43,655 nt of DNA from Oscillospiraceae bacterium (GCA_045533025.1 JAZSHA010000019.1:1-43655); one strand, 5' to 3'. Positions 1 to 43,655 are shown, counted from the stretch's first letter. Made by a program: numbers and translations. Notes: generated by a model not told the origin, from the sequence alone.

Positions 1-39
1 ATTGCTATCCAGAAGGGTGCGGAAACTATTAAAAAATAA
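1..39 (+). CDS. 3' end of an ORF running in from upstream of the window (possibly acetolactate synthase small subunit, judged only from its position before ilvC)
   Basis: Frame 1 is open from base 1 and reads IAIQKGAETIKK, then TAA at 37-39. Only 12 codons are visible. Confidence 0.3.
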   Translation: MAIQKGAETIKK

Positions 40-46
40 TTCTGTA

Positions 47-90
47 ATTAAACGAGTGTACGTTTAATTTTTAAACGTAGCATTACGTTT
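47..90 (+). repeat. Four alternately oriented copies of TTAAACG/CGTTTAA that form overlapping hairpin options
   Basis: ATTAAACG (47-54), CGTTTAAT (61-68), TTAAACGTA (71-79), TACGTTT (84-90). Neighbouring segments are reverse complements of each other. Confidence 0.6.
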
Positions 91-114
91 GATAAAGTAT
101 AGAAATCCAATTAA

Positions 115-1152
<1,038 letters not shown>

Positions 1153-1165
1153 GTTCATTACATAT

Positions 1166-1199
1166 CCGCTTCTGATTTAGTTCAGAAGCGGAGTTTTTT
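1166..1199 (+). terminator. Intrinsic terminator after ilvC
   Basis: CCGCTTCTGA (1166-1175), loop TTTAGT, TCAGAAGCGG (1182-1191), then AGTTTTTTA. Confidence 0.8.
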
Positions 1200-1347
1200 A
1201 TCATTAATCATTTGCAGCTCTTTGAGGAAGTTAATAAAAAATTCACACAATTGCACAAAAAGTATGTTAAACTATGTATATGTATTTGTGAAATTGCCGA
1301 GATATAAAATTTCATAGCACTTTTTTAGAGAAAATTACAAAAAACAC

Positions 1348-1376
1348 TTGCAAAGTGAACAAAAAATGTGTATAAT
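1348..1376 (+). promoter_or_regulatory. Sigma-A type promoter for the PucR-like regulator gene
   Basis: TTGCAA (1348-1353), 17-nt spacer, TATAAT (1371-1376). Confidence 0.6.
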
Positions 1377-1477
1377 AATTGATATGGGCGGCGAATTATA
1401 TAAAGAAACTGCCGCTTTGTTAAAGCTGATTATACAATTTTGTACTATGAAATTTATCAGGCTTATAAAATGAAAGG

Positions 1478-2575
1478 ATGACCGGGTATATGTCAAACAG
1501 ACTTTTTCAGGGCTTAATTCATCAGATGAGAGATGCTATGGACTGCATCATCGGCGTTGTTGACTCAACTGCTACAATTATCGCTTGCAGCGAGCTTTCC
1601 AAAATCGGAACAACAAACGAGTTCGTTTCTCTTGACTTGAGCGACTCCCACGATATCTTTGTCCGTGACGGCTATACATACAAGCCATTCGGCTCCCACA
1701 TCAAGCCTGATTATGCTGTATTTGTTGAGGGTACTGACGAAAATGCTGCTAAGTATGCAAACATTATGTCTATTACTCTTTCTTCTATCAAGCAGTACTA
1801 CGATGAAAAATATGACAGAACAAACTTTATCAAGAACGTTGTTCTCGATAACGTTCTCCCAGGCGATATCGTTGTAAAGGCTCGTGAGCTCCACTTCAAC
1901 AATGATGTAAGCAGAGTTGTTCTTCTTATCAGAATTGTTTCTTCCAACGATGTTTCCGCATTCGATGTTATTCAGAACCTCTTCCCTGATAAGGCTAAGG
2001 ATTTCGTTCTTAATATCACTGAGTCCGATATCGTTCTTGTTAAGGAAATCAAGAATAATGTTGAGTCCAAGGATTTGGAAAAGCTTGCTCGCTCCATTTC
2101 CGACACACTCTCCAGCGAATTCTACACAAGGGTTAATGTTGGTATCGGTACTGTTGTTACAGGTATCAAGGATTTGGCTCGCTCCTTCAAGGAAGCTCAG
2201 ATTGCTCTTGAAGTTGGTAAGGTATTCGACACTGATAAGGTTATCGTTTCCTATGACAACCTCGGTATCGCAAGACTTATTTACCACCTCCCTACAACTC
2301 TTTGTGAAACTTTCCTTCAGGAAGTTTTCAAGAAGGGCTCAATCGAGTGTCTTGACCACGAAACACTGTTTAGAATTCAGCGTTTCTTTGAAAACAACCT
2401 CAACGTGTCCGAAACTTCCAGAAAGCTTTTCGTGCACAGAAATACTCTTGTTTACAGGCTTGAAAAAATCAAGAAGCTTACAGGTCTTGACCTGAGAGAA
2501 TTTGTCCACGCTATCGTATTCAAGATTGCTCTTATGGTTAAGAAGTACCTCTCCGCAAATCCTGTTAAGTTCTAA
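1478..2575 (+). CDS. PucR/CdaR-family transcriptional regulator
   Basis: C-terminal helix-turn-helix stretch SETSRKLFVHRNTLVYRLEKIKKLTG is typical of PucR_C/CdaR regulators. The start is uncertain: ATG 1478, or ATG 1490 (MSNRLF...). Confidence 0.8.
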   Translation: MTGYMSNRLFQGLIHQMRDAMDCIIGVVDSTATIIACSELSKIGTTNEFVSLDLSDSHDIFVRDGYTYKPFGSHIKPDYAVFVEGTDENAAKYANIMSITLSSIKQYYDEKYDRTNFIKNVVLDNVLPGDIVVKARELHFNNDVSRVVLLIRIVSSNDVSAFDVIQNLFPDKAKDFVLNITESDIVLVKEIKNNVESKDLEKLARSISDTLSSEFYTRVNVGIGTVVTGIKDLARSFKEAQIALEVGKVFDTDKVIVSYDNLGIARLIYHLPTTLCETFLQEVFKKGSIECLDHETLFRIQRFFENNLNVSETSRKLFVHRNTLVYRLEKIKKLTGLDLREFVHAIVFKIALMVKKYLSANPVKF

Positions 2576-2640
2576 AATACAATCATTGCTCCCGGGCGGA
2601 TTTTCCACTCTGCGGAAGCTGATTTATACAGTTATTTATG

Positions 2641-2680
2641 GGGGCAGATTTATTTTCTGTCCCCACAATTATTTTTATGG
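2641..2680 (+). terminator. Possible weak terminator after the regulator gene
   Basis: GGGGCAG (2641-2647) pairs with CTGTCCCC (2657-2664) with a one-base bulge. The T-rich tail ACAATTATTTTTA is not immediately adjacent. Confidence 0.4.
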
Positions 2681-2715
2681 AAATAATATCCAAATTGGAT
2701 TAATATAGATAGGCG

Positions 2716-3393
2716 GTGTACCTTTTGGTAGAACTTAAAAATGTTAGTGTTACATATTCAAACGGCGTTGACGCTCTTAATGATGTAAGTCTGCGCATAA
2801 ATGACGGCGAATTTGCTTTCGTAGTCGGCAAATCGGGCGCAGGTAAAAGTACTCTTATCAGACTTTTGCTTCAAGAGATTGAGCCTACAAGCGGAAGGAT
2901 TACAGTAAACGGCTTTAATCTCAGCAAGCTCAAGAAAAACAAGGCGCACAAGCTTCGTCGTACAATTGGTTTTGTATTTCAGGACTTCAAGCTTATCGAC
3001 ACTATGAACGTGTATGATAATGTTGCGTTCGTGCTCAGAAGCATTGACGCACCAATCAAATATATCCGCAACCGTGTGCCTTATGTTATCAGCCTTGTTG
3101 GGCTCAAGGACAAGGCTAAGGCTTTCCCTCACGAGCTTTCAGGTGGTGAACAGCAGCGTGTTGCACTGGCAAGAGCGCTTGTAAATGACCCTCAGCTTAT
3201 CATTGCTGACGAGCCTACAGGTAACCTTGACCCTACAAACAAAATCGAAATTCTTGAACTGCTCAAGGCTATCAATGCCTGCGGTACAACTGTTATGGTT
3301 GTTACCCATGAGCACGAGCTTGTTCAGTATTTCGGCGGACGAACAATCAGTATCACCGACGGACGAATTACCTTCGACGATTATATCGGTTAA
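2716..3393 (+). CDS. ftsE: Cell-division ABC transporter ATP-binding protein FtsE
   Basis: Walker A GKSGAGKST, ABC signature LSGGEQQRVALARAL, Walker B LIIADEPTGNLD; directly followed by ftsX. The start may be GTG 2716 or in-frame TTG 2725. Confidence 0.92.
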   Translation: MYLLVELKNVSVTYSNGVDALNDVSLRINDGEFAFVVGKSGAGKSTLIRLLLQEIEPTSGRITVNGFNLSKLKKNKAHKLRRTIGFVFQDFKLIDTMNVYDNVAFVLRSIDAPIKYIRNRVPYVISLVGLKDKAKAFPHELSGGEQQRVALARALVNDPQLIIADEPTGNLDPTNKIEILELLKAINACGTTVMVVTHEHELVQYFGGRTISITDGRITFDDYIG

Positions 3394-3418
3394 GCTACGG
3401 AAAGGAAGTTTACTTTAA

Positions 3419-4330
3419 ATGAAAATCAGCAGTATGAATTACCTTTTCAAGCAAGGTATGAGAAATGTATGGACCAACCGAATTATGTCGGTTGCGTCCC
3501 TTTGTATTCTGTCGGTATCTCTTTTGCTTATCGGCTTTACGCTTCTTTTTGTTGCCAATATAAACCGCTTCGTAAGTGGTATCGAAAATAAAAACGAGGT
3601 TGTTATCTTTATTGAGGACGGCACTGACGAAACTGAAATTTCTGCTATGGAAAATACAATCAAAAACATTGACAATGTTGAAAACGTTACCTTCTACTCC
3701 AAGGAGCAGGCTCTTGAGGATATGAAGAATGATATGGAAAACGAAAACGCTGAGGATTTATTCAGCTACGTTGGCGAGGAAAACCCTCTCCCCGACGCTT
3801 TCAGACTCCGTATTGCTGATATTGAAAAAATCAGCCCTACTCTTATGGAAATCAACCGCCTTGACAAGATTGACTCTATCAAGTCACCTACCGATTTTAT
3901 CAACATCCTTACAGGGCTGAAAAACTTTATCGGTATCATTTCACTTGTAATTCTTGCGGCACTTATCCTTGTTTCTCTTGTTATTATCTCCAACGCTTCC
4001 CGTGCAAGCGTTGATATCAGAAAACGTGAAATTGCCATTATGAAGCTTGTTGGTGCAACAAACTCCTTTATCAAAATTCCTTTCTTTGTTGAAGGTATGT
4101 TCATCGGCGTACTTTCGGGCGTTCTTGCTTCAGCAATTACTTGTATTGGCTACAATGAACTGATTAAGGTGCTTTCGCAGGATATGACTGTGTGGAGCAT
4201 TATGTCTGTTAACGGTTTTATCCCGCTTAGTGAATTTATGTGGGTTCTTATTATTGGATACATTGTGGCAGGCGCTGTAATCAGCGCATTCGGTACTGTT
4301 ATGAGCACAAGAAAATATCTTAAGGTATAA
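3419..4330 (+). CDS. ftsX: Cell-division permease-like protein FtsX
   Basis: N-terminal TM, extracytoplasmic domain, then three C-terminal TMs with the MKLVGAT...FI..PF..EG pattern. Ribosome-binding site GGAAAGGAAG upstream. Confidence 0.9.
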   Translation: MKISSMNYLFKQGMRNVWTNRIMSVASLCILSVSLLLIGFTLLFVANINRFVSGIENKNEVVIFIEDGTDETEISAMENTIKNIDNVENVTFYSKEQALEDMKNDMENENAEDLFSYVGEENPLPDAFRLRIADIEKISPTLMEINRLDKIDSIKSPTDFINILTGLKNFIGIISLVILAALILVSLVIISNASRASVDIRKREIAIMKLVGATNSFIKIPFFVEGMFIGVLSGVLASAITCIGYNELIKVLSQDMTVWSIMSVNGFIPLSEFMWVLIIGYIVAGAVISAFGTVMSTRKYLKV

Positions 4331-4340
4331 AGGATTATTT

Positions 4341-5627
4341 ATGAAAATTATCAGAACCATAAAAAAAACAAGTGCACTCCTCATTGCGTGCACAATGGCT
4401 GTCAGCAGCGTTCTTTCGGGCATTATTGTTACGGCAGATACAATGTCCGAGCTTGAAGCAAAACAGGCTAAACTTGAAGAAGAGCTTCAGAATGTCGAGT
4501 CACTCCTTTCAGAATATGAGGACAAAGCTGACGAGGTCGAGAAATACCTTGACGAGTATGACAACAAGATGAAGGTGCAGGAAGAACAGGTCAAGGTTGT
4601 CGAGGAACAGATTGAAATTTATGAGGAAAAGCTTACTGCTCTTGAAGAAGATATTGCTGCGAAGGAAGCAGAATTCAATAACGGTATTGAACAGTTCCGT
4701 CAGCGTCTCCGCGCTCTTTATATGGCAGGTAATGACAGCCTTGCTTCGGTAATTGCAGGCTCCTCCGATTTCTATGATATGCTTGCAAGAATGGAATTTG
4801 TTGAACGTGTCTCCAAGCATGACAATGACCTTATTGACTCTCTCAATACTCAGATTACAGAGCTTGAGGAAACAAAAGCTGAATACGAAACTACTCTTGA
4901 ACAGCTTGAAACTAAAAAAGCTGAAGAAGAGGCTTACTACGAGGAACTTCGTGAAACCTACAACGGTCACGCTGAAACAAAACAGATGCACGAAAATATG
5001 ATTGCTGACTATGAGGCACGTGCTGACGAAATTGCTGACGAGCAGGCAGAGGTTGAAGAAGAACTTCAGGCTGAAATCCGCAGACTTCAGGAAGAAGCTG
5101 AAAGAAAGCGTAAGGAAGAGGAAGAACGCAGACGTAAGGAAGAAGAAAAGAAGAAGCAGGAGGCTGAAGCTAACGGTCAGAATTATGTTCCTCAGCCAGC
5201 CGCTCCTACTTACTCTGATACAGGATTTATCTGGCCTGTTCCGACAGTTCGAAACACCTCTGATATGTATGGTGAACGCTGGATTGTTGAAGAACAGAGC
5301 AGCGACTTCCACAAAGGTATTGACATCACAAAGCCTGGCTGTGCAGGTGAAACTATAGTTGCTTCCGCTGGAGGTACTGTAATTCAGGCAAGCGACAAGG
5401 GCAACGGCTACGGCAAATGTGTAATCATCGACCACGGCAACGGAATTGCCACACTTTACGCTCATTGCAGCGAGCTTTACACATCTATGGGTGCTACTGT
5501 TGCGCAAGGCGACCCTATCGGTGCAATCGGCTGCACAGGCTATGCTTACGGTAACCACCTCCACTTTGAGGTGCGTATTGACGGTCAGCACACCAACCCT
5601 TCCAACTATGTAAATATCAACAATTAA
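4341..5627 (+). CDS. Secreted or anchored coiled-coil M23 (LytM-type) peptidoglycan endopeptidase
   Basis: Signal/anchor segment, then about 250 aa of heptad-rich charged sequence. The C-terminal M23 domain has HKGIDI (HxxxD) and GNHLHFEV (HxH) intact. Confidence 0.9.
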   Translation: MKIIRTIKKTSALLIACTMAVSSVLSGIIVTADTMSELEAKQAKLEEELQNVESLLSEYEDKADEVEKYLDEYDNKMKVQEEQVKVVEEQIEIYEEKLTALEEDIAAKEAEFNNGIEQFRQRLRALYMAGNDSLASVIAGSSDFYDMLARMEFVERVSKHDNDLIDSLNTQITELEETKAEYETTLEQLETKKAEEEAYYEELRETYNGHAETKQMHENMIADYEARADEIADEQAEVEEELQAEIRRLQEEAERKRKEEEERRRKEEEKKKQEAEANGQNYVPQPAAPTYSDTGFIWPVPTVRNTSDMYGERWIVEEQSSDFHKGIDITKPGCAGETIVASAGGTVIQASDKGNGYGKCVIIDHGNGIATLYAHCSELYTSMGATVAQGDPIGAIGCTGYAYGNHLHFEVRIDGQHTNPSNYVNINN

Positions 5628-5642
5628 CAACTGAGGTTTTAT

Positions 5643-6860
5643 ATGAACAAAAAAATTTCACTGGGAATTACCATCGGACTTATGGCTTTGGCTGCGGCAG
5701 TAACGTTTATCATTACTTATAACTATTCCCTCAACGTCTTCAACTCAAAAGTAAAGAGTGTTTCCGAAAAGGAAAGTATTTATGTAAGGCTCTCCGAAAT
5801 GGATAAGTATGTTCGTGCCAATTACATAAACGATATTGATGAAGAACTGCTGAATAACAGCATTATGAACGGCTACATCAAGGGACTTGATGACCGTTTT
5901 GCAAAGTATTATTCCGCTGAGGAATACGCTCAGCAGACTCAAAAAGAGTCTGGTATCAATGTGGGGCTCGGTTTCAGCTACGAAAAGGAAGAAAGCGGGT
6001 ACATCAAAATTACCGAGGTAACAGCAAATTCTTCCGCTGAAACAGCAGGGCTTCTTGTGGGTGATGTTGTTACAGCGATAAACAACACAGACGTTATTGC
6101 ATTTGAAGGCGGTTATGATGAAGCTGTCACACTTCTGAACTGCGATGAAGGTACAAAGGTAAAGCTTCACGTCAAGCGTACAAATCTTGAAGGTATATCA
6201 GAATTTTTTGCGGTTGAAGTTGTTTCTGAAAAGACGGAAATTATCTCTGTAACAGGCAGAAATATTGACAATATTGCTTATGTAAAAATCACAACCTTCA
6301 ACGAAAAGACACCTGAGCAATTTGAAACAGTTCTCAATAAGCTTATCGGAGAAGGCGCTGAAATGATTATATTTGACGTCCGTGATAATCTCGGTGGTCT
6401 TACTGCATCTCTACAGGGTACACTTGACAGACTTCTCGGAGATGGCGACATTGTTACAGCTCACTATCGTGATAAATCCGAGGTTGTAATTCACACTACC
6501 GAAGCTACACAGGTAAAAATGCCTATGGCGGTTATTGTAAACAAAGGTACAGCTTCCTGTGCTGAGCTGTTCGCTTTTGCACTCCGTGATGAGGCTAATG
6601 CTCAGATTGTCGGCACAGGTACCTACGGAAAAGGTGTTATGCAGAAAACACACAAGCTTTCAGGCGGTGCGGCTGTAAAAATCACTGTTGCAACTCTTCA
6701 AACTCAAAACAGCGGAAACTACAACGGTGTTGGAATAATCCCTAACTTTGAGGTTTCTCTGCCTGCGGAAGTTGAACTTGCACTGCTTGATGAGGAACAG
6801 CAGCTTGAGGCTGACACACAGCTTATCAAGGCAATTGAAGTTGTTTCAACAATTCAGTAA
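5643..6860 (+). CDS. S41-family carboxy-terminal processing protease with PDZ domain
   Basis: N-terminal TM anchor, PDZ-like GLLVGDVVTAINN, S41 core motifs GTASCAELFAFAL and TYGKGVMQ. Confidence 0.9.
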   Translation: MNKKISLGITIGLMALAAAVTFIITYNYSLNVFNSKVKSVSEKESIYVRLSEMDKYVRANYINDIDEELLNNSIMNGYIKGLDDRFAKYYSAEEYAQQTQKESGINVGLGFSYEKEESGYIKITEVTANSSAETAGLLVGDVVTAINNTDVIAFEGGYDEAVTLLNCDEGTKVKLHVKRTNLEGISEFFAVEVVSEKTEIISVTGRNIDNIAYVKITTFNEKTPEQFETVLNKLIGEGAEMIIFDVRDNLGGLTASLQGTLDRLLGDGDIVTAHYRDKSEVVIHTTEATQVKMPMAVIVNKGTASCAELFAFALRDEANAQIVGTGTYGKGVMQKTHKLSGGAAVKITVATLQTQNSGNYNGVGIIPNFEVSLPAEVELALLDEEQQLEADTQLIKAIEVVSTIQ

Positions 6861-6875
6861 GAAAGGATACCTGTT

Positions 6876-7181
6876 ATGGACGAATTTAACTATCTTCTCG
6901 TGCTTGTGCTGTTTATGCTCTTTGTCACGGTTTTTATGGATATGATTTCGCTTTTTATGGTAAAAAAGGGCAGCGTGGATATTGAGGACTACGCTACAGC
7001 GGTTCTGAAATGGCCTAAAGTTATCCTTCTTGTTATTTTCGGAATTATTATGCTTTATTACGCATTTACAACTGTAGCTTCTGCATGGACACTTGCGGCA
7101 GAACTGATTGTGGGTGTTCTTGTCATTGCGGACGGCATAGTCGGAATTATTATAAAGGCAAAGCACGGTAAAAAGAAATGA
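6876..7181 (+). CDS. Small membrane protein (about 3 TM), function unknown
   Basis: 101-aa ORF with three hydrophobic segments. Ribosome-binding site GAAAGGA lies 8 nt upstream; ATGA overlap with the next gene. Confidence 0.6.
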   Translation: MDEFNYLLVLVLFMLFVTVFMDMISLFMVKKGSVDIEDYATAVLKWPKVILLVIFGIIMLYYAFTTVASAWTLAAELIVGVLVIADGIVGIIIKAKHGKKK

Positions 7182-7837
7182 GTTTATTTAAGAGAAAAGT
7201 CCGATTTGAAAAGGCACTTGTAATTCTGAGTGAAAAAGGTTTTTCGCGTGAATACACGGAAATGCTGAAAAGTGAACTTGAAACAGCTGAGCGTCCAAAG
7301 GATATTGCTAAAGGGAAAAGTTTTCTTGCAAATGCACTTCTTATTCAGGGCAGCCTTACTGAGGCATATGCTGTATTTGAGGAAATAAATCTGAAACACC
7401 TTGACTCTCATCTGCACGGAAATCTCATAAGCAATATGGTTTTCTGCCTTTATGTGCAGAATAAGTTCAAGCCTGCTGAGGAGCTGTACCAAAAATATAA
7501 CGCCGCTATACTCAATGAGCACAGCGACGCTTCAAGGCGAAGTCTTGCAATTCATCAGCATATTCGTGGACAGTACGAGGCTGCAATAGAAATACTTGCA
7601 GGTATGCTGGACAGCGAATGCCGTTTCCTTGATATTTGTATGGTTAAAGCAATGCTGCGGCTTGATATGTACGAGCGTGCAGCTGAATTTACTAAATTTT
7701 TTGACAGATATGAAAACTGCGGGGAGATGACAAAGGAAATCCATAAGCTGAAAAATAAGGTTTTTGATGGACTGCCTCCAAAGCTGAAGACACAGTATAT
7801 CAAATCAACTGTAAAAGTAAAAAATGCTACAAAATAA
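7178..7837 (+). CDS. Hypothetical helical-repeat (TPR-like) protein
   Basis: 219-aa ORF coupled to the upstream gene by a 4-nt overlap. It looks like helical repeats; I recognise no catalytic motif. Confidence 0.55.
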   Translation: MSLFKRKVRFEKALVILSEKGFSREYTEMLKSELETAERPKDIAKGKSFLANALLIQGSLTEAYAVFEEINLKHLDSHLHGNLISNMVFCLYVQNKFKPAEELYQKYNAAILNEHSDASRRSLAIHQHIRGQYEAAIEILAGMLDSECRFLDICMVKAMLRLDMYERAAEFTKFFDRYENCGEMTKEIHKLKNKVFDGLPPKLKTQYIKSTVKVKNATK

Positions 7838-7845
7838 GCGTACCG

Positions 7846-7871
7846 ATTTCTCGGTACGCTTAAATTATTAT
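7846..7871. terminator. Bidirectional intrinsic terminator between convergent genes
   Basis: AAGCGTACCGA (7846-7856), loop TTTC, TCGGTACGCTT (7861-7871). It is flanked by an A-run upstream and T-rich sequence downstream. Confidence 0.8.
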
Positions 7872-7879
7872 TTGACTGA

Positions 7880-9883
7880 TTATTCAGCAGCTTCTTCTCT
7901 GTTCTTCTTGTTTGCATAAAGCATTGTAAGGAAGGAAGCAATTGCAGCAGCTGCTGCGCCTCTTGGAAGAGCCATGCTGTTACCTGTTGTTGGGTTGTCA
8001 GTTGCACCGTCAACGAGAAGTGGGTCATCACCGAGAGGAACATCGCCGTCCTCAAAGCTTTCCAGTGGGTCATTGCCAAGTGGAACATCGCTGTCATCAA
8101 AATCGACAAGGTTATCTGTATTGTTTGCATCAACAGAAGTGTTGTTTTCAGCAGGTACAGTCGGAGCTGGAGCAACTGTATCGGCATCAGAAACTGTATC
8201 ATTTACAACAGGAGCTGATGGGATAGTTGCGTTTGGTGTACTTGTATTTGGTACACTTGGAGCTGTAGGTGCTGTAGGTGCTGTTGGTGCACTTGGAACA
8301 CTTGGTGCTGTAGGAACACTTGGAATTACAGGAGTGCTTGGTGTGCTTGGTGTTTCAGGCACAATTGGTGTTGCAGGAACATCAACATCAGGTGTTGTTG
8401 GAATAGTTGTATCAGGTGTGCTTGGAGCAACATCTGGTGTTGTTGGAATAGTTGTATCAGGTGTGCTTGGTGTTACAGGCGCATCAACATTTGGTGTATT
8501 TGGAACAACAGGGTCAATCGGGTCAACAAGGTCGAGAATGTTATCGCCTGTTGGTTCGTCGCCAGTATTGTCGCCGCCAGTTGTGTTGGAACCACCTTCT
8601 GGTGTAGAGCCACCTTCTGAACCTGTTTCTGGATCAGTTTTTGGATCTGAGTCTGGATCCTCAAACGGATCACTGCCTGTTGGAATATCGCTATCATCGA
8701 TTTCTTCAAGCTGGAGGTCACCGTGGAAATCCCATCTGTGAGACTCGCCGCCGATTGTTACATTCTGGGCAATAACGTTACCATCAAAATTAGCTCCGAA
8801 AGTAACATCAGCATCAGGAGCAAGAACACAGCCTGAGAAAACATTATTTATAGCAATATTGCTTGTGTTGATGAAATTCCAAAGGATTCTGGAATCGGTA
8901 AAATTAGTTACTTCATCATTTTTACGCTCGGTTCCATCCTCATAATAAACCTTAACCTGGCTATTGATTACAACATCTGTGCCCTCGCCGTCAACATTAA
9001 TGAGAAGAGTCTGGTCGCTGTCATCATCGCAGCCAACAAGATTGCGGATGTTAAACAAAGCAATATTCGCAAAGTCAGAAGCCTTCATATTAACAACGCT
9101 GAGACCATCTTCATTGATTACAATATAAGAATTGTTCATATCGCTGAAGTCAGTATCGGTTTCTGTTTCTGTATATTCCGCAAGAACATCAGAAAGATTA
9201 TCATACACCTTCATTTCAGCATCAAGGTCAATATACTTTGTACCTTCCTGCTCAATGAAAATATTATCCTTGTTGTTTTCGGAATAGATTTCGTTTCCTT
9301 CTGAATCAACAACCATATAACCGTTTTCATTGTTATACTCTTCGATTGCAACATCAGAACCCAAAACAATGGTCATATCTGTATTTGTTCGATTGATCTT
9401 AGTGTCAACATTTTCAATATAGACAATATCCGCTTCATATAAATCATCTGTGCCGAAGTTTTTATCAGAACCAAGCTTGTTAGCAGCAATATTACCATTT
9501 ACATGAGCATTGTTTTCAACAGTACCGTTAGTAAAGATATGGAAGTTATTAGCGATACCAAGCTCTGCGTCCTTATCATAGAAAGAAGAGTCGTAATAAG
9601 TTTCGCCGATAGCCATACCATTGGAATTAACAAGCTCTGCACCTGTTTCGGGGATAACGTCCTGACTTGTAACGATATCGCCCTTATCATCGCCTGCTTC
9701 TTCGACATCAGAAAACTCATCGCCACCGTCTTCTGCCTGACGACTCATCTGTGTTCCTGCAGCTGTTGCAGTTTCAGCAATCTCAGCAGCACTTGCAGTA
9801 GGAGACTGAGCAGCGAACATACTCATTGCAAAGGTAAATGCGGCAACGGATTTAATTAATGTTTTTTTCTTGTTGTTATCCAT
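7880..9883 (-). CDS. Cell-surface protein: choice-of-anchor-A domain, Pro/Thr-rich repeats and a C-terminal sorting-signal-like tail
   Basis: The start is refined to ATG 9883, with GGGAGGA 7 nt upstream. Signal peptide KTLIKSVAAFTFAMSMFAAQSPTASA. Choice-of-anchor-A hallmarks: LGIANNFHIFTNGTVENNAHVNGNIAANKLG, and later GCVLAPDADVTFGANFDGNVIAQNVTIGGESHRWDFHG. The C-terminus has NPTTG, then a hydrophobic stretch, then KKNR. Confidence 0.85.
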   Translation of the reverse strand: MDNNKKKTLIKSVAAFTFAMSMFAAQSPTASAAEIAETATAAGTQMSRQAEDGGDEFSDVEEAGDDKGDIVTSQDVIPETGAELVNSNGMAIGETYYDSSFYDKDAELGIANNFHIFTNGTVENNAHVNGNIAANKLGSDKNFGTDDLYEADIVYIENVDTKINRTNTDMTIVLGSDVAIEEYNNENGYMVVDSEGNEIYSENNKDNIFIEQEGTKYIDLDAEMKVYDNLSDVLAEYTETETDTDFSDMNNSYIVINEDGLSVVNMKASDFANIALFNIRNLVGCDDDSDQTLLINVDGEGTDVVINSQVKVYYEDGTERKNDEVTNFTDSRILWNFINTSNIAINNVFSGCVLAPDADVTFGANFDGNVIAQNVTIGGESHRWDFHGDLQLEEIDDSDIPTGSDPFEDPDSDPKTDPETGSEGGSTPEGGSNTTGGDNTGDEPTGDNILDLVDPIDPVVPNTPNVDAPVTPSTPDTTIPTTPDVAPSTPDTTIPTTPDVDVPATPIVPETPSTPSTPVIPSVPTAPSVPSAPTAPTAPTAPSVPNTSTPNATIPSAPVVNDTVSDADTVAPAPTVPAENNTSVDANNTDNLVDFDDSDVPLGNDPLESFEDGDVPLGDDPLLVDGATDNPTTGNSMALPRGAAAAAIASFLTMLYANKKNREEAAE
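8391..8480 (-). repeat. Two tandem 45-bp copies inside the surface-protein gene (encoding STPDTTIPTTPDV-type repeats)
   Basis: Copy 8391-8435 and copy 8436-8480 match at 42 of 45 positions by my alignment. Adjacent 9-nt GGTGCTGTA-like microrepeats at about 8250-8330 encode the APTAPTAPS stretch. Confidence 0.8.
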
Positions 9884-9919
9884 TGTAGTATCCTCCCATA
9901 AAATTACAAAATTCAATAT

Positions 9920-9949
9920 ATTATACGAACTGATATTAACCTACTTTAA
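9920..9949 (-). promoter_or_regulatory. Candidate promoter for the surface-protein gene
   Basis: Minus strand: TTAAAG (9949-9944), 18-nt spacer, TATAAT (9925-9920). This lies about 35 nt upstream of the ribosome-binding site. Confidence 0.4.
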
Positions 9950-10075
9950 CTATAAAAATTATATCATGAAAACTATAAAAAATCTACACTTTTTTCTCCG
10001 AATAATTAACAATTATTTAATACCCTTTTATACATTATATACAAAAAACCGTTTACACGTTGAAACATCAACATT

Positions 10076-11131
10076 TCAATTGTTGACACGCTTTGCCATG
10101 ATATCCTGATTATACGCATAATTTACAGCCGTCTCCGCTGTAATAATTCCGTCACGATATAATTTCAGCAACGAGCTGTCCATAGTCTGCATCTCAGGCT
10201 CGGACTGGAGCACGGTATCAATTTGGTGGGTTTTCTGCTCTCGTATCATTGTGCGGATTGCGTTATTCACAACCATAATTTCAAACGCAGGCACAAGTCC
10301 TCCATCAACAGCAGGTACAAGCTGCTGTGAAACAACTGCACGAAGCACCATAGAAAGCTGAATTCTGATTTGATGCTGCTGATTTGTAGGGAACACATCG
10401 ATAATTCTGTCCACAGTATTCGCTGCGCCGTTTGTATGGAGCGTGGAGAGCACAAGCTGACCAGTTTCAGCCGCTGTCATAGCTATATTGATTGTTTCAA
10501 AGTCACGCATTTCACCCAGCAGAATTACATTCGGTGACTGACGAAGCGCTGCTCTCAAAGCGTCAACGTAGCTGCCCGTATCAATACCGATTTCACGCTG
10601 GCTGATAATACATTTTTTATGCTTATGCAGGAATTCGATTGGGTCTTCTATAGTTATTATATGCCCCTCAGCGGTAGAATTGATTTTGTCAATCATACAC
10701 GACAGCGTGGTTGACTTGCCGTTTCCTGCCGCACCTGTAACAAGCACAATGCCGCCTTTCAGCTCGGAAAGGTTCATTACGCTGTCAGGGATGCCAAGCT
10801 TTGAGCTGTCGGGGAGCTCAAACGGAACACATCTGAGAACAGCCGAAAAGGAGCCTCTCTGACGGTATATATTGGCTCTGAAACGTCCTGTTCCCTTTAT
10901 AGAAAACGAGAAGTCCATTTCGCTTTTCAGGTCATCAGGGCTGGTAATATCAATCTGCGCAAGTGAAAAAATCTCAAAAACAGCAAGCCTTGTATCGTCG
11001 GGCATAAGTATATCACCGCCTGCCGAAACAACACGTCCGTTGATTTTATATGCAAGCGCCGCACCCGAAATCATAAAGATGTCGGAAGCCTCCTTCTTTA
11101 CAGCGTCAACAAGAATTTCCTTTATATCCAT
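10076..11131 (-). CDS. pilT: PilT-family type IV pilus ATPase (retraction-type hexameric ATPase)
   Basis: 351 aa. Walker A GAAGNGKST, Asp box IITIEDPIEF, Walker B VILLGEMRD, His box STLHT, and the PilT-signature-like AIRTMIREQK (compare AIRNLIRE). Confidence 0.88.
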   Translation of the reverse strand: MDIKEILVDAVKKEASDIFMISGAALAYKINGRVVSAGGDILMPDDTRLAVFEIFSLAQIDITSPDDLKSEMDFSFSIKGTGRFRANIYRQRGSFSAVLRCVPFELPDSSKLGIPDSVMNLSELKGGIVLVTGAAGNGKSTTLSCMIDKINSTAEGHIITIEDPIEFLHKHKKCIISQREIGIDTGSYVDALRAALRQSPNVILLGEMRDFETINIAMTAAETGQLVLSTLHTNGAANTVDRIIDVFPTNQQHQIRIQLSMVLRAVVSQQLVPAVDGGLVPAFEIMVVNNAIRTMIREQKTHQIDTVLQSEPEMQTMDSSLLKLYRDGIITAETAVNYAYNQDIMAKRVNN

Positions 11132-11148
11132 CGTTCAAAATCTCCAAT

Positions 11149-11604
11149 CTATTCTCCGAGCCATACATTCAAAGGCTCTTCCTCTAGCTCATCACCCTGT
11201 ATTGTTCTCCAATCCGTAATATCAGCACCATTGTCTGAAATGGTTACAGCTGAATATATGCTCTGCCTTTCATTTATTTCGGTTGTCCAGCTTATTTCAA
11301 TTCTGTCAAAGTAGCTTTCATAGCTTGCTCCCTCAATTCCGTCAAGCTCCTCAAGAAGCATAAAATCGCTGTAATCCTCATACTCGGAAACAATTTCCGC
11401 AACCCTTGCAAGAGTCTGCTTCGCGCGGGTATCAGCTTCGTAATACGCCTTTGTGTATGCCGCACTTTTTTCGCTGTATTTTCCTTCGGACTCAGCTGCC
11501 GAAAATGAAAGCGCAGCAAGAATTGTCAGACACAGCACCACAAAAATCATCATCAGTGACAAATAGCCCGTGCCGATACCTGCGGGACGTGTTTTATTCT
11601 TCAT
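11149..11604 (-). CDS. Small N-terminally anchored protein, pseudopilin-like architecture (d)
   Basis: Start taken at MKNKTRPAGIGTGYLSLMMIFVVLCLTILAAL, with an 11-nt overlap with the upstream stop. One N-terminal hydrophobic helix and an acidic domain of about 110 aa. No G|FTLxE motif. Confidence 0.55.
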   Translation of the reverse strand: MKNKTRPAGIGTGYLSLMMIFVVLCLTILAALSFSAAESEGKYSEKSAAYTKAYYEADTRAKQTLARVAEIVSEYEDYSDFMLLEELDGIEGASYESYFDRIEISWTTEINERQSIYSAVTISDNGADITDWRTIQGDELEEEPLNVWLGE

Positions 11605-12076
11605 CGAAAAGCACCGTCCTTTCTGGAATATATGAAGCCGCATTTATCTCGTACAGCATATTTCCGTCGCTATCCTTGAAGAAAATATGAGCCGTTTTGT
11701 ATCTGCCTTCATATTCGCTGTATGTAACCTGCATTGTCATAAAAATTTCGGCATCCTTCATATAGGAATAGGTGCAATCATCGTTCAGAGGGACATCAAT
11801 TCTTGTTGCTTCCTCAAAGCTTTCAGAGTCAATTCCGAACAGCTTCTCAGCCGTCTCTGAAATGCTGCCTGTTTCGGAGAAAAGCTCCGCCGCTGACTGT
11901 GCACAGAAAGCCATTCTTTCGAGCCTTATATTTTCAGCAGACATTCTGTCCGCTGCTACAAATGCTTTCAGAATTACCGCCGAGGCAATGCCGAAAAACA
12001 ACAACACAATAATCATTTCCAACAGGAAAAGATTCAGCCTTCCGCCCCTTGACACTGTTTTTATGAGACTACGCAT
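11594..12076 (-). CDS. Small N-terminally anchored protein with a degenerate prepilin-like N-terminus (c)
   Basis: Start refined to ATG 12076, with GGAGGTGA 5 nt upstream. MRSLIKTVSRGGRLNLFLLEMIIVLLFFGIASAV contains Gly-Gly and a Glu inside the hydrophobic helix, but not at canonical spacing. Confidence 0.6.
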   Translation of the reverse strand: MRSLIKTVSRGGRLNLFLLEMIIVLLFFGIASAVILKAFVAADRMSAENIRLERMAFCAQSAAELFSETGSISETAEKLFGIDSESFEEATRIDVPLNDDCTYSYMKDAEIFMTMQVTYSEYEGRYKTAHIFFKDSDGNMLYEINAASYIPERTVLFDEE

Positions 12077-12539
12077 TTCCGTCACCTCCGTCTGTCTTTC
12101 GGCAGTACGCTTCAAAGCTGCTGCCATTATCGTCGGTAACGCTTACGAAAATCAAACCGTGTTTATCCTTCATTGACAGGATTTCCGCCTCAAATAGCTC
12201 CTCGCCGCCCTCAGCAACAATGATATCACCCTCTACAAAAAGGCGCTCGTAAACCTTGCCATTTTGCTGATAAATAAGGGTACAATACCCCGTATTTTCC
12301 AGCAGCAGCTGATTTTCGTCAAGTATCTCCGCACCTTCACTTGCACGGATTTTATTTGTTATGTAACGCACCGCCGCTGTCGAATTGAAGGTGCTGCCGT
12401 AATTATCGTTGATACGGCTGTAGGCTGAGGCAGCAACCGCAATCATCACCAGACAGCATACCGCAAAAAGCAGAAACAGCGTCATATTCGCCGCCGAGCT
12501 GATTGTTTCTGTCATACGCTTTGTTTCAGGTCTGTCCAT
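12069..12539 (-). CDS. Small N-terminally anchored protein, pseudopilin-like architecture (b)
   Basis: 156-aa ORF; ISSAANMTLFLLFAVCCLVMIAVAASAY hydrophobic helix followed by a soluble domain of about 110 aa. Weak ribosome-binding site, so the start is uncertain. Confidence 0.55.
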   Translation of the reverse strand: MDRPETKRMTETISSAANMTLFLLFAVCCLVMIAVAASAYSRINDNYGSTFNSTAAVRYITNKIRASEGAEILDENQLLLENTGYCTLIYQQNGKVYERLFVEGDIIVAEGGEELFEAEILSMKDKHGLIFVSVTDDNGSSFEAYCRKTDGGDGNA

Positions 12540-12614
12540 AATCTATAACCATTTTCCCGACAGGAAAATGCACTCCTTTCCGGCATTTTGTAAACTGTCC
12601 CGACCTATTCGGGA

Positions 12615-12926
12615 TTACTCCGACTTTTCAGCAACAACTACCGTCGGACGAATATTTGCGCCGAAATATCTGTAATCAACTATATATTTATCACTGTCAA
12701 CAATTACACCGTAATTCTCTTTCAGATAATCAAGGTCGGAAGGATACTCCCCTTCTATCGAGTAGCAAAGAACAGCTCCGTTCATAACCGTGCTGTAAAC
12801 CGAGTCCGTGCGCTTTCTGTCAGCCGCATTATCGGCGTTGCCTACCGAAACCACAAACCATACAACCACCAGCGCAAAAAGAATTACCGAAAGAATTGTC
12901 AGCCTGCTGATACGCTTTTTTCCCAT
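12615..12926 (-). CDS. Small N-terminally anchored protein (a), first gene after the platform gene
   Basis: Start refined to ATG 12926, with AAGGAG 8 nt upstream. MGKKRISRLTILSVILFALVVVWFVVSV helix plus a domain of about 70 aa. Confidence 0.55.
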   Translation of the reverse strand: MGKKRISRLTILSVILFALVVVWFVVSVGNADNAADRKRTDSVYSTVMNGAVLCYSIEGEYPSDLDYLKENYGVIVDSDKYIVDYRYFGANIRPTVVVAEKSE

Positions 12927-12943
12927 TTCAAGCACTCCTTAAA

Positions 12944-13987
12944 TCAACCGACCGTTGTGATTATGTCCGTCATAGGGAGCATTACCGCCAGCAAAACCGA
13001 ACCGATAATTACTGCAAGAATACCAATTATTGCAGGTTCGATAAAGGAAACTGCTCCGTAGATTTTTCTGTCGCATTCCTGAGTAAACCGCTCACTGATT
13101 TTCTGCCACGCCGAGTCAAAGGAACCTGACTTATACGCAACCTTCAGCGAGTGTGCAAAAACAGATGGAAGAAGCTTTGATTTTGCAATTGCTTCAGCAA
13201 ACTTTTCCCCGTCAAGAACCAGCTTTTCGCACTCCTTGATACGCTTGCGAACCATCTTGTTTTCCGTTAATTCATACACCATTTCCAATGACTGTTCGGG
13301 AGAAATTCCGCAGGAAACCATCATACTGATAGCATTTGTAATATCAGCCATAGCCATAGTCTCAGCAAGTCCCCTTGTAAGTATAAAATTGGAAACAATG
13401 CTGTACAACCACTTTCTTGCCGACGGAATTCGTGTCAACAGTGCTGTAACAAGAGTTATAACCAGCACAGCAGCAAGAACAATCATTACACCGACGCCAA
13501 GGCTGTATGCAAAGGAAATGCTGCCCTCAACCGCCGCTGCCGCGCTGTCATCAAACTGAAAGAAAATATCCCTGAACATAGGAATAATCTTGATAACCAT
13601 AACAATAATAACAACAGTCATCATCGCCAACAGCATAAGCGGGTGAGAAACCGAGCTTTTGATTGTCTGCCGCAGTTCGGCACGCTTTGAATAATAATCG
13701 GAAAGCCCATTGAGAGCGTCCTCCAAACGTCCTGTAAGAGCGCCGATTTTAACCATTTTTACCGCGTAATCAGGAAAAATTCCCGACTTATCCATAGCAT
13801 CAAAAAGAGTTATATCATCCTTCATAAGTTCCGTCAGAACATCGGAAATTTCCTTGAAGCGCTTATCGCCTGCATCTTCAGAAAGCACCTCTATACCGTC
13901 AGCAATAGGTATACCTGCCTCCATAAGCATAGCAAGCTGTTCGCAGAAAAAAGCTGTCTCCTCATTTGTAAGCATTTTAATAGCCAT
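12944..13987 (-). CDS. PilC/GspF-family (T2SS F) polytopic platform protein
   Basis: Start refined to ATG 13987, with AGGAGG 9 nt upstream. The track ORF extends to 14107 but overlaps the upstream gene. Two T2SSF-like repeats (FFCEQLAMLMEAGIPIADGIEVL and AISMMVSCGISPEQSLEMV), each followed by TM segments. Confidence 0.85.
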   Translation of the reverse strand: MAIKMLTNEETAFFCEQLAMLMEAGIPIADGIEVLSEDAGDKRFKEISDVLTELMKDDITLFDAMDKSGIFPDYAVKMVKIGALTGRLEDALNGLSDYYSKRAELRQTIKSSVSHPLMLLAMMTVVIIVMVIKIIPMFRDIFFQFDDSAAAAVEGSISFAYSLGVGVMIVLAAVLVITLVTALLTRIPSARKWLYSIVSNFILTRGLAETMAMADITNAISMMVSCGISPEQSLEMVYELTENKMVRKRIKECEKLVLDGEKFAEAIAKSKLLPSVFAHSLKVAYKSGSFDSAWQKISERFTQECDRKIYGAVSFIEPAIIGILAVIIGSVLLAVMLPMTDIITTVG

Positions 13988-14009
13988 CTTAGATTTCCTC
14001 CTCATTACG

Positions 14010-15230
14010 TCAATATCTGTACATAGCGGAATAATTGCTGTCATCTTCAATGTAATCCGCAATTTTTTCTTTATCGGGATTGCCTGCATAAAAGGTTGCA
14101 TCGGCAATATTGTAGCCCTTTTTCTTCAGGAAAAGCTCAGGAGTTATCCAGCCTGTTTCGTCAATGTAAACCTCATTCCAGGCGTGATAGATATCAGGCT
14201 CTGCATAGCCTATCACAAGCCTTGTGGGTATCCCCTGAGAACGGCACATCGCCGCCATAAGCGAAGCATAATCAAAGCATATTCCCGTTCCCAGCTTCAA
14301 GGTCTTGTCAGGGTCGGGAATGTAACCGCTTTTCACTGTAGCCGCAAGCTGCTTGTCATATTTGGTGTTACCTGCGACATATCCGAATATTTCCGCTATT
14401 TTTTCAACTTCTTCATCAATCCCTGCACAAAGCTCAGCCGCTTTTTTCACAGCGTTTGAGCTGCTGTCGAAATTAACGTATTTATTGGGGTAAAGATACA
14501 TTCCTGTCGAGCTTTTTATCTTCACATCAAACTCAGCCGAAACAGCCTCTCCGTAGCTTTTCCCTACCACAAGCTCGTAAATCTTCACCGAATAGCTGCC
14601 GCTTTCCATAAGAGGAAAAAACTCTCTTGTTCCATCGGCGGCAAGGTCGTGGTCATACTGCAAATCGCCGCATTTTATCCTTAGCTTTGCACGTGTACTT
14701 TTACCCGTGTAAACAGCCGAAATATATCCCTCATTCGCACAGCTGAAATCAATCTCACCCTTATCGTTTGTTTCAGCCTTTGAGCCGCTTGCAAGGGGGA
14801 TTTTTATTTCGGGAATTACAACCTCTGCCTTTGGCTTTTCGGTTACTTTTTCTGTTGTAGTTTGCTCTGTTGTCGGTACAGTAGTTTCAACTGTAGTCTG
14901 CACTGTTGTTTCCGACTCCATAACAGAAGCAACCGTCTCTGACGGTGTTGTCTCCGTTACTGACGTTTCCGTTGCTGTTATTTCGGAAACTGTCTCCGTA
15001 ACAGACTGCTCTGACGTTTCAGACACCGTCTCAGTCATTTCTGTTGGAGTTTCAGAAGCTGTCTCAGATTTTTCGGCAGTTTGTGTAAAGGTTTCCGCTT
15101 CTGTTTCCGTAACGACAGTTACACTTAACGAAGTGCTTTCAGACACGCTTGCAGTTGACGTATCACCGCTGCACGCCGAAAGCATAAAAACGCAAAGGGA
15201 GAGCATCATACACAACAAGACTCTGCGCAT
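14010..15230 (-). CDS. Lipoprotein with Thr/Glu/Ser-rich linker, beta-rich middle region and C-terminal transglutaminase-like cysteine protease core
   Basis: Lipobox MLSAC|SGD. Low-complexity TETVSETSEQSVTETVSEITATETSVTETTPSETV. TGase core GTGICFDYASLMAAMCRSQGIPTRLVIGY....YHAWNEVY (Cys and His recognisable). Confidence 0.85.
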   Translation of the reverse strand: MRRVLLCMMLSLCVFMLSACSGDTSTASVSESTSLSVTVVTETEAETFTQTAEKSETASETPTEMTETVSETSEQSVTETVSEITATETSVTETTPSETVASVMESETTVQTTVETTVPTTEQTTTEKVTEKPKAEVVIPEIKIPLASGSKAETNDKGEIDFSCANEGYISAVYTGKSTRAKLRIKCGDLQYDHDLAADGTREFFPLMESGSYSVKIYELVVGKSYGEAVSAEFDVKIKSSTGMYLYPNKYVNFDSSSNAVKKAAELCAGIDEEVEKIAEIFGYVAGNTKYDKQLAATVKSGYIPDPDKTLKLGTGICFDYASLMAAMCRSQGIPTRLVIGYAEPDIYHAWNEVYIDETGWITPELFLKKKGYNIADATFYAGNPDKEKIADYIEDDSNYSAMYRY

Positions 15231-15249
15231 AATTTCTCTCCCTCCTTTA

Positions 15250-15924
15250 TTATTTATTTCTTGAATTTATGGTAGTGTGAATATCCTGCATCTCATAATC
15301 AATTACAGAAATCTCATCAGCACATTTTTTCAATCTCTCGTGCAGGTCATCATCAACTGCATTGTTTGTTTTGTATTTCAGCTTATGCTCAAGGCTTGCC
15401 CAGAAATCCATAGCAATTGTGCGTATCTGTATCTCAACAGGCATACGCACAGGACCCGTTGACAAAAAAACAGGAACCTCAACAATGAGGTGCAGACTTT
15501 TGTAGCCTGATGGCTTAGGATTTTTTATATAATCCCTCATCTGAAGCACTGTCACATCGTCCTGTGCCATAAGCATTTCCGCAACACGGTATATATCATC
15601 AATGTAATTGCAGATAACCCTTATTCCTGCAATATCTGTGATATTCGCCGTTATTGAATCAATACTTACCTCAAGCCCCTTGGACTTGATTTTCTGAACA
15701 ATGCTGGGCATAGATTTTAACCTTGACTCAATGTTGTGTATGGGGTTATAGGAAAACTTTGATTTGAATTCTTCATCGAGAATTTCAAGCTTTGTGCGGA
15801 CTTCCTTTATTCCGCCTTGATACAACTGCATACGGGCAGCAAATTTTTTCATTATCTGTTCCAGCTCCGAGCCTTCGGGAACGTCTACCAGCTCGTCAAG
15901 TCTGTACATTGCTTCATCAATCAT
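15250..15924 (-). CDS. Small alarmone synthetase (RelP/RelQ-type GTP pyrophosphokinase)
   Basis: 224 aa. DIAGIRVICNYIDDIY, GYKSLHLIVEVPV and VEIQIRTIAMDFWASLEHKLKYK closely follow the pattern I recall for Bacillus YwaC/YjbM-type synthetases. Confidence 0.9.
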   Translation of the reverse strand: MIDEAMYRLDELVDVPEGSELEQIMKKFAARMQLYQGGIKEVRTKLEILDEEFKSKFSYNPIHNIESRLKSMPSIVQKIKSKGLEVSIDSITANITDIAGIRVICNYIDDIYRVAEMLMAQDDVTVLQMRDYIKNPKPSGYKSLHLIVEVPVFLSTGPVRMPVEIQIRTIAMDFWASLEHKLKYKTNNAVDDDLHERLKKCADEISVIDYEMQDIHTTINSRNK

Positions 15925-15959
15925 TTTTATCGTCCTTTTGCATAATATTTCCCAGCATC

Positions 15960-15988
15960 ATTTTACCACTTTTTTTGCATAATGTCAA
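15960..15988 (-). promoter_or_regulatory. Near-consensus promoter heading the eight-gene minus-strand operon
   Basis: Minus strand: TTGACA (15988-15983), 17-nt spacer ending in TGG (extended -10), TAAAAT (15965-15960). This lies about 30 nt upstream of the alarmone synthetase ATG. Confidence 0.65.
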
Positions 15989-16080
15989 CAACGTGCCGAT
16001 ACATAACTTTCTTGTAATATAACTGCACAAACCGCTGAAAATAGGAATAGAACAAATTTGAAGGAATAAGGAGAAGTAAA

Positions 16081-16470
16081 ATGCCGAGAGCTGTTGAAGA
16101 TTTTATCGTTTTTCTTTTCGGCGGAGTAATCTACTCGCTGATTGAGGTTGCCTTCCGAGGCTTTACACACTGGAGTATGACGCTGACAGGAGGCTTATGC
16201 CTTCTGATAATGTTCCGCCATTTCACAGCAAAGCCCCACGAGCCGCTGGTGATGAAATGTCTTTTCGGAGCAATCACAATTACCGCACTGGAATTTGCCG
16301 CAGGGTGTATAGTAAACCTATGGCTTGGCTGGGGAGTATGGGACTATTCGGGAATGATGTTCAACCTTTTCGGACAGATATGCCTGCCGTTTTCGGTGCT
16401 GTGGTTTTTCCTGTCGGTGCCTGCTGTACTGATTTGTAACTATTTGGGCAGGCGCTTTTCCGAAATGTAA
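16081..16470 (+). CDS. Small polytopic membrane protein (resembles the 'putative ABC-transporter type IV' / CmpB-like family)
   Basis: 129 aa, about 4 TM, GWGVWDYSGMMFNLFGQICLPFSVLWF motif. Ribosome-binding site AAGGAGAAG upstream. Confidence 0.6.
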   Translation: MPRAVEDFIVFLFGGVIYSLIEVAFRGFTHWSMTLTGGLCLLIMFRHFTAKPHEPLVMKCLFGAITITALEFAAGCIVNLWLGWGVWDYSGMMFNLFGQICLPFSVLWFFLSVPAVLICNYLGRRFSEM

Positions 16471-16491
16471 CCATTTGTAATTTTACTGTTA

Positions 16492-16521
16492 TTGCAGGGC
16501 AAATCAGTACAGTGGTATAAT
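16492..16521 (+). promoter_or_regulatory. Promoter for the tandem lipoprotein genes
   Basis: TTGCAG (16492-16497), 18-nt spacer ending in TGG, TATAAT (16516-16521). Confidence 0.55.
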
Positions 16522-16556
16522 TTTCTTACAATCAGTAATTATTGGGGGTAACCTTT

Positions 16557-17591
16557 ATGAATAAGAAAATTACAGCCATTGTGCTTTCTGCCATGATTCT
16601 TACAGCCTGCAATGCTGAAGAAAAAGAACAGCAGGTTACGGGGACTGTAACCGAAATTTCTCTTACCGAAATTATCACCGAAGATAACTTTCCCGAGCCT
16701 GAGCTTGATAAGGAACCCGAACTTATCAAGCTTGCACTTTATAGTCCGTTCAGTGATAATGATAAGATTGTTCTTGATGACGATTTGCGTGAGGAACTTG
16801 TGAGAATTGCCGAAGAAGAGGTTGAAAGGAGTCTTTCTTATGAAATCACTCACCTTTCCGAGTCACCAAAGGATACTTACATATTAAGCTACAGTGAAGA
16901 TAAATTTGAAGCAATGGTTATTCCATATGAACGATATACTGAAGGATTTTTAATTTATTTTCCCGTTTTTATCAAGGAAGATGGACAATGGATTTGTGAC
17001 AGCTGTGAAACAAAGCGATATTATATATACGAATACTCAATGCTTTATGAAATTCTGGTGCTGAACCTTGATAAGTGGAATTCAATTCTCATCGGTAATG
17101 TTGACAAAAGTGCTCCGTCAGTAATAATCGGAGATGAGGAGTACAAGCCTGCTGATACAGGAATGACCATTGATGAAATGCGTGAATTTTTTGACAGCAA
17201 TCTCAGCGAAGAAATCAGTGAGAAATACAAGAAAAAATATATTGATGATGCTTACGGAATGCTTGACGGAAAGCTTTACCGTAAATGTTCCGAGCCTGAA
17301 TGGATACTCCCCGAAGCACAGCTTGATGTATTTAATCTAAATGGGAGCTCGTGGCATGAACCTGTGCCGAACAAACAGTTTCCGTTTGAATATCACAATT
17401 GGATAAGCGTAGATTTCCTCAATCCCAACAGCGGCAGAATAATGCCTAGATATGGCTTTTATCTGCACGTAAGCAGAGCGGATGAAATTTTTTACTATGA
17501 TAAGGAAAACGAAGAGCCCATTTTTCCGATTTATGACCGATATATTAAAAGTGAGCTTCCCATATTACCTAAAATGGAGGCAACAGAATGA
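16557..17591 (+). CDS. Lipoprotein, paralog 1 of a tandem family (shortest member)
   Basis: Start refined to ATG 16557, with GGGGGT upstream. Lipobox ILTAC|NAEEKEQQVTG. Shares the N-terminal block and the C-terminal TGMTIDEMREFF...LDGKLYRK motifs with paralogs 2 and 3. Confidence 0.75.
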   Translation: MNKKITAIVLSAMILTACNAEEKEQQVTGTVTEISLTEIITEDNFPEPELDKEPELIKLALYSPFSDNDKIVLDDDLREELVRIAEEEVERSLSYEITHLSESPKDTYILSYSEDKFEAMVIPYERYTEGFLIYFPVFIKEDGQWICDSCETKRYYIYEYSMLYEILVLNLDKWNSILIGNVDKSAPSVIIGDEEYKPADTGMTIDEMREFFDSNLSEEISEKYKKKYIDDAYGMLDGKLYRKCSEPEWILPEAQLDVFNLNGSSWHEPVPNKQFPFEYHNWISVDFLNPNSGRIMPRYGFYLHVSRADEIFYYDKENEEPIFPIYDRYIKSELPILPKMEATE

Positions 17592-18952
17592 AAAAGATAA
17601 TTTGCATAACCCTCTCTGCCCTGCTTCTCACAGCTTGTCACGCTGAAGAAAAAGAACAGCAGGTTACGGGCACAACACCTGACGAAACATCTATTACAAC
17701 CTCACTTACACTGACGGAGATTGTTACAGAGGAAATACCGTTTATTCCCGAGGAGGAAGAAAAGCAGGAAGTTATTGAACTTGCGGTTTTTGACCCATTT
17801 GAGGACTCGGTTGCGGTTGAGGACGAGGTTTATCGTGAGCTTTCCGAGGCTGTAGAAAGAATTTCTGACGGACGTGCATTTTTGTACAGCAATCCGACAG
17901 GCTTTTTCAGCAATTACAGCACACATCAATCCCGATATTATTCAACCTATGCTGATAAGGATAATGTCCTTGAAGACAACATAGAACTTGAATATTATTT
18001 TTGTCCGCTTAATCCCGAAATTGCGGAAACAGAAGAAGAATTGTTTGGATACATACGCAGTATTTTTACTGAAAATATGCATACAGATGAGGAAATAATG
18101 GAGCTTCTTTTTGCAATCGGAAGCTATGACAATCAACCGTGCTATAAGATGATTGATGACAAGCTGTGCATAAAATGTCTGCACGGTGCCCCAGGTGTTA
18201 TGTCAGCTATTGATTTCAGCGCAGTTAATGTGGTTTCTTATGACGAAAATCGTGCTGTGGTACAAAGTGAGGCATCAAGCCTTGATTATCCCGACCCCGT
18301 AGTTACTATGACGCTTGTCAAGTCAGAGGAGTATGGCTGGCGACTTGACAGCATTGAATTCAAGGATTACTACATTGAGGAAGCAACACTTCTTTACAAT
18401 GGTGTAAAACTTCGTGAGGAACAGCTCAACGCTATTCTCGGCGGCGGTACACAGCCCGAAAATCCAAGGACAACCACTGTTGACGGTGAAAGCTACACTG
18501 AAACTAAAACGGGTATGAGTCTTAACGAAATGCAGGAATTTTTCGCTGAAACATTCTGTGAATACATCTTGAATTATCAATATGCTTTTGAAAACAATGA
18601 TTACGAAAACGCAAAAAGCGTACCCTTACGTGACAAGTACATAACTAAATACATTGACAACGTATATTATGAACTTGATGGTACTCTTTACCGTAAGGAC
18701 AGTGCACCAAAATGGTATACACCTGAATTAATAATAAATCCTTACGGAGAAATGAAGCAGTCGGGCGGCGGAGCAAAGATTGACAGCTATTTTGTTATTT
18801 TACAGCCGTACTATGATTTTGTAAAGGACGAGAACTTCAATAAAAATATAACAATAATTTTTGAAGCAGAATATGACGAAAATTATAATTATGAAAGCTG
18901 TTCGTTTATTAATATTGCGTCTGAGATTACGATAAGGGAGATAACAGAATGA
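17588..18952 (+). CDS. Lipoprotein, paralog 2 of the tandem family
   Basis: Lipobox LLTAC|HAEEKEQQVTG; ATGA overlap with paralog 1. Conserved blocks: YGWRLDSIEFKDY, EATLLYNGVKLREEQ, GGTQPENP, TVDGESYTETKTGMSLNEMQEFFAE, YYELDGTLYRKD. Confidence 0.8.
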   Translation: MKKIICITLSALLLTACHAEEKEQQVTGTTPDETSITTSLTLTEIVTEEIPFIPEEEEKQEVIELAVFDPFEDSVAVEDEVYRELSEAVERISDGRAFLYSNPTGFFSNYSTHQSRYYSTYADKDNVLEDNIELEYYFCPLNPEIAETEEELFGYIRSIFTENMHTDEEIMELLFAIGSYDNQPCYKMIDDKLCIKCLHGAPGVMSAIDFSAVNVVSYDENRAVVQSEASSLDYPDPVVTMTLVKSEEYGWRLDSIEFKDYYIEEATLLYNGVKLREEQLNAILGGGTQPENPRTTTVDGESYTETKTGMSLNEMQEFFAETFCEYILNYQYAFENNDYENAKSVPLRDKYITKYIDNVYYELDGTLYRKDSAPKWYTPELIINPYGEMKQSGGGAKIDSYFVILQPYYDFVKDENFNKNITIIFEAEYDENYNYESCSFINIASEITIREITE

Positions 18953-20271
18953 AAAGGATAATTTGCATAGCCCTGTCAGCAGTCTTACTCACTGCTTGCG
19001 GTGCTGAGGAAAAGGAACAACAGGTTACGGGTACAACTCCTGCTGAAACAACAGTTACAACTTCCCTTACACTAACAGAGATTATTACAACGGAAACAAG
19101 TTTTGTACCCGAAGAAACCGAGGAAAAACAGCGAATTGAGATTGCTGTTTTTGACCCATTTGAGAACTCGGTTAAGGTTGAGGACGAGGTTTATCGTGAG
19201 CTTTCTGAGGCGGTGGAGAAGATTTCTGACAGTAACGCATTTCTTAGCGGTAATCTGTCGACAGGACTTCATACGGGTGAATGCTGCCGTTCAAAATATT
19301 ATGATAACTATGCGGATAAAGGAATTGCTTTTTCGGAGGACGGAGAATACGAGCATACATATCATCCGCTTAATCCAGATATCGCCAAAAACGAAGAAGA
19401 ACTTTATGAACGTGTGAGAAGTGCATTTACTGAAAATATGTATACAGATGATGCAATAAGGGAGAGGCTTTTTGCGCCGTTAGTGTACAATGATGACGCA
19501 CCAAACTATAAAACCATTGACGGAACGCTTTGTGTCAATGATGATTATAAAGGAGTAATGACAAAGATTTGTTTCACTCAGTTCAGTATTATTTCGTATG
19601 ATGAAAACCGTGTTAAACTTTCAGCAATGGCAAGAGGTATTGAATATCCATCTCCTAGAGCATTTATGACAATTGTAAAATCCGAGAAATACGGTTGGCG
19701 GCTTGACAGCATTGAATTCAAGGATTACTGGGAGAATGAAGCAACGCTTCTCTATAACGGATTGAAACTTCGTGAAGAACAGTTCAACATAATTTTAAGC
19801 GGTGGCACTCAGCCTGAAAATCCGCTTACAACGATTGTTGACGGAGAAAGCTACACCGAAACAACTACGGGTATGTCATTATCCGAAATGCAGGAGTTTT
19901 TTGCGGAGATGTTCAGCGAGCGTATCCAGCCCGCAAAGCCGAAAACAATAGCTTTGCGTGAGGTTTATACCCAGATGTATATTGATGAGGTTTATTATGA
20001 GCTTGACGGTGTGCTTTACCGAAAAGACAATGCATCGAAGTGGTATTGCCCTGAATTGCAGATTGATCCGTATGATTTAGAAAAAATCTCGTCAGTGTCG
20101 GGAGGTGTTCGTGTTTCGTTTACTGTTAAACCCGAATTTTATGACAAAGTAACTGACGAAACTTTCAGAACAGAGCTTTCTATTACTCACCATATCGATT
20201 TTTACGAAGATTACAAAACCTGTTCATATGTTCAGGTCGCTTCCGAATTACCCATAAAACCCCTTGAATAA
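18949..20271 (+). CDS. Lipoprotein, paralog 3 of the tandem family
   Basis: Lipobox LLTAC|GAEEKEQQVTG; ATGA overlap with paralog 2. It has the same conserved blocks as paralog 2. Confidence 0.8.
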   Translation: MKRIICIALSAVLLTACGAEEKEQQVTGTTPAETTVTTSLTLTEIITTETSFVPEETEEKQRIEIAVFDPFENSVKVEDEVYRELSEAVEKISDSNAFLSGNLSTGLHTGECCRSKYYDNYADKGIAFSEDGEYEHTYHPLNPDIAKNEEELYERVRSAFTENMYTDDAIRERLFAPLVYNDDAPNYKTIDGTLCVNDDYKGVMTKICFTQFSIISYDENRVKLSAMARGIEYPSPRAFMTIVKSEKYGWRLDSIEFKDYWENEATLLYNGLKLREEQFNIILSGGTQPENPLTTIVDGESYTETTTGMSLSEMQEFFAEMFSERIQPAKPKTIALREVYTQMYIDEVYYELDGVLYRKDNASKWYCPELQIDPYDLEKISSVSGGVRVSFTVKPEFYDKVTDETFRTELSITHHIDFYEDYKTCSYVQVASELPIKPLE

Positions 20272-20292
20272 CCGGCAAAAATATGCTATAAT
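20264..20292 (+). promoter_or_regulatory. Candidate promoter overlapping the end of paralog 3
   Basis: TTGAAT (20264-20269), 17-nt spacer, TATAAT (20287-20292) preceded by TGC (extended -10). Confidence 0.5.
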
Positions 20293-20321
20293 TAATCCAA
20301 CACTTGAAAAGGATTGATTTT

Positions 20322-20720
20322 ATGGATAAAAGCGAGCGTGTGTTTAAAATCCCCGAGTTTGAATATTTCGATATGGGCGGAAAATACAGCGGCAACAAGA
20401 GGGGCACGTCCGAGGACGATTTCAATTACCATATCATACCCAAGGACGATATCCGTGTTGAGATATGGTACGGCATAAACGCTTTCGACCTGTCTGAAAT
20501 TGTTTCGGAGCAGGTGTTTGAAAAGACCCGTGACGGCTACCACGCTATGCTTGACTGGATTGAGGAGCAGTTTCAGCTTTGGAGCAAGGAGCACAAGCTG
20601 CTGGATAAGAAGCTGGGCACCTGGACTATCCTCGAAAAGGACAGATTTTTCGTAATTTCCGGCAAGCGTGATGATGAACTTACTCCCGAGGAATGGGAAC
20701 ACTTTACATCGTTTGAATAA
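20322..20720 (+). CDS. Hypothetical cytoplasmic protein
   Basis: ATG 20322 with AAAGGA upstream is preferred over the track's TTG 20304, which would lie almost at the predicted transcription start. No motif recognised. Confidence 0.55.
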   Translation: MDKSERVFKIPEFEYFDMGGKYSGNKRGTSEDDFNYHIIPKDDIRVEIWYGINAFDLSEIVSEQVFEKTRDGYHAMLDWIEEQFQLWSKEHKLLDKKLGTWTILEKDRFFVISGKRDDELTPEEWEHFTSFE

Positions 20721-20724
20721 ATAA

Positions 20725-20751
20725 AAAGGGTACTGCGGTGCAGTGCCCTTT
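20725..20751 (+). terminator. Hairpin after the hypothetical gene, a possible terminator
   Basis: AAAGGGTACTGC (20725-20736), loop GGT, GCAGTGCCCTTT (20740-20751), with one G-U pair. The tail TAGTTGCTTT is only moderately T-rich. Confidence 0.45.
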
Positions 20752-20780
20752 AGTTGCTTTATAATGAAAGGATGGTTGCT

Positions 20781-21767
20781 ATGGATAAGGTTACAAACTG
20801 GGGAATTATGGCTACAGGAAAGATTGCACACACCTTTGCAAAAGCTGTCAATTCTGTTGAGGACGCACGTCTTTATGCGTGTGCTTCAAGAAGTACAGAA
20901 AAGGCTGCCGAATTCGGTGCATTATACGGCGCTGAAAGATGCTACGGCAGCTACGAGGAGCTTGCCGCTGACGAAAACGTTGATATCATCTACGTTGCCT
21001 CGCCTATGAGCTGTCACTATGAAAATGTAAAGCTTTGTTTTGAGCACGGCAAGAATGTACTGTGCGAAAAGAGCATTACCTTAAACAGCAAGCAGCTTCG
21101 TGAGCTGATTGAAATTGCAAGGGAAAAGAACCTTTTCTTTATGGAGGCTATGTGGACAAAGTGTCTGCCTGCCTTCCGCAAGGCTAAGGAATGGGTTGCC
21201 GAGGGCAAAATTGGTGAAATCAAGGCTATTCGTGCGGACTTTTCAAATGCTGTTGACTTTGATGAAAATGACAGACTTTTCCGTCCCGAGCTTGGCGGCG
21301 GAGCGCTTCTCGATTTGAGCGTTTATCCGTTGAGCTTCATCACTTCTTTCCTTGGCTTCAAGCCTGAAAAAATTACTTCCGCAGTTAACATTGACAAGCT
21401 TGGAGTTGATATGGACGAGGCTGTTATTATGCAGTACAAAAATGCTTATGCAAGCTTTGTAAGCGGCTTTGATATTGACAACGAAAATCGTGCGGTAATC
21501 GTTGGCACAGAGGGTAGAATTGCGTTTAATCCATGGTTTTTCTGCGCAGATACAGTACGCCTTTACGGCAAGGACAACAGACTCGTTGAGGAAAGCATTA
21601 CTCCTCACCTCTGTAACGGCTATGAACATGAAATTATGGAGGCTCAGAATTGTCTCTCTGACGGGCTCAAGGAGAGCAGAATTATTCCCCTTTCCGATAC
21701 CCTTGCCATTATGGAAATAATGGACTCGCTGAGAAAGGAATGGGGCTTCGCATATCCCGAGGAATAA
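20781..21767 (+). CDS. Gfo/Idh/MocA-family NAD(P)-dependent oxidoreductase
   Basis: Start refined to ATG 20781, with AAAGGATGG upstream. N-terminal Rossmann segment WGIMATGKIAHTFA and a VLCEKS motif (EKP-type). Confidence 0.85.
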   Translation: MDKVTNWGIMATGKIAHTFAKAVNSVEDARLYACASRSTEKAAEFGALYGAERCYGSYEELAADENVDIIYVASPMSCHYENVKLCFEHGKNVLCEKSITLNSKQLRELIEIAREKNLFFMEAMWTKCLPAFRKAKEWVAEGKIGEIKAIRADFSNAVDFDENDRLFRPELGGGALLDLSVYPLSFITSFLGFKPEKITSAVNIDKLGVDMDEAVIMQYKNAYASFVSGFDIDNENRAVIVGTEGRIAFNPWFFCADTVRLYGKDNRLVEESITPHLCNGYEHEIMEAQNCLSDGLKESRIIPLSDTLAIMEIMDSLRKEWGFAYPEE

Positions 21768-21798
21768 GTTATTTTTTGTAAAATGAGCTGTTTTCCTA

Positions 21799-21827
21799 TT
21801 GTCTTTTCCGCTTTAATATGGTATAAT
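21799..21827 (+). promoter_or_regulatory. Promoter for the hybrid sensor kinase gene
   Basis: TTGTCT (21799-21804), 17-nt spacer ending in TGG, TATAAT (21822-21827). Confidence 0.55.
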
Positions 21828-21861
21828 GTAAAATAATATACTTGAAAATAAAGGTGTTTTT

Positions 21862-24800
21862 ATGAAAAGCAATAAAAATAAATCGGGCGAAAGAACTCCG
21901 CTTATGCGGAAAATGATTATTCCTCTGCTTGCGGTTACAATACTACAGGCTGTTATTTTCTATTTTTCAATGTCGGTTTCAGATACCGCCGACGAGCTGA
22001 ATTCAACAAGCGAGTCGCTTCTTGCGGAGAGCTCCGCAAAACGTGCGTTGTATGTGGAAACGGAAATGACAAAGAAATGGAACAGCATCTCCCCTATTAC
22101 AAGAGCTGCTGACAAGGCATATACCGCTGTCGCATCAAAGTATGCACTTTCAGTAAAGGAATTTCTCGGCAGCGATAAGTATACATCTGATTTTCTTACA
22201 GATATTTCCGATGATATACTTGCAGCCCTGCGTATAAATTCCGCTGATGGTGCTTTCTTTGTTCTTGCAAATTCAACTGATGCTCCTGACAAAAAAGAGC
22301 AGTCAAGCTACCGAGGAATACTGTTCAATGACTCTGACCCCGACTACACTCCTGACGATTACTCGGATATGGTTATGGTAAGGGGCTCATCAAAGATTGC
22401 TGACGAATATTCAGTATCACTGGATATGAACTGGACGGATAAATTCAGATATTTACCCGACAGCAGCAATATGGACTATTTCTTTGTCCCTGCTGCTGCC
22501 GCATCTGAAAACCCGTATGTTTCTTCGGACAAGCTCGGCTACTGGAGCAGACCTTTTTATCTCACCGAACGCAATAACTTCCACGGAGATATGATTATTG
22601 CTTATTCCGAGCCTGTCATAATCGACAACACTCTTATCGGAACGGCAGGTATTACTGTCTCCGTTGACCGTATAGAAAACCTGCTGCCCTCAACCGAAGC
22701 TACAGGCAGCGATAACGGCTGTTATGCACTGCTTTCATACAGTGAGGGGAATAACTACATAACCATAGACGGCGTATCGGAAACCAACAACGGTCTTGAA
22801 CAGTATACTCAGAAAAAAATCAAATTTGTTTCTTCCAAAAACAGCAAGCTGAAAAAAATCAATGATGTAAAAATCAACGGTTCGCAGGCATACTGTGCTT
22901 ATACCGACCTTAATCTCTATCCGGAAGACTCGCCGTATGAACGGGAAAAATGGGCTATCGGCGTTGTTGACAGCGCTGACGAGATTTACACCGACTCAAG
23001 CTCTTTCAGAACGAGGCTTGTTATTGCGTTGCTTTTTTCGATTGCTGTCGGAACAGCAACTGTTTATTTTACGGCAAAATACAGTGCCAAGCCGCTTAAT
23101 GAGCTTGTCAAGAAGATAAAGACTGTCGGAACAAATGATGTTATTGATATTGTCAGCACAGATATTTCCGAGATACACGCTCTTTCTGAAACTCTCAACG
23201 AGCTTAGCTCAAAGCGAACAAAATATCAGAATGAACTTATTACTGAGCGTGAACGATACCTGCTGGCACTGAAAAATATCAATGAAAATATACTTGAATA
23301 TGACTGCGCAACTGACATATTCTATATGCACTATTTCCGCGGCGAAGATAAAAACGGAAATATCACAACCAATCAATATCCGAATTTCAGAAAGCGTGTA
23401 ACCGACGGCGAAATCTGCCATAAGGACTACATCAGTACAATGCTTGACTTTACAAACGGGCTTGTAAAAGAAAGTGGAACTTATTTCAAAATCAAAGCTC
23501 CCGGAACTGAAGAAAAATATATCTGGACATTTGCAAGAAGCAGAAACGTATATGACAATGAAGGAAATCTTATAAGAATAATTGCCAGCGCAAGAGACGT
23601 TACAGCCGAAAAGGAACTGGAACAGCGACGCCTTGACGCTGAACGTCGTGACCCTGTTACAAAATTCTATACGTCGGAGTACGGCGAAATTCTTCTTTCA
23701 AGATTTATTATGGAGCACAATTCCGACTCCGCTATATCGGCCATAGTCAGAATTGTGGGACTGGACAATATGCTTAACCACTACGGTCAGACCTTCTGTT
23801 CGGCTGTTCTGGAGGAAATAGCTGACGTTATCCGCCGCAATACCCCTGAAAATTATGTTGTATACAGGGGCGGAATGGACGAGTTCGTTATGATTACCAC
23901 TCTTACCTCAAGAGATGAAGCAAGAACCTTTTTCAGAAAGCTTATTGATGAAATTGCAGGAATATACAACAACGAAAGTCTCAAGCTTGAAAGCGTCGTG
24001 GGGGCATATCTGCGTATGCAGGACGAGCCTATGTCGGCTTCAAAGCTGAAAACACGATTTGCTTCTGCGGCGGCATATAAATTCCGTGACGAATTCGGCG
24101 GCATAGTTTTTGCAGACGAGGTAACAAACAAGGCTGATTTCGTTCAGGATTTCAGAAATGTAGGTCCTCACAGATTTATGCCGTTCGGCAACGTAAAACT
24201 TGAAGAGGTAACGGATATTATTTCCTTTGCGTTTAACATTTTTGAAAAAACGGACGATATACGGATTGCGCTTGAGGTATTCATGAAAAAAGCAGGACGT
24301 ATGCTGGGTATGGACCGCATAATCATATTCGATATGAACAGCGAATATTACACGGTAAGACCAACTGTTCAGTGGAATGCTCCCGATATGGCGGCGCTTG
24401 AAGTGAAAAATTATTTTTCGGGCAAGGCTGCATATACTGAATTTGAAAGCAGATTTGACGGCGTGGAATACAAGCCTACGGACAAGGTTATTTTTGAAAG
24501 AAACACTGTCGGGGAAGGAAAAACCGCTTCCGACGGAACAGCATATTCCGTCCCGATGACAGACAATGACCGATTTACAGGAGTTATAGTTTATGAGCTG
24601 CACGACAAGAATGACGATGAGGGAATGATTGCTTGTCTCTGTGAGCTGACAAAGATTGTGTCGGCTTATATTTCCAAGTCAAAAACAACCCGTGAAAGCC
24701 GTGCAAAAAGCGAATTCCTTTCAAAAATGTCCCACGAAATCAGAACTCCGATGAACGCTATTATCGGTATGACAGCCATTGCTATGTCATCGGATAATGT

Positions 24801-25830
24801 TTCACCTGCAACTATGGAATGTCTGAAAAAGATTGACAGCTCCTCACATTATCTGCTGTCGCTGATAAACGATATTCTCGATATGTCACGAATTGAAAGC
24901 GGTAAGATGACAACGGAGGAAACCTACCTTAATCTTGATGAGCTTATCAATCAGATTGACACGATGATAAGGGTTCAGACCGACAACAAGGGTATATGGC
25001 TGAGAGTGGAAAATAAGATTGAACACCCTCACCTTCTTGGCGACCCGCTCAAGCTCAATCAGATACTCGTAAATATTATGGGCAATGCTGTTAAATTTAC
25101 AGGCAGCGGCGGTATTCATCTTAAAGTAATTGAGTCTGACGGTGATGATGAAAGTACAGTTAACATTTCCTTCTCTGTAAAGGATACGGGTATAGGCATC
25201 AGTGAGGAACATCTCGGCAAAATCTTCAATAACTTTGAACAGGCTGACACCGACACTGTCAGAAAATACGGCGGTACAGGTCTTGGTCTTGCCATCAGCA
25301 GCAATCTTGTTCAGCTTCTCGGCGGTAAGCTTGAGGTGCGCAGTGCGGTAGGCATAGGCTCGGAATTCTTCTTTACAATTCCGATGAAAATTACCGACGA
25401 GCCTGAAAACAATGGCTGCGGCTGTTCGGGAGAGGTTGATTTCACTTCAAAACGTATTCTCATTGTTGAGGACGACGAGCTGAACAGCGAAATCGCACGC
25501 ACTCTCATTGAAGCGGAAGGCATAACAGCTGAGCTTGCTGAAAATGGTCAGGTGGCTGTTGAAAAGTTCTGCGCCTCCGAGGAAAATTACTATGATGCAA
25601 TCCTTATGGATATCCGTATGCCTGTTATGGACGGCATCGAAGCTACAAAGCGTATCCGTAATTCGGACAGACTTGACGCATTTACTGTGCCGATTATTGC
25701 AATGACGGCAAACGCATTTGACGAGGATATGAAGAAATCCGTTGAATGCGGCATGAACGGACACCTTACAAAGCCGATTGATATGACAAAGGTAATGCAG
25801 ACATTCTGCAGAATATGGTCTGCAAAATAA
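21862..25830 (+). CDS. Hybrid sensor histidine kinase / response regulator with a large extracytoplasmic sensor, PAS-like, degenerate GGDEF, GAF-like, HisKA, HATPase and REC domains
   Basis: Two TM segments bracket an external domain of about 340 aa. The GGDEF-type domain starts near RRDPVTKFYTSEYGE, with the site reading RGGMDEF (residues 669-675). H-box SHEIRTPMNAIIGM (His958). N and G boxes GNAVKFT, DTGIGI, GGTGLGLAIS. Receiver domain ILIVEDD...ILMDIRMPVMDG (Asp1250)...LTKP. Confidence 0.9.
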   Translation: MKSNKNKSGERTPLMRKMIIPLLAVTILQAVIFYFSMSVSDTADELNSTSESLLAESSAKRALYVETEMTKKWNSISPITRAADKAYTAVASKYALSVKEFLGSDKYTSDFLTDISDDILAALRINSADGAFFVLANSTDAPDKKEQSSYRGILFNDSDPDYTPDDYSDMVMVRGSSKIADEYSVSLDMNWTDKFRYLPDSSNMDYFFVPAAAASENPYVSSDKLGYWSRPFYLTERNNFHGDMIIAYSEPVIIDNTLIGTAGITVSVDRIENLLPSTEATGSDNGCYALLSYSEGNNYITIDGVSETNNGLEQYTQKKIKFVSSKNSKLKKINDVKINGSQAYCAYTDLNLYPEDSPYEREKWAIGVVDSADEIYTDSSSFRTRLVIALLFSIAVGTATVYFTAKYSAKPLNELVKKIKTVGTNDVIDIVSTDISEIHALSETLNELSSKRTKYQNELITERERYLLALKNINENILEYDCATDIFYMHYFRGEDKNGNITTNQYPNFRKRVTDGEICHKDYISTMLDFTNGLVKESGTYFKIKAPGTEEKYIWTFARSRNVYDNEGNLIRIIASARDVTAEKELEQRRLDAERRDPVTKFYTSEYGEILLSRFIMEHNSDSAISAIVRIVGLDNMLNHYGQTFCSAVLEEIADVIRRNTPENYVVYRGGMDEFVMITTLTSRDEARTFFRKLIDEIAGIYNNESLKLESVVGAYLRMQDEPMSASKLKTRFASAAAYKFRDEFGGIVFADEVTNKADFVQDFRNVGPHRFMPFGNVKLEEVTDIISFAFNIFEKTDDIRIALEVFMKKAGRMLGMDRIIIFDMNSEYYTVRPTVQWNAPDMAALEVKNYFSGKAAYTEFESRFDGVEYKPTDKVIFERNTVGEGKTASDGTAYSVPMTDNDRFTGVIVYELHDKNDDEGMIACLCELTKIVSAYISKSKTTRESRAKSEFLSKMSHEIRTPMNAIIGMTAIAMSSDNVSPATMECLKKIDSSSHYLLSLINDILDMSRIESGKMTTEETYLNLDELINQIDTMIRVQTDNKGIWLRVENKIEHPHLLGDPLKLNQILVNIMGNAVKFTGSGGIHLKVIESDGDDESTVNISFSVKDTGIGISEEHLGKIFNNFEQADTDTVRKYGGTGLGLAISSNLVQLLGGKLEVRSAVGIGSEFFFTIPMKITDEPENNGCGCSGEVDFTSKRILIVEDDELNSEIARTLIEAEGITAELAENGQVAVEKFCASEENYYDAILMDIRMPVMDGIEATKRIRNSDRLDAFTVPIIAMTANAFDEDMKKSVECGMNGHLTKPIDMTKVMQTFCRIWSAK

Positions 25831-25833
25831 CTT

Positions 25834-26739
25834 TTGAAAGGTTGTTTTCATTTGCTTAAATTAAGCAGAAAAAATACAGCGGTACTGCTGATAATTCTTT
25901 CAGCGCTTTTCTTCACGGGAATGAACGCCTGCGTGCGTTTGTCGGGCGATTTGCCGCCTGTGCAGAAAAGCTTCTTCCGCAATTTTGTGGCAGCGATTTT
26001 TGCGGCGGTAACGCTGGCAAAAACGCATACTCCCGTAACAATTCCAAAGGGTTGCCGAGTGGCAATGCTTATGCGTGCGCTGTGCGGAACAATAGGTATA
26101 CTCTGCAATTTCTATGCGGTGGACAAGCTTTCCCTTGCGGACGCTTCAATGCTTAATAAACTTTCCCCGTTTTTTGCAGTAGTTTTCTCGATATTCATTC
26201 TGAAAGAAAAGACTTCCCCAAGGCAAATTTTTGCGGTTGTGATAGCTTTTATCGGCAGTCTGTTTATAATCCGCCCCACATTTTCAAACATGGAGCTTAT
26301 CCCGTCGCTGATTGGTTTTCTCGGCGGTGTAGCGGCAGGTGCGGCGTACACCTTCGTACGTTATATGGGTCAGCGGCAGGTAAAAGGACCTGTAATAGTA
26401 TTCTGCTTCTCGCTTTTCTCCTGTCTCTCAGTTCTTCCGGTTATGATTGCAGGATTTGTGCCGATGAACGGAAAACAGCTTCTTGCCCTTCTTCTTGCAG
26501 GACTTTTTGCAGCAGGTGGACAGTTCACCATCACGGGGGCGTACTCCTTTGCACCTGCGAAAGAGGTTTCCGTTTACGATTACTCTCAGGTTATTTTCTC
26601 GGCAATTGCAGGGTTCTTCCTGTTTGAACAGATACCCGTGCCGATGAGTATTATCGGATATGTGATAATCATTTCGGTTGCGGTTTGGACATTTATACAG
26701 AACAATAAATCTATTGACGAAAGGGTAAAGCAACAATGA
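25834..26739 (+). CDS. DMT-superfamily (EamA-type) transporter
   Basis: About 10 TM segments in two EamA-like halves. The start is uncertain: TTG 25834 or in-frame TTG 25852, with GAAAGG upstream. Confidence 0.8.
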   Translation: MKGCFHLLKLSRKNTAVLLIILSALFFTGMNACVRLSGDLPPVQKSFFRNFVAAIFAAVTLAKTHTPVTIPKGCRVAMLMRALCGTIGILCNFYAVDKLSLADASMLNKLSPFFAVVFSIFILKEKTSPRQIFAVVIAFIGSLFIIRPTFSNMELIPSLIGFLGGVAAGAAYTFVRYMGQRQVKGPVIVFCFSLFSCLSVLPVMIAGFVPMNGKQLLALLLAGLFAAGGQFTITGAYSFAPAKEVSVYDYSQVIFSAIAGFFLFEQIPVPMSIIGYVIIISVAVWTFIQNNKSIDERVKQQ

Positions 26740-27347
26740 AACTTATCTTCAAAGGAAAATTCAAATCATATGATGACCTGCCTAAAGGCAATCTGCCCGA
26801 AAATGCGGTAATGTTCAAGGAACCCAAATCAATGGTAATGGTAAATGTTGTTGCGCTTTTGATTTGTATTCCGATAGCGCTGATTATGTCTGTCCTGTTG
26901 TTCTTAACGGATAAATCAGAGTGTATGAAAAATGTATATTTTCTGGGACTTCTGATTGCGTTCCTGCTTACTATACCGCATGAATTTATCCACTCTGTAT
27001 GTATGGGCGGCAAGGATACGGTTGTTAATCTGTACTATTCGCTGAAACATTTTATGATGTTTGTTCAGTGCACAGAGCCAATGTCAAAGACACGTTTTAT
27101 AGTTATGAGCTTTGCGCCGTCATTTATTCTTGGTTGGGTGCCGTTTATTGTAGGACTTTTTCTTCCCGAAAGTACGTTTACAGGTGTTCTTCTTTCAGCG
27201 GGATTATGGGGGGCTTTGCTCGGCTGCGGTGATATGATCAATATTATCAATGCCACATTCCAAATGCCGAAGGGAAGCCTTACACAGATGTCAGGAATGA
27301 ACTCATACTGGTTTATGCCTGAGGATAAGGCTGAAGGCGATACTTAA
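26736..27347 (+). CDS. Membrane protein with an HExxH motif (putative zincin, DUF3267-like)
   Basis: 203 aa, about 4 TM, with IPHEFIHSV (HEFIH) at a helix boundary. ATGA overlap with the DMT gene. Confidence 0.6.
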   Translation: MKLIFKGKFKSYDDLPKGNLPENAVMFKEPKSMVMVNVVALLICIPIALIMSVLLFLTDKSECMKNVYFLGLLIAFLLTIPHEFIHSVCMGGKDTVVNLYYSLKHFMMFVQCTEPMSKTRFIVMSFAPSFILGWVPFIVGLFLPESTFTGVLLSAGLWGALLGCGDMINIINATFQMPKGSLTQMSGMNSYWFMPEDKAEGDT

Positions 27348-27364
27348 AGAAAGGCTGATTAAAC

Positions 27365-27931
27365 TTGTTCAGTAAAATTGATAATTACTTTGACCTCAAA
27401 CATAAAATATACGCGGCAATCGGCTCGGCGGCTTTTGCAATCGTGTGGCTGATTCTGTGGGATATGTTTCCTATGCAGTTCTACTCCATTTTTTGCGCAA
27501 GCCTCATCGGAAGCTTTATACAGCTTATCCTCCTCAACGCTGTTATTGCTCCGATTTTTCTGCTCATTTTTACTCTCATAACAAAGACTGATTTAAGCTT
27601 CTGCAAAACCGTTCCAATAAATATCGTCTGCATTTTCGGAATTGAGCTTCTTCGCCTTTTTATCGGCGTATACGGCTGGAGTATGTACCTGCTCATTGCA
27701 GGAATTCTCGTCCACGCAGCAATATGCTTGTGGGCGTTCGGGACAGCTCCAATCCGTGACAACAAGGCTCCGAAAGGAATGAAAGCACCTGCTCCCGAAA
27801 AGGAGCTTGCAATAAAAAAACAGCCCTTGATTACAGTAATCTGGGCTGTTACATTCGCATTTTCAATTGACGTGGTGTGCCTCTGGCTTTACCGTGTAAT
27901 GGCGCTTATCTATTATCCTGAAATGGCTTAA
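27365..27931 (+). CDS. Polytopic membrane protein, function unknown
   Basis: 188-aa ORF from a TTG start with about 5 hydrophobic segments. No motif recognised. Confidence 0.45.
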   Translation: MFSKIDNYFDLKHKIYAAIGSAAFAIVWLILWDMFPMQFYSIFCASLIGSFIQLILLNAVIAPIFLLIFTLITKTDLSFCKTVPINIVCIFGIELLRLFIGVYGWSMYLLIAGILVHAAICLWAFGTAPIRDNKAPKGMKAPAPEKELAIKKQPLITVIWAVTFAFSIDVVCLWLYRVMALIYYPEMA

Positions 27932-28761
27932 CTGTTAATCTTGACAACAATACACTGACTTCCATTTTCTTCAAAGCGATTAAGAAAGCTTTCCTTTGAG
28001 TAGGCTGTGATTTCGGTTTTGTCATCACAGTCCATAAAGTAGTAGCAATTGCTGTCATAGCCGCAAAGCACAAGGGTATGGGAGTTGCCAATCCAGGTGA
28101 ATTCCTCTCCCGTATCGTTGAGAAGCCACGTTGCAGGCTCACGGTATTTGTAGGGCTTCATTCCCCTGCTTGCCCATACTATCATCGGCACGCCTTCGTT
28201 AAGAAGCTTTTCAATGTCTGCCTCGTTGATATCTTCAAGGGACAGCGCTTCGTAGTCAGGGTCATGATGGGAGAAAAAGGTGTTCAGCGATTGCTCGATT
28301 ACGGGAGCGAAACAGCCATATCCCCAATCATACGGGTCACCTGCAAAAACCTTGTACGGGTCAGGACCGTGGGAAACCATATTTTCATCGTATGTAAAAT
28401 TATCGTCCTTAGGAAGATAATTTTCAGTCATATATATCTTGTCAACATCAAAACCAAGATACTGCAAAACCGCTGTTGCGCTGGTAATTTCACAGCCGAC
28501 AGGCAGCTCGGGAAACTGATTTATAATCGGCACGTCGATACTGACCATACCGAAAACCGACTCAGGCTTTTCGTATCCCTCACCAAGCTGTTCAACGGTA
28601 TATCCGCAGTAAAGTCTGTTAGGGTCGGCGTCAAGCTGTTCATAACGTTCAATTTCAGCTCTGCGTTCATCGTACACCTCGCCTGTGTAGGCATAATCGG
28701 CAATAACCGTGCACATGGCTGTACAGATTGCAAGAGTTGTTACAAGAACCTTATTTTTCAC
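27928..28761 (-). CDS. Anchored or secreted C39-like (papain-fold) cysteine peptidase
   Basis: Probable GTG start at 28761, with GGAGGTG upstream; the track ORF starts at 28776. N-terminal hydrophobic anchor. Candidate catalytic Cys in LPVGCEITSATAVLQY and His in GNSHTLVLCGYD. Confidence 0.72.
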   Translation of the reverse strand: MKNKVLVTTLAICTAMCTVIADYAYTGEVYDERRAEIERYEQLDADPNRLYCGYTVEQLGEGYEKPESVFGMVSIDVPIINQFPELPVGCEITSATAVLQYLGFDVDKIYMTENYLPKDDNFTYDENMVSHGPDPYKVFAGDPYDWGYGCFAPVIEQSLNTFFSHHDPDYEALSLEDINEADIEKLLNEGVPMIVWASRGMKPYKYREPATWLLNDTGEEFTWIGNSHTLVLCGYDSNCYYFMDCDDKTEITAYSKESFLNRFEENGSQCIVVKINS

Positions 28762-28852
28762 TTTGACACCTCCCATTGTTTTTCTACATTATAGCATATA
28801 ATTTTACTTTCCGCAAGACGGATAAAAGCATTCGAAAGGAGTATCACTATTT

Positions 28853-29692
28853 ATGACAGGACTTGTACTTGAAGGCGGCACATTCCGCGGGATTTACTCC
28901 GCAGGAATTATGGACGCTTTTCTTGAAGAGGGTATTGAATTTCCTTATGTTGTAGGTGTTTCCGCAGGTATTTCCAACGGCGTTTCCTACGTTTCAAAAC
29001 AATTCGGAAGAAATCTTGAAATTATGGATAAATTCCGCAACGACAAACGCTATATCGGTGTAGGCAACTACAAAAAGCATAAAAGCCTTTTCGGACTTGA
29101 TTTCGTGTACGGTGAAATTCCTCAGCAGCATATCCCGTTTGACTATGAAACCTTCCGTCAGTATAAGGGCAAATGTCTTGTAGGTGTAACAAACGCTCTT
29201 ACAGGCAAACCCGAATATCTTGATGCAATAGAGGATAACGAGGACTTTAATTTTCTCCGTGCAAGCTGTGCAATTCCGGGATATTTCCCTGCCATAATGA
29301 TTAATGATACACCTTACTATGACGGCGGACTTGCTTCACCGATTGCCGTAAAACAAGCACTTAAAGATGGCTGTTCAAAGGTAGTTATTATTCTTACTCA
29401 GCCTGAGGGATTTGTAAAAAAATGCGGCAAGGGCAATATGGTAATGAGTCAGCTTATAAAAAAGAAGTATCCGCAGATTGAAATGCTCCTTCTTGCACGC
29501 CACAAGATTTACAACAAGCAGATTGAATTCTGCAACGAACTTGAAAGACGCGGCAAAGCAATTATTTTCCGTCCCGAATATAAGCTTGAAAGCTTTGAAA
29601 GCGACAACAAGGTGCTTCGTGACAATTGGCAGATGGGTTACGATATGGGTAAGAAGCGTGCCGAGGAAGTGCGGAATTTTATAACAGAATAA
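28853..29692 (+). CDS. Patatin-like phospholipase
   Basis: Oxyanion motif GGTFRG, nucleophile elbow GVSAG (GxSxG), catalytic Asp in YYDGG. Confidence 0.88.
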   Translation: MTGLVLEGGTFRGIYSAGIMDAFLEEGIEFPYVVGVSAGISNGVSYVSKQFGRNLEIMDKFRNDKRYIGVGNYKKHKSLFGLDFVYGEIPQQHIPFDYETFRQYKGKCLVGVTNALTGKPEYLDAIEDNEDFNFLRASCAIPGYFPAIMINDTPYYDGGLASPIAVKQALKDGCSKVVIILTQPEGFVKKCGKGNMVMSQLIKKKYPQIEMLLLARHKIYNKQIEFCNELERRGKAIIFRPEYKLESFESDNKVLRDNWQMGYDMGKKRAEEVRNFITE

Positions 29693-29701
29693 GGTGATAC
29701 A

Positions 29702-29989
29702 ATGATTACGTATAAAAACATAATCGGTAAAATTATTCTTGTGGGAATTACTTATTACACTCACGATGAACAGCTTATCGAACGCAAGCAGTTTTACGGA
29801 AAAATAATTTCCGCTGACAGAAAAAACGGAATTACCTTTCTTAAACAAGATGGTGAGGAATATACTCTTCCGCCTGATTTGAGAAATATAAAGATTGCTC
29901 CCAAAGGAGAGTACAAGCTTCATTCAACAGGTGAGGTCGTTGTAAATCCCGATTTGCTTTCGACGTGGAATTTATATGCACCTGAATAA
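29702..29989 (+). CDS. Hypothetical protein (95 aa)
   Basis: AAGGTGA ribosome-binding site; 9 nt after the patatin stop. No motif recognised. Confidence 0.5.
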   Translation: MITYKNIIGKIILVGITYYTHDEQLIERKQFYGKIISADRKNGITFLKQDGEEYTLPPDLRNIKIAPKGEYKLHSTGEVVVNPDLLSTWNLYAPE

Positions 29990-30037
29990 TTTCAGAAAAA
30001 ACGCAAACCCTATTTCCGTGAAAGGAAGTAGAGTGTT

Positions 30038-30211
30038 ATGCGTAAGTATGAAAATCTTGACAGCCTGCTAAACGAGTGCAGTACTGCAAAAATTTATTTC
30101 ACATCGCTCCCCGATTATGTACGAGGTGCGGTACTGAAAAACAGCAGTAATATCCGCACCGAAGAAGAGCTGCACCGCATTGCCGAAAGTACAATGCACG
30201 AATTTAACTGA
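30038..30211 (+). CDS. Small ORF (57 aa) below the ORF-track cutoff
   Basis: My translation: MRKYENLDSLLNECSTAKIYFTSLPDYVRGAVLKNSSNIRTEEELHRIAESTMHEFN. AAAGGAAG sits 9 nt upstream, and a strong terminator follows directly. Confidence 0.45.
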   Translation: MRKYENLDSLLNECSTAKIYFTSLPDYVRGAVLKNSSNIRTEEELHRIAESTMHEFN

Positions 30212-30220
30212 TAACTGAAA

Positions 30221-30253
30221 AAACGGTATCCCAACTTATATGGGATACCGTTT
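30221..30253. terminator. Bidirectional intrinsic terminator
   Basis: AAACGGTATCCCA (30221-30233), loop ACTTATA, TGGGATACCGTTT (30241-30253). An A-run precedes it and CGCTTTTTATTT follows. Confidence 0.82.
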
Positions 30254-30263
30254 CGCTTTTTAT

Positions 30264-31550
30264 TTATGCTTCAAGAAGCTTCTCAACGGAAGCAAGCTTC
30301 AAACTGATACAGAAAATATTCATTGCCTGTTCAAGCTCACTTACTGGTGGGTAAGTAGGAGCAATTCTGATGTTCTTGTCAGCTGGGTCCTTGCCATATG
30401 GGAAGGTTGCACCTGCGCCTGTGAGGACTACGCCAGCTTCCTTACAGAGCTGAACTGTTCTCTTTGCACAGCCGTCAAGTGTGTTGACAGATACAAAGTA
30501 ACCGCCGTTCGGCTTGTTCCATTCGAGGATACCGAGCTCGCCGATTTCTTTATCAAGCATATCGAGAACCATATTGAACTTTGGTGCGAGGATTGCCTTG
30601 TGCTTAGCCATGTGAGCCATAATGCCATCCATATCCTTGAAATACTTCACGTGACGAAGCTGATTGATTTTATCGTAGCTAATGCACTGGATACCCATAA
30701 GTGCGGCAATCTGATTGATGTTGTTCACGGAGCCAGCCATTACTGCAACACCTGCGCCAGGGAAGGAAATCTTGGAAGTCGAAGCAAAGATGAACACCAT
30801 ATCTTCCTTGCCAGTCTTCTTGCATTCTTCAAGAATGTTGAGGATACGGTCAGGAGCGTCCTTGAGGTAGTGCACGCAGTAAGCGTTGTCCCAGAAAATT
30901 CTGAAGTCCTTAGCCTTTGGAGAAAGGTTTGCAAAGCGTCTTACTGTTTCGTCGGAGTAAACAATTCCGTCAGGGTTGGAGTAGAGAGGTACACACCAGA
31001 TACCCTTGATTGCTTCGTCCTCTGCAACAAGCTTTTCAACCATATCCATATCAGGACCGTCATTTTTCATTGGCACTGTAATCATTTCGATACCAAAAGT
31101 TTCGCAGATTGCAAAGTGCCTGTCATAGCCAGGTGCAGGACAGAGGAACTTTACCTTATCGCACTTGCCCCAAGGCTTTTCGCTGCCGTAAACGCCGTGT
31201 GTAACAGCTCTTGCAACTGTATCGTACATAAGGGAAAGGCTGGAGTTACCGCCGATGATGATTTCGTCTGTACCAACACCGAGAAGTGCACCGAAAAGCT
31301 TCTTTGCATCAGGAATACCTGTCAGCATACCGTAGTTACGGCAGTCTGTGCCGTCATCAGCAATCATACTTGCGGAGTTTGTGAACACGTCAAACATAGG
31401 CATTGCAATGTCAAGCTGGTCAGCACCCGGCTTACCTCTGGACATATCAAGCTTCATGCCCTTTGCCTTGTACGCCTCATACTCCTTTTCGCACTCCGCC
31501 TTGAACGCGGAAAGCTGTTCCTTACTCATTTCTGTAAGCTTCATAACCAT
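30264..31550 (-). CDS. PLP-dependent aminotransferase (fold type I; aspartate aminotransferase-like family)
   Basis: 428 aa. The candidate PLP lysine context is FASTSKISFPGAGVA. The composition is coherent, unlike the Cys/His-rich antisense ORF on the plus strand. Confidence 0.82.
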   Translation of the reverse strand: MVMKLTEMSKEQLSAFKAECEKEYEAYKAKGMKLDMSRGKPGADQLDIAMPMFDVFTNSASMIADDGTDCRNYGMLTGIPDAKKLFGALLGVGTDEIIIGGNSSLSLMYDTVARAVTHGVYGSEKPWGKCDKVKFLCPAPGYDRHFAICETFGIEMITVPMKNDGPDMDMVEKLVAEDEAIKGIWCVPLYSNPDGIVYSDETVRRFANLSPKAKDFRIFWDNAYCVHYLKDAPDRILNILEECKKTGKEDMVFIFASTSKISFPGAGVAVMAGSVNNINQIAALMGIQCISYDKINQLRHVKYFKDMDGIMAHMAKHKAILAPKFNMVLDMLDKEIGELGILEWNKPNGGYFVSVNTLDGCAKRTVQLCKEAGVVLTGAGATFPYGKDPADKNIRIAPTYPPVSELEQAMNIFCISLKLASVEKLLEA

Positions 31551-31789
31551 TTCTTCCCTTTCGATTTATATTATTAACATTATATGCAACATTCTGAAAT
31601 TGTATCGTCACAAAATACAGTTGTTTTTCCTGCACGTACAATTTTTCTTTGCAGTCTATTTTATATAATAATACAAAACCGTATGTTTTGCAAGCTTTTT
31701 TTGCTTCACTTGCAAAATATCGCCCCTTTGAACATATCGCGCTTCAGTTTTGAATTCCCCCGATGTGAATATTGCACTAAAACCACAGA

Positions 31790-31818
31790 TTGACAAGTTG
31801 GGACAAATACAATATAAT
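31790..31818 (+). promoter_or_regulatory. Consensus sigma-A promoter for dut
   Basis: TTGACA (31790-31795), 17-nt spacer, TATAAT (31813-31818). Confidence 0.7.
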
Positions 31819-31836
31819 GGTATGAGAGGTGATAAT

Positions 31837-32349
31837 ATGGAACGTATCGCAAAATTTGAAAAGGTAAGCTTTGGGCAGTTTGCGGCGGATTGGAGCAATA
31901 ATTTCCCCGACTGCACCGAGGAGAAAATAAAAGAAATCTACGCGGCTATTTCCCTGCCCGCTCGTGCTACGGCTGGGTCAGCGGGGTACGACTTCTGTCT
32001 GCCTGACGAAATCAGCCTTGAAGCTGGCAAGGGTATTCTTATTCCAACAGGTATCCGTGCAAAAATTGCTGACGGGTGGGTGCTGAACATCTATCCGAGA
32101 AGCGGACTGGGCTTCAAATTCCGTTTGCAGCTGGACAACACCGTGGGAATTATCGACGCTGACTATTACAATGCGGCAAATGAGGGACACATTATGGTCA
32201 AGGTTACAAACGACGGACGTCACGGCAAAACGCTGTCCCTTGAACGTGGAAAAGGCTTTGCGCAGGGAGTGTTCCTGCCGTTTGGGATAACCGTTGACGA
32301 CGAGGCTGACGGTGAGAGAGTCGGCGGGTTTGGGAGTACGAATGTGTAA
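31837..32349 (+). CDS. dut: dUTP diphosphatase (trimeric dUTPase family)
   Basis: Start refined to ATG 31837, with GAGGTGA upstream. Motifs GSAGYDF, YPRSGLG, GIIDADY and C-terminal ERVGGFGSTN. Confidence 0.85.
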   Translation: MERIAKFEKVSFGQFAADWSNNFPDCTEEKIKEIYAAISLPARATAGSAGYDFCLPDEISLEAGKGILIPTGIRAKIADGWVLNIYPRSGLGFKFRLQLDNTVGIIDADYYNAANEGHIMVKVTNDGRHGKTLSLERGKGFAQGVFLPFGITVDDEADGERVGGFGSTNV

Positions 32350-32453
32350 GCGGTTGCATTTCGGTTACAAATTTTTACAATGTGGTACAATTATTGAAAA
32401 GCCCCTTTTGTAGTGGTACTATTAAGGTAACACGACAGAAGGGGTTTTGTACT

Positions 32454-32948
32454 ATGAAGAAAAAATATTTAATTATATTGTTCACTGTAATTGCCGTTCT
32501 TGCATTTGTGTTATGCTTTTTCTGCAAACCTATTTACTATCGTTTATATCTTGGTAACAGAATTACGGGCAGTGTGCAATTAAGCGTTGACGGCAAACTG
32601 ATAACGCTTGATGAAAATTGTTTTATCACGGTCGAAGATAAACATTCAGTACAGCAGAATGGTGATGCACTTGATATTGCTTTGAGAGGCGGCGATTACG
32701 GAAATTATGGATTTGAAATCGAAGTACCTAACTTTTCTGAAAAAATAAGAGTTACAATTATGCAGTTCAACTGGTGGAATGTAATTAACTATGATATTGA
32801 CATTGCTATTGATACAACAAATCAAAATGTGACATACACCTATTTTTACGCAACTGTTGCGGAAGATGGGAAATCACTTTATGAAAGCGGGACAAAAACA
32901 GATTGTATTGGGAAAGATAATTTGGAAATATATATAGGAGGGGCGTAA
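32454..32948 (+). CDS. Hypothetical N-terminally anchored protein
   Basis: Start taken at MKKKYLIILFTVIAVLAFVLCFF, with GAAGGGG upstream. One TM plus a beta-rich domain of about 130 aa. Confidence 0.5.
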   Translation: MKKKYLIILFTVIAVLAFVLCFFCKPIYYRLYLGNRITGSVQLSVDGKLITLDENCFITVEDKHSVQQNGDALDIALRGGDYGNYGFEIEVPNFSEKIRVTIMQFNWWNVINYDIDIAIDTTNQNVTYTYFYATVAEDGKSLYESGTKTDCIGKDNLEIYIGGA

Positions 32949-32968
32949 AAATTATTTTCAAAAACCCC

Positions 32969-32997
32969 TTGCAATCCGCAAAAAAATGTGGTATAAT
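32969..32997 (+). promoter_or_regulatory. Promoter of the rimP-nusA-infB operon
   Basis: TTGCAA (32969-32974), 17-nt spacer ending in TGG, TATAAT (32992-32997). Confidence 0.68.
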
Positions 32998-33020
32998 AAT
33001 TGCAACAGAATAAGATGTAC

Positions 33021-33056
33021 AAAAGACCGAGAACCTTCTCGGTCTTTTGTGTTGTA
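33021..33056 (+). terminator. Terminator-like hairpin in the rimP-nusA leader (candidate attenuator)
   Basis: AAAAGACCGAGAA (33021-33033) and TTCTCGGTCTTTT (36-48) are perfect complements, followed by GTGTTGTATT. The hairpin lies between the promoter and the rimP ribosome-binding site. Confidence 0.6.
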
Positions 33057-33086
33057 TTCGTACAGATAAAAGAAAGGAAGGATTGA

Positions 33087-33599
33087 ATGGCTGGAAAAAA
33101 AGGCGGCAACACTGTGGCTAAGGTTTACGACATTGCAAAGCCGATTGCTGACTCGCTGGGGCTGAAGATTTGGGACGTTACTTTCGAAAAGGAAGGTGCA
33201 ATGTGGTTCCTGAAGGTGCTTATCGACAAGATTGACGGTGCACTTGATATGGACGACTGTGAGGCTATGACACGACCGCTTTCTAAGGCGCTGGACGAGG
33301 CTGACCCGATTGAACAGAATTATATGCTGGAGGTTGGCTCCCCGGGACTTGGACGTGACCTGAAAAAGCCTGAGCATTTCGAGGAATTTCTGGAGTGCCC
33401 CGTAAGAATACGCTACATCCGTGAAACTGACGGACAGAAGGAATTCATTGCTATTCTCAAGGGCTATGACAAGGACAACATTTCCGTTATCACTGAGGAA
33501 GGCGACAAGGTTATTGCTATTGCTGAAACTGCTTTCATCAGGCTGTTTGATGATGACGATGATGAGCTTTTTGCTGATGATGGTGACGATGAAGAATAA
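33087..33599 (+). CDS. rimP: Ribosome maturation factor RimP
   Basis: 170 aa with typical RimP length, immediately before nusA. It has LEVGSPGLGRDLK and an acidic C-terminal tail. Confidence 0.88.
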   Translation: MAGKKGGNTVAKVYDIAKPIADSLGLKIWDVTFEKEGAMWFLKVLIDKIDGALDMDDCEAMTRPLSKALDEADPIEQNYMLEVGSPGLGRDLKKPEHFEEFLECPVRIRYIRETDGQKEFIAILKGYDKDNISVITEEGDKVIAIAETAFIRLFDDDDDELFADDGDDEE

Positions 33600-33664
33600 T
33601 TTACGGTAAAGTTTAAATTTATATAGAAAACCATTTGAACACATTTTAGGAGGAATTCATAAAA

Positions 33665-34711
33665 ATGAACAAGGAATTTTTTGAGGCGCTCGAACTGCTG
33701 GCGCAGGAAAACGGCATACCTATGGAAACTCTCGTTGAGAAGATTGAACAGGGTATCGCAAGAGCAGTTAAGAAGGAATACCCTGACTGCGAAAATTATC
33801 TTGTAAAGATTGATATGGACAAGAAAAAGCTTGAAGTTTGTCTGATGAGAACAGTTGTTGAGGGTGAGCCTCTTGACATGAGCGAAATCAACATTGATGA
33901 GGCAATCGCTACCTGCACAAAGCGTGCAAAGGTTGGCGACGTTGTTCCTTTCAAGCTTTCCACAGCTAAGTTCGGACGTGTTGCAGCTCAGAATGCTAAG
34001 CAGGCTATCAGAACTGAGCTCAAGGGCTTTGAGCGTGCAAAGTACATCAACCAGTTCGACAGCAAGGTTCAGGAAGCTGTTTCCGCAACAGTTCAGAGAA
34101 TTGAACCTGAGAGCGGCAATGCTACTCTTACAATCGACAAGAACGAGGTTTACCTGTTCAAGAATGAACAAATCCCGGGCGAAGTACTTAAAGAGGGCGA
34201 CATTGTCAAGCTTTACATCGTTGATATTATCAACCGTGAAAGACGTCCTATGGTTAAGGTTTCCCGTACTCACAAGGATTTGGTAAAGCGTCTTTTCGAG
34301 CTTGAAATTCCTGAAATTTACGACGGTACTGTTGAAGTAAAGGCAATCTCTCGTGAGGCAGGCTCCAGAACAAAGATTGCGGTTTGGTCAAAGGATAAGA
34401 ACGTTGACCCTGTAGGCTCATGTATCGGTCCTAAGCACAGCCGTATCCAGAACATTGTAAACGAGCTTAACGGCGAAAAGATTGATATTATCATCTATGA
34501 TGAAGACCCGGCTGTTTTCATTGCTCACGCTCTTGCTCCTGCTGAGGTTCTCAGCGTAACGGTTGAAGAAGGTGAACAGAAATCCTGCACAGTTGTTGTT
34601 CCTAACAACCAGCTTTCTCTTGCAATCGGCAACAAGGGTCAGAACGCTAAGCTTGCTGCAAGACTTACAGGCTTCAAGATTGATATCAAGCCTGAAAATC
34701 CCGTTGAATAA
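33665..34711 (+). CDS. nusA: Transcription termination/antitermination factor NusA
   Basis: 348 aa with N-terminal, S1 and two KH domains (GSCIGPKHSRIQNIVNELNGEKIDII; LSLAIGNKGQNAKLAARLTGFKIDI). Confidence 0.95.
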   Translation: MNKEFFEALELLAQENGIPMETLVEKIEQGIARAVKKEYPDCENYLVKIDMDKKKLEVCLMRTVVEGEPLDMSEINIDEAIATCTKRAKVGDVVPFKLSTAKFGRVAAQNAKQAIRTELKGFERAKYINQFDSKVQEAVSATVQRIEPESGNATLTIDKNEVYLFKNEQIPGEVLKEGDIVKLYIVDIINRERRPMVKVSRTHKDLVKRLFELEIPEIYDGTVEVKAISREAGSRTKIAVWSKDKNVDPVGSCIGPKHSRIQNIVNELNGEKIDIIIYDEDPAVFIAHALAPAEVLSVTVEEGEQKSCTVVVPNNQLSLAIGNKGQNAKLAARLTGFKIDIKPENPVE

Positions 34712-34726
34712 TAAGGTTGTGATTTA

Positions 34727-34999
34727 ATGGCGGGTACAAAGAAAACACCTATGAGAATGTGCCTCGGTTGCAACGAAATGAAAGCCAAAAAAGAGCTTAT
34801 CCGTGCAGTCAAGTCCCCTGAGGGAGAGATTTCAATTGACCTTACGGGCAAGAAATCAGGCAGAGGCGCTTATATATGCAGAAGCAGCGAATGCTTTCGT
34901 CTGGCACGAAAGGCAAGACGCTTTGAGAAGGCTTTTTCCTGTCAGATTTCCGAAGAAGTTTACGACGCTATGGAAAAGGAGCTGACTGAAAATGAGTAG
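34727..34999 (+). CDS. ylxR: YlxR/RnpM-family (DUF448) RNA-binding protein
   Basis: RMCLGCNEMKAKKELIR and GRGAYIC motifs; conserved position after nusA. Confidence 0.85.
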   Translation: MAGTKKTPMRMCLGCNEMKAKKELIRAVKSPEGEISIDLTGKKSGRGAYICRSSECFRLARKARRFEKAFSCQISEEVYDAMEKELTENE

Positions 35000-35312
35000 T
35001 ATCAGCGGCCTGCTTTCCATCTGCCGCAAGGCGGGCAAGCTCGTTATGGGCTTTGACCCGATGAAGGACGCTCTTGCAGGCGGCAAGGCGTGTGCGGTAA
35101 TAATTGCTTCGGATATTTCTCCGAAAACGGAAAAGGAAGTACGCTTCTTTTCGGGAAAGCAGAACATTCCCGTTGCAAGAACTGCAATGACTCTTGACGA
35201 GGTTTATTACGCTCTCGGAAAGAAAGCAGGAATTCTTACAATCTGCGACAAGGGATTTGCTGATAAGGCGCTGTCCCTTTGCGAAAACGAAAAAACTGAT
35301 AACATTGAATAA
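34992..35312 (+). CDS. ylxQ: L7Ae-family ribosomal-protein-like protein YlxQ
   Basis: 106 aa with a KAGKLVMG motif. 8-nt overlap with ylxR; conserved position before infB. Confidence 0.8.
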
Positions 35313-35340
35313 AATCTCAATAAACGGAGGTATACAGCCT

Positions 35341-37959
35341 ATGAGTACAACAAAATCCACAAAGCTTAAAATAAACGATGTTGCCAAGGAGCTTAATACA
35401 ACAGGTCAGGAACTTGCTGACTTTGTGAACGAAAAGCTCGGCACAGCAAAGAAGCCTACCGCTTCTCTTACAGAGGACGAAATGAACTACGTTCTTGAAG
35501 CATTTTCCCAGAACAATCAGGTAGCATCCTTTGATGATTATTTTGCTACCAAGAACCAGCCTAAGGAAGAACCAAAGGCAGAAGAAAAGCCTGCTGAAAA
35601 GAAGCCTGCAAAGGCTAAGAAGGAAACAGCTAAGAAAGAAGCTGCTCCTAAGGCTGAGAAAGTCGAAAAGGCTACCGAAAAGGCTGAAAAGCCTAAGAAG
35701 GAAACTGCTAAAAAAGAAACAGCCAAGAAGGAAGCCGCTCCTAAGGTTGAAAAACCTGCTCCTAAAGCAGAAGAACCAAAGAAGGAACAGCCTGCTCCAA
35801 AGCCTGCAAACAATCAGCCTCAGAACAAGAACGACCGCTTCAACGCACAGCAGGTTCTCAGCGGCGATAAGAAGAAAAAGCCTGAACAGAAGCCTGTAAA
35901 CAAGCCTGCTGAACAGTCTAATAAGAAGAAGCTTGATGTTAAGTTTGCTGACACTTCAGCTCCTGTTGAAAACAGCAAAATCCATACAATTGACACAAGA
36001 GGCTCTTATGTTGAAATGGATAAGTACAATGAAAAATACGACAATATGGCTAACGCTTCAGGCGGCAACAACCGCAAGAAGGATAACTTCTCCAAGAAGC
36101 AGAAGCTTACTCAGAAGTCACAGCAGAGAAAGAGCCAGCAGTACTCCAACAAGCGTGAAAGTGAAGCTGAAAAGCTCCGCAGACTTGAGCTTGAACGTGC
36201 AAGAAAGCAGCAGCTCAAGGTTCTTATCCCTGACGAAATCGTTGTTTCCGAGCTTGCTTCAAGACTAAAGGTTACTGCTACAGAGGTAATCAAGAAGCTT
36301 ATGCAGCTTGGTGAAATGTGCACAATCAATCAGGTTATCGATTTTGATACAGCGTCTCTCGTTGCTGAAGAGCTCGGCGCAAAGGTTGAAAAGGAAGTTA
36401 TCATCACAATTGAAGAACGTCTTATCGACGATTCCGACGACGACGGCGAAGGCGAAGAAAGAGCTCCTATCGTTGTTGTAATGGGTCACGTTGACCACGG
36501 TAAGACCTCCCTCCTCGACCGTATCAGAAACGCTAACGTTACTTCCACAGAAGCAGGCGGTATCACACAGCATATCGGTGCGTACCGTGTAAGCTGCAAC
36601 GGCAAGGATATCACTTTCCTCGATACCCCTGGCCACGAAGCATTCACATCAATGCGTGCAAGAGGTGCTTCTGTTACAGATATCGCAATCATCGTTGTTG
36701 CAGCTGATGACGGTATCATGCCTCAGACTGTTGAAGCTATCAACCACGCTAAGGCTGCAGGCGTTTCAATTATCGTTGCTATCAACAAGATGGATAAGGA
36801 AGCTGCTAACCCTGATATCGTAAAGCAGCAGCTTACTGAACACGGTCTTGTTATCGAAGAATGGGGCGGCGACATTATCTGTGTTCCTGTTTCCGCTAAG
36901 ACAGGTATGGGTATTGAAGACCTTCTTGAAAACGTACTTCTCGTTGCAGAAGTTGCTGAACTCAAGGCTAATCCTAACCGTCTTGCAAAGGGTACAGTTG
37001 TTGAAGCAAGACTCGACAAGGGCCGTGGTCCTATCGCAACTCTCCTCGTTCAGAACGGTACTCTCCGCACAGGTGATATCATTATCGCAGGTACAGCTGT
37101 AGGCCGTGTACGTGTTATGACAAATGACAAGGGCAAGGTTGTTAAGGAAGCAGGTCCTTCCTACCCTGTTGAAATTACAGGTCTTGCAGAAGTTCCATCC
37201 GCAGGTGACACATTCAACGCTGTTGAGGACGAAAGACTCGCAAGAGAGCTTGTTGACCAGCGTAAGCACGAAGCTAAGCAGGAACAGTTCAAGCAGTATC
37301 AGAAGGTTACTCTCGACAACCTGTTCAGCCAGATTGAGCAGGGCGAAATCAAGGAACTCCCAATCATCGTCAAGGCTGACGTACAGGGCTCCGTTGAAGC
37401 GGTTAAGCAGTCCCTTGAAAAGCTCTCCAACAACGAAGTTCGTGTTCGTGTTATCCACGGCGCAGTTGGTGCTGTTTCCGAGGGTGACGTAATGCTCGCA
37501 AGTGCTTCCAACGCAATCATTGTCGGCTTCAACGTTCGTCCTGACCCTGTTGCTGCTGACAGTGCTGAACGTGACGGCGTAGATATCCGTCTTTACAGAA
37601 TTATCTATGACGCAATCGAAGAAATCACAACCGCTATGAAGGGTATGCTTGCACCTAAGTACCGCGAGGTTAACCTCGGCCGTGTTGAGGTTCGTCAGGT
37701 ATACAAGATTTCCAACGTTGGTACAGTTTCAGGCTCCTACGTTCTCAGCGGTAAGATTACAAGAAACGCTGAAATCCGTGTTGTTCGTGACGGTATCATT
37801 ATCGCTGACGACAAGATGTCCAGCCTCAAGCGTTTCAAGGACGACGTAAAGGAAGTTGCTGAAGGCTACGAATGCGGTATCACACTTGAAAAGTTCCACG
37901 ATATCCGTGAGGGCGATATCTTCGAAGCATACTTCATGGAAGAATACCGTCCTGACTAA
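35341..37959 (+). CDS. infB: Translation initiation factor IF-2
   Basis: Start refined to ATG 35341, with GGAGG upstream. Lys/Glu/Ala/Pro-rich N-terminal region. G domain [26 protein letters not shown]. Confidence 0.95.
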
Positions 37960-38023
37960 TCCAAATAATATGGTACCGCAGAAATCTGCGGTACCCAAAA
38001 TACAAATCCTAAAGGAGTTATAT

Positions 38024-38392
38024 ATGCCTAATTTCAGAAACGGACGCTTGTCCGAGGATATCAAGAGAGAAATTTCAGCTCTTATCCGTGAGGAAATCAA
38101 GGACCCAAGAGTAAACGGCGGCTTTGTTTCCGTTGTTAGAACAGAGCTTTCAGGCGACGGCTCCCACTGCAAGGTCTACATTTCCGACCTGACAGGCTTT
38201 GAAGCTTCAAAGTCTGCTGTAAAGGGACTGGAAAGCGCTGCTGGTATGATAAGACGTCATATCTCCAACAAGCTGCGTCTTAAAAAGTGCCCTGAGCTGA
38301 AATTTATCGCTGACAACTCTATTGAACATTCCGCAGAAATTGCAAAAATGCTTGAATCTATCGACACCGCAGAAGATAGTGACAAAGAATAA
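38024..38392 (+). CDS. rbfA: Ribosome-binding factor A
   Basis: Start refined to ATG 38024, with AAAGGAG upstream. RLSEDIKREISALIREEIKDPRV is typical of RbfA. Confidence 0.9.
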   Translation: MPNFRNGRLSEDIKREISALIREEIKDPRVNGGFVSVVRTELSGDGSHCKVYISDLTGFEASKSAVKGLESAAGMIRRHISNKLRLKKCPELKFIADNSIEHSAEIAKMLESIDTAEDSDKE

Positions 38393-38416
38393 AAATTATG
38401 AAAGGAGTGACGCTAT

Positions 38417-39382
38417 ATGAATATAAGTCTGACAGAAACAGCCGAATTCCTTAAAAATCACGATAATTACTATATTCTCACTCATCAGAGCCCTGACGGC
38501 GACACTATGGGCAGCGGCTTCGGTCTTTGCTATGCCCTGCGCCAGATTGGCAAAAAAGCCAACGTACTTTGCTCCGATGAATTTCCGAAAAGATACCATT
38601 TTATGTATGAAGGCTACAAGCCACAGAAATTTTCTCCCGAAACTATCGTAGCGGTTGACGTTGCCGATAAAAAACTTCTGGGCACACGCCTTGCACAATA
38701 CGGTGACTATGTAAATCTCTGCATCGACCACCACATTTCAAACCTTCACTATGCTGAGCGACTGCTGGTTAATCCTGATGCAGCGGCAGCCTGCGAGGTA
38801 ATCTATCAGGTGTTAAATGAAATGGGTATCAAGTTTACAAAACAGATTGCCGAGTGCCTTTATACAGGTATTGCAACCGATACGGGCTGCTTCAAGTACG
38901 GCAACACAACTCAGCTTTGCCACATCATAACCGCACACCTTATGGACTGCGGTATCAGACTTGAACAGATTAACCGTGAAATGTTCGACACCAAGAGCAA
39001 AGCCCGCTTAAAGGTTGAACAGCACATTCTAACAGCTATGGAATACTACCTTGATGACAAATGCGCAATGGTTGCAGTTACTCTTGATACTATGAAAAAA
39101 GCAGGTCTTGCTCAGGAAGAATTTGAGGGCATCGCAGGTATGAGCGTTCAAGCTGAGGGAGTTCAGGTTGGCGTTATTATAAAGGAAAAGGACGAAGGCA
39201 AATTCAAGATTTCTATGCGCTCCGCTTCCGATATAGATGTTTCCGCAATCTGTCAGAAATTCGGTGGCGGCGGCCACGTCAAGGCGGCAGGCTGCACCCT
39301 TGAAGGACGCCTTGATGATGTCAAGCTCAGTCTTCTTTCAGCTATTGCACCTGCTATGGGGATTGACTTATGGCTTGCGTAA
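38417..39382 (+). CDS. nrnA: DHH/DHHA1 phosphoesterase (NrnA-like oligoribonuclease / pAp phosphatase)
   Basis: HQSPDGDTMGS, DHH (CIDHHISN) and GGGH motifs. Confidence 0.85.
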   Translation: MNISLTETAEFLKNHDNYYILTHQSPDGDTMGSGFGLCYALRQIGKKANVLCSDEFPKRYHFMYEGYKPQKFSPETIVAVDVADKKLLGTRLAQYGDYVNLCIDHHISNLHYAERLLVNPDAAAACEVIYQVLNEMGIKFTKQIAECLYTGIATDTGCFKYGNTTQLCHIITAHLMDCGIRLEQINREMFDTKSKARLKVEQHILTAMEYYLDDKCAMVAVTLDTMKKAGLAQEEFEGIAGMSVQAEGVQVGVIIKEKDEGKFKISMRSASDIDVSAICQKFGGGGHVKAAGCTLEGRLDDVKLSLLSAIAPAMGIDLWLA

Positions 39383-40290
39383 ATAATGAAGAATTGTGCG
39401 GAGTAATCTGCGTGAACAAACCACAAGGTTTCACAAGCTTTGATGTTATCGCTAAAATGCGAGGAATACTGAAAATCAAACGCTTGGGTCACGCAGGCAC
39501 GCTTGACCCGATGGCTACGGGTGTGCTCCCCGTTTTTGTGGGACGTGCAACAAAAGCCTGCGACATTCTCCCCGACCACGATAAAATTTACAGTGCAGGT
39601 TTCAAGCTTGGCATAACAACCGACACTCAGGACAGCACTGGTACTGTAACAAATGAGCGTAACCCGTCTGCTGTCACAGAAGAAAAACTTTTAGCTGCAC
39701 TGGAAAAATTCCGTGGAGAGATTATGCAGGTTCCGCCAATGTACTCTGCTGTTTCTGTTAATGGAAAAAGACTGTATGACCTTGCAAGACAGGGTATCGA
39801 GGTTGAGCGTGAATCTCGCCCAGTGACTATATATAAGCTTGAGCTTGCGGAGTTTGACGAAGCTGAAAAGTGCGGCGTGCTGACAGTTTCCTGCTCAAAG
39901 GGAACATACATCAGAACCCTCATAAATGACATTGGCGACACACTTGGCTGCGGCGGAATTATGACTTCACTTGTCAGAACAACCGCCTGCGGATTTTCAC
40001 TTGATGACTGCGTTACAATCGAGGATTTGCAGCGTGAAGCTGAGTGTGAACGGAACTTTGAACAGTTTCTTAAACCTGTTGAAGATGTTTTCGCCAACCT
40101 GCCGAAGCTTATGCTTCACGGCGCACAGGAGAGAATGTACCGCAACGGTATAAAGCTTGACCTGACAAAAATAAGAACAGACATAACCGCTGAGCGTATC
40201 AGCGTTTACGGCGAAAAGGGCTTCATCGGAACAGCTGTCCCTGATAGAGAGAACGGCGTTCTGAGAGTTGACAAAACATTTTACCTTTAA
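39370..40290 (+). CDS. truB: tRNA pseudouridine(55) synthase
   Basis: KPQGFTSFDV and GHAGTLDPMATGVLPV (catalytic Asp). Confidence 0.93.
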   Translation: MACVNNEELCGVICVNKPQGFTSFDVIAKMRGILKIKRLGHAGTLDPMATGVLPVFVGRATKACDILPDHDKIYSAGFKLGITTDTQDSTGTVTNERNPSAVTEEKLLAALEKFRGEIMQVPPMYSAVSVNGKRLYDLARQGIEVERESRPVTIYKLELAEFDEAEKCGVLTVSCSKGTYIRTLINDIGDTLGCGGIMTSLVRTTACGFSLDDCVTIEDLQREAECERNFEQFLKPVEDVFANLPKLMLHGAQERMYRNGIKLDLTKIRTDITAERISVYGEKGFIGTAVPDRENGVLRVDKTFYL

Positions 40291-40308
40291 GAAAGGAAGT
40301 GAACACGA

Positions 40309-41223
40309 ATGGTCGATTTAACAGGTACAAATGACGTACCGAAGAACAGCACTGCTGTTGCTATGGGGCTTTTTGATGGTATCCACCACGGACACCGCAC
40401 GGTTATCCGTACCGCTATCGACATTGCGGAGCAAATGCCGGGAATTGACCCTGCCGTGTTCACCTTTGAAACCGCTACCGTTACATCAAAGGGTGATGGC
40501 GGTGTGAAATATATTCATTCAAGGGATATGAAATTCGAGCTTATTGACAAACTCGGTGTACGATATATCTACTCCCCCGATTTTCTCAACTTCAAGAATT
40601 TAAGCGGCGAGGAATTCGTTGAGCTTGTTCTCTGCGACAAGCTTTCGGCAAAGTTCGTTATCTGCGGTCGGGATTTCCGCTTCGGCAAGGGCGCTGAATG
40701 CGGAGTCGCAGAACTGGACAAGATGTGCCGTAAAAGAGGTATTCAGGTGCGCACAGTTGCCCCCGTACTTGAAGACGGCGGACAGCGTATCTCCTCAACT
40801 ATGATAAGAGAGCTTATTGCTGACGGTCAGATTGAACTTGCCAATTCCCTGTTGGATTCGAAATTCACCTTCAAGCTTCCCGTTGCCTATGGCAGACAGC
40901 TTGGACGTACCCTTGATTTCCCGACTATCAACCAGTATCTCTCCAAACGACAGGTTACACCCAAATTCGGCGTGTACGTTTCCCGCACGGAAGTATGGGG
41001 CAGAATTTATCGTAGCATTACCAATGTTGGTGTAAAGCCTACCGTGGGAAGCGACGTGCCCCTTGCGGAAACCTACATAATCGACTTTGAGGGCGGCGAG
41101 CTTTATGGCGAGGTTGCAAAGGTTTCGCTGGTTTCCTTTATCCGTGATGAAAGAAAGTTTGAAAACGTTGAACAGCTGAAAAATCAGATTTCTGAGGATA
41201 TAAAGACGGCTGAAAATTATTAA
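40309..41223 (+). CDS. ribF: Bifunctional riboflavin kinase / FMN adenylyltransferase
   Basis: GLFDGIHHGH, RISSTMIRELI and FPTIN motifs. Confidence 0.93.
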   Translation: MVDLTGTNDVPKNSTAVAMGLFDGIHHGHRTVIRTAIDIAEQMPGIDPAVFTFETATVTSKGDGGVKYIHSRDMKFELIDKLGVRYIYSPDFLNFKNLSGEEFVELVLCDKLSAKFVICGRDFRFGKGAECGVAELDKMCRKRGIQVRTVAPVLEDGGQRISSTMIRELIADGQIELANSLLDSKFTFKLPVAYGRQLGRTLDFPTINQYLSKRQVTPKFGVYVSRTEVWGRIYRSITNVGVKPTVGSDVPLAETYIIDFEGGELYGEVAKVSLVSFIRDERKFENVEQLKNQISEDIKTAENY

Positions 41224-41241
41224 CATAAAGGGGTTGACATT

Positions 41242-42150
41242 ATGGCATTTATGGGCATATTTATGATGGGAGTTGTTATGTTTCTCATCGTAGTCGGCGT
41301 GCTGTTTACGTCGGCGGTTGTATTTCTGATTATATCAGCAGTAATGAAACACCGCTACAATAAAAAGCTTGCCGAAACGGAAGAAGGCGCAAAAAAACCT
41401 CGGAAATGGTATCTCATACCGAGAATTCTTTCCATTCTCAATTTTGCACCCCTTGTCTATATGGTAATAGCTTTTGCCGTAGGTATGGTGCAATCTGCCA
41501 TTGAAGACTATAACTCCCTTGCGTATAATGTAACCTGCGGCAATTACGAACGGGTGGAAAAACTGCTGAAAAAGGGAGTTGACCCCGATTGCACGCTGGA
41601 GAGCAATGAGCCTGCAAAGGACGGCGAAAAGACTTTGCTGACGGTGCTTTGCGAAAGTCACGGCTTTATCGACAGCTTTGAAGACCCCGTTGACTATGAG
41701 GTTACTGCTGACGAGGTTGCTATGATTGAGCTTCTCATTGAGTACGGTGCAGACGTAAACGCTGTAAGCTATGAGCATCAAAAGAACAACAGCCGTCATA
41801 TGGTAGAGGACGAATACAGCTACTACAACAATAGTGACAAATGCGGTTATACTCCCCTTATGTACGCTATTTACCGTGAGGATACGGAAATTGTTCAGCT
41901 TCTTATAGAAAACGGTGCTGACGTAAATCACCGTGATTTCTGCGGATATACACCTGTGGCAATTGTTGCCGATAATCTTAATGATGACCCCGGTGAGGAA
42001 ATCCTCCGTATTCTTATTGAAAACGGAGCTTACATAAACAACGAGACAAATTACGGTCAAACGCCCCAATGGCTTGCTTACCGAAATACGGTGGGCTCAA
42101 ATCCTCTTGACAATGACGGAATAAGGGGTATTTTAGGCAATTTGTATTAA
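41242..42150 (+). CDS. Membrane-anchored ankyrin-repeat protein
   Basis: Two N-terminal TM helices, then about 4-5 ankyrin-like repeats (GYTPLMYAIYREDTEIVQLLIENGADVNHRD; IELLIEYGADVNA; ILRILIENGAYINNETNYGQTP). Confidence 0.8.
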   Translation: MAFMGIFMMGVVMFLIVVGVLFTSAVVFLIISAVMKHRYNKKLAETEEGAKKPRKWYLIPRILSILNFAPLVYMVIAFAVGMVQSAIEDYNSLAYNVTCGNYERVEKLLKKGVDPDCTLESNEPAKDGEKTLLTVLCESHGFIDSFEDPVDYEVTADEVAMIELLIEYGADVNAVSYEHQKNNSRHMVEDEYSYYNNSDKCGYTPLMYAIYREDTEIVQLLIENGADVNHRDFCGYTPVAIVADNLNDDPGEEILRILIENGAYINNETNYGQTPQWLAYRNTVGSNPLDNDGIRGILGNLY

Positions 42151-42168
42151 AAGAAAGGATTGATAAAA

Positions 42169-43632
42169 ATGAATACAGCAAATGTAAGAACACGATTTGC
42201 ACCAAGTCCAACAGGCTATATGCATATCGGCAATCTTCGTACTGCACTTTACACTTATATTATCGCAAGAAAATACGGGGGCAAGTTCATTCTCCGTATT
42301 GAGGACACCGACCAGGGCAGATTTGTTGAGGGCGCTACAGAAGTAATTTATGATACACTCCGCAAGTGCGGTCTTGAATGGGACGAAGGTCCTGATATCG
42401 GCGGTCCTGTTGGTCCGTATATTCAGTCCGAGCGTATGGGTCTTTTCAAGGAATACGCTGAACAGCTTGTCAAGTCGGGCCACGCTTACTACTGCTTCTG
42501 CACCAAGGAGCGTATGGAACAGGTTCACGAGGAACAGCGTGCAAAGGGTATCACTCCGACTTATGACAGACATTGCCGTGAACTCCCACAGGAAGAGGTG
42601 GACAAGCTTCTTGCAGAGGGCGTACCTTATGTAATTCGTCAGAAGGTTCCTCTCGACGGCACAACTACTTTCCACGATGAGCTTTACGGCGACATTACCG
42701 TGCCGAACGCTGACCTTGACGACCAGATTCTCCTCAAGGCTGACGGTATGCCGACATATAACTTCGCTAACGTTGTTGACGACCACCTTATGGGCATCAC
42801 CCACGTTGTACGCGGCAACGAGTATCTTTCCTCCGCACCTAAGTACAACCTGCTCTACGAGGCATTCGGCTGGGAAGTTCCTACCTATATTCACGTTGAA
42901 CACATCATGCGTGACGCTACTCACAAGCTTTCCAAGCGTGACGGCGACGCTTACTTCGGCGACTTCGTGGAAAAGGGCTTCTACATTCCTGCTATCCTCA
43001 ACTATATTGCTCTTCTCGGCTGGGCACCTAAGGGTGAACAGGAAATCTTTACTCTTGAAGAGCTTGTACAGGAATTCGATATTAGCGGTCTTTCCAAGTC
43101 CCCTGCTATCTTTGACCCTGTGAAGATGAAGGCTATCAACTTCGAATGGATAAAGAAGCTTCCTCTTGACGAATTCAAGGCTCTTGCCCTTCCTTACATC
43201 AGACAGACCTGCAAGAGTGAGGACATTGACCTTGACGTTCTCGTAAAGACACTTCAGCCACGTACTGAGCTTTTAACAGATATCCCTGAAAAGGTTGACT
43301 TCATTGACGAACTCCGTGAATACAGCACTGACCTTTACTTCAACAAGAAGATGAAGACTACTCCCGAAACAAGCCTTGAAGCACTTAAAGCAGCTGCTGA
43401 GGTGTTCGAGGGTATTGATGATAATGCGTGGACAGAGGAAAATATCCACTCCGCACTTTTCACTAAGATTGAAGCTCTCGGCGTAAAGAACGGCTGGATG
43501 CTCCTCCCAATCAGAGCGGCTCTCTCCGGCAAGCAGTCCACACCTGGCGGCGGAGTTGAGCTTGCGGCTATCCTCGGCAAAAAGGAGAGCCTTGCCCGTA
43601 TTGCTAAGGGTATTGAACTTCTTGGCAAGTAA
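42169..43632 (+). CDS. gltX: Glutamate--tRNA ligase
   Basis: Start refined to ATG 42169, with AAAGGA 9 nt upstream. HIGH-type motif (YMHIGNLRTAL) and KMSKS-type motif (KLSKR). Confidence 0.95.
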   Translation: MNTANVRTRFAPSPTGYMHIGNLRTALYTYIIARKYGGKFILRIEDTDQGRFVEGATEVIYDTLRKCGLEWDEGPDIGGPVGPYIQSERMGLFKEYAEQLVKSGHAYYCFCTKERMEQVHEEQRAKGITPTYDRHCRELPQEEVDKLLAEGVPYVIRQKVPLDGTTTFHDELYGDITVPNADLDDQILLKADGMPTYNFANVVDDHLMGITHVVRGNEYLSSAPKYNLLYEAFGWEVPTYIHVEHIMRDATHKLSKRDGDAYFGDFVEKGFYIPAILNYIALLGWAPKGEQEIFTLEELVQEFDISGLSKSPAIFDPVKMKAINFEWIKKLPLDEFKALALPYIRQTCKSEDIDLDVLVKTLQPRTELLTDIPEKVDFIDELREYSTDLYFNKKMKTTPETSLEALKAAAEVFEGIDDNAWTEENIHSALFTKIEALGVKNGWMLLPIRAALSGKQSTPGGGVELAAILGKKESLARIAKGIELLGK

Positions 43633-43655
43633 GCCGACTTTTTACGGCATTATCA

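Follow-up and report, generated by a model that had tools for sequence, protein, structure and literature searches.

Subunits of type IV filaments carry a class III signal, made up of a short basic leader, a Gly at −1, a hydrophobic residue at +1 and a Glu at +5, and pilins share a lollipop fold in which a long N-terminal α-helix packs on an antiparallel β-sheet. The type IVa pilus (T4aP), type II secretion (T2SS) and Com systems each have four core minor pilins. To our knowledge, ATPases of the PilT clade act solely as retraction motors. The discussion in PMC6668835 notes that Tad pili extend and retract with one and the same ATPase, that retraction of the Com pilus occurs in the absence of PilT, and that different systems often have a prepilin peptidase in common. 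In Clostridia, type IV pili have been called ubiquitous and perhaps universal, and a T2SS-like role has been proposed for the type IV pilus genes of the Gram-positive C. perfringens (bioRxiv 10.1101/2024.11.04.621531).

Here, we analysed a 43,655-nucleotide stretch of DNA from an Oscillospiraceae bacterium (hereafter the window), in which a sequence-only reading had recognized eight co-directional genes. All eight were found on the minus strand at the coordinates claimed, and profile searches (RelA_SpoT, Transglut_core, T2SSF, TIGR01420) agree with the gene order and domain identities proposed. The features of the locus are the following:

15960..15988, minus strand: promoter-like site of the sigma-70 type (TTGACA, 17 nt, TG-TAAAAT), 5′ of the RelQ-like gene
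15250..15924, minus strand: small alarmone synthetase (RelQ/RelP/YjbM-like), 224 aa, RelA_SpoT domain
14010..15230, minus strand: transglutaminase-fold (TGase) lipoprotein, 406 aa, Transglut_core and lipobox LSAC
12944..13987, minus strand: PilC/GspF/ComGB-type platform, 347 aa, two T2SSF domains
12615..12926, minus strand: P4, bitopic small protein, 103 aa (alignment, AlphaFold2)
12069..12539, minus strand: P5, 156 aa as called (start uncertain), DUF4860 (PF16152)
11594..12076, minus strand: P6, 160 aa, pilin-like N-terminus NLFFxEMII (alignment columns)
11149..11604, minus strand: P7, 151 aa, invariant Gly before the hydrophobic helix (alignment columns, AlphaFold2)
10076..11131, minus strand: PilT-clade hexameric ATPase, 351 aa (TIGR01420)
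7880..9883, minus strand: choice-of-anchor-A / pAdhesive_15 surface protein (PF20597, NPTTG sorting signal)
7835..7862, minus strand: terminator-like hairpin, the first strong intrinsic one 3′ of the gene string (12-bp stem with 6 G-C pairs, T-run)

The spacing reported earlier was identical on recomputation, with gaps of 19, 22, 17 and 75 nt, overlaps of 8 and 11 nt, and a last gap of 17 nt. A GGAGG-like ribosome-binding site stands ahead of most called starts and is weak for P5. The near-consensus promoter is also present: with 11 of 12 matches and an upstream extended −10 TG, the site at 15988-15960 scores highest across 7.5-16.6 kb, and is a candidate promoter for the RelQ-like gene and the genes 3′ of it. 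Promoter-like sites overall show no enrichment (22, against 18.8 expected from shuffles). In the window no terminator separates the RelQ and TGase genes, and only a weak AT-rich hairpin lies directly 3′ of PilT.

The comparison set consisted of 85 fetched loci with flanks of +/-10 kb, 1.13 Mb in total. BLAST detected the fixed order TGase-PilC-P4-P5-P6-P7-PilT in 56 of them; the remaining loci are either cut by contig ends or diverged beyond BLAST detection, with an equal gene count and a DUF4860 protein, which occupies the P5 position in relatives too. The TGase gene lies directly upstream of PilC in 82/85 loci, and PilC identity falls to 28% across loci that keep the same gene order. PilC of this family is present in 204 species genomes, its members being 347-aa proteins, and the module-specific P4 family amounts to 1135 clusters at 50% identity. 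The carriers, hundreds of uncultured gut Clostridia, include Oscillospiraceae, Ruminococcus, Ruminiclostridium, Lachnospiraceae, Erysipelotrichaceae, Mogibacterium, Anaerofilum, Allofournierella and Acetatifactor. By gene order, then, the arrangement is not due to chance, as it recurs in 85 independent loci, and the conserved unit is of seven genes, from TGase to PilT, rather than the eight proposed: those seven are deeply kept, but the RelQ gene is found in only 18/85 loci. Nor is this a routinely annotated com/pil operon, the small proteins being labelled 'hypothetical' in the sources.

By its scores, the ATPase belongs to the PilT clade. It scores 409 bits against the PilT/PilU family TIGR01420 (cut-off 319) and 348-270 bits against solved PilT structures, Aquifex PilT giving 348 bits in a full-length alignment (residues 3-337), compared with 247 for PilU, 128 for DotB, 100 for PilB and 91 for GspE. 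All canonical PilT motifs are kept; the protein reads GAAGNGKST at Walker A, then ILLGEMRD and AIRTMIRE, the last aligning to AIRNLIRE of PilT. It falls below the NCBIfam cut-offs of the assembly enzymes (PilB 120 against 676 bits, GspE 130 against 630, ComGA 120 against 300) and of the TadA-type family TIGR03819 (46 against 373). The protein is therefore not of an assembly clade (PilB/GspE/ComGA/TadA). The PilT-like enzyme was also said to be the only ATPase; indeed, the locus has a single T2SSE-family ORF, as do 73 loci of the set, with exactly one each.

Its putative docking partner, the platform, contains PF00482 (T2SSF) in two stretches (148 bits), which places it among the PilC/GspF/ComGB platforms, but it remains under every subtype equivalog cut-off in NCBIfam (GspF 155 against 424 bits, ComGB 121 against 240). 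The third recognizable component, the TGase lipoprotein, scores 89 bits against Transglut_core (cut-off 23) and is laid out as a lipobox LSAC, a Thr/Glu/Ser-rich linker, a β-rich middle domain and the TGase core. Across 24 diverse homologs the triad C318, H349 and D377 is invariant and the lipobox Cys near-invariant. From its domain and Cys-His-Asp triad it is a member of the transglutaminase-like cysteine enzyme superfamily, and from its position it is a core, near-universal component of the module.

The four small proteins were said to have no canonical cleavage motif, and indeed not one ORF in the window or the 85 loci (1.13 Mb) has the G[FM..]xxxE prepilin motif. What they retain of a class III signal is partial, a Glu without the Gly in P6 and a Gly without the Glu in P7. 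The N-terminal membrane helix of P4 runs into a helix of ~50 residues, followed by a small domain whose invariant motif is C-Y-x-x-E-G-x-Y-P...L..Y-G; in the family alignment neither a Gly nor a Glu is conserved in the N-terminal part, and there is no class III signal. ComGC is the HMM that most P4 members match, yet they are 3 of 27, with a weak best E of 0.003. IMG names one P4 homolog ComGC, and the 'EGxYP' of P4 aligns in register with the '..YP' of GspG. Together these features weakly suggest P4 as a candidate ComGC/GspG-like major subunit devoid of a class III signal. P5 matches PF16152 (DUF4860) with 31 bits; a conserved (G/A)-S-M-x-L-F-L-L-F stands ahead of its single hydrophobic helix, which is N-terminal. 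The Glu of the LFFxE of P6 is kept in 61/61 sequences, and the residue ahead of this motif is N in 53, G in 6, T in 1 and R in 1, the window protein having Asn and not Gly. By hhalign this Glu falls on E5 of E. coli GspH, a weak match (probability 15%, pairwise E 4e-4); P6 against the GspH family TIGR01708 gives an E of 0.026, and no pilin match was found for it in Pfam. In P7 a Gly stands directly before the hydrophobic helix in 67/67 sequences (G-x-G|Y-L-S-L-M), there is no Glu at +5, and the C-terminal part carries LNVWxG; the protein appears GspK/ComGG-like in its N-terminal features only.

The check for a pilin fold gave a divided answer. In the AlphaFold2 models a long N-terminal helix precedes a β-hairpin or sheet in both P4 (pLDDT 88; helix 7-57, helix 64-71, two strands), which fits the lollipop loosely, and P7 (pLDDT 77; helix 12-73, helix 81-88, four antiparallel strands), so that both are predicted to be pilin-like in topology. 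However, Foldseek against the PDB returned no match below 0.1 (best E 0.97 for P4 and 0.12 for P7), and the best pilin match of P7, the S. sanguinis minor pilin PilA, is not significant (E 0.38). PDB profile searches with the small proteins gave no hits, no pilin HMM matched P7, and no N_methyl or pilin Pfam family matched members of the P4, P6 and P7 families. With hhalign, the small-protein families reached at best a probability of 15% against E. coli GspG-K, GspG, I, J and K not being significant, and the four families gave nothing against GspL, GspM or GspC.

The earlier claim that PilB, a peptidase and a canonical pilin are not in view holds for the full 43.6-kb window, which has neither a PilB-type ATPase nor an A24 peptidase nor a prepilin with the canonical G|FxxxE, and none of the three lies within ~10 kb in any of the 85 loci. 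PilMNO are absent from the window and from +/-10 kb of the 85 loci, and no A24 peptidase was found in the window and the loci by GspO phmmer (E<=10) or by a GxGD motif search. The module may nonetheless rely on pilus genes at other sites of the genome. Since type IV pili are described as ubiquitous in Clostridia, PilB, PilD and a major pilin may well exist elsewhere in the carriers; furthermore, the invariant Gly of P7 and the Gly/Ala of P5 fit a prepilin-peptidase site, whose enzyme would then be encoded elsewhere.

Among the described machines, the module resembles the Com pseudopilus of monoderm Firmicutes (comGA-GB-GC-GD-GE-GF-GG and ComC). Both have a minimal architecture without PilMNO, with one ATPase, one platform of ~330-350 aa and, immediately 3′ of the platform gene, a run of genes for small pilin-like proteins. 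In the module the first of these is of ~100 aa and weakly ComGC-like, and the last lacks Glu5, as does ComGG. However, the ATPase of the module is of the PilT clade and encoded at the 3′ end, its small proteins are four and not five, none with a canonical G|FxxxE, it has a fixed TGase lipoprotein, and no ComC/A24 peptidase is nearby. The scores against ComGA (120/300 bits), ComGB (121/240 bits) and ComGC (3/27 P4 members) place it outside the Com family proper. With the type IVa pili of Clostridia and Streptococcus sanguinis it shares a bona fide PilT-family ATPase, a PilC-type platform and a monoderm host lineage in which such pili are known, but PilB, PilD, PilMNO and a class III pilin are missing from the locus and from the 85 related ones, and its PilT is paired with its own platform and non-canonical small proteins. 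In the T2SS pseudopilus (GspE/F/G/H/I/J/K), too, a platform is combined with pseudopilin-like proteins, one of them major-like and several minor, P6 and P4 aligning weakly with GspH (Glu on E5) and in register with GspG (EGxYP), and the module could plausibly act as a short piston across a thick wall. The module differs in scoring under the GspE and GspF cut-offs, in its non-significant alignments to GspG, I, J and K, and in its lack of a secretin, which a monoderm would not be expected to have. The T2SS-like system of C. perfringens, unlike the module, uses PilB-type ATPases and canonical pilins (bioRxiv 10.1101/2024.11.04.621531). Lastly, the Tad pilus, with its bifunctional CpaF, is a precedent for one ATPase doing both extension and retraction, but it differs in ATPase clade (TIGR03819, 46 bits), TadB/TadC platform, Flp pilins and TadV peptidase.

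The flanking genes are less constant. As had been noted, a choice-of-anchor-A gene lies immediately downstream on the same strand (PF20597, 109 bits, cut-off 24). Its product has a Sec signal, a Pro/Thr-rich stalk and a C-terminal NPTTG followed by a hydrophobic stretch and a KKNR tail; NPxTG with hydrophobic and basic segments recurs in all complete copies among the relatives. By domain and sorting signal it is a predicted sortase-anchored choice-of-anchor-A / pAdhesive_15 protein, and its gene probably has its own promoter, the 192-nt spacer from PilT containing TGnTATAAT-like elements. A homolog lies 3′ of PilT on the same strand in 48 loci, which form one large clade. A PGA_cap/Big_2 protein gene is found near the module in 24 loci, and in one locus (L087) two sortases and surface proteins of no assigned family lie beside it. 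On the other side, the RelQ-like protein (RelA_SpoT 124 bits; YjbM equivalog 188 bits, under the cut-off of 320) is a small alarmone synthetase family member by domain and size. The location of the window-clade module between this synthetase and a sortase-anchored adhesin suggests a cell-surface or adhesion role.

Could (p)ppGpp synthesis by the RelQ-like enzyme be functionally coupled to the pilus-like module in a true eight-gene stress operon? The arrangement in the window and its closest relatives would fit, with RelQ 19-27 nt upstream of TGase, no terminator in the interval and a single strong promoter in front. But RelQ is absent from the neighbourhood in 67/85 loci, the 18 that have it being all close relatives of the window; in some of these it lies at a distance of 370-480 nt or has a 154-aa MGMT-like gene between it and the module, and in other clades PGA_cap, HD-domain, Hpt or sortase genes hold its position. 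Being upstream only in the closest clade, RelQ is a recent neighbour and not core; it is probably co-transcribed with the module in the window without being part of the system, the idea of an integral partner was not supported by the comparison, and we regard the coupled operon as very improbable. The recurrent surface and wall neighbours (the NPxTG adhesin, PGA_cap/Big_2, the two sortases) could instead indicate that no filament is made, and that a PilC-PilT membrane motor serves another envelope task, such as moving large sortase-anchored adhesins or wall polymers through the peptidoglycan or driving the TGase lipoprotein, the bitopic proteins being a scaffold analogous to PilMNO/GspLM and not polymerising subunits. 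The absence of a class III signal in P4 and of any significant pilin match for the small proteins is consistent with such a task. Yet these neighbours vary from clade to clade around a constant set of seven core genes, an invariant Glu sits in the pilin-type LFFxEMII of P6, P7 has a pilin-like topology, and the alignments to GspL, GspM and GspC were empty for all four families, so that we hold this explanation to be unlikely.

A stronger contender, though still a doubtful one, is an accessory retraction and minor-pilin locus, from which a canonical type IVa pilus, with its PilB, PilD, PilMNO and major pilin encoded at other places in the genome, would draw PilT, a second platform and four proteins resembling minor pilins. 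The orthodox PilT with all its motifs, the Gly of P7 and Gly/Ala of P5 at a peptidase site in a module without peptidase, the sharing of peptidases between systems, the ubiquity of clostridial type IV pili, and small proteins numbering exactly four, as the core minor pilins do in T4aP, T2SS and Com, all argue for it. Against it stand the module's own PilC, the fixed seven-gene order with a TGase lipoprotein at a PilC identity of only 28%, the fact that none of the 85 loci has a canonical pilin, PilB, PilD or PilMNO beside the module, the lack in P4 and P6 of the Gly needed by PilD, and the lack of any minor-pilin HMM match. Our tentative preference, held at a little short of an even chance, is for a Com-like variant of the type IV filament, hitherto undescribed, in which the motor is of the PilT family. 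Synteny, taxonomic spread, the size of the P4 family, a PilT-clade enzyme as sole T2SSE protein and the absence of nearby partners speak for this filament variant, as do the topology of P4 and P7, the P6 Glu on GspH E5, the weak ComGC/GspG likeness, the TGase triad and lipobox, and the precedents of the single Tad ATPase, Com retraction and the Gram-positive T2SS-like proposal. The lack of significant Foldseek, PDB-profile or pilin Pfam matches, hhalign probabilities of at most 15%, a clade known to us solely for retraction with its canonical motifs kept, the peptidase-site Gly and the ubiquity of clostridial pili speak against it.

In the filament variant that we favour, the module would belong to the type IV filament superfamily, as a compact form that resembles the Com pilus and is adapted to gut Clostridia, which have a single membrane. 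The PilT-family hexameric ATPase would dock on the module's own PilC-type platform, and the four bitopic pilin-like proteins would be the subunits, with P4 as candidate major, ComGC-like subunit and P5-P7 as a minor or tip set, forming a short pseudopilus within the cell wall. The extracytoplasmic lipoprotein, with its intact transglutaminase/cysteine-protease triad, would act outside, perhaps to open or re-seal peptidoglycan, perhaps to cross-link the structure. As no assembly-clade ATPase accompanies the module in any of the loci surveyed, we propose the PilT-type enzyme as its dedicated motor, which would be bidirectional or used for extraction. The module would then be a stripped-down type IV pilus-like machine with a 'retraction-type' motor only, and no such machine has been described so far.

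Eight co-directional ORFs do lie on the minus strand between 15988 and 10076, as the sequence-only reading had placed them. The spacing it gave was reproduced exactly, with gaps of 19, 22, 17 and 75 nt, overlaps of 8 and 11 nt and a last gap of 17 nt, computed from starts placed after GGAGG-like ribosome-binding sites where these are present (the P5 site is weak). Its domain calls were borne out by HMM scans (RelA_SpoT, Transglut_core, two T2SSF and a PilT-like ATPase). Indeed, the RelQ-like protein is a single-domain RelA_SpoT synthetase, the lipoprotein carries Transglut_core (TGase), and DUF4860 was found in one of the four small single-helix proteins, here P4 to P7. The features are as follows.

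15988-15960, minus strand: promoter-like TTGACA-17-TG-TAAAAT
15988-10076, minus strand: RelQ-like alarmone synthetase, TGase lipoprotein, PilC-type platform, P4, P5, P6, P7 and PilT-clade ATPase genes
12615-12926, minus strand: P4
12069-12539, minus strand: P5 (DUF4860)
11594-12076, minus strand: P6
11149-11604, minus strand: P7
7880-9883, minus strand: choice-of-anchor-A gene (adhesin)
7862-7835: strong terminator

The promoter-like sequence, already singled out from the sequence, is the top site of the region (11/12 matches), and promoter-like sites as a class show no enrichment against shuffles. The only strong terminator 3′ of the gene string is found past the choice-of-anchor-A gene, which has 5′ of it a 192-nt spacer with promoter-like elements. 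Terminator-like matches within the RelQ, TGase and P5 coding regions were judged to be due to chance. The remainder of the 43.6-kb window is housekeeping (ilvC, ftsEX, nusA, infB, truB, ribF, a hybrid kinase and others). This 1322-aa hybrid histidine kinase (21862-25830, plus strand), with a weak GGDEF-like domain, HisKA, HATPase and a receiver, is kept near the module in a 95%-identical relative (L089). Three tandem paralogous lipoprotein-like genes (16542-20271, plus strand; 349, 454 and 440 aa), without Pfam match, share the N-terminus MKKI..L..AC(H/N)AEEKEQQVTGT, and their homologs adjoin the module in close relatives.

The order of the genes is conserved far beyond the source strain. The PilC-like query retrieved a family of 347-aa proteins, mostly from Oscillospiraceae MAGs and annotated only as "type II secretion system F family protein", and the same layout (TGase, PilC, four small genes including DUF4860, PilT-like ATPase) was present in three contigs whose PilC proteins are 48%, 44% and 30% identical to it. 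When GTDB was scanned with one genome per species, 204 genomes proved to contain a relative of this PilC. Eighty of these loci were retrieved, and the window proteins were mapped by BLAST onto 85 loci in all. The PilC-small genes-PilT order recurs across them, and the complete ordered set of seven genes, from TGase to PilT, was recovered in 56, while contig ends cut 12 others. In 17 distant loci (PilC about 28% identical), the small proteins alone are too diverged for BLAST, and according to the gene tables and ORFs PilC and PilT still enclose three or four small genes, DUF4860 among them; their hosts are Lachnospiraceae, Erysipelotrichaceae, Mogibacterium, Anaerofilum, Allofournierella, Acetatifactor and Parasporobacterium. 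Two GTDB records that carry the module are labelled "Prevotella sp." (L025, JAMPIC010000027.1) and "Escherichia coli" (L062, CAVIFG010000015.1); these contigs are probably mis-binned, because their gene content is of the Clostridia type.

The alarmone synthetase, which had been counted in an eight-gene unit, does not belong to it. The TGase gene lies directly 5′ of PilC in 82/85 loci, whereas RelQ is upstream in only 18/85, all with a PilC identity of at least 70%, and in several of these a distance of 370-480 nt or an MGMT-like gene comes between it and the module. The conserved unit therefore comprises seven genes, next to which RelQ has arrived recently, and it is very improbable that RelQ and the module form a genuinely coupled unit of eight. 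In other clades the RelQ position is occupied by a 564-aa unknown protein and a PGA_cap/Big_2 protein of about 1160 aa (24 loci), or by an HD-domain protein, an Hpt protein or a sortase cluster. PGA_cap is a poly-gamma-glutamate capsule domain. The 564-aa protein, which has no Pfam match, and its PGA_cap/Big_2 companion characterize one Oscillospiraceae sub-clade (3470-8667 in the locus L001, and 23 others), where their genes are tightly packed immediately 5′ of the TGase gene.

The ATPase is PilT-like and falls outside the assembly clade, as initially proposed: it reached 409 bits with the PilT/PilU model (cut-off 319) and failed the ComGA, PilB, GspE and TadA cut-offs. In the comparison with solved structures, it aligned over its full length to PilT, with 348 bits for Aquifex, 295 and 290 for Geobacter, 275 for Thermus and 270 for Pseudomonas; the scores were 247 for PilU, 128 for DotB, 100 for PilB and 91 for GspE. 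It has the Walker A, Asp box and His box, and the PilT-specific AIRNLIRE motif as AIRTMIRE. A Tad system was rejected on these ATPase scores. Exactly one T2SSE-family ORF is present in each of the 73 loci that extend far enough (73/73). The platform is a normal two-domain PilC (T2SSF) of ComGB-like length that scores under every subtype cut-off; since it is a full two-domain PilC, a SpoIIIA-like feeding tube was also rejected. Family membership was found for PilT, T2SSF and Transglut_core, and not for the assembly ATPases or the Com, T2SS and Tad subtype models. The signal that defines class III pilins is absent from the small proteins. The lack of PilB, A24 peptidase and canonical prepilin noticed earlier holds for the whole window; moreover, in 1.13 Mb of loci neither a prepilin peptidase (phmmer with E. 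coli GspO, GxGD-motif search) nor a canonical prepilin (class III motif search) was found.

P4 to P7 form four unrelated families, each with a single N-terminal hydrophobic helix, and no paralogy among them was detectable by hhalign of family against family. The column counts of their alignments rely on 61-80 distinct sequences. P4 (1135 clusters at 50% identity) has an invariant C-Y-x-x-E-G-x-Y-P...L..Y-G motif and unconserved N-terminal residues; no class III-like signal was found among its best 150 clusters. The NCBIfam model matched by most P4 members, weakly, is ComGC (3/27, E 0.003), one homolog is named ComGC by IMG, and the P4 "YP" is in register with that of GspG in an hhalign alignment that is not significant. 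The P4 family has no Pfam model, and its sole invariant extracytoplasmic Cys sits in C-Y-x-x-E-G-x-Y-P. P5, the DUF4860 protein, carries (G/A)-S-M-x-L-F-L-L-F. P6 carries N-L-F-F-x-E-M-I-I, with Glu in 61/61 sequences, and LFFxE is preceded by Asn in 53 of them and by Gly in 6. In P7, Gly immediately precedes the helix in 67/67 sequences and Met, Ile or Leu occupies the Glu5-equivalent position. A Gly before the helix without Glu5 is the pattern of GspK/ComGG-type tip subunits.

The pilin fold sought in the small proteins was recovered as a topology and not as a significant match. The AlphaFold2 models, made for P4 and P7 from relatively shallow alignments, predict for P4 an N-terminal helix of 51 residues followed by a short helix and a hairpin (pLDDT 88). 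In the P7 model, a helix of 62 residues and a short one precede an antiparallel sheet of four strands (pLDDT 77), the classic arrangement of a pilin. A Sec signal peptide was rejected for P4, since an AxA site is not conserved and the model shows a single unbroken helix. Foldseek against the PDB returned nothing at E<0.1 for either model, the top-ranked pilins standing, non-significantly, at rank 32 for P4 (8pfb) and rank 7 for P7 (7o5y). Searching all PDB sequences with profiles of the four families yielded noise only, hhalign against E. coli GspG/H/I/J/K/L/M/C gave P6-GspH alone (15% probability, with the P6 Glu aligned to GspH E5), and a Pfam scan of all P4, P6 and P7 family members detected no pilin, N-methyl, PilX_N or ComG family. 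"Pilin-like" therefore rests on topology, partial N-terminal signatures and gene context, and the pilin assignment of P4 to P7 draws on sub-threshold evidence.

The catalytic residues of the TGase, Cys in GICFDY, His in YHAWN and Asp in DATF, do not vary among 24 homologs with identities down to 29%, and the lipobox Cys is near-invariant; a Thr/Glu/Ser-rich linker is limited to the Oscillospiraceae clade. Judging from these residues, the lipoprotein, a constant companion of the module, is likely an extracytoplasmic enzyme with an intact active site. In 48 loci, PilT is followed by a co-directional homolog of the adhesin, and every complete copy ends with NPxTG, a hydrophobic stretch and a basic tail. 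The adhesin is a clade-level partner, and a function at the surface is suggested by how often adhesin and sortase genes adjoin the module. The adhesin (7880-9883 in the window, and the genes after PilT in loci L006-L064) has long acidic TD/PE/SD repeats; MAG contigs very often end in them, and the gene is therefore systematically truncated in assemblies. In locus L087 (616-8218), from a distant relative, the module is preceded by a pair of sortase genes and by six unknown genes in the same direction, one of them faintly DUF5979, in what looks like a sortase-dependent surface-protein cluster fused to it. In a distant clade (L068, L069, L077, L078, L080 and L088), a protein of about 400 aa is encoded 7-86 nt 3′ of PilT; Pfam BTAD is matched in L088 only, and the others are joined by similar size and a shared C-terminal pattern judged by eye.

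The usual view is that a type IV filament machine requires class III pilins, a prepilin peptidase and an ATPase of the assembly clade, with PilT as an optional addition for retraction. The cluster, which is widespread and strictly conserved, does not fit this textbook parts list. The closest architecture is the Com pseudopilus, where the platform is likewise followed by a ComGC-like gene and further pilin-like genes, without PilMNO. However, the module ends with a PilT-clade ATPase instead of having ComGA, its class III signals are degenerate, and it has an extra TGase lipoprotein. Full-text literature searches on DUF4860, on PilT with transglutaminase and on PilT in Ruminococcaceae/Lachnospiraceae turned up no description of the module. 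It is also absent from reviews of Gram-positive type IV pili and from the type IV filament superfamily survey, whose "generic" model needs a recognisable pilin (PMC6668835).

We tentatively prefer to see the module as a compact type IV filament variant. We infer filament formation, motor direction and the TGase role: the PilT-family motor would act on the module's own platform and shuttle P4 to P7 between the membrane and a short wall-spanning pseudopilus, and the TGase lipoprotein would remodel or cross-link material beyond the membrane. The main rival, which is quite possible, is an accessory retraction or minor-pilin module relying on a PilB, a PilD and a major pilin encoded elsewhere. The orthodox PilT and the invariant Gly of P7 agree with it, as do type IV pili, reported as ubiquitous, perhaps universal, in Clostridia (bioRxiv 10.1101/2024.11.04.621531). 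A non-filament role of the motor seems improbable.

The compact-variant reading has a stronger form, which we consider rather unlikely: a self-sufficient type IV filament machine of monoderm Clostridia, belonging to a class not recognised before and with a PilT-clade enzyme as sole motor, so that PilT-family enzymes could drive both assembly and disassembly. P4 to P7 would join the filament without prepilin-peptidase processing, and the TGase-fold lipoprotein would covalently cross-link the filament or cut its path through peptidoglycan.

Were it accessory, the cluster would still define a conserved "retraction module" of a new type, together with four orphan protein families of considerable size. 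If it is autonomous, the combination of a PilT and its dedicated platform with a TGase-fold lipoprotein and non-canonical pilin-like proteins would challenge the textbook rule. It would then offer a simple monoderm model of how motor direction gets set, a new enzyme partner for filament biology, and a surface apparatus, so far unstudied, of gut and rumen Clostridia that are abundant and for the most part uncultured.
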